Source: Candidatus Omnitrophota bacterium (GTDB taxonomy: Bacteria > Omnitrophota > Gorgyraeia > Gygaellales > Profunditerraquicolaceae). Taken from it: a stretch of 42,620 bases of DNA. A program made the translations under genes and the position numbers. The notes beneath the pieces were generated by a model. That model was not told where the DNA came from. It saw only the letters and a list, made by a program, of their open reading frames with translations, and made no database searches. Where the stretch lies: assembly GCA_023818655.1 (NCBI GenBank), contig JAMWCI010000003.1, forward strand, positions 1 through 42,620, in the 5' to 3' direction. This document shows positions 1 through 42,620 of this stretch, one piece after another (the stretch's first letter is position 1; every line of letters begins with the position of its first letter).

Positions 1-595
1 ATACTGAAATATATAATCCTCCCTCATCATGCAATCTGCCTATCGCAGCTGAGGTTTTTGCCATCTGCATTAATGAAAATAAACCTTCATACATCCTCGC
101 TCCGCCACCTGAACCTGAAACAATAATTAAAGGCAATTTATTTCCTGTGGCGGATTCAATAGCGCGCGTTATCTTTTCGCCTACCACAGAACCCATAGAG
201 CCCATAATAAAACGCGAATCTGTAACCGCAAAGACTATTTTTTTACCGTTTAACTTTCCGCCTCCGTATACCGCGGCGTCCTTAAGACCAGTAAGATTCT
301 GGTCAGCGGCAATCTTTTCTTTATAGGTTTTTGGACCTTTAAAATCCAATGGGTCAACTGAAACCATATCTCTGTCGTATTCTGTAAAGGTATCTTTATC
401 TAAAAGAATATTAATCCTTTCGTAGGCTCCCAGCGTAAAATGATAATTGCACTTAGGGCATACCCGCAAATTCTCTTCCAAGGTTTTATTATAGAGCATT
501 TCGGAGCACTCATCGCATTTAGTCCAGAGGCCGTCGGGTATTTCTTTTTTCTTAAGGCGTACGATTGTATATTTCGGCTTTCCGAATAAAGCCAT
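1..595 (-). CDS. accD: acetyl-CoA carboxylase carboxyltransferase beta subunit, N-terminal part (gene runs off the window)
   Basis: Not in ORF track because it is open at the window edge. My minus-strand translation from the ATG at 595-593 reads MALFGKPKYTIVRLKKKEIPDGLWTKCDECSEMLYNKTLEENLRVCPKCNYHFTL...SMGSVVGEKITRAIE...IIVSGSGGGARMYEG. It has the CxxC-x15-CxxC zinc ribbon and carboxyltransferase core typical of AccD. Confidence 0.85.
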   Translation of the reverse strand, partial: MALFGKPKYTIVRLKKKEIPDGLWTKCDECSEMLYNKTLEENLRVCPKCNYHFTLGAYERINILLDKDTFTEYDRDMVSVDPLDFKGPKTYKEKIAADQNLTGLKDAAVYGGGKLNGKKIVFAVTDSRFIMGSMGSVVGEKITRAIESATGNKLPLIIVSGSGGGARMYEGLFSLMQMAKTSAAIGRLHDEGGLYISV

Positions 596-604
596 TAGCG
601 ACTC

Positions 605-1891
605 CTATCTCAAATTGAATTTATTTATTAACAATCCCGACATAACCTTGGGATAAAAATAGGTCGATTTCGAAGGCATTCTTTCTTCCGCAAGCGCAAC
701 CGCAATTATCTTGCTCATATCCACGGGATTTAAGAAAAAGGCGAGGGCAAAAGAACCGCTATCAACACTTGCAATCGCCTCCTCGTTATCTACGGTATAA
801 ACTATATTTTCTTTATCATTACTTTCAATGCCGAAGATAGTTTTTAAAACCAGTTCGTTTAATATGGACACATCGAGGGTGCGGTAAGCCTTTGGCTTGT
901 CCTTCATTAGTTTATCCGGTATCTTTACGTTTTTTAGACGCAAAAGGTAAAATCTTTTCTGAAGATAGACCCCCAGAAGGTTTTCAGTGCGTCCGCCTTT
1001 CTGCATAAGAAAGAAAAATCTTGTTTTGTCTTTGACCTCTATAATATTAAAATATTCCCTTAGCTTAAGTTTCAGCTCCTCCTCGTTTATGACTTTTTCC
1101 GTTTTGATTAAACGGTGTATAGGCAATATAGACAGCCCCCGCTGGTCGGTATTGGTAAAATAGGCCATGAGATAATTAAAATCCTCCTTGCCGGTAAAGG
1201 CCTCTCCCAGCTTCTTTTTCATCTCCTCCTTATAAGCGCAAGCTACTTCATAACGATGGTGGCCGTCAGCGATAAAGATGTTTTCGTTGCACATACCATC
1301 TTCTATGCGCCTCAGCAAATCCGAAGAAGTAATCCTCCATAATCTATGGAGATTTTTTTCATCATCGCGCACTTCTATAAAAGGAGGGGCCTCTCCGATA
1401 CCTTTATCCCAAATATACTGGATAATGCGTTTTTTGTCCTGAAAGATTACGAATATCGGGCTTAGGTTTGCCTTTGTGCGGCGCAAAAGCCTGAGCCTGT
1501 CTTCCTTGGGGGCAAGGCGCGTATGTTCATGGGCAAAAACCGAGTTAGGTTTATCTGGCAGTTTCAGGAGAGAAACAAAACCCAGTCGCATTTTCTTCTC
1601 TCCCTTTATCTGATAACTATGGCTGTAAAAATATATTGCCGGTTCAATATCTTGAATAAATATATTCTCATCCATCCAATCTTTAAGATAGCCGGCTGCC
1701 CGGATATACTTATCCTCGCCGGGAATATCCCTGCCTAAAAGTATGTGGATAAAATTATGCTGGTCTTTCTTGCGAAGATACTCCTGCTGGGCAGGAGAAA
1801 TAATATCGTAAGGAGGACAGACTACTCTGGATAAGTCTTTAATCTTTTCCTGATTGTAGATTACAGCCCGAAAAGGCTTTATCTCAACCAT
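605..1891 (-). CDS. DUF1015 family protein
   Basis: 428-aa ORF. N-terminus is MVEIKPFRAVIYN...VVCPPYDIIS and it has an internal ADGHHRYE, both characteristic of DUF1015 proteins. Confidence 0.75.
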   Translation of the reverse strand: MVEIKPFRAVIYNQEKIKDLSRVVCPPYDIISPAQQEYLRKKDQHNFIHILLGRDIPGEDKYIRAAGYLKDWMDENIFIQDIEPAIYFYSHSYQIKGEKKMRLGFVSLLKLPDKPNSVFAHEHTRLAPKEDRLRLLRRTKANLSPIFVIFQDKKRIIQYIWDKGIGEAPPFIEVRDDEKNLHRLWRITSSDLLRRIEDGMCNENIFIADGHHRYEVACAYKEEMKKKLGEAFTGKEDFNYLMAYFTNTDQRGLSILPIHRLIKTEKVINEEELKLKLREYFNIIEVKDKTRFFFLMQKGGRTENLLGVYLQKRFYLLRLKNVKIPDKLMKDKPKAYRTLDVSILNELVLKTIFGIESNDKENIVYTVDNEEAIASVDSGSFALAFFLNPVDMSKIIAVALAEERMPSKSTYFYPKVMSGLLINKFNLR

Positions 1892-2238
1892 GTATAAAAC
1901 CCGCTTCCTGCTGCCAGTGAACCCAACGTATCTACCAATACGTCAAACACAGAGACCGTTCTCCCCGGAACAAAAGACTGATGCCATTCATCGCTTATGC
2001 CGTATAAAAAACCGAAGAGCACAGTCAAGGTTATGCCTATAGGCAAAGAAATCCGAGGGAAACTGTTTTTTAGCGCACAAACAAACGACAACCCCAAGAA
2101 CGCATAAATAAAAAAATGAAAGACTATATCTTGAAATGGAAATATTGATGGGGTGTTTTTTCCTGGCACGCTCGAAAAACAAAAAATAACCGCCATCCAC
2201 ATTATTACTATCAGCCAAGATTTCATTATTTTCACCAT
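1879..2238 (-). CDS. VanZ-like membrane protein
   Basis: 119-aa hydrophobic ORF with the VanZ-type block SDEWHQSFVPGRTVSVFDVLVDTLG. It overlaps the downstream gene start by 13 nt. Confidence 0.65.
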   Translation of the reverse strand: MVKIMKSWLIVIMWMAVIFCFSSVPGKNTPSIFPFQDIVFHFFIYAFLGLSFVCALKNSFPRISLPIGITLTVLFGFLYGISDEWHQSFVPGRTVSVFDVLVDTLGSLAAGSGFYTWLR

Positions 2239-2241
2239 ATA

Positions 2242-2508
2242 TTAATCAACCTGCTGGCAGGCATTACATCCGTCTCTGCTCTTTGGACAGGTCGGCGCGC
2301 TGGGTTTTTCTGTCTCGGTCTTCTTGCCCTTGCGGTAATCCGTGGCATAGAATCCACTTCCTTTAAAGATGATTCCTGAGCCGCTACCGATAAGGCGCCT
2401 GACTGGCTTACGGCACTTAGGGCAGGCCTCTAACGGCCGGTCAGTCATTCTCTGAAAAATCTCAAACCGGTGACCGCAATGTAAACATTCGTATTCATAT
2501 GTGGGCAT
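2242..2508 (-). CDS. FmdB-family zinc-ribbon protein
   Basis: 88 aa with MPTYEYECLHCGHRFE...CPKCRKPVRRL, the CxxC..CxxC FmdB/Zn-ribbon signature. Confidence 0.8.
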   Translation of the reverse strand: MPTYEYECLHCGHRFEIFQRMTDRPLEACPKCRKPVRRLIGSGSGIIFKGSGFYATDYRKGKKTETEKPSAPTCPKSRDGCNACQQVD

Positions 2509-2565
2509 TGTGAAATCAACCGCTCCTTTCTTGTTACGCTCATAGCGAATTTATTATTATAAAGA

Positions 2566-3729
2566 TTATCTACTAAAAGTCTTCTTAATTCTGTCGGCGA
2601 AACTTTCCTGTTTTATCTGGTCTCCAGAAAGCCTGGCGAATTCCTCAATAAGCCTGCGCTGTTCAGCGGTAAGCTTCGTAGGTATCTCTACATCCACCCT
2701 TACCAGCTCGTCGCCTATGCCTCTTCCATGTAAATCTGGAATCCCCTTTCCTTTTAATCTGAAGATTTTTCCTGATTGGGTTCCCGGAGGTATTCTCATG
2801 CTTACCTTTCCGTTTAATGTAGGAACCTCTATTTCGCCTCCCAAAATTGCCTTAGCTATGCTTATATTTACGCCGGTAAGTATATCGTTCTCTTGTCGCT
2901 GGAAAACAGGATGGGGAGCAACTTCAATTACTACATATAAATCGCCTTTGCCTGCGCTGCCTGATTCTCCCTCGCCCCGCACTCTAAGACTAGAGTTATT
3001 ATCTACTCCGGCGGGTATCTTTACCTTAATCTTGCGGGCGACTTTTATCCTTCCTTCGCCGCGGCAATCCGCACAGGGCGTCTGGATAATATAGCCATCA
3101 CCGCGACAACGCGCACAGGTCTGGGCTAATTGAAAGAAACCGCTGGATACCACGGTCCGACCTGCGCCTTTGCATTGAGGACAGGTAATTTTCTTGGTTC
3201 CGGGTTTTGCCCCGCTACCTGAACAGACAGAACAGGTTTCATAGCGAGGAACAGAGATAGTTTTCTCTGTTCCTGTAGCTGCCTCCTCCAGACTGATAGA
3301 TACTGCTATCTGCAGGTCCCTGCCCCTGCGTCTGCCTGTTGCGCGCGAGGACCTTCCTCCAAAAAAATCAAACCCCAAGTCGCTAAAGATATCTTCAAAA
3401 AGCCCGCCCCCAAATCCAAAATCCCCCAGGTCTTGAAAAACGCTGGAAAAATCTGCGCCTTTAAAGATATCCTCGTAGGCATATCTCTGGTCTATGCCGG
3501 AATGTCCATACTGGTCGTAAAGGGCGCGCTTCTGCGGATCAGAAAGAACCGCATAGGCCTCAGAGATATCTTTAAACTTTTCTTCCGCCTCTTTTTTTTG
3601 CTCATGAGGCACGCGGTCAGGATGGTAACGCAACGCCAATTCCCGATAAGCCTTCTTTATCTCATCAAGGGTTGCGTTCTTCTTTACACCTAAAATCTCA
3701 TAATAATCGCGTTTAGTACTCAAGGCCAC
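2566..3729 (-). CDS. dnaJ: molecular chaperone DnaJ
   Basis: J-domain (DYYEILGV...YHPD), G/F-rich linker and four CxxCxGxG repeats ([32 protein letters not shown]). Confidence 0.96.
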
Positions 3730-3786
3730 AAGCTGTAAATCGTAATCTGTAATTTATAAAATTACCGATTACGCGTTACCTCCGTT

Positions 3787-5664
3787 TTACTTCTTATCGT
3801 CTTCTTCCTTAAACTCTGCGTCAATTACCTCTTCGTCTTTTCCTTGTTTTTGCCCTGCGGCTGAACCTTCCTCTTTCGGCCGGGCACCTCCCTGTCCAGT
3901 CTGCTGTTTTGCGCCTGCCTGTTTATAAACCTCTTCTGCCAATTTATGCGAAGCTCTAGTCAACTCTTCCATCCCATTCTTTACCCTCTCTATATTCTTG
4001 TCTTTAATCGCTGTCTTAAGGTCGTTTATCCTGCTTTCTATTTCCGCGCGTTCAGCCTGACTTACCTTATCTCCAAAATCCTTCAGCGATTTCTCCGTGG
4101 CGTAAACCAACGTATCCGCCTGATTGATAATCTCCACTTCTTCCTTTCTCTTGGCATCTTCGGCTGCGAATCTCTCCGCATCCTTAACCATCTTCTCAAT
4201 TTCTTCCTTGGAAAGCTTCTTAGGTGCAGTAATGCGGATAGACTGCTCTTTGCCTGTACCTAGGTCTTTTGCCGATACGTGCACGATGCCATTAGCATCG
4301 ATATCAAAGGTAACTTCAATCTGCGGCACGCCGCGCGGCGCAGCAGGGATGCCAACCAAATCAAATCTTCCCAGCTCCACATTATCATCAGCCATAGGCC
4401 GCTCTCCCTGCAACACGCGTATAGTTACCGCGGTCTGGTTGTCTGTGGCGGTAGAAAAAATCTGGCTTTTGCGCGTAGGAATAGTGGTGTTTCTTTCAAT
4501 AAGTTTTGTATTTACGCCGCCCAAGGTCTCAATACCCAAAGATAAAGGAGTAACATCAAGCAAAAGCACGTCTTTCATTTCGCCTTTGATAATCGCAGCC
4601 TGTATAGCGGCTCCCAAGGCAACGCATTCCATAGGGTCAACCCCGCGCTCTATCTTCTTGCCTACATAATCCTCAACAAATTTTTGCACAATAGGCATCC
4701 TGGTAGGACCGCCGACCATAATAATACGGTCAATATCGCGACTTGTCAATTTTGCGTCGGCAAGCGCCTGCTCCATCGGATGACGGCATCTTTCAATAAT
4801 CGGAGCAATCAAATCCTCCAGCTTTGCGCGGGTAATAGACATAGTCAGGTGTTTTGGACCGGTGGCGTCTGCGGTGATGAAGGGCAAATTGATATCTGTC
4901 GTCAAAGTAGAGGACAATTCAATCTTTGCCTTCTCCGCTGCCTCGCGCACGCGCTGGATAGCCATTTTATCATTCTTTAGGTCAATGCCTGTCTCTCGCT
5001 TAAACTGTTCCACAATATAATCTATAAGCGCGTTATCCATATCAGTGCCGCCCAATTGCGTATCGCCGGAGGTAGACTTTACCTCAAATACGCCCTGAGC
5101 CATCTCCATAATTGTAACATCCAAGGTTCCGCCGCCTAAGTCAAATACCATTATCTTCTGCTCCTTCTGCGACTTTTCCAAACCATAAGCCAAACAGGCA
5201 GCAGTAGGCTCATTGATAATGCGCAATACCTTTAAGCCGGCGATCTCCCCGGCGTCTTTGGTGGCGGTCCTCTGGTTATCGTCAAAATAAGCAGGGCAAG
5301 TAATTACCGCCTCTTCAACCTTGTCGCCCAAATATGCCTCGGCATCCTGTTTTATCTTCTGCAGGATAAACGCGGATATCTGCTGAGGCGTATATTCCTT
5401 GCCAAAAACCTTGAATTTATAATCCGTACCCATCTTGCGCTTAGCCGCCTGAATTGTGCCTTCGGCATTAATAGCTGCCTGTCTGCGAGCCGGCTCGCCC
5501 ACCAAACGCTGACCTTCTTTGGTAAAAGCTACATAAGAAGGAAATGCCTTTCCGGAGGCTACTCCTGCGCCTTCTGCAGAAGGTATGATTACCGGCCTGC
5601 CACCCTCCATTACTGCAGCCGCAGAGTTAGAAGTACCCAAATCAATACCGATTACCTTTGCCAT
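3787..5664 (-). CDS. dnaK: molecular chaperone DnaK (Hsp70)
   Basis: 625 aa with [18 protein letters not shown] and a C-terminal [15 protein letters not shown] tail. Sits between grpE and dnaJ. Confidence 0.97.
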
Positions 5665-5744
5665 ATCTATCCCTCCTGTCTTAACTTAATGGTCGCCAGC
5701 CAATAAAAATAAAACTTCGTATCTTGGCTATTATCTGTAATCTG

Positions 5745-6173
5745 CTACACTGTGTCCTTCTTAGAAACCTTCACCTTGCTGGTCCTTATGACTTTATCGT
5801 TCAACATATAACCCTTTTGCAACTCCTCTAACACAGTGTGTTCCGCCACATTATTATTTTCAACCTGCATCAACGCCTCATGGTAACGCGGGTCAAAAAT
5901 CTTGCCTTCTGCCTCAATGGGCCTGACGCCGTACTCCTTTAACATCTCGTATAGATGCGCCAATATCATTTCTACGCCTTTTAAAAATGCGGATAAACCG
6001 TGCTCCTGATTAGAAGGCTCAACCTTGCGTTTCTCCTCAGCCAATTCCACAACCCGTTCTAAATCATCCAAGATATTCAACAATTCCAAGATAATACCCT
6101 CATTGGCAAATTTAATATAATCCTGCTTTTCTTTTTCTATGCGCTTGCGGATATTTTCAAATTCCGCCTGCAT
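5745..6173 (-). CDS. grpE: nucleotide exchange factor GrpE (annotated from first ATG; N-terminus probably longer)
   Basis: AEFENIRKR motif and a GrpE C-terminal beta domain. The reading frame stays open and coiled-coil-like upstream to 6282 without any ATG/GTG/TTG (see finding). Confidence 0.85.
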   Translation of the reverse strand: MQAEFENIRKRIEKEKQDYIKFANEGIILELLNILDDLERVVELAEEKRKVEPSNQEHGLSAFLKGVEMILAHLYEMLKEYGVRPIEAEGKIFDPRYHEALMQVENNNVAEHTVLEELQKGYMLNDKVIRTSKVKVSKKDTV

Positions 6174-6372
6174 CCTTAGTATCTTATCCCAATACTCCTT
6201 GCCCTTTTCCGCCTCTTCTTTAAGCTTAAGGTATTCAGCCTCCTGCAGGGTAACTGTTTTTGTTTCTTCCTTCTGATTTTACTTTGTCAAAAATATTTTT
6301 TATCATATAATCAGTTTATGGTTTTACTGAATAAAATTATTTTCCTTTTTCTGCTCTTCTTTTTTATCCATT

Positions 6373-7110
6373 TCAGATTTTCCCCAAAACAGTGGTCAAA
6401 ACTTCGGAAATATATTCCAAGGCCGGTATGATATGGCTGTACTCCATGCGCTGCGGTCCTAAAACCGCCAGTCTCCCTGAAAGCCGGTTGTGGATACGGT
6501 AACCCGAAATCACCAAAGAGCAGTTCTCCATCTCTGGACAACCAAGCTCCTGTCCGATGTACACCTTTATTTTGTCGTCTAAATCGCGGTTGATAATATC
6601 AAGTAGGCATCTTTTATCCTCTATAATCTTAAGCAGCAACTTTATCTTTTCAAAATCATGGAATTCTGGATGTTCCAAAATCCTGGTTATGCCCCTATAA
6701 AAAAGCTTATCCTGCCACTCCAGAAAAGAGACTATCCCAGCGTAACGCGTAACCGCAGAGATAAGCTCTGAGGTTTCCTCCAACGCATCTTCCAATTTCC
6801 GGATTTCTCTTTTGTATCCCTGTAAGATACACTCTTTCTCCTCATCCAGAAGCTCCATCTCTGATACAAGGAAATCCACATAATAACGGTAACCTTTATT
6901 TGTAGGAATCCTGCCGCCGGAGGTATGGGGATGAGTAAGGTAACCTTCCTCTTCCAGCTCGGCAAAAATATTGCGTATGGTTGCGGAGCTTAAATTAAAT
7001 TCCTTGGCAATATCTTCGGAAGCCACAGGTTGCGCATCCTTTATATAGCGGTCGATGGCAGCCGCCAAAACCGCCTTTCTTCTTGTTGTGTAATCAACGT
7101 TTCTTGCCAT
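6373..7110 (-). CDS. hrcA: heat-inducible transcription repressor HrcA (compact form)
   Basis: N-terminal winged HTH (SSATIRNIFAELEEEGYLTHPHTSGGRIPT) and C-terminal GPQRMEY motif. The track starts at a TTG at 7128. I prefer the ATG at 7110 (MARNV...), which is preceded by AAGGA. Confidence 0.9.
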   Translation of the reverse strand: MARNVDYTTRRKAVLAAAIDRYIKDAQPVASEDIAKEFNLSSATIRNIFAELEEEGYLTHPHTSGGRIPTNKGYRYYVDFLVSEMELLDEEKECILQGYKREIRKLEDALEETSELISAVTRYAGIVSFLEWQDKLFYRGITRILEHPEFHDFEKIKLLLKIIEDKRCLLDIINRDLDDKIKVYIGQELGCPEMENCSLVISGYRIHNRLSGRLAVLGPQRMEYSHIIPALEYISEVLTTVLGKI

Positions 7111-7201
7111 AGGCAATTCCTTTACCAACCATCTTTGTTTCTCTGTGAACCTGATAACTACTGCGCTTTATTATTATACTTAGTGGAAAACGCCCCATTT
7201 T

Positions 7202-7228
7202 TTAGCACTCTTGATTCGTGAATGCTAA
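7202..7228 (-). promoter_or_regulatory. CIRCE operator (HrcA binding site)
   Basis: TTAGCACTC-ttgattcgt-GAATGCTAA, 17 of 18 arm positions match the consensus TTAGCACTC-N9-GAGTGCTAA. It starts 6 nt downstream of the predicted -10. Confidence 0.85.
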
Positions 7229-7234
7229 AGGGTA

Positions 7235-7262
7235 ATTTTAACATAATTCTGCGCTTTGTCAA
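7235..7262 (-). promoter_or_regulatory. sigma70-like promoter of the hrcA-grpE-dnaK-dnaJ operon
   Basis: Minus strand reads TTGACA (7262-7257), a 16-nt spacer, then TAAAAT (7240-7235), directly upstream of CIRCE. Confidence 0.6.
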
Positions 7263-7266
7263 TCTA

Positions 7267-9882
7267 TCATCCTTTGCTTAATGCAATATTTTTCTCCGCA
7301 TCCAACTCTGCCACCACCTTCATATTTTCTTTAATTTCTCCGGATAATATTTTCTTGGCCAGAGGGTCTTGGATATATTTTTGAATCGTGCGCTTTAATG
7401 GACGCGCCCCAAAGTTGGCGTCAAACCCCTTCTCGCACAAATACTCCTTTGCCTTAGGGGACACTTCAAGTTTAATCCCCTGTTGAGCCAGCCGTGCGTA
7501 AATAGGCGCTAATTCAATCTCTACTATCTTCTGGATATCGGTTTTACTCAGGGGATTAAAAACAATTATATCGTCTATCCGGTTTAAAAACTCCGGACGG
7601 AAGTTCTTTTTCACTTCACTAAGAAGTTTTTCTTTCATTTCTGTGAATCCATAATCCTGTTTATTTACTTTAAAACCTATAGACGCATGCTGCTGGATAA
7701 TATCCGCGCCGATATTGGAAGTCATAATAATCACTGTATTGTTGAAATTAACAGTCCTGCCTTGTCCGTCGGTGAGGCGACCGTCATCCAGAATCTGTAA
7801 AAGGATATTAAAGACTTCTGGATGCGCCTTTTCAATTTCATCCAAAAGGATTACCGCATAAGGCCTGCGCCGTATCTTTTCCGTAAGCTGTCCTCCTTCT
7901 TCATACCCCACATATCCGGGAGGCGCGCCGATAAGCCGGGAAACGCTAAACTTCTCCATATATTCAGACATATCAATGCGCACCAGCGCATTTTCATCAT
8001 CAAACAAAAACCACGCCAGTGTTTTAGCCAGCTTAGTCTTTCCCACCCCCGTTGGCCCCAAAAAGATAAACGAGCCCATCGGCCTTTTTTCCTCTCCCAA
8101 TCCTGAACGCGCCCTTCGGATACAGTTGGAGATGACGCCCAGCGCTTCATCTTGACCAACGACTTTCTCTCTTAGCCGCTCTTCCATATGTATAAGCTTT
8201 TGGGTATCTGTCTCCATTAATTTAGTCAAAGGAATCCCGGTCCATTCAGAGATAACCTCGGCAATATCCTCTTCGCTTACCGCCTCACGCAACATACCGG
8301 AGCCCTTCTGCAACTGCGCGAGCTTCTCATTATAACCCTTTAGTTCATTTTCTAGGGCAATCAGTTTCCCGTATTTTATCTCAGCTACCTTATCAAGGTT
8401 GCCGATTTTCTCTGCCTGACTAGCCTCGTTCTTTAACTCTTCTATTTTTTTCCTGGCATTCTTTATCTGCACAATTACTCCCTTTTCCTTCTCCCATTGT
8501 TGCTTTTTGCTATCCAGTTCTTTTTTAAGGGTTTCCAGCTCATCCTCTATTTTTTTCAACCTCTCCTGTGAGACGTTGTCTTTTTCTTTCTTTAATGCCT
8601 GCTTCTCTATCTCCAGCTGGATAATCCTGCGTTGCACGCTGTCAATCTCCACAGGCATGCTGTCAATCTCCAGTCTTAGGCGCGAGGCAGCCTCATCCAC
8701 AAGGTCTACGGCTTTATCCGGAAGATGCCTGTCGCTTATGTAACGGGAAGAAAGAGTGGCGGCAGCAACCAGAGCGCTGTCGGTAATCCGCACACCGTGA
8801 TGAATCTCGTATTTCTCCTTAAGTCCACGCAAGATAGCAATAGTATTCGCTACATCCGGCTCATCCACAAATACCGGCTGGAATCGCCTTTCCAGAGCGC
8901 TGTCTTTCTCTATATATTTGCGGTATTCCTCAAGCGTGGTTGCGCCGATACAACGCAGCTGACCACGGGCAAGCAATGGTTTCAACATATTAGAGGCATC
9001 AATTGATCCTTCAGCTGCCCCAGCTCCCACGATAATATGCAACTCGTCTATAAAAAGAATTACCTGGCCGTTTTTGGCCTGTATCTCTTTCAATACTGCC
9101 TTTAAACGGTTTTCAAATTCTCCGCGGAATTTGGTCCCGGCAACCAAAGCGCCCATATCCAAAGCGATTATCCTCTTATCCTTGAGTCCTTCCGGGACAT
9201 CATGAGAAACAATCCGCTGCGCAAGGCCTTCAACAATTGCGGTTTTGCCCACTCCTGCCTCTCCGATTAAAACAGGATTATTCTTGGTTCTGCGCGACAA
9301 TACCTGCATCAACCGACGTATCTCTTTATCGCGTCCGATAACCGGGTCAAGCTTCATCCTGAGAGCAAGCTCTGTTAAATCCATCCCGTATTTTTCCAAG
9401 GCGTTAATTTTTTCTTCCGGATTCTCATCGGTAATCCGGTGACTTCCCCTGATCGCGCTCAAAGCAGAGAGAATCTCTTCTTTTCCTATTCCTCTTTTCT
9501 TTAATTCCTGCGCAAATTTGGAATCGCCATCAGACAAAAAAGCAAGCAGAATATGCTCTCCAGAGATAAACTCATCTTTCATATACTCTGCTTCCTTCTT
9601 GGCGTTGGCAAGAAGTCGGTTAAACCGGTGAGAAAAATAAACATTAAGATTTGCGCCGCTTACTGCCGGATTATTCTTTAATTCCTCTTCCAGTGTTTTG
9701 ATTACGGAAAAGGAAGGCATACCTACTTTATCAAACACTTGCGCCACAAGACTGTCTTCCTGCCTTAATAACGTATATAACAGATGTTCGGGTTCAACCT
9801 GTTGATGACCGGATTCAGTGGCAAAGCTCACGGCATCCTGCAACGCCTCCTGTAACTTAACGGTTAATTTATCTAATCGCAC
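7267..9882 (-). CDS. clpB: ATP-dependent chaperone ClpB
   Basis: 871 aa with two AAA+ modules (GEAGVGKT and GPTGVGKT Walker A) separated by a long coiled-coil middle domain. GTG start is preceded by AAGGAGG. Confidence 0.97.
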
Positions 9883-9903
9883 TTTTCCTCCTTCTATTGA
9901 ATA

Positions 9904-9930
9904 TTAGCAATCTAATCAATAGACTGCTAA
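9904..9930 (-). promoter_or_regulatory. CIRCE-like inverted repeat upstream of clpB
   Basis: TTAGCAATC-taatcaata-GACTGCTAA, with one mismatch per arm to the CIRCE consensus and one mismatch as an inverted repeat. On the minus strand the arms coincide with possible -35 (TTAGCA) and -10 (TAATAT) hexamers. Confidence 0.55.
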
Positions 9931-9946
9931 TATCAACGCAAAAAAA

Positions 9947-10207
9947 TTATACTTCCTCTTTTTCCAAAATTATTTTTATTCCGTGTATATTTACCCGCTT
10001 CTCTTCCATAAGATAATGGATATATTCTAACTTCCTGATATCTCTTAAAGAATAAAGGCGGCTCTTTCTGCCTATCCTTTTAGGACAAACAATCCCGGCC
10101 TTATCCAGTTGACGTAACGTCCATACAGGCAAAGATACCAGTTTGCTTACTACACTAATCACATACACCGGTTCATCAGGGCTAATCTGGATATCAAAAA
10201 GCGGCAT
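9947..10207 (-). CDS. hspR: MerR-family heat-shock regulator, HspR-like
   Basis: Contains VYVISVVSKLVSLPVWTLRQLDKAGIVCPKRIGRKSRLYSLRDIRKLEYIHYL, a MerR/HspR-type HTH, directly upstream of clpB. I prefer the ATG at 10207 (AAGGAG 7 nt upstream) over the track start at 10225. Confidence 0.7.
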   Translation of the reverse strand: MPLFDIQISPDEPVYVISVVSKLVSLPVWTLRQLDKAGIVCPKRIGRKSRLYSLRDIRKLEYIHYLMEEKRVNIHGIKIILEKEEV

Positions 10208-10234
10208 CCTTGCTCCTTTTTTCATCTGCTTTCA

Positions 10235-10263
10235 AGTATAACATAATTAAATTATTTTGTCAA
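10235..10263 (-). promoter_or_regulatory. sigma70-like promoter upstream of hspR-clpB
   Basis: Minus strand reads TTGACA (10263-10258), a 17-nt spacer, then TATACT (10240-10235). Confidence 0.5.
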
Positions 10264-10299
10264 GAAAAATTAATAAAATTTATTAGATATTCTAATAGA

Positions 10300-11550
10300 T
10301 TATTCTATCTCATTGGAATGTAATAGCTTATTATAAAGTATTCTCGGTAAATTAACCTTAATTTTTATACCTGTCTGGAGATATTTTATCTCTGTAACCC
10401 CGCCTTGGCGATAAAATAAATTTACGAGGTGCATCCTGGAGTGCGGAATTAATATTTCTTTTTCCACCATCTGTCCGGAGAAGTAAACCTGAATCTTTTC
10501 CAGTAATATATTCAAATTAGTTTTTAATTTTGCCGAAATAAGGGTCGCCCCGGGAAAATCTGTGCTTAGTTTATGCAACCAAAGTTTATCGCTGATGAGG
10601 TCTATTTTATTCAGCGCAGTGACAATATTTTTCTTATCTGCATCCAGCTCCTTTAGAACAACGTATACCGCGCGGGCATGTTCGTATACCCGCGGATGCG
10701 CGGCATCCAAGACATGGATTAATAATTCTGCCTCTCTCACCTCTTCCAACGTGGCTTTAAAGGCCTCTATAAGATGGTGCGGAAGGTTGTGCAGAAAACC
10801 TACTGTGTCGGAAATAATGATATTTTCTCCACCGGGCAACTTAAGACTTTTAAAAACCGGATCCAAGGTAGTGAAAAGGCCGTTATGCACAAACTGGCCG
10901 GCATCCGCCAAAGAATTCATCAACGTAGATTTTCCGGCATTGGTATAACCGACCAGCACCACCACGGGGATAGCGTTTTCTTTTCTTTTTTTACGCATGA
11001 TCAGACGATGACTAGCTATCTGCCTTAGTTCGTTTTTTAACTTGGCAATCCGTCTCCGAATGCGTCTGCGGTCAACTTCCAATTTCTGCTCGCCCGGACC
11101 CCTTGTGCCTATGCCGCCGCCTAAACGAGAAAGGATTATCCCCTTACCGACAAGTCTGGGTAGGAGGTACTCCAATTGCGCCAGCTCTACCTGCATTTTA
11201 CCTTCGGGGCTTTTTGCCCGGCGGCAAAAGATATCCAATATGAGCTGCGTGCGGTCAATAGTCTTTCTACCGATTACCTCTTCAAGGCTCCTCTGCTGTG
11301 TGCCGGAAAGGTCCTCGCTAAAAATGACAGTATCAATATTTTTTTCCTGGGAAAGAACGGCAATCTCCTCGACTTTGCCTCTGCCGATAAGGAAGTTCGG
11401 GGTAAACTTTTCGCAGAAACAGGTGAAGTTATCTACAACGGTTGCCCCGGCAGAAAGAGCCAACTCCTCCAACTCTCCGGCTATATCAGCTATATGCCAG
11501 TTATCCTTATCGGATTTCAGTTTTATAGATACTATCAATGCGCGTTCCAT
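10300..11550 (-). CDS. hflX: GTPase HflX
   Basis: 416 aa with an HflX N-domain, [15 protein letters not shown], and G-domain motifs [14 protein letters not shown] and NKID. Confidence 0.93.
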
Positions 11551-11556
11551 CTTCTC

Positions 11557-12495
11557 TTAACTTGCTCTGATTTTCCGCAGTATCCTTTTAGCGATACTCT
11601 CCGCAGTTTCTTTATCTTTAATTTCTATCCACTCTATGCGTTTATCTTTTCTAAACCAGGTTAACTGTCTTTTTGCGTATAAGCGCGTGCTCCTCTTTAT
11701 TAGCTGTTTGGCTGTTTCTAAATCATAGCGGCCTGCCAGATAACCTTCTAATTCCCTTAGGCCTATAGCATAAGAAGCGGTTCTGCTCAAAGGCATACTT
11801 AAAAGCTTTCTTACTTCATCCAATACGCCATCTTTAAACATCTCCTCCACTCTCTGCTCAATCCTTTTGTGTAAAAGACTGCGTTTAAGATTAAGACAGA
11901 ATATTCGTATATCGTAATTATTGCTTAGGCCGCCGTATCTGACTCTCTGCCACTGTGAAATTGGTTTTCCTGTACTCTCAAATACCTCCAGCGCCCGGAT
12001 AATGCGTTTCGTATCGTGGGGATGAATCTTTTCCGCTGCGGTAGGGTCAACCTTTTTTAGTTTTTCATACAGGAATTCCGCGCCTGCCCCTTCTGCCTGC
12101 CGGTAAAGCCTGCGACGCAACATCTCGTTTCTCTTGGCCCCCCTGAATATCCCGTCAACAACTATGGATATATACAAGCCTGTTCCGCCGACAAAAAGCG
12201 GGGTCTTTCCTCTTTTAATAATATCTCTTACTTTTTTGTTTGCCTGTCGGCTATAGCGGAAAACGTCGTATTCCCTGCGTGGAGAAACAAAGGCTACCAG
12301 ATGATGCGGAACCTCCCTGAGCGCCTTCGGAGAAGGTTGGGCAGAAAGAATCGCCATTCCCTTATAAATCTGCATAGAATCGCAGGAGATTATCTCGGCA
12401 TTAAGTCTTCTAGATAAGACTATAGCCAGACGGCTTTTGCCGATGGCAGTAGGCCCGGTAATAAAAATAATCTTCTTTCTGGGGTTCAACTTCAC
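11557..12495 (-). CDS. miaA: tRNA dimethylallyltransferase
   Basis: P-loop GPTAIGKS, then DSMQIYKGM and GGTGLY, all typical MiaA motifs. Confidence 0.93.
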   Translation of the reverse strand: MKLNPRKKIIFITGPTAIGKSRLAIVLSRRLNAEIISCDSMQIYKGMAILSAQPSPKALREVPHHLVAFVSPRREYDVFRYSRQANKKVRDIIKRGKTPLFVGGTGLYISIVVDGIFRGAKRNEMLRRRLYRQAEGAGAEFLYEKLKKVDPTAAEKIHPHDTKRIIRALEVFESTGKPISQWQRVRYGGLSNNYDIRIFCLNLKRSLLHKRIEQRVEEMFKDGVLDEVRKLLSMPLSRTASYAIGLRELEGYLAGRYDLETAKQLIKRSTRLYAKRQLTWFRKDKRIEWIEIKDKETAESIAKRILRKIRAS

Positions 12496-13265
12496 GGACA
12501 GATTTTTGTGGGATAGCCCTGGCTAGACAATTTTTCTGCCATACGGGCAATCTCCTTGCGGTTAGTAGTGTTACCTACGAGGACGCGGTAATAGTCTTTA
12601 CCTGCGATAACTACTTCTTTGGTATACGCAGGATACCCCTTAGAAACCAACTCCCGCGCCAGGTTCTTGGCATTGACGGGATTAGCAAAACAGCCTACCT
12701 GCACAGTATAAAATAGTTGAGAACCGATGTTTTTGTCAATATAACATATGTCCTGACTGGTCAAGGCCTCTACTTCAGAGGGAAACTCGCTCTTTAGCTT
12801 CTCCCTGTAATCAATACCTTCTTGAGCATTGCCCGAATCAAAGGCGATTTTACTAAGTCGGTAATACAGCTGTGGTTTAAGTTTTGTCTGCGGGTTTGCC
12901 CGTAAAAGCTGAAGATAACAGGTTTTGGCTTTTTCAAGATTTCCTCTTAAAAGATACGTATCGCCTAAAGCCAGCTCCGCCTCCTCTTTAAATCTGCAGG
13001 GCTTGATTTCAGATAGCAATATCTCAAAAATATCAGAGGCGCGTAAATAATTTCCTATTTTCAGGTAACTTAAACCGAGCAAATAATACAATTCATCTGA
13101 GCCGGAAGAGTCCTTCGTTGCTGCCAATATTTTCTCCCCTTCTGATATAGCTGCATTGTAATCCCCATCAAGGAAATAAACCTTCATCGTATCTAAATTA
13201 TTCGCAGCATACGTATAGCTAAATAATATGATAAATAAGAAGATCCAAATTACTATCCGTTTCAT
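12492..13265 (-). CDS. TPR-repeat and SPOR-domain protein with signal peptide
   Basis: N-terminal hydrophobic leader, TPR-like repeats, and a C-terminal FYTVQVGCFANPVNAKNLARELVSKGYPAYTKEV...YYRVLVG that is SPOR-like. 4-nt overlaps with both neighbours. Confidence 0.7.
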   Translation of the reverse strand: MKRIVIWIFLFIILFSYTYAANNLDTMKVYFLDGDYNAAISEGEKILAATKDSSGSDELYYLLGLSYLKIGNYLRASDIFEILLSEIKPCRFKEEAELALGDTYLLRGNLEKAKTCYLQLLRANPQTKLKPQLYYRLSKIAFDSGNAQEGIDYREKLKSEFPSEVEALTSQDICYIDKNIGSQLFYTVQVGCFANPVNAKNLARELVSKGYPAYTKEVVIAGKDYYRVLVGNTTNRKEIARMAEKLSSQGYPTKICP

Positions 13266-14383
13266 CTTTTCTTCAGCGATATCCTTTTTTGCAGCTCCAA
13301 TATAAGGCTATGCCTTCTTTCTTTTTCTTTTTTATCCACATCATCCGATAAAGAGGCAGCCTGCGTATGCGGTCTGACAGAATATTTAAAGATATAGGCA
13401 GCGTCAAATCCTACGTTATTTACCAATTCATAGGTATCTTGGAAATCCTCCTTGGTTTCGGTGGGAAAACCAACAATGATATCCGTGGTTAATGTCCCGT
13501 TTTTTACTATTTTACGATAATTCTCCACCAAATCCAAATAAAATTCTCTGGTATAACCGCGGTTCATAAGTTTAAGTATCCTGTTTGAGCCGGATTGCAC
13601 AGGAAGGTGCAGATATTTTTTTAGTTTATCCGCATCATTCATCGCTTGGAATAATTTAGCAGTTGTGTCCTTCGGATGGGTAGTAATGAAACTGAACTCT
13701 TTCAGGCCATTAACGGAATTAACAAGCTTAAGAAGCTCAATGAAATTAACCTCTTTATAATTATACATATTGACGTTCTGGCCGAGAAGCGTAATCTTAG
13801 TTATCCCGGCGTCAATATCCTCCTTTATCTCAGCAAGGATATCTGAATAAGGTCTGGAGCGCAATCTCCCGCGCACATAAGGAACCACACAGTATGCGCA
13901 ATAGTTTTCGCAGCCCTCGGATACCACCACAAAGGCATGTTCCTTATCCAGATGGAATCCGGTGTGATAAATTTCATCCTCTCTGTGATCACTATCTGTC
14001 TCATAGATTTTCTTGGCTAAAAACGAGTCTTTATGTTTTTCTATCTCGGCGATTATTAAAGGAATCTTGGCGATGTCGGATGTCCCCACCACAAAATCTA
14101 CCTCTGGCGCCTTATCAAAGATTGCCTGTCGGTAGTTGGTTGCCATACATCCAACAATGCCAATAATCTTGGCCTTGACCCTGCCTATTGCTGACCAAAC
14201 CTTATCCTCTGCGTGCTGGCGTACGGAGCAGGTGTTAAAAATTACTATATCTGCCTTATCCTCATCATCGCTAATCTGATAACCCTGCCTCTCAAGAAGG
14301 CCGCAGATTACTTCCGAATCCCGCACATTCATCTGGCAGCCGAAGGTTTTCAGGAATACTTTTTTCTTATTGTCTCTCATCAC
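13262..14383 (-). CDS. miaB: MiaB-type radical SAM methylthiotransferase lacking a TRAM domain
   Basis: TFGCQMN N-terminal cluster motif and radical SAM CENYCAYC. The protein ends about where TRAM normally begins. Lies in a cluster with miaA. Confidence 0.85.
   Translation of the reverse strand: MMRDNKKKVFLKTFGCQMNVRDSEVICGLLERQGYQISDDEDKADIVIFNTCSVRQHAEDKVWSAIGRVKAKIIGIVGCMATNYRQAIFDKAPEVDFVVGTSDIAKIPLIIAEIEKHKDSFLAKKIYETDSDHREDEIYHTGFHLDKEHAFVVVSEGCENYCAYCVVPYVRGRLRSRPYSDILAEIKEDIDAGITKITLLGQNVNMYNYKEVNFIELLKLVNSVNGLKEFSFITTHPKDTTAKLFQAMNDADKLKKYLHLPVQSGSNRILKLMNRGYTREFYLDLVENYRKIVKNGTLTTDIIVGFPTETKEDFQDTYELVNNVGFDAAYIFKYSVRPHTQAASLSDDVDKKEKERRHSLILELQKRISLKKR
14330..14347. repeat. 18-bp direct repeat copy 1 (inside miaB codons for TFGCQM)
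   Basis: CATCTGGCAGCCGAAGGT is identical to 15143-15160. Confidence 0.9.
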
Positions 14384-14441
14384 GATAAGTTATAATTTTT
14401 ACATTACTGTCTAAAACTGGACAACTGTGCGTGAGTAGGGA

Positions 14442-14993
14442 CTAAAACTTCTTCCTAAAGTCGGCGCCGTATCGTTTAAGTTTTTTTGCATCTAATTCAA
14501 TAACCTTTTTAATCCAATTTCTTTTTATAAAGGGAATAACGCCCTGAATATAATCATAGGTTGGGATGTCGTGAATTCTAAAAACCGGCTGCCAATCTAT
14601 TTTTGAATCGGGTTTACGCTTAAACTCCATACAATACTCCAACAATATATTCCACCTATTATAAGAACTAAGCAAAATAACATCCTGTGGTATTTTAAGG
14701 ACAAGTGCTACTTTATTTTTTAAGCCATACTCATAAGAAGAATATAGTTGAGTAATTGCCATATAAAATGCTTTCTCTGAATACGATCTTTGAATCCACA
14801 CCCAAATTAAAGCGCTGCGCGGTTTGATCCCTTTCTTATGCTGATATTGCTCTTCCAGCCAGCGATAGGCGTACTTCCAGTTAACAGGAATATACTTCTT
14901 TGGACAAATCAGAAATTCACCCTTTTGGTTCAAGAAACTTTTATCCTGGAGTGTCCAAATAAAACTCTCTTCTCTCTGCCCACCTATTTTCAT
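14442..14993 (-). CDS. hypothetical protein, DUF3841-like
   Basis: The pattern IWTLQ...KGEFLI....YAYRWLEEQYQHK...ALIWVW resembles my recollection of DUF3841 proteins. I prefer the ATG at 14993 (AAGAGGGG upstream) over the GTG at 15014. Confidence 0.45.
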   Translation of the reverse strand: MKIGGQREESFIWTLQDKSFLNQKGEFLICPKKYIPVNWKYAYRWLEEQYQHKKGIKPRSALIWVWIQRSYSEKAFYMAITQLYSSYEYGLKNKVALVLKIPQDVILLSSYNRWNILLEYCMEFKRKPDSKIDWQPVFRIHDIPTYDYIQGVIPFIKRNWIKKVIELDAKKLKRYGADFRKKF

Positions 14994-15142
14994 CTGGCTA
15001 CCCCTCTTAGACACGGTGCATTATTTTTCCACTTACGCACGGTTCCATAAAATAATTTCCCGTAACCATATGTCAGACAATTCATTAACTCTTGCTATAC
15101 ACACCTTCTAAAAAATGTACAATTGACATGTAAGAACGACAC

Positions 15143-15184
15143 CATCTGGCAGCCGAAGGTCCGGATTAAAACTTTTTTATTCAT
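15143..15184 (-). pseudogene. orphan 5' relic of a methylthiotransferase gene (14 codons) containing 18-bp direct repeat copy 2
   Basis: ATGAATAAAAAAGTTTTAATCCGGACCTTCGGCTGCCAGATG translates to MNKKVLIRTFGCQM. Homology stops abruptly after the Met. The last 18 nt are identical to 14330-14347. Confidence 0.65.
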
Positions 15185-15190
15185 ATTTAT

Positions 15191-15394
15191 TTAGCCACAA
15201 TTAATGAGTTCGTTCAAGGCAAAACACTCGGCAGAATAGCCGCTAATGCCGTAGTCTTGATAAACCTTGAATACCTCAAGACCTTCACGCTTAGCAAAAG
15301 ATTCAAGATATTCTCGCTGTACCTCAAGAGAATATCCCTCTTTAGCTTGCTCCTCTTAATCTATTTGACAAACAGCGAAGCTGCCGAAAAACAT
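15191..15394 (-). pseudogene. decayed N-terminal relic of a serine recombinase/resolvase
   Basis: My translation is MFFGSFAVCQID*EEQAKEGYSLEVQREYLESFAKREGLEVFKVYQDYGISGYSAECFALNELINCG*. It matches the (RVST)EEQ..G.SL.aQ......a...g......D.G.SG pattern. There is a stop where the catalytic Ser region should be, and it is truncated after about 67 codons. Confidence 0.6.
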
Positions 15395-15407
15395 CAAAAT
15401 CGCCCAC

Positions 15408-15763
15408 AAAAAAGTTTTTTCTTTTGAATTCTTTGCCCCCTTTAATTTTTTGTATTTAGAGGAAAAACAAAAATGCCAAACCAAGAAGCTAAAAAGAGTT
15501 ACAAATTTTTTGCCCCCAAAGTCTTTATCCGGACTTTCGGCTGACCTTATGCTTCGACTTTACAATACGCTTTATTCGTTCTTTAAAATTCAATGAACTT
15601 TAGGCGTCGCGCCTGGGCCGGCGCTCCCGTATCTCGTATGCTGCCGTTCGCCCGACATAGGTCTGGCGGGCCACTTGGCGTCCTCTTCCTCGCAAAAATC
15701 CTAAATAAAAATTCCTTTTTTATTGCGGCGGCGGCCAAAAATTTTTAAAAGGTGTTTGATTTC
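15408..15763. repeat. long imperfect inverted repeat, left copy (IR-L)
   Basis: The reverse complement aligns with 19004-19461 (blocks roughly 80-90 percent identical by eye), minus a ~105-nt insertion present only in the right copy. The inner end abuts the stop codon of the 15763-16185 gene. Confidence 0.85.
15473..15544 (+). pseudogene. methylthiotransferase 5' relic embedded in IR-L
   Basis: GAGGAAAAACAAAA precedes an ATG and the peptide MPNQEAKKSYKFFAPKVFIRTFG*. AAAGTCTTTATCCGGACTTTCGGCTG matches the 15143-15184 relic at 23 of 26 nt. Confidence 0.55.
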
Positions 15764-16185
15764 TATTGAATCTTCTTTAAATCCCGCCAATGATATTGCT
15801 TCACTTTACCTTTTCCATCAACAGAAAATATGTACAATAATAGTTTATTTGCAACTTGCCAAGGAATGCGCCTAACGGCTATTTTTGCAACTGAAGCAGG
15901 AAGACCTAGACCATAATAATAACGTGCCGCACCTGCTTTCATCCGGGTTATAACTTGACCCAGGGAATAAACAAATGCTACTTCTCTGGCAGATTCAGCA
16001 GACTTGCTTGATGATTCTCCTTTTGTTTCAATAAAAAAGTAGCGAGCATATTTATTATGGCGGACCTTTATATCTACCCCATGCTCCGCTGTTTCCTTTT
16101 CGCGTAATCCTCTATCCCATCCCTTTCTTGCTAAAAAATTTATTACTGAACGTCTAACAAACCTTTCTGTGATAATTCTTGGCAT
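15763..16185 (-). CDS. small PD-(D/E)xK-type nuclease-fold protein, candidate restriction endonuclease
   Basis: 140 aa. HGVDIKV (D38) followed 15 residues later by FFIETKG (E53, K55) gives a D-x14-E-x-K motif. It is the last gene of the methyltransferase operon. Confidence 0.5.
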   Translation of the reverse strand: MPRIITERFVRRSVINFLARKGWDRGLREKETAEHGVDIKVRHNKYARYFFIETKGESSSKSAESAREVAFVYSLGQVITRMKAGAARYYYGLGLPASVAKIAVRRIPWQVANKLLLYIFSVDGKGKVKQYHWRDLKKIQ

Positions 16186-16202
16186 ATTTTATCCTTCGGT
16201 AT

Positions 16203-16952
16203 TTATTGCTTTTCAAACACAAATAAATGTTCATGCATTATGAGTAAAAAATTATATTCTTTCGACTTTTCGGCCCAATAAGAAGTAGTTTCACAATTCC
16301 ATTGTTGCTTGATTATATCTTCCTTGAGCTTAAATCCCACATCCAGAAAAAGCTGCATTACTCTATAAGATATAGGTGTAAAGTATGTCTTCCTCCTTGT
16401 GTCACCAATTAGTATTCCACAATATTTCTTGGGTTTTAAAACTCTGAAGCACTCTAAGGCGACCTTTTTCATTTCCTTACAGAACTTATCAATATCATGG
16501 ATATTAGATAAATCCTCATCAATTTTTCCGTCACTATATTTGATAATATCTACGTATGGCGGATGGGTTGCAATTAAATCAACTGAATTATCTTTTACAT
16601 CTTTAAGATTTCTGGCATCTCCCACTTTTACAGAAATCTCAGTTTTAGGAACATCTGTATCTGCATCAAATTTAAGATTGTTCTTTGTTATTTCTACCAT
16701 CTTTGGATTTATGTCAAACCCGATTGCATTTCTTCCGGTAAGCTTACACTCAATCAAAGTGGTACCACATCCACACATCTGATCTAAAACTAAATCTTTT
16801 GGTTTGGAGTAGCGAATGATAAGATTACGGGGAATCTGAGGAGCCCAATTGCCTCTAAAGTTCGGTTGGTGAATGGCCCATTTGCCTCTTTCAGGAAAAG
16901 ACCATACTGTTGTTGTTTCTAATTTAAAATCTTTGTGGTGAACATCATTCAT
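16203..16952 (-). CDS. DNA N4/N6 amino-methyltransferase (xPPY type)
   Basis: 249 aa with WSFP..G..HQPNF.G.WAPQIPRNLIIRYSKPKDLVLDQMCGCGTT (SAM-binding block), then DLIATHPPY (catalytic), then RVLKPKKYCGILIG. Confidence 0.85.
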   Translation of the reverse strand: MNDVHHKDFKLETTTVWSFPERGKWAIHQPNFRGNWAPQIPRNLIIRYSKPKDLVLDQMCGCGTTLIECKLTGRNAIGFDINPKMVEITKNNLKFDADTDVPKTEISVKVGDARNLKDVKDNSVDLIATHPPYVDIIKYSDGKIDEDLSNIHDIDKFCKEMKKVALECFRVLKPKKYCGILIGDTRRKTYFTPISYRVMQLFLDVGFKLKEDIIKQQWNCETTSYWAEKSKEYNFLLIMHEHLFVFEKQ

Positions 16953-16974
16953 ATTTATAATACTATTTGACTTA

Positions 16975-17541
16975 CTATCTTCTGGCTCTACCAGCTGCTA
17001 AGGTTGCTGTAGAAAGAACACGAAATAAATCGTCCCCTCTCTTTAAGCCATCTAATACTCTCTTAAACATATATGCATCTGCTCGATTCGTCTTTTCCTG
17101 TAACATCAATAATTTTGCTAAGAGAATCAGAAATTTTATACTATATTCGCCTTTGTTGCTTAACTCTTTAAACTTATCTATTTCCTTCGCGCTAATATTG
17201 AGTAGCGTTTTCAAATCTAAAGATTGCCTTTCTTGTTCGCTCTTGAGTGGCACGGTTTTGTTCCAAATATCAATAAAGAAATCTAAGAATTCTTGTGTTA
17301 AGTCTCTGTATGATTGCATTTTCATTAAAATATCAACGGTCCAGTGGATATGCTTTGGGGTTCTAATATTCGACCATTTTTCATTCTTCAATTTTTGCCT
17401 ATATTTAATTAGTATATCAAATGGGCTTAGCGAACCTTTATAAATAGCTATTATCGTGCTTTCATTAATCTGAAACGCTTTGATAGGAACGTGCTCAACG
17501 CCTTTTTTCCTAAAATTCATTTTTGGTAACTCTATCGCCAT
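16975..17541 (-). CDS. hypothetical protein between the two methyltransferase genes (candidate restriction or specificity partner)
   Basis: 188 aa from the ATG at 17541, preceded by GGGAGGG; the track TTG at 17559 is probably spurious. I recognised no family and no clear nuclease motif. Confidence 0.5.
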   Translation of the reverse strand: MAIELPKMNFRKKGVEHVPIKAFQINESTIIAIYKGSLSPFDILIKYRQKLKNEKWSNIRTPKHIHWTVDILMKMQSYRDLTQEFLDFFIDIWNKTVPLKSEQERQSLDLKTLLNISAKEIDKFKELSNKGEYSIKFLILLAKLLMLQEKTNRADAYMFKRVLDGLKRGDDLFRVLSTATLAAGRARR

Positions 17542-17555
17542 GGTACCCTCCCTAA

Positions 17556-18590
17556 TCAATAATTTAATATTACTAACTCATTAATCTCTCCCCTACCCGA
17601 AGCCTTACAATTAATTGCTCTTTTAGCTTGCACAATCGCAATCCTAAATCCTTTGTAAAGTTTCCGAATTAAAGGTGTATCAGAATTACTCAACATAACT
17701 TTACACCCTCTTTTGTCCAATTCTCTGAAGACCTGACAAAGCTTTCTTTGTTCCTCTTCTCTAAAAGGATTCTTTGTATAACTGGTAAAACTAGATGTTT
17801 TGTTTAAAGGCTGATATGGCGGGTCAAAATAGATAAAATCTTCTTTTTTGGCGAGTTTCAGACATCTATCAAAATCGTCGCATAAGATTTCAACATTCTG
17901 CAAAGCAGAACTTACTGCAATTAGGTTTCTAGAATTGCAAATCAAAGGATTTTTATAGCCACCAAAAGGAACATTGAATTTACCCTTACTGTTCACCCGG
18001 TACAATCCATTAAAACATGTCTTATTTAAATATATGGTCCTCGCAGCCCTTTCAAACTTATCTTTAGGTTCTTCAGCGCGGATTTTATAAAATGTCTCTT
18101 CTGTGTTAATAAATTTAGGGCTACTTAGAATTTTTATCAGCTTTTCTACGTCTTCCTTGATAACTAAATAACAATTAATGAGCTCTTCATTGGAATCAAT
18201 CAGAAATATTTTCTTTTTGCCTTGTAATCTTCCGCTATTAAAGAGATGGAAGAACACAGCGCCACCGCCAACAAAAGGCTCAAGAAAATTATTAAATTCC
18301 TTTGGGAAAAATGTTCCGTATTGTCTTAAAAGTTGGCCTTTGCCACCCGCCCACTTTAAAAAAGGTTCTGCGCGAGTAGGAATCCGCAAAGCAGCGCTTT
18401 CCTGCGCAGTAATAACAATTGAACTCATCTCATTTGCTTCAAGCCAGGCATCAACCTTTTCAAGCCGAAAACGCCACTGGTTCTCAATTCTTGAAACCGG
18501 AATTTTCCCTTGCTGAGCAAGTTTATAAACTTTCTCTTTGCTCATCTGGAGATATTCGGCAACATCTTTAATGGTTAGCAGCTTATCCAT
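17556..18590 (-). CDS. Dam-class DNA adenine methyltransferase with N-terminal excisionase/MerR-type HTH
   Basis: N-terminus is MDKLLTIKDVAEYLQMSKEKVYKLAQQGKIPVSRIENQWRF (HTH). This is followed by KWAGGK, EPFVGGGAVFF (motif I) and IYFDPPY (motif IV). The track starts at the TTG at 18608. Confidence 0.85.
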   Translation of the reverse strand: MDKLLTIKDVAEYLQMSKEKVYKLAQQGKIPVSRIENQWRFRLEKVDAWLEANEMSSIVITAQESAALRIPTRAEPFLKWAGGKGQLLRQYGTFFPKEFNNFLEPFVGGGAVFFHLFNSGRLQGKKKIFLIDSNEELINCYLVIKEDVEKLIKILSSPKFINTEETFYKIRAEEPKDKFERAARTIYLNKTCFNGLYRVNSKGKFNVPFGGYKNPLICNSRNLIAVSSALQNVEILCDDFDRCLKLAKKEDFIYFDPPYQPLNKTSSFTSYTKNPFREEEQRKLCQVFRELDKRGCKVMLSNSDTPLIRKLYKGFRIAIVQAKRAINCKASGRGEINELVILNY

Positions 18591-18612
18591 TTTGTAGCCT
18601 TTATACAAAAAA

Positions 18613-18637
18613 TACTAAAGAATACTATTATTTACTA
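18613..18637 (-). promoter_or_regulatory. three 10-bp-phased TAGTA repeats in the methyltransferase 5' leader (possible operator)
   Basis: Plus-strand tacta occurs at 18613-18617, 18623-18627 and 18633-18637 with exact 10-bp spacing, between the predicted -10 and the start codon. Confidence 0.3.
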
Positions 18638-18640
18638 ATT

Positions 18641-18669
18641 ATTATAATTCTTACTCCAATGTTAATCAA
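18641..18669 (-). promoter_or_regulatory. sigma70-like promoter of the R-M operon
   Basis: Minus strand reads TTGATT (18669-18664), a 17-nt spacer, then TATAAT (18646-18641). Confidence 0.45.
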
Positions 18670-18684
18670 GTTAATAGTATAAAT

Positions 18685-18733
18685 AAAAAACCTTCGCGCG
18701 CTACGGTGAGCATGGACTCAAAGCACGTGAAGG
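18685..18733 (-). terminator. intrinsic-terminator-like hairpin, potentially bidirectional
   Basis: An 11-position stem ccttcgcgcgc/gcacgtgaagg (one mismatch, one G-U) is flanked by an A6 run on one side and TTTTACTTTTTTT on the other. Confidence 0.4.
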
Positions 18734-18795
18734 TTTTACTTTTTTTAACGTCCGGGTTCCCCCTTCGAAACGCGGGACGAACAACTCTATTTATA
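18685..18795 (-). ncRNA. candidate ~110-nt small RNA or attenuated leader upstream of the R-M operon
   Basis: It is bounded by the predicted promoter at 18802-18830 and the terminator-like hairpin at 18691-18733. It has a GC-rich internal segment (GTCCCGCGTTTCGAAGGGGGAACCCGGAC). I recognised no family. Confidence 0.25.
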
Positions 18796-18801
18796 ATTGT
18801 A

Positions 18802-18830
18802 TTTATACCATAGAGATTTCTACTTGTCAA
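18802..18830 (-). promoter_or_regulatory. sigma70-like promoter for the candidate small RNA
   Basis: Minus strand reads TTGACA (18830-18825), a 17-nt spacer, then TATAAA (18807-18802). Confidence 0.4.
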
Positions 18831-18839
18831 CACATATTC

Positions 18840-19003
18840 CTCTAAGGCAAGCAGGCACACAAAGGGCGCTGCGAAAGCCCGAAGGGCTGAAGCCGCCCGA
18901 CTGTGACTGCTATGTAATCATCCCACCGCTTCCGCGAGAGATTCGGCTTCCCCGCCCGCAACTCCTGATTAAGTTGCGGGCGGGGGCGGACTCTGCCGAG
19001 CAA
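18840..19003. other. GC-rich hairpin-dense non-coding segment
   Basis: Much higher GC than the surroundings by eye. Nested stems include GAAGCCG...CGGCTTC and a perfect 13-bp stem CCCCGCCCGCAAC/GTTGCGGGCGGGG at 18950-18985. Confidence 0.6.
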
Positions 19004-19092
19004 AAATCAAACACCTTTTAAAAAATTTTTGGCCGCCAACGCAATAAAAGAAGACTTTTTATTTAGGATTTTTGCGAGGAAGAGGACGCAAA

Positions 19093-19134
19093 GTGTTTGG
19101 CGAATTTTACCCCCACCCAAAATTCGCCAAACAC
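19093..19134. other. perfect 16-bp stem-loop inside the IR-R-specific insertion
   Basis: GTGTTTGGCGAATTTT-acccccaccc-AAAATTCGCCAAACAC. Confidence 0.8.
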
Positions 19135-19324
19135 GAAAAGCCGAATCGGACACGCTCACGCATTAGCTCGAAGCCCCGCCCCAGCGGGGCGCCAAGTGAG
19201 GCCTGCGCCCACGCAGGCCGAACGGTAGCATGCGAGATACGGGAGCGCCGGCCAAGGCGCGGTGCCTAAAGTTCATTGAATCTTAAAGAACAAAAACAAG
19301 GCATTGTAAAGCCGAAGCATAAGG

Positions 19325-19390
19325 CCAGCCGAAAGTCCTGAGATAGACTTTTGGGCCAGAATTCTTGTAAGTTTTTGTTTTGTCTGACAT
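19325..19390 (-). pseudogene. methylthiotransferase 5' relic embedded in IR-R
   Basis: Minus strand reads ATGTCAGAC...AAAGTCTATCTCAGGACTTTCGGCTGG, giving MSDKTKTYKNSGPKVYLRTFGW. It is collinear with the IR-L relic. Confidence 0.5.
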
Positions 19391-19540
19391 TGCAGTTTTT
19401 GTTTTTCCTCTAAATACAAAAAATTAAAAGGGGCAAAGAATTCAAAAGAAAAAACTTTTTTAAAAAACAGAGACGTTCCCAAAAGGGACACCATCTCAGA
19501 TCTTAATTTTTTCAAGATCATTTCTAAAATACCATCAATA

Positions 19541-20626
19541 TTACCAACATGAAAGGTTGCCAAAACGTCCTTTAATAGCATGGTATAAAAACATGAGCCG
19601 CTCCTTTAAGTTGTCTCTCATCCCTAAATATACCCAACCCTCTCCGGTAAACACTGATTTTGCCCGTAAAACCGTAGAGAGGAATCTCTTTTCAAAAATA
19701 CTGATTTTTCTTGGTGTTAAATTCTGCAAGAGCCCCTCAGGCAGCGGGGTATCTAAAATTTGGGAAGACAGGAATAATGCGTAATACAGCTGCTTATACA
19801 ATCCGGTTTTCTCCGCCTCTTTCATTAGATTATCCCACGCAAAACCTCCGGACATATATCGCAGCAATAATTCATTAATATCGCAAAGAAGTATCAAAGG
19901 ATAAAAACAGTGATTTACGGCGTGCATAGCAAGGTATATAAGCAGATGTTCTTGGGAGAAGGTATACAGAGAAATTCCTCTTAAATCTATAGGTTGAGCC
20001 TTCTGCCATATATCTTCCATATCCAAGGTATGCGGAAGGTGCCGATTATTGCTCAGGTGCACATGGATATCAACAGGGATTTTGTTTTTATCCTGATTAA
20101 AATAAAGAAAAGAATCACAGTAATAACTAAAGCATAATTCTTTAAAATACCCATCGCTGTATGTAGATGTATACCCAAGCTGCCTTAAGACCTTATTTAC
20201 CTTAAGCAGATCATCTTTTCTTACTAAGAGATCTATATCTGCGCAACCCCTTAGACCGATATCTCCGTAAATTAATTCTGCAAGCATAATCCCTTTAAAG
20301 ATAATCGTCGGGATATTCTCCGCTTCAAAATTAGATATTATATTTTTTAATTGGGCTGTACAGAAAATATTCCTGCTGTAAGTAGAATAATAACTGCTCT
20401 TTAGGGATTCCTGTATCTGGAATGGTATAAGTCCATTTAATTCGGAAAACTTTAAGAGGGATTTATAAACTATCGGTAAAAGCAGGTTAATTCTGGCCTT
20501 CTCCAAAAAATAAGCCCAGTTTAAATCAGGGCTTAAGATTTCTTTTATTTTCTCTCCTGCGTCGTCAAGCCTTCTTTTGGCGCAATAACGCAAAAAAATA
20601 TCTTCTTGTTTTATTTTCACTTGCAC
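19541..20626 (-). CDS. nucleotidyltransferase-family protein (uncharacterised NTase type seen in RiPP loci)
   Basis: 361 aa. GLRGCADIDLLVRKDDLLKVNKVLRQLGY fits the G-x-x-D-x-D polymerase-beta-like NTase motif. The GTG start has no SD and overlaps the stop of the 48-codon ORF (TAGTG). Confidence 0.65.
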   Translation of the reverse strand: MQVKIKQEDIFLRYCAKRRLDDAGEKIKEILSPDLNWAYFLEKARINLLLPIVYKSLLKFSELNGLIPFQIQESLKSSYYSTYSRNIFCTAQLKNIISNFEAENIPTIIFKGIMLAELIYGDIGLRGCADIDLLVRKDDLLKVNKVLRQLGYTSTYSDGYFKELCFSYYCDSFLYFNQDKNKIPVDIHVHLSNNRHLPHTLDMEDIWQKAQPIDLRGISLYTFSQEHLLIYLAMHAVNHCFYPLILLCDINELLLRYMSGGFAWDNLMKEAEKTGLYKQLYYALFLSSQILDTPLPEGLLQNLTPRKISIFEKRFLSTVLRAKSVFTGEGWVYLGMRDNLKERLMFLYHAIKGRFGNLSCW

Positions 20627-20772
20627 TATGAAGAAAGTCTAGTGCAACTTGGCATTGACTTTCTGCAATTTAAAAATCCTCCACGGCTAGAATCGCAAAC
20701 TGCAGCCAGCACCTCTATTTTTTTTTCATAAATGACTGCTGGTTTCTGATAATTCCTCTTTTTCCTCTCCAT
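20626..20772 (-). CDS. candidate RiPP precursor peptide (48 aa), not in ORF track
   Basis: My translation is MERKKRNYQKPAVIYEKKIEVLAAVCDSSRGGFLNCRKSMPSCTRLSS. The ATG at 20772 is preceded by AAGGAG with an 8-nt spacer. It overlaps the last 47 nt of the rSAM gene in another frame, and its stop overlaps the NTase GTG. Confidence 0.5.
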   Translation of the reverse strand: MERKKRNYQKPAVIYEKKIEVLAAVCDSSRGGFLNCRKSMPSCTRLSS

Positions 20773-21802
20773 ATTTACTTCTCCTTTTCTCGTAGACATT
20801 TTTAAACACCAGCGCTAAACGGCAATCCAAAGAAGAAGCGCCTAAAAGATTACCGTGTTCAAGAAGGGATAATCCCATGCAATGATTGCAATACCCTACC
20901 AATCCGCATTGCCTGCAGTTATAAAAATCCTGAGCGTCTATTGCCCTAAAGTTATTAAAATTACTGGAATTCCAGATTTCCTGAAACCTCTCCCTAAGTA
21001 AACTACCCATATTCTTTTTGAGGAAAATGCAAGGATAGAGATTGCCTGAGCTAGAGATAAAAAAACTGTTTATGCCGGCAGCACAGAGGAGCGCATCTAA
21101 AGAGGCATCCTGACGCCGAGATACAAGGATATTATTTTCCGAGAAAACGTCCTCTATCTGGCTCTTCTCTAACCCTAATCTGGATACATCTATCGAACCA
21201 TCATCTGCGGGAGTCATGGTAAAATCAAATTGAAATTCAACTCCGTTGTCTTGGCAAAAATACTTAATAGGATTAAACTCTGCGAGATTTTCTTTCATAA
21301 ACAGAGTTTTTACGACTACCTTTATCTCCCTCTTTCTCAACAGCTTTATCGCCCTAATCACTAATTCCTGCGAACCAATCATTCCGGTTATCCTGTCATG
21401 AATGACAGGATTGAGCGCATACAAACTCACATCCACGCTCAGGGGATTTAAGGCATTTATTTTATCGGCGGCATCCTCATCGATAAGCGTAGCATTAGTT
21501 AAAAGTCTGATAGCAAAATTTTTCTTCCTGCTATATCCTGCGATTTCAAAAAAATCCTTGCGCAGCAGAATCTCTCCTCCGGTAAAAGAAAGATAAAGAG
21601 TGCCCAAATCAGCCAACTCATCAAGGATAGATTTTATTTTAACTAAAGGTAGGCCATAGCACTGCCTCTGTCTTCCCAGATAACAATGATAACAGTTTAA
21701 GTTACAGTTTGTATTCAACTCCCATTGTCCGACAAAAGGAATATTTTTTTTCATAGTCTTCTGATACAGTTCGCTATAATAATCCCTTGCGTCCTCTGGC
21801 AT
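20726..21802 (-). CDS. radical SAM/SPASM-domain peptide maturase
   Basis: CNLNCYHCY (CxxxCxxC) cluster motif, plus a C-terminal Cys-rich SPASM-like region (CAAGINSFFISSSGNLYPC...CRQCGLVGYCNHC). Confidence 0.88.
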   Translation of the reverse strand: MPEDARDYYSELYQKTMKKNIPFVGQWELNTNCNLNCYHCYLGRQRQCYGLPLVKIKSILDELADLGTLYLSFTGGEILLRKDFFEIAGYSRKKNFAIRLLTNATLIDEDAADKINALNPLSVDVSLYALNPVIHDRITGMIGSQELVIRAIKLLRKREIKVVVKTLFMKENLAEFNPIKYFCQDNGVEFQFDFTMTPADDGSIDVSRLGLEKSQIEDVFSENNILVSRRQDASLDALLCAAGINSFFISSSGNLYPCIFLKKNMGSLLRERFQEIWNSSNFNNFRAIDAQDFYNCRQCGLVGYCNHCMGLSLLEHGNLLGASSLDCRLALVFKNVYEKRRSKYGEEKEELSETSSHL

Positions 21803-21806
21803 TGTT

Positions 21807-22091
21807 CTAGTCTTTATCCTTTAAAAAAATTATTCCTTTGGCAGCTATTTCTTCAAGAAAGGCGGCGCTTTCTTCAGTGGCCCGCAATGCGGAAACCTCA
21901 AACTCTTCGGTAACCGCAGTGACAATCTCCTGAAAACTTCTTCTACCATCAATAAGCTCCCAGATGTAGGTCCCAACCTCATTTAAGACTATAACACGAC
22001 TTTCTTTAGTAAGCACAATTATCGACTCTCCATCCACTGTGCGCCACGCAACTTCGGGGGATTTAAAAGGAATTTTACCTTTCCACAGCAT
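21807..22091 (-). CDS. PqqD-family peptide chaperone (RiPP recognition element)
   Basis: 94 aa. AWRTVDGESIIVLTKESRVIVLNEVGTYIWELIDGRRSFQEIV is a typical PqqD pattern. Confidence 0.8.
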   Translation of the reverse strand: MLWKGKIPFKSPEVAWRTVDGESIIVLTKESRVIVLNEVGTYIWELIDGRRSFQEIVTAVTEEFEVSALRATEESAAFLEEIAAKGIIFLKDKD

Positions 22092-22875
22092 CTATGCACC
22101 TCCAGAAACTATCATCTTTGGTAAAATGCAATTCGTAAAACGGAATCTTCTCCAATAAATCGTGGTAATTATCCATAATCCGCTCAAATGGCAAAAATTC
22201 TGCGGGAATGTGAGGAATAGTAAATAACTCCGTTATTGCACTTGCCTTATTTATTTTTTTCAAATAAGCCTCTTTGTCCTGGACTAACTTGAAGATGGCG
22301 CCAATATTATAGGCGGTATTTTTCTTCTCGCCAAAGCTATAATCCTGCCAACAAGGAGTGGCATAGGTAAAAAAATTGTCGTCGGTTTTCTTAACCACAG
22401 CGTGGTCATCGCTTAACACAATGCAGTTCTTGGATAGTCTGGAGATAGTAGTCTTTCCGCTTCCAGAGCGTCCGTTAAAGATATACACCTTGTTTCCCTT
22501 TAGAACTGCGCTGGCATGGAATACAAACGCATCGTCTTCAATTATTAATAACAGTGTAAAAACATTTCTTATAAAAGCGCTCAATGCCCAAGGCAACCCC
22601 TGTAAGTTGATTTTTGCCCCACCTTTTTTTGTTCTAAAATCAAAAAAACCATCAAGATATTCTTCTCTGATCCTACATAAATCATCTTCAAAAGTAAGGC
22701 ATGCTTCTAATGGCTGCACATAATGGATTTCATCGGTAGTCTCTAATTCTAAGTGTATACGAGGGAATTTTTCTGAAAAGAAAGGATAGTAATCTCTATT
22801 TAAAATCTCAAGAAAACATTCTTGGTTAAAGGTTAAAGCCGCAACTATCTCTGCAATTTCAATTTTAATCTGCAT
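22075..22875 (-). CDS. HPr kinase-related (HprK-like) P-loop protein
   Basis: 266 aa. FHASAVLKGNKVYIFNGRSGSGKTTISRLSKNCIVLSDDHAVV resembles the HprK/P catalytic core (G.SG.GKS/T ... DD). Confidence 0.65.
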   Translation of the reverse strand: MQIKIEIAEIVAALTFNQECFLEILNRDYYPFFSEKFPRIHLELETTDEIHYVQPLEACLTFEDDLCRIREEYLDGFFDFRTKKGGAKINLQGLPWALSAFIRNVFTLLLIIEDDAFVFHASAVLKGNKVYIFNGRSGSGKTTISRLSKNCIVLSDDHAVVKKTDDNFFTYATPCWQDYSFGEKKNTAYNIGAIFKLVQDKEAYLKKINKASAITELFTIPHIPAEFLPFERIMDNYHDLLEKIPFYELHFTKDDSFWRCIDAVER

Positions 22876-22912
22876 ATGGAATAAATAGGCTTCTATTTAT
22901 TTTCTCATCTTT

Positions 22913-22940
22913 ATTATATTGCCCATATATCTGGTGTCAA
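22913..22940 (-). promoter_or_regulatory. sigma70-like promoter of the RiPP-type operon
   Basis: Minus strand reads TTGACA (22940-22935), a 16-nt spacer, then TATAAT (22918-22913), about 40 nt upstream of the kinase-like ATG. Confidence 0.5.
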
Positions 22941-23206
22941 TATGTTTATGTTGAGATTCGGAATGATAAATAGATATCGTGCCGCAGATTTACGTAAGAC
23001 TAAAATAATTTGTTTTAAGATTTTTGTATTGCAAGGGGGATTTTTGAATATTTTATACGCCAGTGAGTAAAAACCTAACAAGATTCAAAGTTTTTAGGTC
23101 GTGAAGGTACAGCCAATAATATCAAACAGGAGATAATAATCCAATAAAAAACTTGCCTCTTTGGTTTTACGGGGAATATAACATCTCTTCCGCGTTATAC
23201 TTTTCT

Positions 23207-23575
23207 TTAAACATCCCCCTTATCTACGTTTTCTTTTAAAACTACCAAGATTGCCGAATGAGGCACAACCACATATTTTTTCCCCGCGAATTCTATTTCA
23301 ATACCCGCGCTGCGCAGAAAGATGCAGTAATCGCCCTCCTGTGCCTGAAGAGGAAAATACCTCTTTTCAATCTGCGGGGCCTGCCACGGTTCAACTTCTA
23401 AAGCCTGCGGGTCAGGGATAGGGTAGCCTGGTCCGGTCTTAACTATCCTGCCGCTTTGCACCTTCTCTTTTTCTTTTATCCCCTGAGGAAGATACAAACC
23501 GGTCTCTGTGCGGTCCTGCCCTTCGTCCGGCTCAATTAAAACCCGGTCACCTATTACCACCAACTCTTTTTTCAT
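23207..23575 (-). CDS. GroES/Cpn10-family protein with an internal insertion
   Basis: From the ATG at 23575 it reads MKKELVVIGDRVLIEPDEGQDRTETGLYLP...SGRIVKTGPG...GDYCIFLRSAGIEIEFAGKKYVVVPHSAILVVL. The longer track ORF would overlap the nitroreductase gene. Confidence 0.6.
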   Translation of the reverse strand: MKKELVVIGDRVLIEPDEGQDRTETGLYLPQGIKEKEKVQSGRIVKTGPGYPIPDPQALEVEPWQAPQIEKRYFPLQAQEGDYCIFLRSAGIEIEFAGKKYVVVPHSAILVVLKENVDKGDV

Positions 23576-23576
23576 T

Positions 23577-24077
23577 CTAAAATTTCTCCCAATGCAGGAT
23601 TTCACGACAACTGCGTTTCTGGGCGGTTTTAAAGGCATGCGGAGAAACTGGATAGCCCAGCGCAATCAGGCTGACCAAATTAAACTCCGCAGGGACTCCT
23701 AACAATGCGCTTACCGCGTTGCAATACTGTTTCTTGTCTCCGGCTACCCAGCAAGAAGCTATGCCCATCTCTGTAGCGGCAAGTAAAATATTCTCTGTAG
23801 CTGCGCAGCCATCTTCCAGATAATATTTGGTCTGACGGCAATAGACGGCAATGCACAATGCGGCATCTGCGATAAACCGGCCGTTCTCCACTAACTCTGC
23901 TATTTTCTTTAAGGTATCTTTCCTGGTCACCGCGATAAATTCCCACGGTTGGAGATTACGCGCAGTGGCGGCAAACCTAGCGGCATCAACTAAACGTTCT
24001 ATAGTCTCTTTTGGTATGGGCTCGGGCCGAAATTCACGCACGCTTCTGCGCTTTTTGATTGTCTCTAGCGTCTCCAT
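23577..24077 (-). CDS. nitroreductase-family protein
   Basis: 166 aa with RRSVREF...ETIERLVDAARFAATARNLQPWEF, the nitroreductase signature. Confidence 0.85.
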   Translation of the reverse strand: METLETIKKRRSVREFRPEPIPKETIERLVDAARFAATARNLQPWEFIAVTRKDTLKKIAELVENGRFIADAALCIAVYCRQTKYYLEDGCAATENILLAATEMGIASCWVAGDKKQYCNAVSALLGVPAEFNLVSLIALGYPVSPHAFKTAQKRSCREILHWEKF

Positions 24078-24090
24078 AGCTATCTCCTTA

Positions 24091-24468
24091 TCAAGATATT
24101 GCCTTGCGGATATCTTCAGGAATTATTCTGGGTTTAAGATCATGCCCCACGCAAACCAACATTGTTTTTGCTTTAGTAGTAAGCTTGCCGTCTTGATTTT
24201 TTATTTCGTGTTCAAAGCTAAGACATGCTGAAGAGATATCGGCCAAGCGCGTGGTTATCTCTAAGATATCTCCGTAATAGACAGGGTACTTGTAATCTAT
24301 CTCCTGGCGCGCTACTACAAATAGAATACCTGTCTTGGCAAGCTCCTGGATAGATATGCCGCGACTGGCAAAAAATTCAGTGCGCGCTTCTTCTATATAC
24401 TTAAGATAATTCGCATAGTAAACTATGCCGCCAGCATCAGTATCATAGTAATATATCTTTTTTTTCAT
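24091..24468 (-). CDS. acyl-CoA thioesterase, YbgC/4HBT family
   Basis: YYDTDAGGIVYYANYLKYIEEARTEFF is a hotdog-fold YbgC motif. I prefer the ATG at 24468 (GAGG upstream) over the TTG at 24483. Confidence 0.85.
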   Translation of the reverse strand: MKKKIYYYDTDAGGIVYYANYLKYIEEARTEFFASRGISIQELAKTGILFVVARQEIDYKYPVYYGDILEITTRLADISSACLSFEHEIKNQDGKLTTKAKTMLVCVGHDLKPRIIPEDIRKAIS

Positions 24469-24483
24469 AGCCAGACCTCGCAA

Positions 24484-25260
24484 TTAAACTGTCTTATATT
24501 CTCTCCAGAGCGCATCTAATGCCGCTGCAGCAGTCATGGAGAGTTTTATATCCACAAAGTCTGAAATCAGCGTTTTATCCGGATTTATTTCAACAGTCGG
24601 TTTGTTTTGATTCTTTGCCTGAATTATCGGCTCTTGAATATAAGGAAAAACGCTGGTTGTGCCCACAGAAAAATAAATATCAAATCCTTGGTTAAGCTGT
24701 TCATATAGAATGCGTAATTTTTCATAAGGAAGCTCTTCTCCGAAAAACACTACCTCCGGACGCACTATATGGCTGCATCGGGGGCATAAAGGAGGTATTT
24801 TGAGACCGGCGTAGTCCTTTACCGCAGATCTCCATCCGCAAGAAACGCAGATAAGATGATGCGTATCTCCGTGAATATCAATGATATTTTTTGAGCCGGC
24901 TGCATGGTGAAAACCATCTATATTTTGTGTCAGAACCCAGACCCTTTCAAAATTCCTTTCCATCTCGGCAATTACTTCATGAGCGCGATTATAGGTGGCA
25001 TTCCGACAATTCTCTTCTATCTGGGCTAGATATTTCCAGGTTACTTCCGGCTTATTTCTAAGCATCTCTCCTGCCAGAGCCATTTCAATGGGGATGCCAT
25101 CAACGGTAGTCTTGCCGTTGTACAAACCTCCTACGCCCCTATAAGTAGGCAATCCTGAATCAGCGGATACGCCTGCGCCGGTAATAAAAAATATGCTTTT
25201 AGACCGCTTAAGTAATTGCGCTACCTTTTTTATCTTTCCTTCCTCATTCACCATAACCAA
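24484..25260 (-). CDS. cobB: NAD-dependent protein deacylase, Sir2/CobB family
   Basis: GAGVSADSGLPTYRG, QNIDGFH, and zinc Cys pairs CVSCGW...CPRCSH. Confidence 0.9.
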   Translation of the reverse strand: MVMVNEEGKIKKVAQLLKRSKSIFFITGAGVSADSGLPTYRGVGGLYNGKTTVDGIPIEMALAGEMLRNKPEVTWKYLAQIEENCRNATYNRAHEVIAEMERNFERVWVLTQNIDGFHHAAGSKNIIDIHGDTHHLICVSCGWRSAVKDYAGLKIPPLCPRCSHIVRPEVVFFGEELPYEKLRILYEQLNQGFDIYFSVGTTSVFPYIQEPIIQAKNQNKPTVEINPDKTLISDFVDIKLSMTAAAALDALWREYKTV

Positions 25261-25273
25261 GACTCATTGCCCT

Positions 25274-26356
25274 TCAATCAGATAAACGGATTTGTATCAA
25301 CTCATAATCTAGACTGCCCAAACCAAGCCTCTCCGCATATTCAAGTTGCTTAAACCCGTTCCGCTGTGGATGCACTTCCTTAAAGATATCCTTTCCACAG
25401 GCTTTGTTGACTAAATCAAGACAGGCCTTATCCAGACTCACCGGATCCTGAGAGGCTAAAATACCGATATCCGGCGAAATGCGGGGATCATCCTTAGCCA
25501 GACAGTCGCATTCTTTGGTAATTTTTATGGCAAAATTGATGAAGGCGCACGAATCTTTCTTGTCTTTCAATACGGACTTTGCATATTCTACCATTCGTTC
25601 CTGTATTAATTCTCCTCCCTTATCCCAGTGCACATCAATGGCAGAAAACGGACAAACGGCAATGCAGGTAGCACAACCAATACAAATAGCATTATCTATA
25701 TGCGACTTGTTTTTCTTAAGACTAATTGCTGACACAGGACAGACCTTAACGCATTCGCCGCAACCTGTGCATTTCTCCATTGCCACGTAAGGTGCCAAAT
25801 CTGAATGCTGGGCTAATTTACCCTCCCTGCTGGCACAACCCATACCTATATTCTTTAAAGCCCCTCCAAAACCAGTCATGATATGGCCTTTAAAATGGGC
25901 TATACCTATCAGCACATCCGCATCTAAAAACACCCTGGCTATCTTTGCTGTCTTTATAAACCTTCCCCCTATTTCTATCTCTTGGATGTCCGCCTTTATT
26001 TTCTCATCGGGTATAATGACCTTTGCGCCTATTAATTCCCTTTTAAAACCGTGTTCAGCGGCAAGCCGAAGATGTTCAGCAGAAGACGTCCTCCTGCCTT
26101 TATAAAGAGTATTGGTATCCGAAAGAAAAGGCTGTGCGCCTTTAGACAAAAGATAATCTACAATAAGACGCACATATTCGGCTTTTACGAAACCGGTATT
26201 GCCCTCTTCTCCAAAATGCATCTTAATACAGACGCTGCTTCCTTTATTTACAAAACCGAGTATCCGACTGTCTAACAAGAGCTGTGTTAATTTTATTTTT
26301 ATATCCACCGCAGTATCAACATTATTAACCGCAATAAAATAAACCCTGCTCTTCAT
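25274..26356 (-). CDS. DUF362-domain protein with 2x[4Fe-4S] ferredoxin insert
   Basis: DUF362-like N-terminus, plus CTGCGECVKVCP and CIGCATCIAVCP. Confidence 0.8.
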   Translation of the reverse strand: MKSRVYFIAVNNVDTAVDIKIKLTQLLLDSRILGFVNKGSSVCIKMHFGEEGNTGFVKAEYVRLIVDYLLSKGAQPFLSDTNTLYKGRRTSSAEHLRLAAEHGFKRELIGAKVIIPDEKIKADIQEIEIGGRFIKTAKIARVFLDADVLIGIAHFKGHIMTGFGGALKNIGMGCASREGKLAQHSDLAPYVAMEKCTGCGECVKVCPVSAISLKKNKSHIDNAICIGCATCIAVCPFSAIDVHWDKGGELIQERMVEYAKSVLKDKKDSCAFINFAIKITKECDCLAKDDPRISPDIGILASQDPVSLDKACLDLVNKACGKDIFKEVHPQRNGFKQLEYAERLGLGSLDYELIQIRLSD

Positions 26357-26595
26357 TTATCCTCTTGTTTGTCGATTTCTATCCTCTGAGCCTTTACCTC
26401 TTTGGCGGCAAGATATTCTAACGCCTTCTCTATTTCACTTTCCCGCCCTTCTATCTGCAATATCGCCCAACCGGATGACATGGAGAACGACGCCTCAATG
26501 ATATTCACGTCTATATCAAAATTTTTGCACATATAGCATATTATCGCTTCATCCTTTAAGCTGCCTGGAAAAGTCAAACCCAAAGCAATCTTCAT
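26353..26595 (-). CDS. NIL-domain protein
   Basis: 80 aa. LTFPGSLKDEAIICYMCKNFDIDVNIIEASF...GWAILQIEG resembles stand-alone NIL domains. 4-nt overlap with the ferredoxin gene. Confidence 0.6.
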   Translation of the reverse strand: MKIALGLTFPGSLKDEAIICYMCKNFDIDVNIIEASFSMSSGWAILQIEGRESEIEKALEYLAAKEVKAQRIEIDKQEDK

Positions 26596-26608
26596 CTTGT
26601 AGCTCCTT

Positions 26609-27418
26609 TTATTTAGAAATAGCCTTTATAAATTCAGAAATAGCTGTAAGATACTCTTTGGAAGAATCCAAAAAAGCAGTATTATGCCCCCCATTTAATT
26701 CTACGAAATATTTGGGATGGTTAGCAGCAGAAAAGAGCTTTTGCGCCAAAACAACAGGAACTACTTCGTCCTGACGACTATGCAAGAACAATTTAGGGAC
26801 ATTAATCACCCTTATCTTAGTTAGGGAATCATAACTGTTGGCAAAAACAAAATTCGGTAAAAAAGGGTATATCTTTTTTGCCATATCCCTGCCACGCGAG
26901 AAAGTCCCCTCTAGGATAATCCCGCCTATTTTTTCTCTGGTAGCTAAATCAATAGCTACGGCCGTACCCAGAGACTCGCCGTAAAGGATAATCTGTTCTG
27001 GTAAAATATTGTATTTCTCTCGCAAATATCTATAGGATGCTACTGCGTCTTTGTAAAAACCTGCTTCTTGCGGGCTACCCTTACTTTTACCATATCCGCG
27101 ATAATCAATAATATAAACATTCAGCCCCAACTCATACAACATTCTTATTTTTTCTAGACGACCGGAGATGTTTCCGGAATTTCCATGCAGAAAAAGTATG
27201 GTGTATCTGCCGATTGGAGAACGAATAAACCAACCGTTTATCCCTAGATTATCCTCAGTAGAAAAATTCACTTCTTCATATGGAAGGCCTATCGCAGAAG
27301 GATATACCTCAATTTCCTTTTGGGGAAAATAGATGGCCTTTCTCTCCAAAAATTTTAAGTAGAAAAAGAAAACGCATATTACCGCGATTATTATAAGCGG
27401 AAACCTAATAACAACCAT
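26609..27418 (-). CDS. alpha/beta hydrolase with N-terminal membrane anchor
   Basis: HGNSGN and the nucleophile elbow GESLGT, with a late D...H. Confidence 0.85.
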   Translation of the reverse strand: MVVIRFPLIIIAVICVFFFYLKFLERKAIYFPQKEIEVYPSAIGLPYEEVNFSTEDNLGINGWFIRSPIGRYTILFLHGNSGNISGRLEKIRMLYELGLNVYIIDYRGYGKSKGSPQEAGFYKDAVASYRYLREKYNILPEQIILYGESLGTAVAIDLATREKIGGIILEGTFSRGRDMAKKIYPFLPNFVFANSYDSLTKIRVINVPKLFLHSRQDEVVPVVLAQKLFSAANHPKYFVELNGGHNTAFLDSSKEYLTAISEFIKAISK

Positions 27419-27423
27419 CCTAT

Positions 27424-27609
27424 TTACTTGTTCTTCTTATTTTTGCGGGAAGTGCAGCGGATATCCTTAAGCATTCTTTCGTATGCCTGTTGAGGAGTTT
27501 TTCCTTCAGTCAAATGCCTACAGCGGACTGCCGCATAACCTCTCCTGTTCTTGATTTTAAAAATCTCAACCCATAGATTGCCTATTTTTCTCATTAAATT
27601 AAAAACCAT
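27424..27609 (-). CDS. small basic hypothetical protein
   Basis: 61-aa ORF with a K/R-rich C-terminus, 1 nt downstream of the 112-aa ORF. No family recognised. Confidence 0.35.
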   Translation of the reverse strand: MVFNLMRKIGNLWVEIFKIKNRRGYAAVRCRHLTEGKTPQQAYERMLKDIRCTSRKNKKNK

Positions 27610-27610
27610 C

Positions 27611-27949
27611 TTATTTGTATGCCTGAAAACCGGGGAGGCGTTCGCTTTTTACGCGCTGGAAACGTTCATCTTCAACACTCATTAGTGCTTTGATATAACG
27701 CCACGGTATAAGTATGTTTGCCTTAAGTTTTTCTTTGGTTTGCTTTGCCGGAGGGATGAGATTGCCTTGCTCATCCCACCAGACACCAAGTTCATAGGAG
27801 GGGTTTTCTATCCATATCCCCACGTCATCAACTCCGGTAACCACGGCCCAGGATTCATCTTTGTAAATCTGAAAAAGCCCTAAGTCAGAGCGAATCTCTT
27901 CGGAAAATTTAAAAAGCACTAATCGACCCTTCAGTTCTCCCAATTGCAT
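27611..27949 (-). CDS. hypothetical protein
   Basis: 112-aa ORF. GGAGAAAAAT precedes the ATG. No family recognised. Confidence 0.45.
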   Translation of the reverse strand: MQLGELKGRLVLFKFSEEIRSDLGLFQIYKDESWAVVTGVDDVGIWIENPSYELGVWWDEQGNLIPPAKQTKEKLKANILIPWRYIKALMSVEDERFQRVKSERLPGFQAYK

Positions 27950-28297
27950 ATTTTTCTCCTATTAGTTAGGATACCTCAAACTGTTTATTGAATGTCTTGT
28001 ATCTTGAAAGAATAGCGCCTCAAGAGTTTTGCTCCGGATAAAAAAACAGATATTTTGTGCTGTGTATAGTTATTTTATTCTACCACTACCAAGATGTTTT
28101 CTGACTCTTGGCCATTACAGACCTGCTGCCATTTGGTTCTTGCTTCTTCTTAAATATTGTAATCCGTATTTTCATATATATCAGCGTTAAACCCTGCCTT
28201 AGATAATTTTCGCCTGAGGAAATCCCCTAAAACTTCAATTCCTCGTATATCTTTCGTATCCTTTTCTGGCTAAGTGAACTCCTGTATTGTAAAAGCG

Positions 28298-28576
28298 CTA
28301 ACCAGCTATCCTGTCAAATTCTTCTACAGTGACTGCCGGATATGTCGTAAAGCCGATTCCGGTAAGCTTGGTAATCGCAATGGAAGCCTTAAGGGCTTCT
28401 TTATTATTCGGAAAATCCGCTATAAAAGCCAAATCGTAATTACCAAGCAATGCGTACATTGCCTCTACCTTGCCTCCTACTTTTTCGATAGCATCGGTCA
28501 CCTTCTTGGTGCGCTCCGCGGCAATACCTTTTATTGCCTCCGTAGAATATTTTCCCAGCATTAAATATTTTGCCAT
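28298..28576 (-). CDS. GYD-domain protein
   Basis: MAKYLMLGKYSTEAIKGI...ALLGNYDLAFIADFP. The ATG at 28576 is preceded by AAGGAGGTG. Confidence 0.75.
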   Translation of the reverse strand: MAKYLMLGKYSTEAIKGIAAERTKKVTDAIEKVGGKVEAMYALLGNYDLAFIADFPNNKEALKASIAITKLTGIGFTTYPAVTVEEFDRIAG

Positions 28577-28710
28577 TGCTCTCACCTCCTTTAGTTATTT
28601 TTTATTATTTTACCTTAAGGACATTGTCTTTGCAAGGATTCTTACAGGATAGTTAAGCAAGCAATATTAGTATTGCTTTAAGCCATAAAATACTTATAAT
28701 AACTTTAATA

Positions 28711-29967
28711 ATGCACCCTATACTAAAGAAAATTATTACCTCAAATTATTTTTTTGTCGCAACTATAACCCTCTTTATTATCGCTTTAGGTTTAACCGCG
28801 GTAGCTAGAGGTGGCAGGGATTTAAAAGTCGGGCTATTCGGCGTAGAACAGGTTATTCATAAGAAAAGTCCTTATGATAATCCCCTTGACCATAATCGGG
28901 TTATCTTCCGCTATGCACCAGCTTTTACACTCCTGCAGTATCCTTATTTGTTAAAAAGTAAAATGACCGCCCCTTTTGAATTCAGCGGCATAACGACTTC
29001 AATTATCGCCTGGTATCTAACAGTTATTCTCTCTCTTTTTGTCAGCGGATGGCTATTAACTAAAATTATGCCGGCTGTATCACCAAAAACAAGTTTTATG
29101 AATCTAAAGATAAGTTTTCTTTTATGCCTGCCAGCTATAGGATACGAACTGTCAAACGGACAGAATAAACTATTCTCCCTGTGTCTTATGTTTATTGCTA
29201 TTTATCTCTTTGAGAAAAAAAGGTTCTTTTTCTCCTCTATCTTCTTCAATCTGGCTATTACGGTTTATATCCCTCTGGTTTTTTTCGCGATTTATTTTAT
29301 TTTAAAAAGCAAGGGAAGATACATCTTTAGTCTTATTAACGGCTGCCTGCTTATATTCATTATCCTGCCATCACTAATATTCGGCTTTGAATTCAATCTT
29401 TATTTGCTTAAAGACTGGTTTATCCGTTGCTTAAAACCGTTCTTCTTCGCCGATACTTATGCCACTTACATTGACCTGAGAACCAGCAGTCACTCGCTAC
29501 CCAGCGCCATAGGCAGGATGTTTGTCTCTGGCTTTACAGGTGCATTCAATTACCGCATCTCTCCAATCCTGATTCACATTTTAATCATGACTATCACGGC
29601 AATTATCCTCCTTGTTTCTTGCCTTGTTGCCTGGATAAATTCAAAAGAAAACTGCCGCGGCCTATTATACGCGATTTTCTTGATTTTAGCTTTAATCCTG
29701 CCTGCCTACTGCATTTATTACACCTGGGCATGGCTTTTTGTTGCTTACTTTGCGGTCTTCAGCTACCTTGATTCCAGAGAAACTTTTGAAAAAGCAGAAA
29801 AAATACTGGCTTTTTTTACTGGACTATTAGTGATAGCCAGTTGGCTCTTTTCCCTGCCTCCATTTAATCATCTTTCTTTTCTATTCTGGGCCACTTTTTT
29901 ATTCTGGCTTAATCTAGTATTAGTTATTTTTAACAATAACCGTGTATCCTTGCGCATAACCAGGTAA
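28711..29967 (+). CDS. polytopic membrane protein, GT-C-like (DUF2029/GT87-like) putative glycosyltransferase
   Basis: 418 aa with many TM segments, immediately upstream of a GT2 gene. The family assignment is by general resemblance only. Confidence 0.45.
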   Translation: MHPILKKIITSNYFFVATITLFIIALGLTAVARGGRDLKVGLFGVEQVIHKKSPYDNPLDHNRVIFRYAPAFTLLQYPYLLKSKMTAPFEFSGITTSIIAWYLTVILSLFVSGWLLTKIMPAVSPKTSFMNLKISFLLCLPAIGYELSNGQNKLFSLCLMFIAIYLFEKKRFFFSSIFFNLAITVYIPLVFFAIYFILKSKGRYIFSLINGCLLIFIILPSLIFGFEFNLYLLKDWFIRCLKPFFFADTYATYIDLRTSSHSLPSAIGRMFVSGFTGAFNYRISPILIHILIMTITAIILLVSCLVAWINSKENCRGLLYAIFLILALILPAYCIYYTWAWLFVAYFAVFSYLDSRETFEKAEKILAFFTGLLVIASWLFSLPPFNHLSFLFWATFLFWLNLVLVIFNNNRVSLRITR

Positions 29968-29972
29968 GTTCT

Positions 29973-30716
29973 ATGAAAGAAGCGCTTTCTATTATCCTCA
30001 TCGCCCATAACGAAGAAAAGAATATCGGCTCAATGATTGAGGGACTACTTAAGCATTACTCCAAAGAAATTATGGAGATTCTCGTCGTAGACGACGCCAG
30101 TACAGACGAAACCGCCGCTATCGCAGAATCCTGGCAAAGGCGCAATCTCAAAGTTAAATTAATTCTCAGAACACCGCCCTGCGGAGTAGGCCGCGCCTTA
30201 AGAACCGGATTTTCTCATGTGCATCCGCAAGCAAAATACATTCTTACGATGGATAGCGATTTTACAAAAAATATTGAACAAGTCTCCTCCTTGCTTGAGG
30301 TAATAGAGAAAAGCGACTGCGATGGTGTTATCGGCTCACGCTTTATTCCGGGAAGCATCCTGATAAATTATCCTCTCTTAAAAAAACTGATGAACAGATT
30401 ATTCCATGCCCTGGTAAGACGAATCTTCCATATCCAACAGCATGACCTAACGAATAACTTTAAGCTCTATAAGGTAGAGATAATAAAAGGAATGCCCTGG
30501 CGGAGCAATGACTTTGCCTTAAATGCGGAGACTGGAATATTCCCTATTATAGCCGGATATAACGTAAAAGAATTTCCTGTGGTTTGGGCTGGCCGAAGCC
30601 AAGATATGGGTAAAACTAAGTTCAGTATCTTTAAGTTTGGAGGTAGTTATATCCGCGTAATCTTCTATTCCTGGATACTCCTGCGCCAGAAAAGAAAAAT
30701 TTCCCTAAAATTGTAG
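29973..30716 (+). CDS. family 2 glycosyltransferase (polyprenyl-phosphate sugar synthase-like)
   Basis: LSIILIAHNEEKNI, VVDDASTDET and MDSDF (DxD) motifs. Confidence 0.85.
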   Translation: MKEALSIILIAHNEEKNIGSMIEGLLKHYSKEIMEILVVDDASTDETAAIAESWQRRNLKVKLILRTPPCGVGRALRTGFSHVHPQAKYILTMDSDFTKNIEQVSSLLEVIEKSDCDGVIGSRFIPGSILINYPLLKKLMNRLFHALVRRIFHIQQHDLTNNFKLYKVEIIKGMPWRSNDFALNAETGIFPIIAGYNVKEFPVVWAGRSQDMGKTKFSIFKFGGSYIRVIFYSWILLRQKRKISLKL

Positions 30717-30885
30717 ATGAAGCGAAGCCTGCCTGTATATCCTATATACAGTTAGTCAGCAAGCTTTAGAGGCAAATCAAAAAAGATTATCCTCTTGAAT
30801 TAAAAAGTTCCAAAGAAATAGAAACACTAGATAGTTTATAAAAAACTGCCAATAATAATGCGACTACCAATTATTGCAAGCGTAA

Positions 30886-31614
30886 TTACTGTTTATTGGG
30901 AATCGTAGCTAAGATTTCCCACACTTTATCCCTCAGGAGAATAAAATCTTTTGGTTGGTATGCGCTGGTATCGATGGCAGGCAACACGGTTACCCGACAG
31001 AAGGCGCGGGTTTTAAAAATCCAGCTGCCCCGCGGTATAATATCCCAACTGCCCTCAATTCTAATCGGTAATATAGGCTTTTTCTCTTTTATGGCGAGTT
31101 TAAAAGCACCGTTTTTGAAATCATTCATCTGAGCGGAATGGCTGCGGGTGCCTTCAGGAAAGAAAAACACAGAAATACCTTCTCTTAACCAATAAGCTGC
31201 CTGACGGTAAACATCCCTTATGCTGCCGTATTGACCACGTACCAGTTTAATATGTCTCATCCAAGACATACACCAGCCGAAAACAGGAATTTTAAATAGA
31301 CTGCCTTTGGCTACCCATTTAAATTGCATATGGGTTTTATAAAGCAAGACTATGTCGGCCAAACTCTGATGGTTAGCCACTATTACATAAGTTTTCTTGG
31401 GGTCAATGTGTTCAAGACCCTGTATGTAGAACTTCCAGAAAGGATTTACTCCGATAATAACATCTGACCACCAAAAGCCCTGCGCATGGGCAAGCTTTCT
31501 CTTACTGTCAAAAAAAGGAGAAAAAAACACTCCCAGAAAGAAAACAATCAAGAATGCTATAAGCGTTGTTAATGCGGTTATAATCCAGAATACAATAGAT
31601 AGCAGTATTCTCAT
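30886..31614 (-). CDS. plsC: 1-acyl-sn-glycerol-3-phosphate acyltransferase
   Basis: NHQSLADI (HxxxxD) and FPEGTRS motifs, with an N-terminal TM segment. Confidence 0.85.
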   Translation of the reverse strand: MRILLSIVFWIITALTTLIAFLIVFFLGVFFSPFFDSKRKLAHAQGFWWSDVIIGVNPFWKFYIQGLEHIDPKKTYVIVANHQSLADIVLLYKTHMQFKWVAKGSLFKIPVFGWCMSWMRHIKLVRGQYGSIRDVYRQAAYWLREGISVFFFPEGTRSHSAQMNDFKNGAFKLAIKEKKPILPIRIEGSWDIIPRGSWIFKTRAFCRVTVLPAIDTSAYQPKDFILLRDKVWEILATIPNKQ

Positions 31615-31642
31615 TTTTCTATGTGGAGTGCCGTTTGCTAGT

Positions 31643-32581
31643 TTATTTTAATTCCCCTGAAATTTGATACAACACACCGCTAGCAATCTCTGGATGGGGA
31701 ATGGCAAATTTCCTAGCGGAAACAGTGATTCTTGTGCTCTTTTCCGATATCTGTGTAAGTCTTACGATGACCTTGGCGCCATATACTTCGGAAACAATAA
31801 TACCTGCTTGCCTATTCTCATTCTCTATCCTGCCAATACGCTGCAGTACTTGTAAGGCAGTATCATAAACCTTAAATATAGAAAAATCCAACTCTTGCTG
31901 GTCGCTATCTTTGCCGGATAAGGCGACAGCGGTTATAATAGGCGCAAAACCTGCACCTGTCAATGCCGCAGCTGCGTAAATACCGGTACCCCTTATTGCC
32001 GCCTCCTTCATAGGTTCCGTTAAAATAATAAGTGCCAGTTGCTCTACACTAATTATATTCTTAAAAGATTTTTTAAGGTTAATCTCGTATCCCTTGATCT
32101 CGGGGTGAGTTTTGTTCGCAAAATCCTTTAAAACTATCCTGCCTATACTCAGCTTAAGCAAATCTATCTGCATCCGCCTTGAAGGCTTTAGGCCTCTTTC
32201 TTTTTTATGAGATACTCTAAGAGAATCTACGTTCAGCCTGCCATCTTTATTCTTCTCCAGACTTATTTCTTTTAATTGCGCCTCGATAAAAGGAAGGTGT
32301 AATTTGCCTTTTAGCAATGAAGCTATATCATATCTTACGGATAACTCCGGCATATCTAAGAGGGTGGTATTGGAAAAACCTTTGGGGTTATACACCTTAA
32401 GATTGGCGATAACTATGGATTGGTTAAATAGATTTAAAGACAACCGGCCAATAGTTGCCTTTGCCCCAATGACTTTAGAAACCACCGTAGATACCGTGGC
32501 TCTAATGATAAAATCTTTGACAGATAAGATCGCTACTAAAAAGAATATAATAATAAGCAGAATTGCGCAGATTTTTTTCAT
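31643..32581 (-). CDS. exported hypothetical protein (AsmA/DUF748-like N-terminus)
   Basis: 312 aa with a signal/anchor sequence. The repetitive beta-rich N-terminal region resembles AsmA-like proteins only weakly. Confidence 0.4.
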   Translation of the reverse strand: MKKICAILLIIIFFLVAILSVKDFIIRATVSTVVSKVIGAKATIGRLSLNLFNQSIVIANLKVYNPKGFSNTTLLDMPELSVRYDIASLLKGKLHLPFIEAQLKEISLEKNKDGRLNVDSLRVSHKKERGLKPSRRMQIDLLKLSIGRIVLKDFANKTHPEIKGYEINLKKSFKNIISVEQLALIILTEPMKEAAIRGTGIYAAAALTGAGFAPIITAVALSGKDSDQQELDFSIFKVYDTALQVLQRIGRIENENRQAGIIVSEVYGAKVIVRLTQISEKSTRITVSARKFAIPHPEIASGVLYQISGELK

Positions 32582-32935
32582 ATGACGTTATTCTAACTCT
32601 CAGCCGAATAACGGTCAACTAAAATGAAGAATAATTCGTATTGCTTTATTTAAAGACCCTATCGCAACAATGACAGATACAGCAAAAATAACCCTTGTTG
32701 TTCTTTTGCAATTTTACGGCTCTGCCTTGCGCAATTTCTATACCGCATACCGGCTTTTAGTCATAACTGCATATGCTCATTTTGCCTGTCTATGTTTTTA
32801 TATTATTGCATTACTTAATTATATTGTGTTCGTTTCCGATTCTCTTTCTGCTCTTAAAAAATGATAAAGATATCCGCCTTTTTGTTTTTATTATTAAAGC
32901 ATTTTGCTTTATTCTCGAATGCAAAAGGAGAATAT

Positions 32936-34912
32936 CTAGGCAGGGACCAAAAATATTACCAGATTCAACAGGCTGTGGGTGATGATAGCCGGCATAATGG
33001 ATTTTGTCCTGAGGTAGATAATACTTAACACAATACCCACAACCAAATAATATGGCGCGGCCGCAAAAGTATCATGGTCACAGGCAAAAACCAACGCGCT
33101 GATAAATACAGCGCTGCGCCTTCCCACAAATTGGCTGAGGAAAAGAAAGAGAAAAATCCTGAAGAGTATTTCTTCGCTGATTGGCCCTACTATCGACATA
33201 GAGGTTAGCATTAAGCACTTCTGCATAAAGTTGCCCTGTGTCCTGAATTGCTCAATGAAGTCATGCAGAGGATGATGAGGAGGGCTAAAATAAAGTATCC
33301 TTTCCAGAAAATAATTATACGCTGTACCGAACAACAACAACCCTGTCACGGCAACTAACGGCACGATAAGGCTATATTTTGCTCCCAGCCAAATAAATCC
33401 CAGTCTTTGATAATCAAATTTATATTTATCTATAAGAAGTTTTGCGCATAAAACAACAGTGATAATTTCTGAAAAAATAAGGCCGATGATAAAAGGATCT
33501 GCCTTAAATCTTCCTAAAAAGTTATGCCCAAAATAATTTATACTAAACAACGCCATCTGCATAAACGGCGTAAGCAATAGTATTAAAACCCAGAAGAGCC
33601 ATAAGTGCCGCAATCTAAAATTAGTCTGCAAGACCTCGGCTATCTTCTTATAAAAAAATATCCGGGAAAAGATAAGGAATAAGAGAATATTGAAACCAAT
33701 GGATAATACCGTTCCAAGAATAAAGAAAGCAAGTTCCCTTGGTTTGTAAAAGCCGATTAACTGCAGAAAGGCATTGTTATAATCTCCCTGCGCCGAATAT
33801 ATCTCAAAAAGGCGCTGCCGCGTCCGGTAGACGTATGCCCCTTCTGAACAACGACCACCACCTTTGACATAACACAATTTCTTTGGGTCAATTTTGGCTA
33901 TCTCCTGAAGCAGGTTTTTCTCCGCGTTATAATCCTTCTTACCTTTATAAATCAGTGACCTCTGGTATTTAAACCAGACAGGAGAATATAAATCCGGGCA
34001 ACTCTTCTCCAAATCGCCCAGCGCAGACATTGCCTTGTCATACTCTTTAAGCTTATAATAAACCCGGTAACGGCTGTATCCAACCCATTCTTTCTGGTCT
34101 TTTCTCAGGGATTTATTTTTCAGACTATTCAATATGGTCTCTGCTTTCTCGTATTGCCCTGTCCTTTCATACACCCAAGCCTTATAGGTCAATATATCGG
34201 AAGTAAAGCGGGAACCTGGGTTATCGGCAAGGTATCTATCGCATTCTGCAATCGCCCTGCCTGGCATAAAATAACCTAATCGGCGTATTTCGTTTAGGCG
34301 CTTGCGGAAATAATCCGGATAGCTCTTATTAACCTGCTCGATAAATTTTACATTGTTTGATTTCATCACATAATAGACCGCATCCGTTGGGTCATCAGGC
34401 CAATGCGCCGCTCCTAACTCTTTCTTCATCGCATATGCCTGTTTTAAATAACGCCAAGCCCTGTCAGGCTTATTCTCGTATATGCAAATCTTACCGAGGT
34501 TATAAAGGGCTATTTCATAGTTGGAATTATCATTTTTTTCTCTGATTAGAAGCAATGCCTTCTCAAATAAAGGCATGGCTTTAATAAAATCTCCTTGGTC
34601 CATATAAAGTGCGCCGAGTTGCATACTGGCTTTGTAAAAATTGGGGTCGAGTCTCAATGCTTCCTTAAGGCTCTTTTCTTCTTCTGTAAATCGCTTCTTG
34701 GCATCTAGATATTTGGCGTAACGATACCATTCATAGACAGTTGTTGGTCTTGGGAATTCTGGTTGCGTACGGAATAATCTTTGGTTTTTAAATACGGAAA
34801 ATAAAAGCAGAATATCGGCAAGGACGATGGCAACAATGAAAGACCTGCGGATACGTAGTGAATTTTTCTTGGAAGAACTATCCTGTTCAGATGCCTTTGT
34901 TGAAAATGCCAT
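32936..34912 (-). CDS. TPR-repeat protein fused to a CPBP-family intramembrane protease domain
   Basis: TPR-like repeats in the N-terminal half. The C-terminal TM region carries SEEILFR, FACDH and HSLLN (CPBP motifs). I prefer the ATG at 34912 (AAGGGGGA upstream) over the track start at 35002. Confidence 0.7.
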   Translation of the reverse strand: MAFSTKASEQDSSSKKNSLRIRRSFIVAIVLADILLLFSVFKNQRLFRTQPEFPRPTTVYEWYRYAKYLDAKKRFTEEEKSLKEALRLDPNFYKASMQLGALYMDQGDFIKAMPLFEKALLLIREKNDNSNYEIALYNLGKICIYENKPDRAWRYLKQAYAMKKELGAAHWPDDPTDAVYYVMKSNNVKFIEQVNKSYPDYFRKRLNEIRRLGYFMPGRAIAECDRYLADNPGSRFTSDILTYKAWVYERTGQYEKAETILNSLKNKSLRKDQKEWVGYSRYRVYYKLKEYDKAMSALGDLEKSCPDLYSPVWFKYQRSLIYKGKKDYNAEKNLLQEIAKIDPKKLCYVKGGGRCSEGAYVYRTRQRLFEIYSAQGDYNNAFLQLIGFYKPRELAFFILGTVLSIGFNILLFLIFSRIFFYKKIAEVLQTNFRLRHLWLFWVLILLLTPFMQMALFSINYFGHNFLGRFKADPFIIGLIFSEIITVVLCAKLLIDKYKFDYQRLGFIWLGAKYSLIVPLVAVTGLLLFGTAYNYFLERILYFSPPHHPLHDFIEQFRTQGNFMQKCLMLTSMSIVGPISEEILFRIFLFLFLSQFVGRRSAVFISALVFACDHDTFAAAPYYLVVGIVLSIIYLRTKSIMPAIITHSLLNLVIFLVPA

Positions 34913-35048
34913 ATTATCCCCCTTCTTACTACACAACCTTTGGCGGTTATTATCTTTTAAGCAAAAATATCCTTTTGATTCTAAAGTTATTATACGAAAC
35001 AACCATTCTTTTTGCCAATAAATTTTTGCTGAAGAAGCAATGAGCTGT

Positions 35049-36187
35049 TTAAAAGGTTACGTAAGGTCTGGCTTTAGCAATTATTTTATTAACCTTTCCC
35101 AGATCCTCAAGAGCGCGAATCTTTCTTGCGTTCTGCCGAAATGCTAATATACGCTCAACCATAATCTGGCCTAATCCTGGTACGCGTAAGAGGCGGTATT
35201 TATCGTCTTTATTTATATTTACCGGAAAAAACTCCGGATGCCTCTTTGCCCATATCTCTTTTGGGTCTGTCTCCAGAGATAGATTGCCATTTTCATCAAA
35301 AGGAATCTCATCAGCCCTGAACCCGTATTTCCTGATAAGCCAATCTATCTGATAGAGCCGGTGCTCGCGGTTTAAAAGCCCTTCATTGCTAATCCCGGAG
35401 GTCTCTCCGGGAAGCTCGCAAGAACCTGCCTGTCGTTGATAGGCGTTGAAATAAACACGGCTTAAACCCCACTCCTTGTACAGGTTCCAAGCGTAATTAA
35501 CAATTTCCTTATCTGTTTCGTAGGAGGCGCCGATACAAACTGCGTGGTTTGTTTTACTCCGCAGTATGCAGCGCCTTTGGCCGTCAGAGCGCTGATTAAC
35601 TGTATGGGTCGGAGAATATCCAGAGAATAATCCTTGGTTGTGGTTAGATATTTAAAATTATTTTCACCTGCAGTTTCTATATTTAGAGATACGGCGTTAG
35701 CCAATGCCAGACTCTGGCGGATAGCCGCATTAGATGCGCCGGGTATAATTTTTAAATGTATGTAGCCTCGGAATTGCATCTTACGCAAAATACGGGCTGT
35801 CTCGTTAATCTGTTCCATAGTGGAATCGGGGTTAGTTGTAACTGCACTACTTAAGAAAAGACCGCTTACCCTGCGGGCACGGTAATAGGAAAGAAAAACC
35901 TGAACCAGTTCCTGCGGCAAAAGAGAGCAGCGCTCTGTCTCTACCTCTGCCCTTAAAGGGCAATACATGCAATTATTGACACAAGCGTTAGAAAGCAGTA
36001 TCTTGAAGAGATAGGTGTATACGCCATTGGGAAGTAAGACCGGATATATCCATTTATTCTCCTTTGAGCGCCGGCGATGCTCATCATCGCTGGTTCCACA
36101 AGCGCAGGCGAGGTCATAACGAGAGTCCCGGGAGAGAATTGTGAGTTTTCCTTCGGTATCAAGGGTTCTCTTGATTAATAACGCCAC
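35049..36187 (-). pseudogene. putative DNA modification/repair radical SAM protein, interrupted by a frameshift near 35533-35537
   Basis: The track ORF 35462-36187 carries CVNNCMYCP. After ...GVKQTTQFV the homologous sequence continues in another frame: IGASYETDKEIVNYAWNLY...REHRLYQIDWLIRKYGF...LLRVPGLGQIMVERIL...*, with its stop at 35049-35051. Confidence 0.7.
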
Positions 36188-36366
36188 TTTTTGCCTCCTG
36201 TAAAAAAATACCTTCGCCTTAAAAAGACGAAGATTTTAATTATTTTCGCCATATTGATTGACGGATCCGCTTCTCTTTATAGCGGACCCCAAACATACCC
36301 AGCCAATTTTTTGTTTCTTTATACACTGCCATCAGCTGGTTGCCAAGCTTATTATCATCTTACTAC

Positions 36367-37500
36367 CTATTCCAGTCTTTTATGGAATCTCAAAGAACTT
36401 ATAGTAATCACGCCTACTCCGATAATCAAAAGCACCAGTATCTGCGGCCAAAGAATGTTAATTCCTACTCCTTTTAAGAATATACCTCTTACAATCTCCA
36501 AGTAATATCTAAGAGGTATAATGTAGGTAAGATATTGAACTAATTTAGGCATACTAGTTATCGGAAAAGCAAACCCCGATAGTAGATTCATTACGGGCAA
36601 GAATAAAAATACAGACATCGCAGCCTCTTGTTGAGTTGAAGAGATGCTCGAAATGAACAATCCTACCCCTAAAGTAGTCAATAAATATATGCAGGTTGAG
36701 TCGATGAGCAACAACATACTACCTCTCAGGGGAATTTTAAACCAAAGGACTCCTACCGCCGCGATAAAAATAATGTCAATAAAGCTAATTACGACAAAAG
36801 GTGTAAGCTTACCCAAAATAAATTCGATAGGCCTAATTGGCGAGACCAACAGCTGTTCCATAGTGCCGATTTCTTTCTCCCTAACTATGGCTAATGCGCT
36901 CAAGAGAATAGAAGTAACTGTCACTAACATAGCAATTACACCCGGGATGAAATAATTTCTGGACTCCAAATTCTCATTAAACCAAACACGCTCCCTCAAC
37001 TCTACGTCCGGATAAACTAATTCTTTTTTTAACAGTATATTGGCGCGATTTTGCAAGACAGAATTTGAGTATTTCTGGATGATTTTAGCAGCATAAGACA
37101 AGGCGATGGCGGCGGTATTGGAATCTGTGCCATCAAGGATAAATTGGATTTGAGCTCCCCGATTGCCTTCCAAGTCATTGGCAAAACCATGGTTAAATCG
37201 TAGCACTACAGACACCCGTCCTTTATCAATTAAGTCTCTTTCTTCTTTATCATTGCCTATATACTTTTTTATCTTAAAGTATTTTGAAAAAGAAAATCTC
37301 CTGATCACCTCGCGACTGGCAGGGCTATTATCTAAATCATAGATAGCAGTAGGAATATTTTTTACATCGGTGCTAACCGCGTAACCAAAAATAAGCACCT
37401 GCAGTATCGGACCAATAAATATCATAAACTGCATTCGCGGATCGCGAAAGACCTGTTTGAATTCCTTGACCACAATAGTCTGGATGCGCTCAAGCATCAA
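36367..37500 (-). CDS. ABC-2 type exporter permease (YbhR/YbhS-like)
   Basis: 377 aa. N-terminal IVVKEFKQVFRDPRM, a large periplasmic loop and C-terminal TM bundle. Confidence 0.85.
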   Translation of the reverse strand: MMLERIQTIVVKEFKQVFRDPRMQFMIFIGPILQVLIFGYAVSTDVKNIPTAIYDLDNSPASREVIRRFSFSKYFKIKKYIGNDKEERDLIDKGRVSVVLRFNHGFANDLEGNRGAQIQFILDGTDSNTAAIALSYAAKIIQKYSNSVLQNRANILLKKELVYPDVELRERVWFNENLESRNYFIPGVIAMLVTVTSILLSALAIVREKEIGTMEQLLVSPIRPIEFILGKLTPFVVISFIDIIFIAAVGVLWFKIPLRGSMLLLIDSTCIYLLTTLGVGLFISSISSTQQEAAMSVFLFLPVMNLLSGFAFPITSMPKLVQYLTYIIPLRYYLEIVRGIFLKGVGINILWPQILVLLIIGVGVITISSLRFHKRLE

Positions 37501-37508
37501 GCTCTCTT

Positions 37509-38639
37509 TTAGGCAACCTTCTTTTGAAATCTACGATACGCCAAACCCATCATCATAAATGTAAACAGCGATAAATACAGCGCCTCACGCCACAAAATAC
37601 CCAATCCTTCGCCTTTTAAGTAAATACCCCTGAGTATCGCAATAAAATAACGCGCCGGAACAACATAGGTGATGAGTTGGATAATTTTAGGCATATTGTA
37701 AATTGGAAAGACAAAACCAGAAAGTATGAACGTAGGTAAAAATGTGGTCAGCACGGCCATCTGCGTAGCTAAACGTTGATTCTTGGCGACCACTGAGAAA
37801 TAAATACCTTGCGCCAGAGCACCCATAAGAAAAATAGCGCTTGAAATAAGGATTAAGATTAAGCTACCCCTTAAAGGGACCAAAAAAATAAACTGTGCCA
37901 TAGCTACCGCTATCAAGATATCAAAGAATCCAATCAGAAAATAAGGAATGAATTTTCCTAAGATAAGTTCTTCTCGCCTAATGGGTGTAGAAATCAGTTG
38001 CTCCATAGTCCCTCTCTCCCATTCTCGGGCTACGGTTATAGAAGCCAGTTGAGCGGCAATCATCATAATAATCATGGCAATTATTCCAGGGACAATATAA
38101 TTTTTACTCTTTAAGTCTTCATTAAACCAAACCCTTGCTCTTAAATCTATTGGTGAAAGTTTTTTGATGCCTGATTTTAATATAGACTCATTGATTAAAT
38201 TTTCATTGTATCCTGCCACGACGGCGTTGACATATCCTATGGCAATAGTTGCGGTGTTAGCGTCGCTTCCGTCAACTAACAGCTGCACTGGGGCAGTTTG
38301 GCTGGATTGTATATGCCTGGCAAAATCCTTTGGTATAACCATCCCCATCATCGCCTTTTTGGTATTTATATAGTTCTCTAATTGGCTATAGTTATCGAGA
38401 TAGGCAACAATTTTAAAATAAGGTGAGTCTTTAAAACCCTGGATAAAGTTAATTGACGCCTGCGACTTATCCTGATTCCATATCGCCAAGAGTACATTAT
38501 TCACATCGAGAGAAAGGGCAAAACCAAACATACAAAGCAGAATAACGGGATTGAAAATTGCCAGGCCTAGACTCCGGTAATCGCGGATAATTTGAATAAA
38601 TTCTTTTTTGGCTATGGCATTAACCCTTTTTAAATCCAC
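37509..38639 (-). CDS. ABC-2 type exporter permease (YbhS/YbhR-like)
   Basis: AIAKKEFIQIIRDYRS and a similar architecture. I prefer the GTG at 38639 (AAGGAG 6 nt upstream) over the track ATG at 38696, which would overlap the ATPase gene by 77 nt. Confidence 0.85.
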   Translation of the reverse strand: MDLKRVNAIAKKEFIQIIRDYRSLGLAIFNPVILLCMFGFALSLDVNNVLLAIWNQDKSQASINFIQGFKDSPYFKIVAYLDNYSQLENYINTKKAMMGMVIPKDFARHIQSSQTAPVQLLVDGSDANTATIAIGYVNAVVAGYNENLINESILKSGIKKLSPIDLRARVWFNEDLKSKNYIVPGIIAMIIMMIAAQLASITVAREWERGTMEQLISTPIRREELILGKFIPYFLIGFFDILIAVAMAQFIFLVPLRGSLILILISSAIFLMGALAQGIYFSVVAKNQRLATQMAVLTTFLPTFILSGFVFPIYNMPKIIQLITYVVPARYFIAILRGIYLKGEGLGILWREALYLSLFTFMMMGLAYRRFQKKVA

Positions 38640-39600
38640 AGTTTGCTCCTTCCCGGGTATCGTAAGATTCAATAAGAGAAACAAAAACATCTTCAAGGGA
38701 GGCGGTTATCTTCTCTATAGCGTAATCCCTTACACCTCTCCGGGAAAACAATCCGATAATATCTGACTTTGCCTGCTGCGCGTCTTTTACTATCGCATGT
38801 AACATAACGCCAAATAAAGCCGCTTCCTTCACTGATTCCAGTTTTTCCAACTCTTCTATCCATTCTTCGGGCTCTGGTACTGATATCCTCAGAACGGTCT
38901 CCCGCATGCATTCTTTCTTTAGTTCTAAAGGTCTGCCCATAGCGATGATGTCTCCCCGGTAAATAAGCGCCAACCTATCGCAATTCTCCGCTTCATCCAT
39001 GTAATGCGTGGTGACAAAAACAGTTGTACCCTGACCCGCCATTTCTTTTATCAGACTCCAGAAGTTGTTTCTGGCAATAGGGTCTACGCCTGACGTCGGT
39101 TCATCCAAAAATACTATTCTTGGTTGATGAATAAGCGCGCATCCCAGCGCCAATCTCTGCTTCCATCCCCCAGAGATCGTCCCAGTTAAATGCGTTCTAA
39201 ACGGCTCAATGCCCGCCATCCTGATTACCCAATCCTTGCGTTCCCTTCTTAATTCTCTGGGGACGCTATAAATACCACAGTAAAAATCAATATTTTCCTC
39301 CACGGTCAGGTCTTCATATAAAGAAAACCTCTGAGACATATAACCGATATTTTGCTTTATCAATTCCTGTTGCCGATTAATATCGTAACCACCGACACTG
39401 CCGCTTCCTGATGTAGGCGTTAAAATCCCGCACAGCATTTTAATGGTGGTTGATTTCCCCGCGCCATTTGGACCAAGAAATCCAAACACCTCGCCTTTTC
39501 TGACTTCAAAACTGATACGATTGACGGCTGTAAATTCTCCGAACCGTTTTTCTAATTTTTCCACTTTCACCGCAATATCGTCATTCAAGACCATATTCAT
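38620..39600 (-). CDS. ABC transporter ATP-binding protein (second ATPase)
   Basis: GPNGAGKST, LSGGWKQRL and FLDEPTSGVD, with a C-terminal extension. Confidence 0.9.
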   Translation of the reverse strand: MNMVLNDDIAVKVEKLEKRFGEFTAVNRISFEVRKGEVFGFLGPNGAGKSTTIKMLCGILTPTSGSGSVGGYDINRQQELIKQNIGYMSQRFSLYEDLTVEENIDFYCGIYSVPRELRRERKDWVIRMAGIEPFRTHLTGTISGGWKQRLALGCALIHQPRIVFLDEPTSGVDPIARNNFWSLIKEMAGQGTTVFVTTHYMDEAENCDRLALIYRGDIIAMGRPLELKKECMRETVLRISVPEPEEWIEELEKLESVKEAALFGVMLHAIVKDAQQAKSDIIGLFSRRGVRDYAIEKITASLEDVFVSLIESYDTREGANCGFKKG

Positions 39601-39619
39601 TTATCATAGAAATAAACGC

Positions 39620-40312
39620 CTATTCCAATGTATTTGCCTTGCGGCTTGTCTTAATCGCAGAAGGAGAATCGCATTTAAGCAGCCTTCCTTTGTGGATTAG
39701 ACCTACCCTGCGGCAACGTTCTGCTTCATCCAAATAAGATGTAGAAAAGAATATAGTTACTTTTTCTTTAAGGAGCTGATAAAGTATCTGCCAGAAATCC
39801 CTGCGCGACACAGGGTCAACGCCATTGGTAGGCTCATCTAAAAAAAGCACTTTCGGAGTATGGATGAGGGCGCAGGCGAGCCCTAATTTTTGCTTCATTC
39901 CGCCGGAGAGGTTCCGCGTAAGTCTTTTCCCAAATGGCCCTAATCCGCTGAATCCCAACAACCGCTCCATGCGAACCCCTCTTTCTTTCTTCGGCACTCC
40001 ATAAATATCGGCATAAAAATTTATGTTTTCAATTACCGTCAACTCTTCGTAAAGCCCGAAACGTTGAGGTATATAGGCGATATAATCCTTTAGCCCATCG
40101 GATTCTTTAATAATGCGTCTGCCAAAAACCCATGCCTCTCCTGCATCCGGCTCTAATATTCCGTTCAACAACCGCATAGTCGTAGATTTTCCCGCGCCAT
40201 CAGGACCAACTAATCCGAAAATCTCTCCTTCTTCTATCTCCAAAGAGAGATTATCCACAGCTGTAACCTGAGCGAATTTTTTAGTAAGATTTCGGGCTCT
40301 TATAATAACCAT
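39620..40312 (-). CDS. ABC transporter ATP-binding protein (first ATPase)
   Basis: GPDGAGKST, LSGGMKQKL and FLDEPTNGVD. Confidence 0.9.
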   Translation of the reverse strand: MVIIRARNLTKKFAQVTAVDNLSLEIEEGEIFGLVGPDGAGKSTTMRLLNGILEPDAGEAWVFGRRIIKESDGLKDYIAYIPQRFGLYEELTVIENINFYADIYGVPKKERGVRMERLLGFSGLGPFGKRLTRNLSGGMKQKLGLACALIHTPKVLFLDEPTNGVDPVSRRDFWQILYQLLKEKVTIFFSTSYLDEAERCRRVGLIHKGRLLKCDSPSAIKTSRKANTLE

Positions 40313-40313
40313 A

Positions 40314-41147
40314 TTATTCTATAATATACCCATCTGCGGGCATCCCGGGTTTAAGCTCTAAAGCGGTGTTATCTACTTTAATCTTAATCCGATAGACTAA
40401 CTTTACCCGTTCCTCGGTAGTCTGAATCTGTTTTGGCGTAAACTCTGCTTCCTGCGAAATAAAAGAAACGTAGCCTCGATAAACCTTTTTCGGATATGTA
40501 TCCGTCTTAATCTCAACATTCTGATTGAGCTTCACCCTGCCTAAATCAGTCTCATTTATATAGGCGGTCAACCATATATCATGGAGGTTTACTGCGCTAA
40601 ATATAGTGGCGCCTGGCTGTACTACCTCTCCGACCTCAGCGCTTTTTACCAACACAAATCCGTCTATAGGAGAATATAGATTAGCAAACCCAAGCCGGGT
40701 TTCAGCTAATTCAAACGTAGCCCTTAGCGCCTCCAGTTCTGCCTGTTTAGCGTCTGCCTTTGTCAAAACCGAATCCTTTTTCTGCGCAGAGATAGCTCCT
40801 GTCTGAAAGAGATTTTGGGCACGCTCGGCATCAACTTTATCTAAGGCATACTGAGCCTCTGCGGATTTTAGAGATGCCTTTGCCTGGTCTCTTATCTTAG
40901 TCAATTCATCTGTTTCCAGCCTTGCCAATATCTGTTCTGCTTTTATGCTGCTGCCTTCATCAACAAGTAATTGGGCGATTTTGCCACCTACCCTGAATGA
41001 AAGACGGACCTCCTGCGCCTCAATATTGCCGGAGACCCTTATTTTCTTGTTTGCGTCCCTTCTCCGTAAATGAAGATAAAAAAATACTGTCGCAACCATC
41101 ACCGCCACCAGCCCCATAAATAAAAACATCTTAATCTTTCTCTTCAT
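40314..41147 (-). CDS. HlyD-family periplasmic adaptor (YbhG-like)
   Basis: N-terminal TM segment, coiled-coil hairpin and a beta-barrel ending ...LKPGMPADGYI. Confidence 0.85.
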   Translation of the reverse strand: MKRKIKMFLFMGLVAVMVATVFFYLHLRRRDANKKIRVSGNIEAQEVRLSFRVGGKIAQLLVDEGSSIKAEQILARLETDELTKIRDQAKASLKSAEAQYALDKVDAERAQNLFQTGAISAQKKDSVLTKADAKQAELEALRATFELAETRLGFANLYSPIDGFVLVKSAEVGEVVQPGATIFSAVNLHDIWLTAYINETDLGRVKLNQNVEIKTDTYPKKVYRGYVSFISQEAEFTPKQIQTTEERVKLVYRIKIKVDNTALELKPGMPADGYIIE

Positions 41148-42495
41148 TGCCTTCCTCCGTAAAGTATTCTTTACCGATAGACTTTTCTAAAAAGGCCTTT
41201 GCCATTATATAGTCATACACAGCTTCCGAATAATTCTTTTCTATTTGGCTTAAGGTTACCTGAGAATCCAATACATCAAGATTGGTGCCTTCCCCACTGT
41301 AAAAACGAACCTGCGCAATCCTTAATGCCTCTTTCGCCTCTTCAATATCGTCCTTGGAAGCCTCAATGATGGAAAGGGCCTGATGCAAATCCAGGCATCC
41401 CTTTTTAATCTCTACGGCAATCTGTTCTCCTAAATTGTCTTTCTCTAAGCAGGATTGGACGTAACGCGCCTTTGCCTCTTCTACCTTTGCCATTGCGGAG
41501 AAAGCGTCAAATATAGGAATGCTCACACTAACACCTGCGCTCCAGAGATTATGCCTGCTATTAAACATATTCCCTAGGTTATTCGACCTATAACCATAGT
41601 TTAAACTGGCATTAATCTGAGGCAGACCCGAGGCGCCTGCGGTCTGTATCTGCAATTTATTCATATCTATCCCTAAGAGCTTCAAGTTCATCTCTGGCCT
41701 GTGCATATACGCGTCCTTCAAGAATCTCTCTTCGTCCACCTGTATCGGAAAAAAAATCAACTTATCCTTTATTTCTACAGAATCCTGCATCTTTAAAGAA
41801 AGTAGTTTCTTGAAATCAGCTGTGATAGATTCTACTGCATTATTTGCCTTGACAACTTCTGGCTTAATCTTTGAGACCTGAACCTTTGATTGCAGAAGAT
41901 CAAACCTTGAGGCTATCCCCTGGCTGAATTTATGCTTGACGTCTTCATAATGCGATTGCGCCTGACGCAATAAACTAGAGGCAATCCGTTCATTCTCATA
42001 AGCAAGAAGTAATCCATAATAAAGTCTCTTTGTTTCAAACGCCACATTCAATTTACGAAGACGCAGCGTCTCTTCTTGAATCCTTAACCTGATTTTTGCT
42101 TGCTTGAAATTGGCGTAATCGGCTCCGCCGTTATAAACCGTCTCATCTATAGATACCCCCATAGTGTTGTCGTTTTGGTACCCGCTAAAAACTCCTACAT
42201 CCTTCTTTGCCCCTGTTGTGGCTAATCGCAATATAGCGCCATTATGAGTATACGCCGTGTTCAGGTTTACCTTGGGAAGGAAACGACCGTATGCGTAAAG
42301 AATATTCGCCTTGGCGACTTTAATCTCTTCTTCCTGAATCTGAATATCCCTGTTGTTCTCAAAGGCTATCCTAATGGCATCTTGCAGGGATAGGCTATAA
42401 TGACGCGGTTCTTCCGCGGTATCGCAAAAACCAGAAGGTGTCCCCAATAATAAACACAAAATACCTTCCGATAATATTTTTGTAATCCGCATCAT
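41131..42495 (-). CDS. TolC-family outer membrane efflux protein
   Basis: 454 aa with a signal peptide and a two-fold repeat of the TolC/OEP pattern. First gene of the exporter cluster. Confidence 0.85.
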   Translation of the reverse strand: MMRITKILSEGILCLLLGTPSGFCDTAEEPRHYSLSLQDAIRIAFENNRDIQIQEEEIKVAKANILYAYGRFLPKVNLNTAYTHNGAILRLATTGAKKDVGVFSGYQNDNTMGVSIDETVYNGGADYANFKQAKIRLRIQEETLRLRKLNVAFETKRLYYGLLLAYENERIASSLLRQAQSHYEDVKHKFSQGIASRFDLLQSKVQVSKIKPEVVKANNAVESITADFKKLLSLKMQDSVEIKDKLIFFPIQVDEERFLKDAYMHRPEMNLKLLGIDMNKLQIQTAGASGLPQINASLNYGYRSNNLGNMFNSRHNLWSAGVSVSIPIFDAFSAMAKVEEAKARYVQSCLEKDNLGEQIAVEIKKGCLDLHQALSIIEASKDDIEEAKEALRIAQVRFYSGEGTNLDVLDSQVTLSQIEKNYSEAVYDYIMAKAFLEKSIGKEYFTEEGNEEKD

Positions 42496-42620
42496 TATCT
42501 AGTTTTTAAAAGGGTTTTAAAAATCAAATTTTTTATCACAGACTTAATATCCTCCATATCCATTTCACTAACTCTGAAGTGCATCTTTATAATATTAAAC
42601 TGCATCATTCCCAAGAGATT
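42495..42620 (-). CDS. 3' end of an upstream ORF of unknown function (partial)
   Basis: An open frame runs from the window edge: ...NLLGMMQFNIIKMHFRVSEMDMEDIKSVIKNLIFKTLLKTR*. Its TAA overlaps the TolC ATG (TAATG). It is too short to assign. Confidence 0.3.
   Translation of the reverse strand, partial: NLLGMMQFNIIKMHFRVSEMDMEDIKSVIKNLIFKTLLKTR

Follow-up and report, generated by a model that had tools for sequence, protein, structure and literature searches.

A probable decayed serine-recombinase island in the 5' end of miaB and the long inverted repeats around its methyltransferase cargo

Large serine recombinases (LSRs) follow a canonical rule, attP x attB only, by which they normally pair unlike sites. 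Insertion by SPbeta (SprA), skin (SpoIVCA, CisA) and A118 splits a gene that is restored only upon excision. Unique segments between inverted repeats of hundreds of bases with crossover sites are represented by the phage P1 C segment (Cin), the Mu G segment (Gin) and the yeast 2-micron FLP system, whose enzymes are either small serine invertases or a tyrosine recombinase and whose populations contain both orientations. In staphylococci, Ccr large serine recombinases place SCC and SCCmec at a site downstream of rlmH, leading to islands at a single fixed position beside a housekeeping RNA-modification gene, with tandem arrays, recombinase-less cassettes potentially moved in trans and defence-rich cargo (PMC11470126). 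The dusA-specific islands and prophages rely on tyrosine integrases of a dedicated family; they insert into a tRNA-modification gene and substitute their own sequence for its 5' end, and the gene stays functional (PMC4482086).

In the window, by which we mean the whole stretch of 42,620 nucleotides analysed here, two long inverted arms enclose an operon with two DNA methyltransferase genes. We propose, at a probability of about three in four, that each arm is a copy of one attachment-site module, belonging to a decayed LSR integrative island in the 5' end of miaB. The fixed site, cassette arrays and defence cargo recall SCC; however, the islands enter miaB at its 5' end and not a site downstream of rlmH, the island provides a new promoter, start codon and N-terminus to its target, and the 3' end of the recombinase gene extends into the attachment site. 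Furthermore, the miaB islands conserve a complete internal inverted attachment module and a structured S region of ~650 nt, neither of which is mentioned for SCC in the text of PMC11470126, where 'inverted repeat' is absent. As in the dusA islands, the element enters the 5' part of a tRNA-modification gene and restores it, although an LSR takes the place of the tyrosine integrase, and PMC4482086 describes neither an inverted internal copy nor a structured S region for those islands. The domain set and the insertion within a protein-coding gene at a fixed short core are those of SPbeta, skin and A118, whereas here miaB is kept intact by an island-borne 5' end and the islands are small (~4-10 kb), non-prophage and loaded with defence cargo. 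The inferred circular island, in which two identical inverted repeats would separate two unique parts, is reminiscent of 2-micron; in contrast to Cin, Gin and FLP, the miaB islands have an LSR of the integrase type, a single orientation occurs in the loci read and flipping leaves the junction types unchanged. Arrays of single- or few-gene cassettes with repeated recombination sites between them and one adjoining recombinase gene (locus L017, sites at 269, 2568, 3750 and 5273) resemble integrons, but IntI tyrosine recombinase and attC fold are absent, each cassette comes with a promoter of its own (T) and with a replacement start for the target gene downstream, and new cassettes seem to be added on the miaB-proximal side.

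Anatomy of the arms

A repeat search of the window paired the arms in three collinear inverted blocks, 15408-15653 with 19216-19461 (246 nt, 84%), 15672-15750 with 19017-19095 (79 nt, 91%) and 15737-15762 with 19004-19029 (26 nt, 96%), and MAFFT and blastn agreed on this pairing (blastn E = 1e-73 and 3e-32). The similarity is far above chance. The long inverted repeats recognised in a sequence-only reading are real (15408-15762 against 19004-19461, blocks 84-96% identical); as it had described, both face inward with AAATCAAACACC, and the left copy starts at the stop codon of the last operon gene, the arm ending at 15762 and the stop codon beginning at 15763. By blastn and site search the window holds no further copies. 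Each arm is a composite module of P5, a crossover core and S1, a hairpin-rich non-coding stretch, as follows (a slash marks a junction throughout, except between paired hairpin strands or alternatives).

19326-19461, minus strand: P5 at site 1, outer right arm, with a partial recombinase-tail frame KKVFSFEFFAPFNFLYLEEKQK, RBS, ATG and miaB-like codons MSDKTKTYKNSGPKVYLRTFG
19326-19333, minus strand: core TTCGGCTG closing the site-1 P5
19004-19325, minus strand: S1, full copy, inner right arm, with hairpins H1-H4
18841-19003, minus strand: S2 ('GC-rich hairpin block'), putative continuation of the island left end, with a 15-bp hairpin CCCCGCCCGCAACTT/GAGTTGCGGGCGGGG
18680-18840, minus strand: S3, with a conserved promoter-like TTGACA-N17-TATAAA (~18830-18802)
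15544-15762, plus strand: S1, internal inverted copy, inner left arm, without H3 and H4 through a ~102-nt deletion
15386-15543, plus strand: P5 at site 2, outer left arm plus 22 nt beyond the repeat, core 15536-15543

P5 is read in two frames. One encodes the recombinase 3' tail, its last ~54 residues; the other contributes a surrogate RBS and ATG for miaB and an N-terminus made of the first ~22 miaB-like codons. At site 2 the inverted recombinase-tail coding is complete (KNIKIAHKKVFSFEFFAPFN) and is accompanied by the surrogate miaB start MPNQEAKKSYKFFAPKVFIRTFG. The right-arm P5 lacks the first 22 nt and is closer to island P5 than to a native promoter, so that its origin is uncertain, either an earlier resident island or gene conversion, which counts against the attachment-module reading. 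The start of the right-arm S1 resembles a recombinase half-site (GCCTTATGCTTCGGCTTTACAAT, with TTACA at +17..+21), its hairpins include a 17-bp stem with an 8-nt loop, and its inner end is similar to a decayed site of the 5'/T type.

Comparison with 18 related contigs changed two boundaries; all comparison loci are metagenomic and many stop within the repeat, which counts against the attachment-module reading. The ~105-nt segment taken for an insertion in the right copy is instead a left-arm deletion: 19096-19215 stands against 18 nt at 15654-15671, and because relatives retain the stretch (L001, L004, L005, L013, L014, L016a and, in part, L002; diverged counterparts in L009, L010 and L016b) ~102 nt must have been lost from the left. 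Nor does the right copy end at 19004, since the conserved element runs on through S2 and S3 to ~18680; S2 is 87-92% identical in L003, L004, L005 and L016. On the left arm only, the conserved module reaches ~22 nt beyond the repeat, from 15386. Identity between the arms is 65/66 over the outer 66 nt and falls to only ~60% in the adjoining ~45 nt (MAFFT), a mosaic that is not explained by a simple history and counts against the attachment-module reading.

A family of islands at miaB

The related loci appear to be islands driven by an LSR at TFG/CQMN in the 5' end of miaB, and their usual layout is 5'/S1-S2-S3, cargo, inverted S1/P5, ORFx, recombinase, P5/miaB; with this layout intact, miaB would therefore never be without a promoter and start codon. 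The intact recombinase runs into P5/miaB in L010, L011, L012, L013, L017, L018, L019 and L020, and the ORF joined to miaB passes through P5 to a stop 8 nt past the core. S1 is always preceded by miaB-like codons ..(I/V/L)x(I/L)(K/R)(T/S)(F/Y)G and the core, the codons being synonymously variable between loci. The recombinase operon is preceded by an inverted P5 in the window, L010, L011, L012, L013, L014, L016, L017, L019 and L020, with S1 beyond this P5 wherever the contig extends (in L012 as a 66-nt piece at the contig end). The full pattern of direct S, cargo and inverted S1 is present in the window, L016 and L017, while L004 retains the inner 52 nt; S2/S3 adjoin the outer site in 3/3 loci. 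TTACA/CTACA at +17..+21 is common to S and T right halves and absent from miaB halves. P5 types vary between loci, and within-locus pairs are 90-100% identical. In L017 the S1 pair (5262-5467 and 7971-8176) is 99% identical with identity beginning at the core, and the P5 pair (8165-8320 and 11487-11642) is 100% identical with identity stopping at the core, breakpoints that read as the signature of site-specific exchange. L002 has a recombinase-P5/S1 junction, which would fit an excised circle, a tandem insertion or the other isomer. Against the attachment-module reading, L018 has no inverted copy, and the P5s of L010 are of two different types.

The recombinase (Resolvase, Recombinase and Zn_ribbon_recom domains) belongs to a family to which 891 of 8000 scored candidates were assigned at E < 1e-30, drawn from several uncultured phyla. 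Annotated serine integrases of phages and plasmids share only ~30% identity with it; its best annotated matches include 'CisA' and 'serine integrase'. This would be a widespread, apparently undescribed family of serine-recombinase islands with anti-phage genes in uncultured bacteria.

Module homology, the recurrent architecture, breakpoints exactly at the core, dual-frame coding in P5 and variable, mostly defence cargo carry the attachment-module reading at the level of sequence. In the mechanism we propose, the LSR would insert at a fixed miaB point between the ..TFG and CQMN.. codons, after the core TTYGGNTG, where cleavage presumably occurs. The first ~23 nt of S1 may represent the island-side recombinase half-site; the remainder is a conserved hairpin array. 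Junctions 5'/S and 5'/T would be island-left ends and 5'/M the chromosomal side; the right arm would be the outer-left junction, running on into S2/S3, and the left arm the conserved internal inverted module. A free circular island would bear two inverted, identical P5/S1 sites. One may speculate that the internal copy permits flipping, integration via either site, or bidirectional insulation of cargo and recombinase operon; under the canonical rule it has no obvious reaction partner, which counts against the attachment-module reading.

Recombinase relic, later cassette and cargo

Outside the left arm lie the following features.

15191-15394, minus strand: large serine recombinase relic, ~residues 3-62, the remaining gene lost
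15090-15184, minus strand: 5'/T site, MNKKVLIRTFG, core 15150-15157, then CCAGATGGTGTCGTTCTTACATGTCAATTGTACA-N16-TATAGC
14442-15014, minus strand: DUF3841 gene, between the 5'/T site and the present miaB start
13262-14383, minus strand: miaB-like methylthiotransferase, the target gene (UPF0004 and radical SAM)
14337-14344: core of the 5'/M site in miaB (KKKVFLKTFG/CQMNVRDSE)

The relic, noticed already from the letters alone, matches an intact member at 36/51 positions (71%) across residues 12-62 and appears to be the island's own recombinase. It is reduced to 65 codons, interrupted by an in-frame stop where the catalytic-serine motif is expected, and the window copy is therefore probably immobile; that the recombinase is dead also counts against the attachment-module reading. 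The flank (miaB, TPR/SPOR, miaA, hflX, ClpB, hrcA, dnaK) is syntenic between the window and related loci. The 5'/T site has the appearance of a left junction, that of a recombinase-less cassette which arrived later and carries a promoter of its own; the DUF3841 gene is the presumed cargo of this cassette, and this third junction type suggests tandem accretion. The T promoter, DUF3841 and a new miaB start would have been added later beside miaB, islands accumulating in tandem. By analogy, this unit and the three T-type units of L017 look like SCC satellite cassettes. The site next to the relic is non-P5 (5'd/T) where P5/T was expected, so that extra deletions must be assumed; this also counts against the attachment-module reading.

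Between the arms the cargo is arranged as follows.

17556-18608, minus strand: gene 1, excisionase-type HTH_17 fused to a Dam-family (D12 class) N6-adenine DNA methyltransferase
18669-18641: predicted promoter of gene 1
16975-17559, minus strand: gene 2 (ORF194), a candidate nuclease only
16203-16952, minus strand: gene 3, N4/N6 Type II DNA methyltransferase, full-length match to PADLOC MTase_II PDLC03376
15763-16185, minus strand: gene 4 (ORF140), its stop codon adjoining the left arm

The two methyltransferases of the supposed four-gene methyltransferase/nuclease operon stand as its sole identifiable genes; family searches assigned neither ORF194 nor ORF140 to a family, and a nuclease could not be shown in either. 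The restriction-modification (R-M) genes appear to be interchangeable cargo: between identical flanks the window and L004 differ wholly, and relatives carry R-M types I, II and III, CBASS, AbiE, HEPN/NTase, Fic and toxin-antitoxin-like genes. In all 5 readable loci (the window, L004, L014, L016 and L017) the cargo is co-oriented with recombinase and miaB. The repeat travels in relatives with the island family and its defence cargo, and is thus not a common dispersed element unrelated to the cassette.

Competing explanations

The idea of a mobile R-M cassette remnant survives in part, as a decayed integrative island with its own recombinase relic and exchangeable R-M genes. That the arms are the terminal inverted repeats of a transposon-like cassette transposing as a unit is very improbable: the exact bracketing of the cargo and the recurrence of the inner boundary in L004 and L014 speak for it, but a transposase is absent from the window, as the sequence-only reading had stated, and from every relative, the enzyme always being an LSR outside the repeat-flanked cargo. 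Moreover, cargo is replaced between identical flanks, the outer ends consist of recombinase 3' coding and miaB-like codons, unlike transposon ends, and the same modules are also joined to miaB. An invertible 3.8-kb S1-cargo-S1 segment, flipped by a serine recombinase at inverted cores or by homologous recombination and switching cargo expression relative to two inward P5 promoters, is unlikely, even though the geometry suits it (cores 15536-15543, plus, and 19326-19333, minus, with the relic alongside). Repeat copies 99-100% identical within L017, L020 and L013 despite family divergence suggest ongoing exchange, stretches of exact match as long as 34 nt that the arms share (MAFFT) would permit rare RecA-type inversion, and many related contigs break within the repeat. 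However, the window recombinase is dead, the arms share one site type (5'/S) whereas unlike sites are the usual partners of an LSR, inversion at the cores would again yield P5/S1 junctions with no obvious switch, cargo orientation and the S2/S3 position are constant, and 102 nt are missing from the left arm.

A possible, though doubtful, alternative to the attachment-module reading is that S1 serves mainly as the gene of a structured non-coding RNA with P5 as its promoter, kept in two copies for an RNA function (regulation of recombination or cargo, or insulation), with a secondary attachment-site role. Every full copy retains H1-H4, including those in which the sequence itself has been replaced (L009; L013/L014/L016b), RNAalifold finds two-sided pair changes in H1 and H3, and H4 is 100% paired over 7 variants with 14/15 pairs changed on both sides, matched by 0/500 shuffles, in a set picked as hairpins. 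G-U pairs are commoner on the P5-to-S1 strand in 8/10 copies, and a promoter-like region, RBS and short ORF lie immediately upstream of S1. The four hairpins and their compensatory changes thus stand, but Rfam gave zero family matches at gathering score or E <= 10, whole-arm folding is not significant (z-scores -1.2 and -0.4; structured core z -1 to -6), the left arm is without H3 and H4, and the S1 of L017 is much shorter and built differently. Palindromes that are perfect over 15-18 bp and share a conserved 8-nt loop might just as well serve as symmetric sites for a binding protein or as single-stranded-DNA sites (e.g. oriT-like), and either kind would covary too. In favour of an RNA role, S3 (94% identical in L004) has its own conserved promoter-like site followed by ~100 nt that close with a compound hairpin and T-run, and is a candidate small RNA or insulator.

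The inverted repeat arms and the genes they enclose

The two long inverted repeats of the window are probably (about three chances in four) the attachment-site modules of a decayed large serine recombinase (LSR) island at miaB, a tRNA-modification gene located at 13262..14383 on the minus strand. The repeat pair described in the sequence-only reading is real: a repeat search gave three collinear blocks, 15408-15653 / 19216-19461 (246 nt, 84% identity), 15672-15750 / 19017-19095 (79 nt, 91%) and 15737-15762 / 19004-19029 (26 nt, 96%), and the pairing was also recovered by MAFFT and blastn (E = 1e-73 and 3e-32). The same end of both arms points inward, as had been stated, and the left arm (15408-15762) ends one base ahead of the stop codon of the last enclosed ORF. 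The longest exact block common to both arms is 34 nt, and no further copies of the arms were found within the window. A stretch of ~105 nt in the right arm (19004-19461) had been taken for an insertion in that copy; instead it is also present in the related contigs L001, L004, L005, L013, L014 and L016a, and partly in L002, with diverged counterparts in L009, L010 and L016b, and therefore the left arm is the copy with a deletion. The conserved sequence, denoted S, extends beyond the arm: past 19004 it runs on through the GC-rich hairpin block (S2) and into S3, giving the following right-hand unit:

19461-19326, P5, module with the recombinase tail and a surrogate miaB start
19325-19004, S1, first hairpin-rich conserved stretch
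19003-18841, S2, GC-rich hairpin block
18840-18680, S3, last conserved stretch, with a promoter-like site and a hairpin

From its outer end each arm contains an A/T-rich stretch, a ribosome binding site with ATG, ~22 codons finishing in KV(F/Y)(I/L)RTFG, and a GC-rich, hairpin-rich non-coding stretch. The peptide encoded there is the MiaB N-terminus. The true miaB at 14383 begins ..KKKVFLKTFGCQMNVRDSE, a fourth copy of the miaB-start codons is found at 15184-15150 adjoining the recombinase remnant, and the 13-mer GGACYTTCGGCTG occurs 3 times in the window against 0.1 expected. The likeness to miaB stops every time just past TTCGGCTG, which suggested a recombination core.

Four ORFs are enclosed between the arms:

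Minus strand, HTH-Dam methyltransferase
Minus strand, ORF194, unassigned
Minus strand, N4/N6 methyltransferase
Minus strand, ORF140, unassigned

The Dam-family enzyme matches TIGR00571 (2e-90) and the N4/N6 enzyme PDLC03376 (3e-87), and both provide the DNA methyltransferase of a Type II restriction-modification system. ORF194 and ORF140 gave no match in Pfam, NCBIfam or PADLOC and only noise against PDB sequences, and their AlphaFold models (pLDDT 45 and 49) were unusable. Of the four-gene methyltransferase/nuclease operon proposed earlier, the four genes stand and two of them are methyltransferases, but no nuclease is demonstrable among them by family scans, PDB sequences or the two models. 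The reported lack of a transposase was borne out: the ORF scans of the window and of its relatives gave no transposase domain, and a transposase between or beside the repeats, as in an IS or composite transposon, is not found.

Directly upstream of the right arm, a RiPP-like gene cluster occupies 19541-22875 on the minus strand:

19541-20626, minus strand, NTP_transf_5
20626-20799, minus strand, 57-aa ORF with a Cys-rich C-terminus
20726-21802, minus strand, radical SAM + SPASM
21807-22091, minus strand, PqqD
Minus strand, 266-aa ORF with a weak PEPCK_ATP match

The 57-aa ORF could be a precursor peptide. The short ORF of the arms (M..KV(F/Y)(I/L)RTFG..) was also considered as a RiPP precursor, because its neighbours are radical-SAM genes, and was rejected; it corresponds to the miaB N-terminus joined to non-coding S1.

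Related islands, their recombinase and the miaB target

A search with a 21-mer common to both arms matched two MAG contigs (species-representative genomes) and five true metagenome contigs, while three other matches (L006-L008) lay inside high-GC coding sequence and were discarded as chance. The S1 21-mer had no match in viral contigs, and therefore the element is not viral in that collection; P5-S1-S2-S3 had no DNA match in a plasmid collection. At every true match S begins directly after a miaB-like N-terminus, whose codons vary synonymously between loci. The contig L010 encodes an intact 541-aa LSR homologous to the remnant of the window, followed by a promoter-like stretch and MPNQESKKSYEFFAPKVFIRTFG as in the left arm, here joined to CQMNVRDAE.., that is, to an intact miaB. 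Among ten further contigs the recombinase runs straight into miaB in L011, L012, L013, L017, L018, L019 and L020, and miaA, hflX, hrcA, grpE and dnaK are found downstream; the window shows the same synteny to the left of 14383. A chromosomal target is thus shared, the recombinase leading into P5|miaB in 8 contigs with conserved miaB-miaA-hflX synteny; the exceptions are L014/L015 (conjugative context) and L016 (a junction of T type, as defined below). No tRNA or tmRNA gene usable as an integration target was found. Exact-sequence look-ups of four proteins of the window matched no recorded entry. In L011, L018 and L020 a small MerR/HTH gene is present upstream.

The serine recombinase relic noted at 15191-15394 is genuine, with 71% identity to an intact relative over residues 12-62 of the latter. 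It is a 65-codon N-terminal piece with a stop codon at the expected catalytic serine motif, and no complete LSR (Resolvase + Recombinase + Zn-ribbon) was found in the window. Intact genes of 541-563 aa with all three Pfam domains stand at the homologous position in L010-L020, and therefore the window copy is a decayed member. The island family is large: of 8000 candidates scored in a homologue search for the recombinase, 891 reached E < 1e-30. Identity is 63-86% for the best 120 of these, which come from MAGs named Omnitrophota, Nitrospirota, Saganbacteria, Elusimicrobia and others. Identity to annotated phage and plasmid serine integrases is ~30%, in alignments that stop near residue 495.

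One layout recurs across loci, read in the direction of the recombinase and miaB: 5'|S1-S2(-S3), cargo, inverted S1|P5, ORFx (the ORF before the recombinase in intact islands) and recombinase, P5|target. An inverted P5 ahead of the recombinase operon is present in the window, L010, L011, L012 (as a 66-nt piece where the contig ends), L013, L014, L016, L017, L019 and L020, with L018 as the sole exception; S1 accompanies it wherever the contig reaches. Direct S, cargo and inverted S1 are fully assembled in the window, L016 and L017. Comparison of L004 with the window gives 92-94% identity in S1 and S3 and 87% in S2 with wholly different cargo, and directly after its last gene L004 repeats the inner 52 nt of S1 in inverted orientation. 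The inverted repeat of the window is therefore the normal design of an island family, in which the right arm reads as the outer-left junction and the left arm as the internal inverted module. Eight contigs (L001, L002, L003, L010, L011, L012, L013 and L016) end within or beside P5 or S1; inverted repeats would break short-read assemblies at such places, and coexisting orientations could also contribute.

The core TTYGGNTG is found at all four sites of the window and at every site of the relatives. To its left stands the miaB-like 5' end (5'), and to its right one of three sequences:

M, miaB body: CCAGATGAAyg...
S, S1: RCCTTATGCTTCGGCTTTACAAT...
T: yCAGATGGnnnCGTTnTTACA.., then TTTACA-N16-TATAAT

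A TTACA at +17 to +21 from the core is common to S and T (CTACA in L017 and L018) and absent from M, suggesting that S and T would be island-side half-sites and M the chromosomal one. L017 contains two repeat pairs with the middle site in common, an S1 pair (206 nt, 99%) with identity confined to the right of the core and a P5 pair (156 nt, 100%) with identity confined to the left. Identity between these sites breaks exactly at the core, as expected of junctions with a shared core, and therefore the two outer sites correspond to the reciprocal halves of one site that matches the internal site exactly. In the free circular form of the island, two P5|S1 sites, identical and inverted, would divide a cargo bay from the recombinase module; excision would bring P5 and S1 into direct contact and leave 5'|CCAGATGAA in the closed chromosome. 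The recombinase-P5|S1 junction found in L002 is compatible with a circle and equally with a tandem insertion.

The P5 module carries code in two frames. The recombinase ORF continues through it with a tail, ..LLF|KNIKIAxKxxFSFxFFAPFN.., which is conserved as protein across P5 types (in L018 there are additional residues and the frame is still open), and the surrogate miaB start overlaps both this ORF and the attachment site in another frame (L011-L020; window 15386-15543). When joined to miaB the ORF meets a stop 8 nt past the core, giving 541-551 aa; at a junction with S, T or some other sequence it runs on for another 53-74 nt, with 561-563 aa predicted. The recombinase C-terminus would then change with the integration state. 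The tail lies outside the alignments to annotated phage and plasmid serine integrases, and may be a family-specific extension or merely read-through. In the window, the left arm has a complete tail-coding copy from KNIKIA, beginning at 15386, and the copy of the right arm is without the first 22 nt. P5 pairs within a locus are 90-100% identical in L013, L014, L016, L017, L019 and L020, and P5 types clearly differ between loci; L010 holds one of each type.

Structure in the S region

The earlier suggestion that the repeats are copies of a structured RNA element gained a partial footing, with hairpins kept through changes on both sides but no Rfam match and weak whole-arm z-scores. At gathering score Rfam 15 gave no match in the whole window, and at E <= 10 only chance-level matches were obtained between 15000 and 19800. 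Folding of whole arms was not significantly better than shuffles for either strand; structure is confined to the GC-rich core of the arm. Each full S1 copy retains four hairpins (H1-H4) even with its sequence replaced. RNAalifold found pairs changed on both sides in two S1 hairpins, and only 9 pairs in total on a 12-sequence S1 alignment because the sequence-only alignment misregisters several hairpins. The H4 stem is fully paired in seven variants, a set chosen as hairpins, and 14/15 of its pairs are changed on both sides. These changes maintain the hairpins across diverged S1 copies and would suit a new structured RNA; however, they are also expected of palindromic DNA sites, and perfect palindromes of 15-18 bp whose 8-nt loop is conserved (CCGCCRCC or its complement) fit symmetric protein-binding or single-strand DNA sites as well. 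G-U pairs are slightly commoner on the P5-to-S1 strand.

S3 (window 18680-18840, minus strand; L004 619-777, also L003/L005) contains a conserved TTGACA-N17-TATAAA site and then ~100 nt that close with a compound hairpin and T-run. It has no Rfam match and is a candidate small RNA. The promoter-like sites of P5, T and S3 are proposed from conservation only; a promoter/terminator scan did not flag them, as A or C is the last base of their -10 hexamers. A group I or group II intron within miaB was another reading of S, and was rejected: Rfam gave no match, miaB does not resume after S, and cargo and recombinase lie beyond.

In L009 (2310-2700 and 5908-5950) a diverged S1 without a recognisable miaB-like start ahead has two different perfect 18-bp hairpins with the common loop CCGCCGCC, followed by an XRE-type controller-like gene, a 215-aa ORF, a 671-aa methyltransferase and an inverted S3-like piece. 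A 60-nt insertion with two GC-rich hairpins is found inside S1 in L003 (23-82) and L005 (633-692) and in no other copy; it may represent a small palindromic element that is mobile.

Proposed island history, possible inversion and comparison with known elements

The history of the window would comprise at least an S-type island with methyltransferase cargo, the loss of most of its recombinase gene and the later addition of a T-type cassette with DUF3841. A simple history does not fully account for the mosaic identity of the arms, for which the MAFFT alignment gives 65/66 in the outermost stretch, about 60% in the next and 85-92% after that; the island-like P5 of the right arm may be a remnant of a still earlier occupant or may reflect gene conversion. 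The earlier idea of a mobile restriction-modification cassette survives as a decayed LSR island with methyltransferase cargo, but without a demonstrable nuclease.

Long inverted repeats bracket invertible segments in the P1 C segment and the 2-micron plasmid, of which the window arms are reminiscent, and inversion of the whole cassette had been a further suggestion. An internal inverted copy would in principle permit flipping, or integration through either site, and a flip at the cores would leave the junction types unchanged. An invertible segment, however, has an active invertase and both orientations, and here the recombinase of the window is dead, S2/S3 always stand beside the outer site, and the five loci with readable cargo show a single orientation. 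Present-day inversion in the window would therefore need homologous recombination. With the arms taken as attachment modules of a site-specific island, the odd 350/460-nt inverted repeat pair becomes readable. More tentatively, and against the balance of probability, the window may hold a defunct member of a so far undescribed class of serine-recombinase 'cassette chromosome', one that occupies the 5' end of miaB in Omnitrophota and in further uncultured phyla and has four distinctive functional features. Its attachment site would be dual-coded, with a predicted recombinase of about 541 or about 561 aa by integration state; two identical inverted modules would allow flip-flop or either-site integration; the ~650-nt S region (S1-S3) would serve as an insulator, a regulator or a transfer origin, as a new element made of structured RNA or of single-strand DNA; and promoter-bearing T-type cassettes would be captured successively beside miaB, as in an integron.

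The closest described relatives in logic are the SCC/SCCmec elements, which are LSR-driven, use a fixed site by an RNA-modification gene, carry defence cargo and form tandem arrays with trans-mobilised cassettes (PMC11470126). The SCC combination of a Ccr-family recombinase and rlmH/orfX insertion is not found here; in contrast, the target is the miaB 5' end and the recombinase has ~30% identity to any annotated LSR from plasmids or phages. In dusA-specific islands the island's own sequence also replaces the 5' end of a tRNA-modification gene, although these use tyrosine integrases (PMC4482086) and the miaB islands a serine recombinase. We found no description of a miaB-targeting serine-recombinase island in the literature searched, including that on Omnitrophota serine recombinases. 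In phyla for which metagenomes are nearly the sole source, the family moves restriction-modification, CBASS, AbiE and toxin-antitoxin-like genes, and its entry into an important gene is harmless, the island supplying the miaB promoter, start codon and N-terminus overlapping its own recombinase end. Provided that the recombinases are active and have the site specificity that the junctions point to, these enzymes, with sites of roughly 50 bp and ~30% identity to characterised ones, would form a further, distant branch of the serine integrases used in genome engineering.

Each T site is followed by one gene or a small group of genes; L017 has three consecutive T sites upstream of its island, and L016 has one after the recombinase. 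In the window, such a site (15184-15090) lies ahead of the DUF3841 gene, after which comes the present miaB start. This looks like tandem accretion of recombinase-less cassettes with their own promoter and a new miaB start, and the S1 inner end resembles a decayed 5'|T site. The DUF3841 gene itself (14442-15014, minus strand), flanked by this 5'|T site and the miaB start now in place, looks like a cassette of its own with one gene, which joined after the methyltransferase island. The three direct 5'|T sites of L017 (1-5273; ends at 269, 2568 and 3750) each have a different miaB-like start and a TTTACA-N16-TATAAT promoter, their genes being DeoC/MTHFR, a 332-aa ORF and SBF-like/GDT1; upstream of the S-type island they form an integron-like cassette array. 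In L014/L015 (11483-21692) a family member is found in a conjugative context (TraG_N, relaxase-like and coupling proteins) and not at miaB, with two extra miaB-like cores at 12693 and 18215 that have a fourth kind of right half (ACCGTTGG.. / GCCGATGG..).
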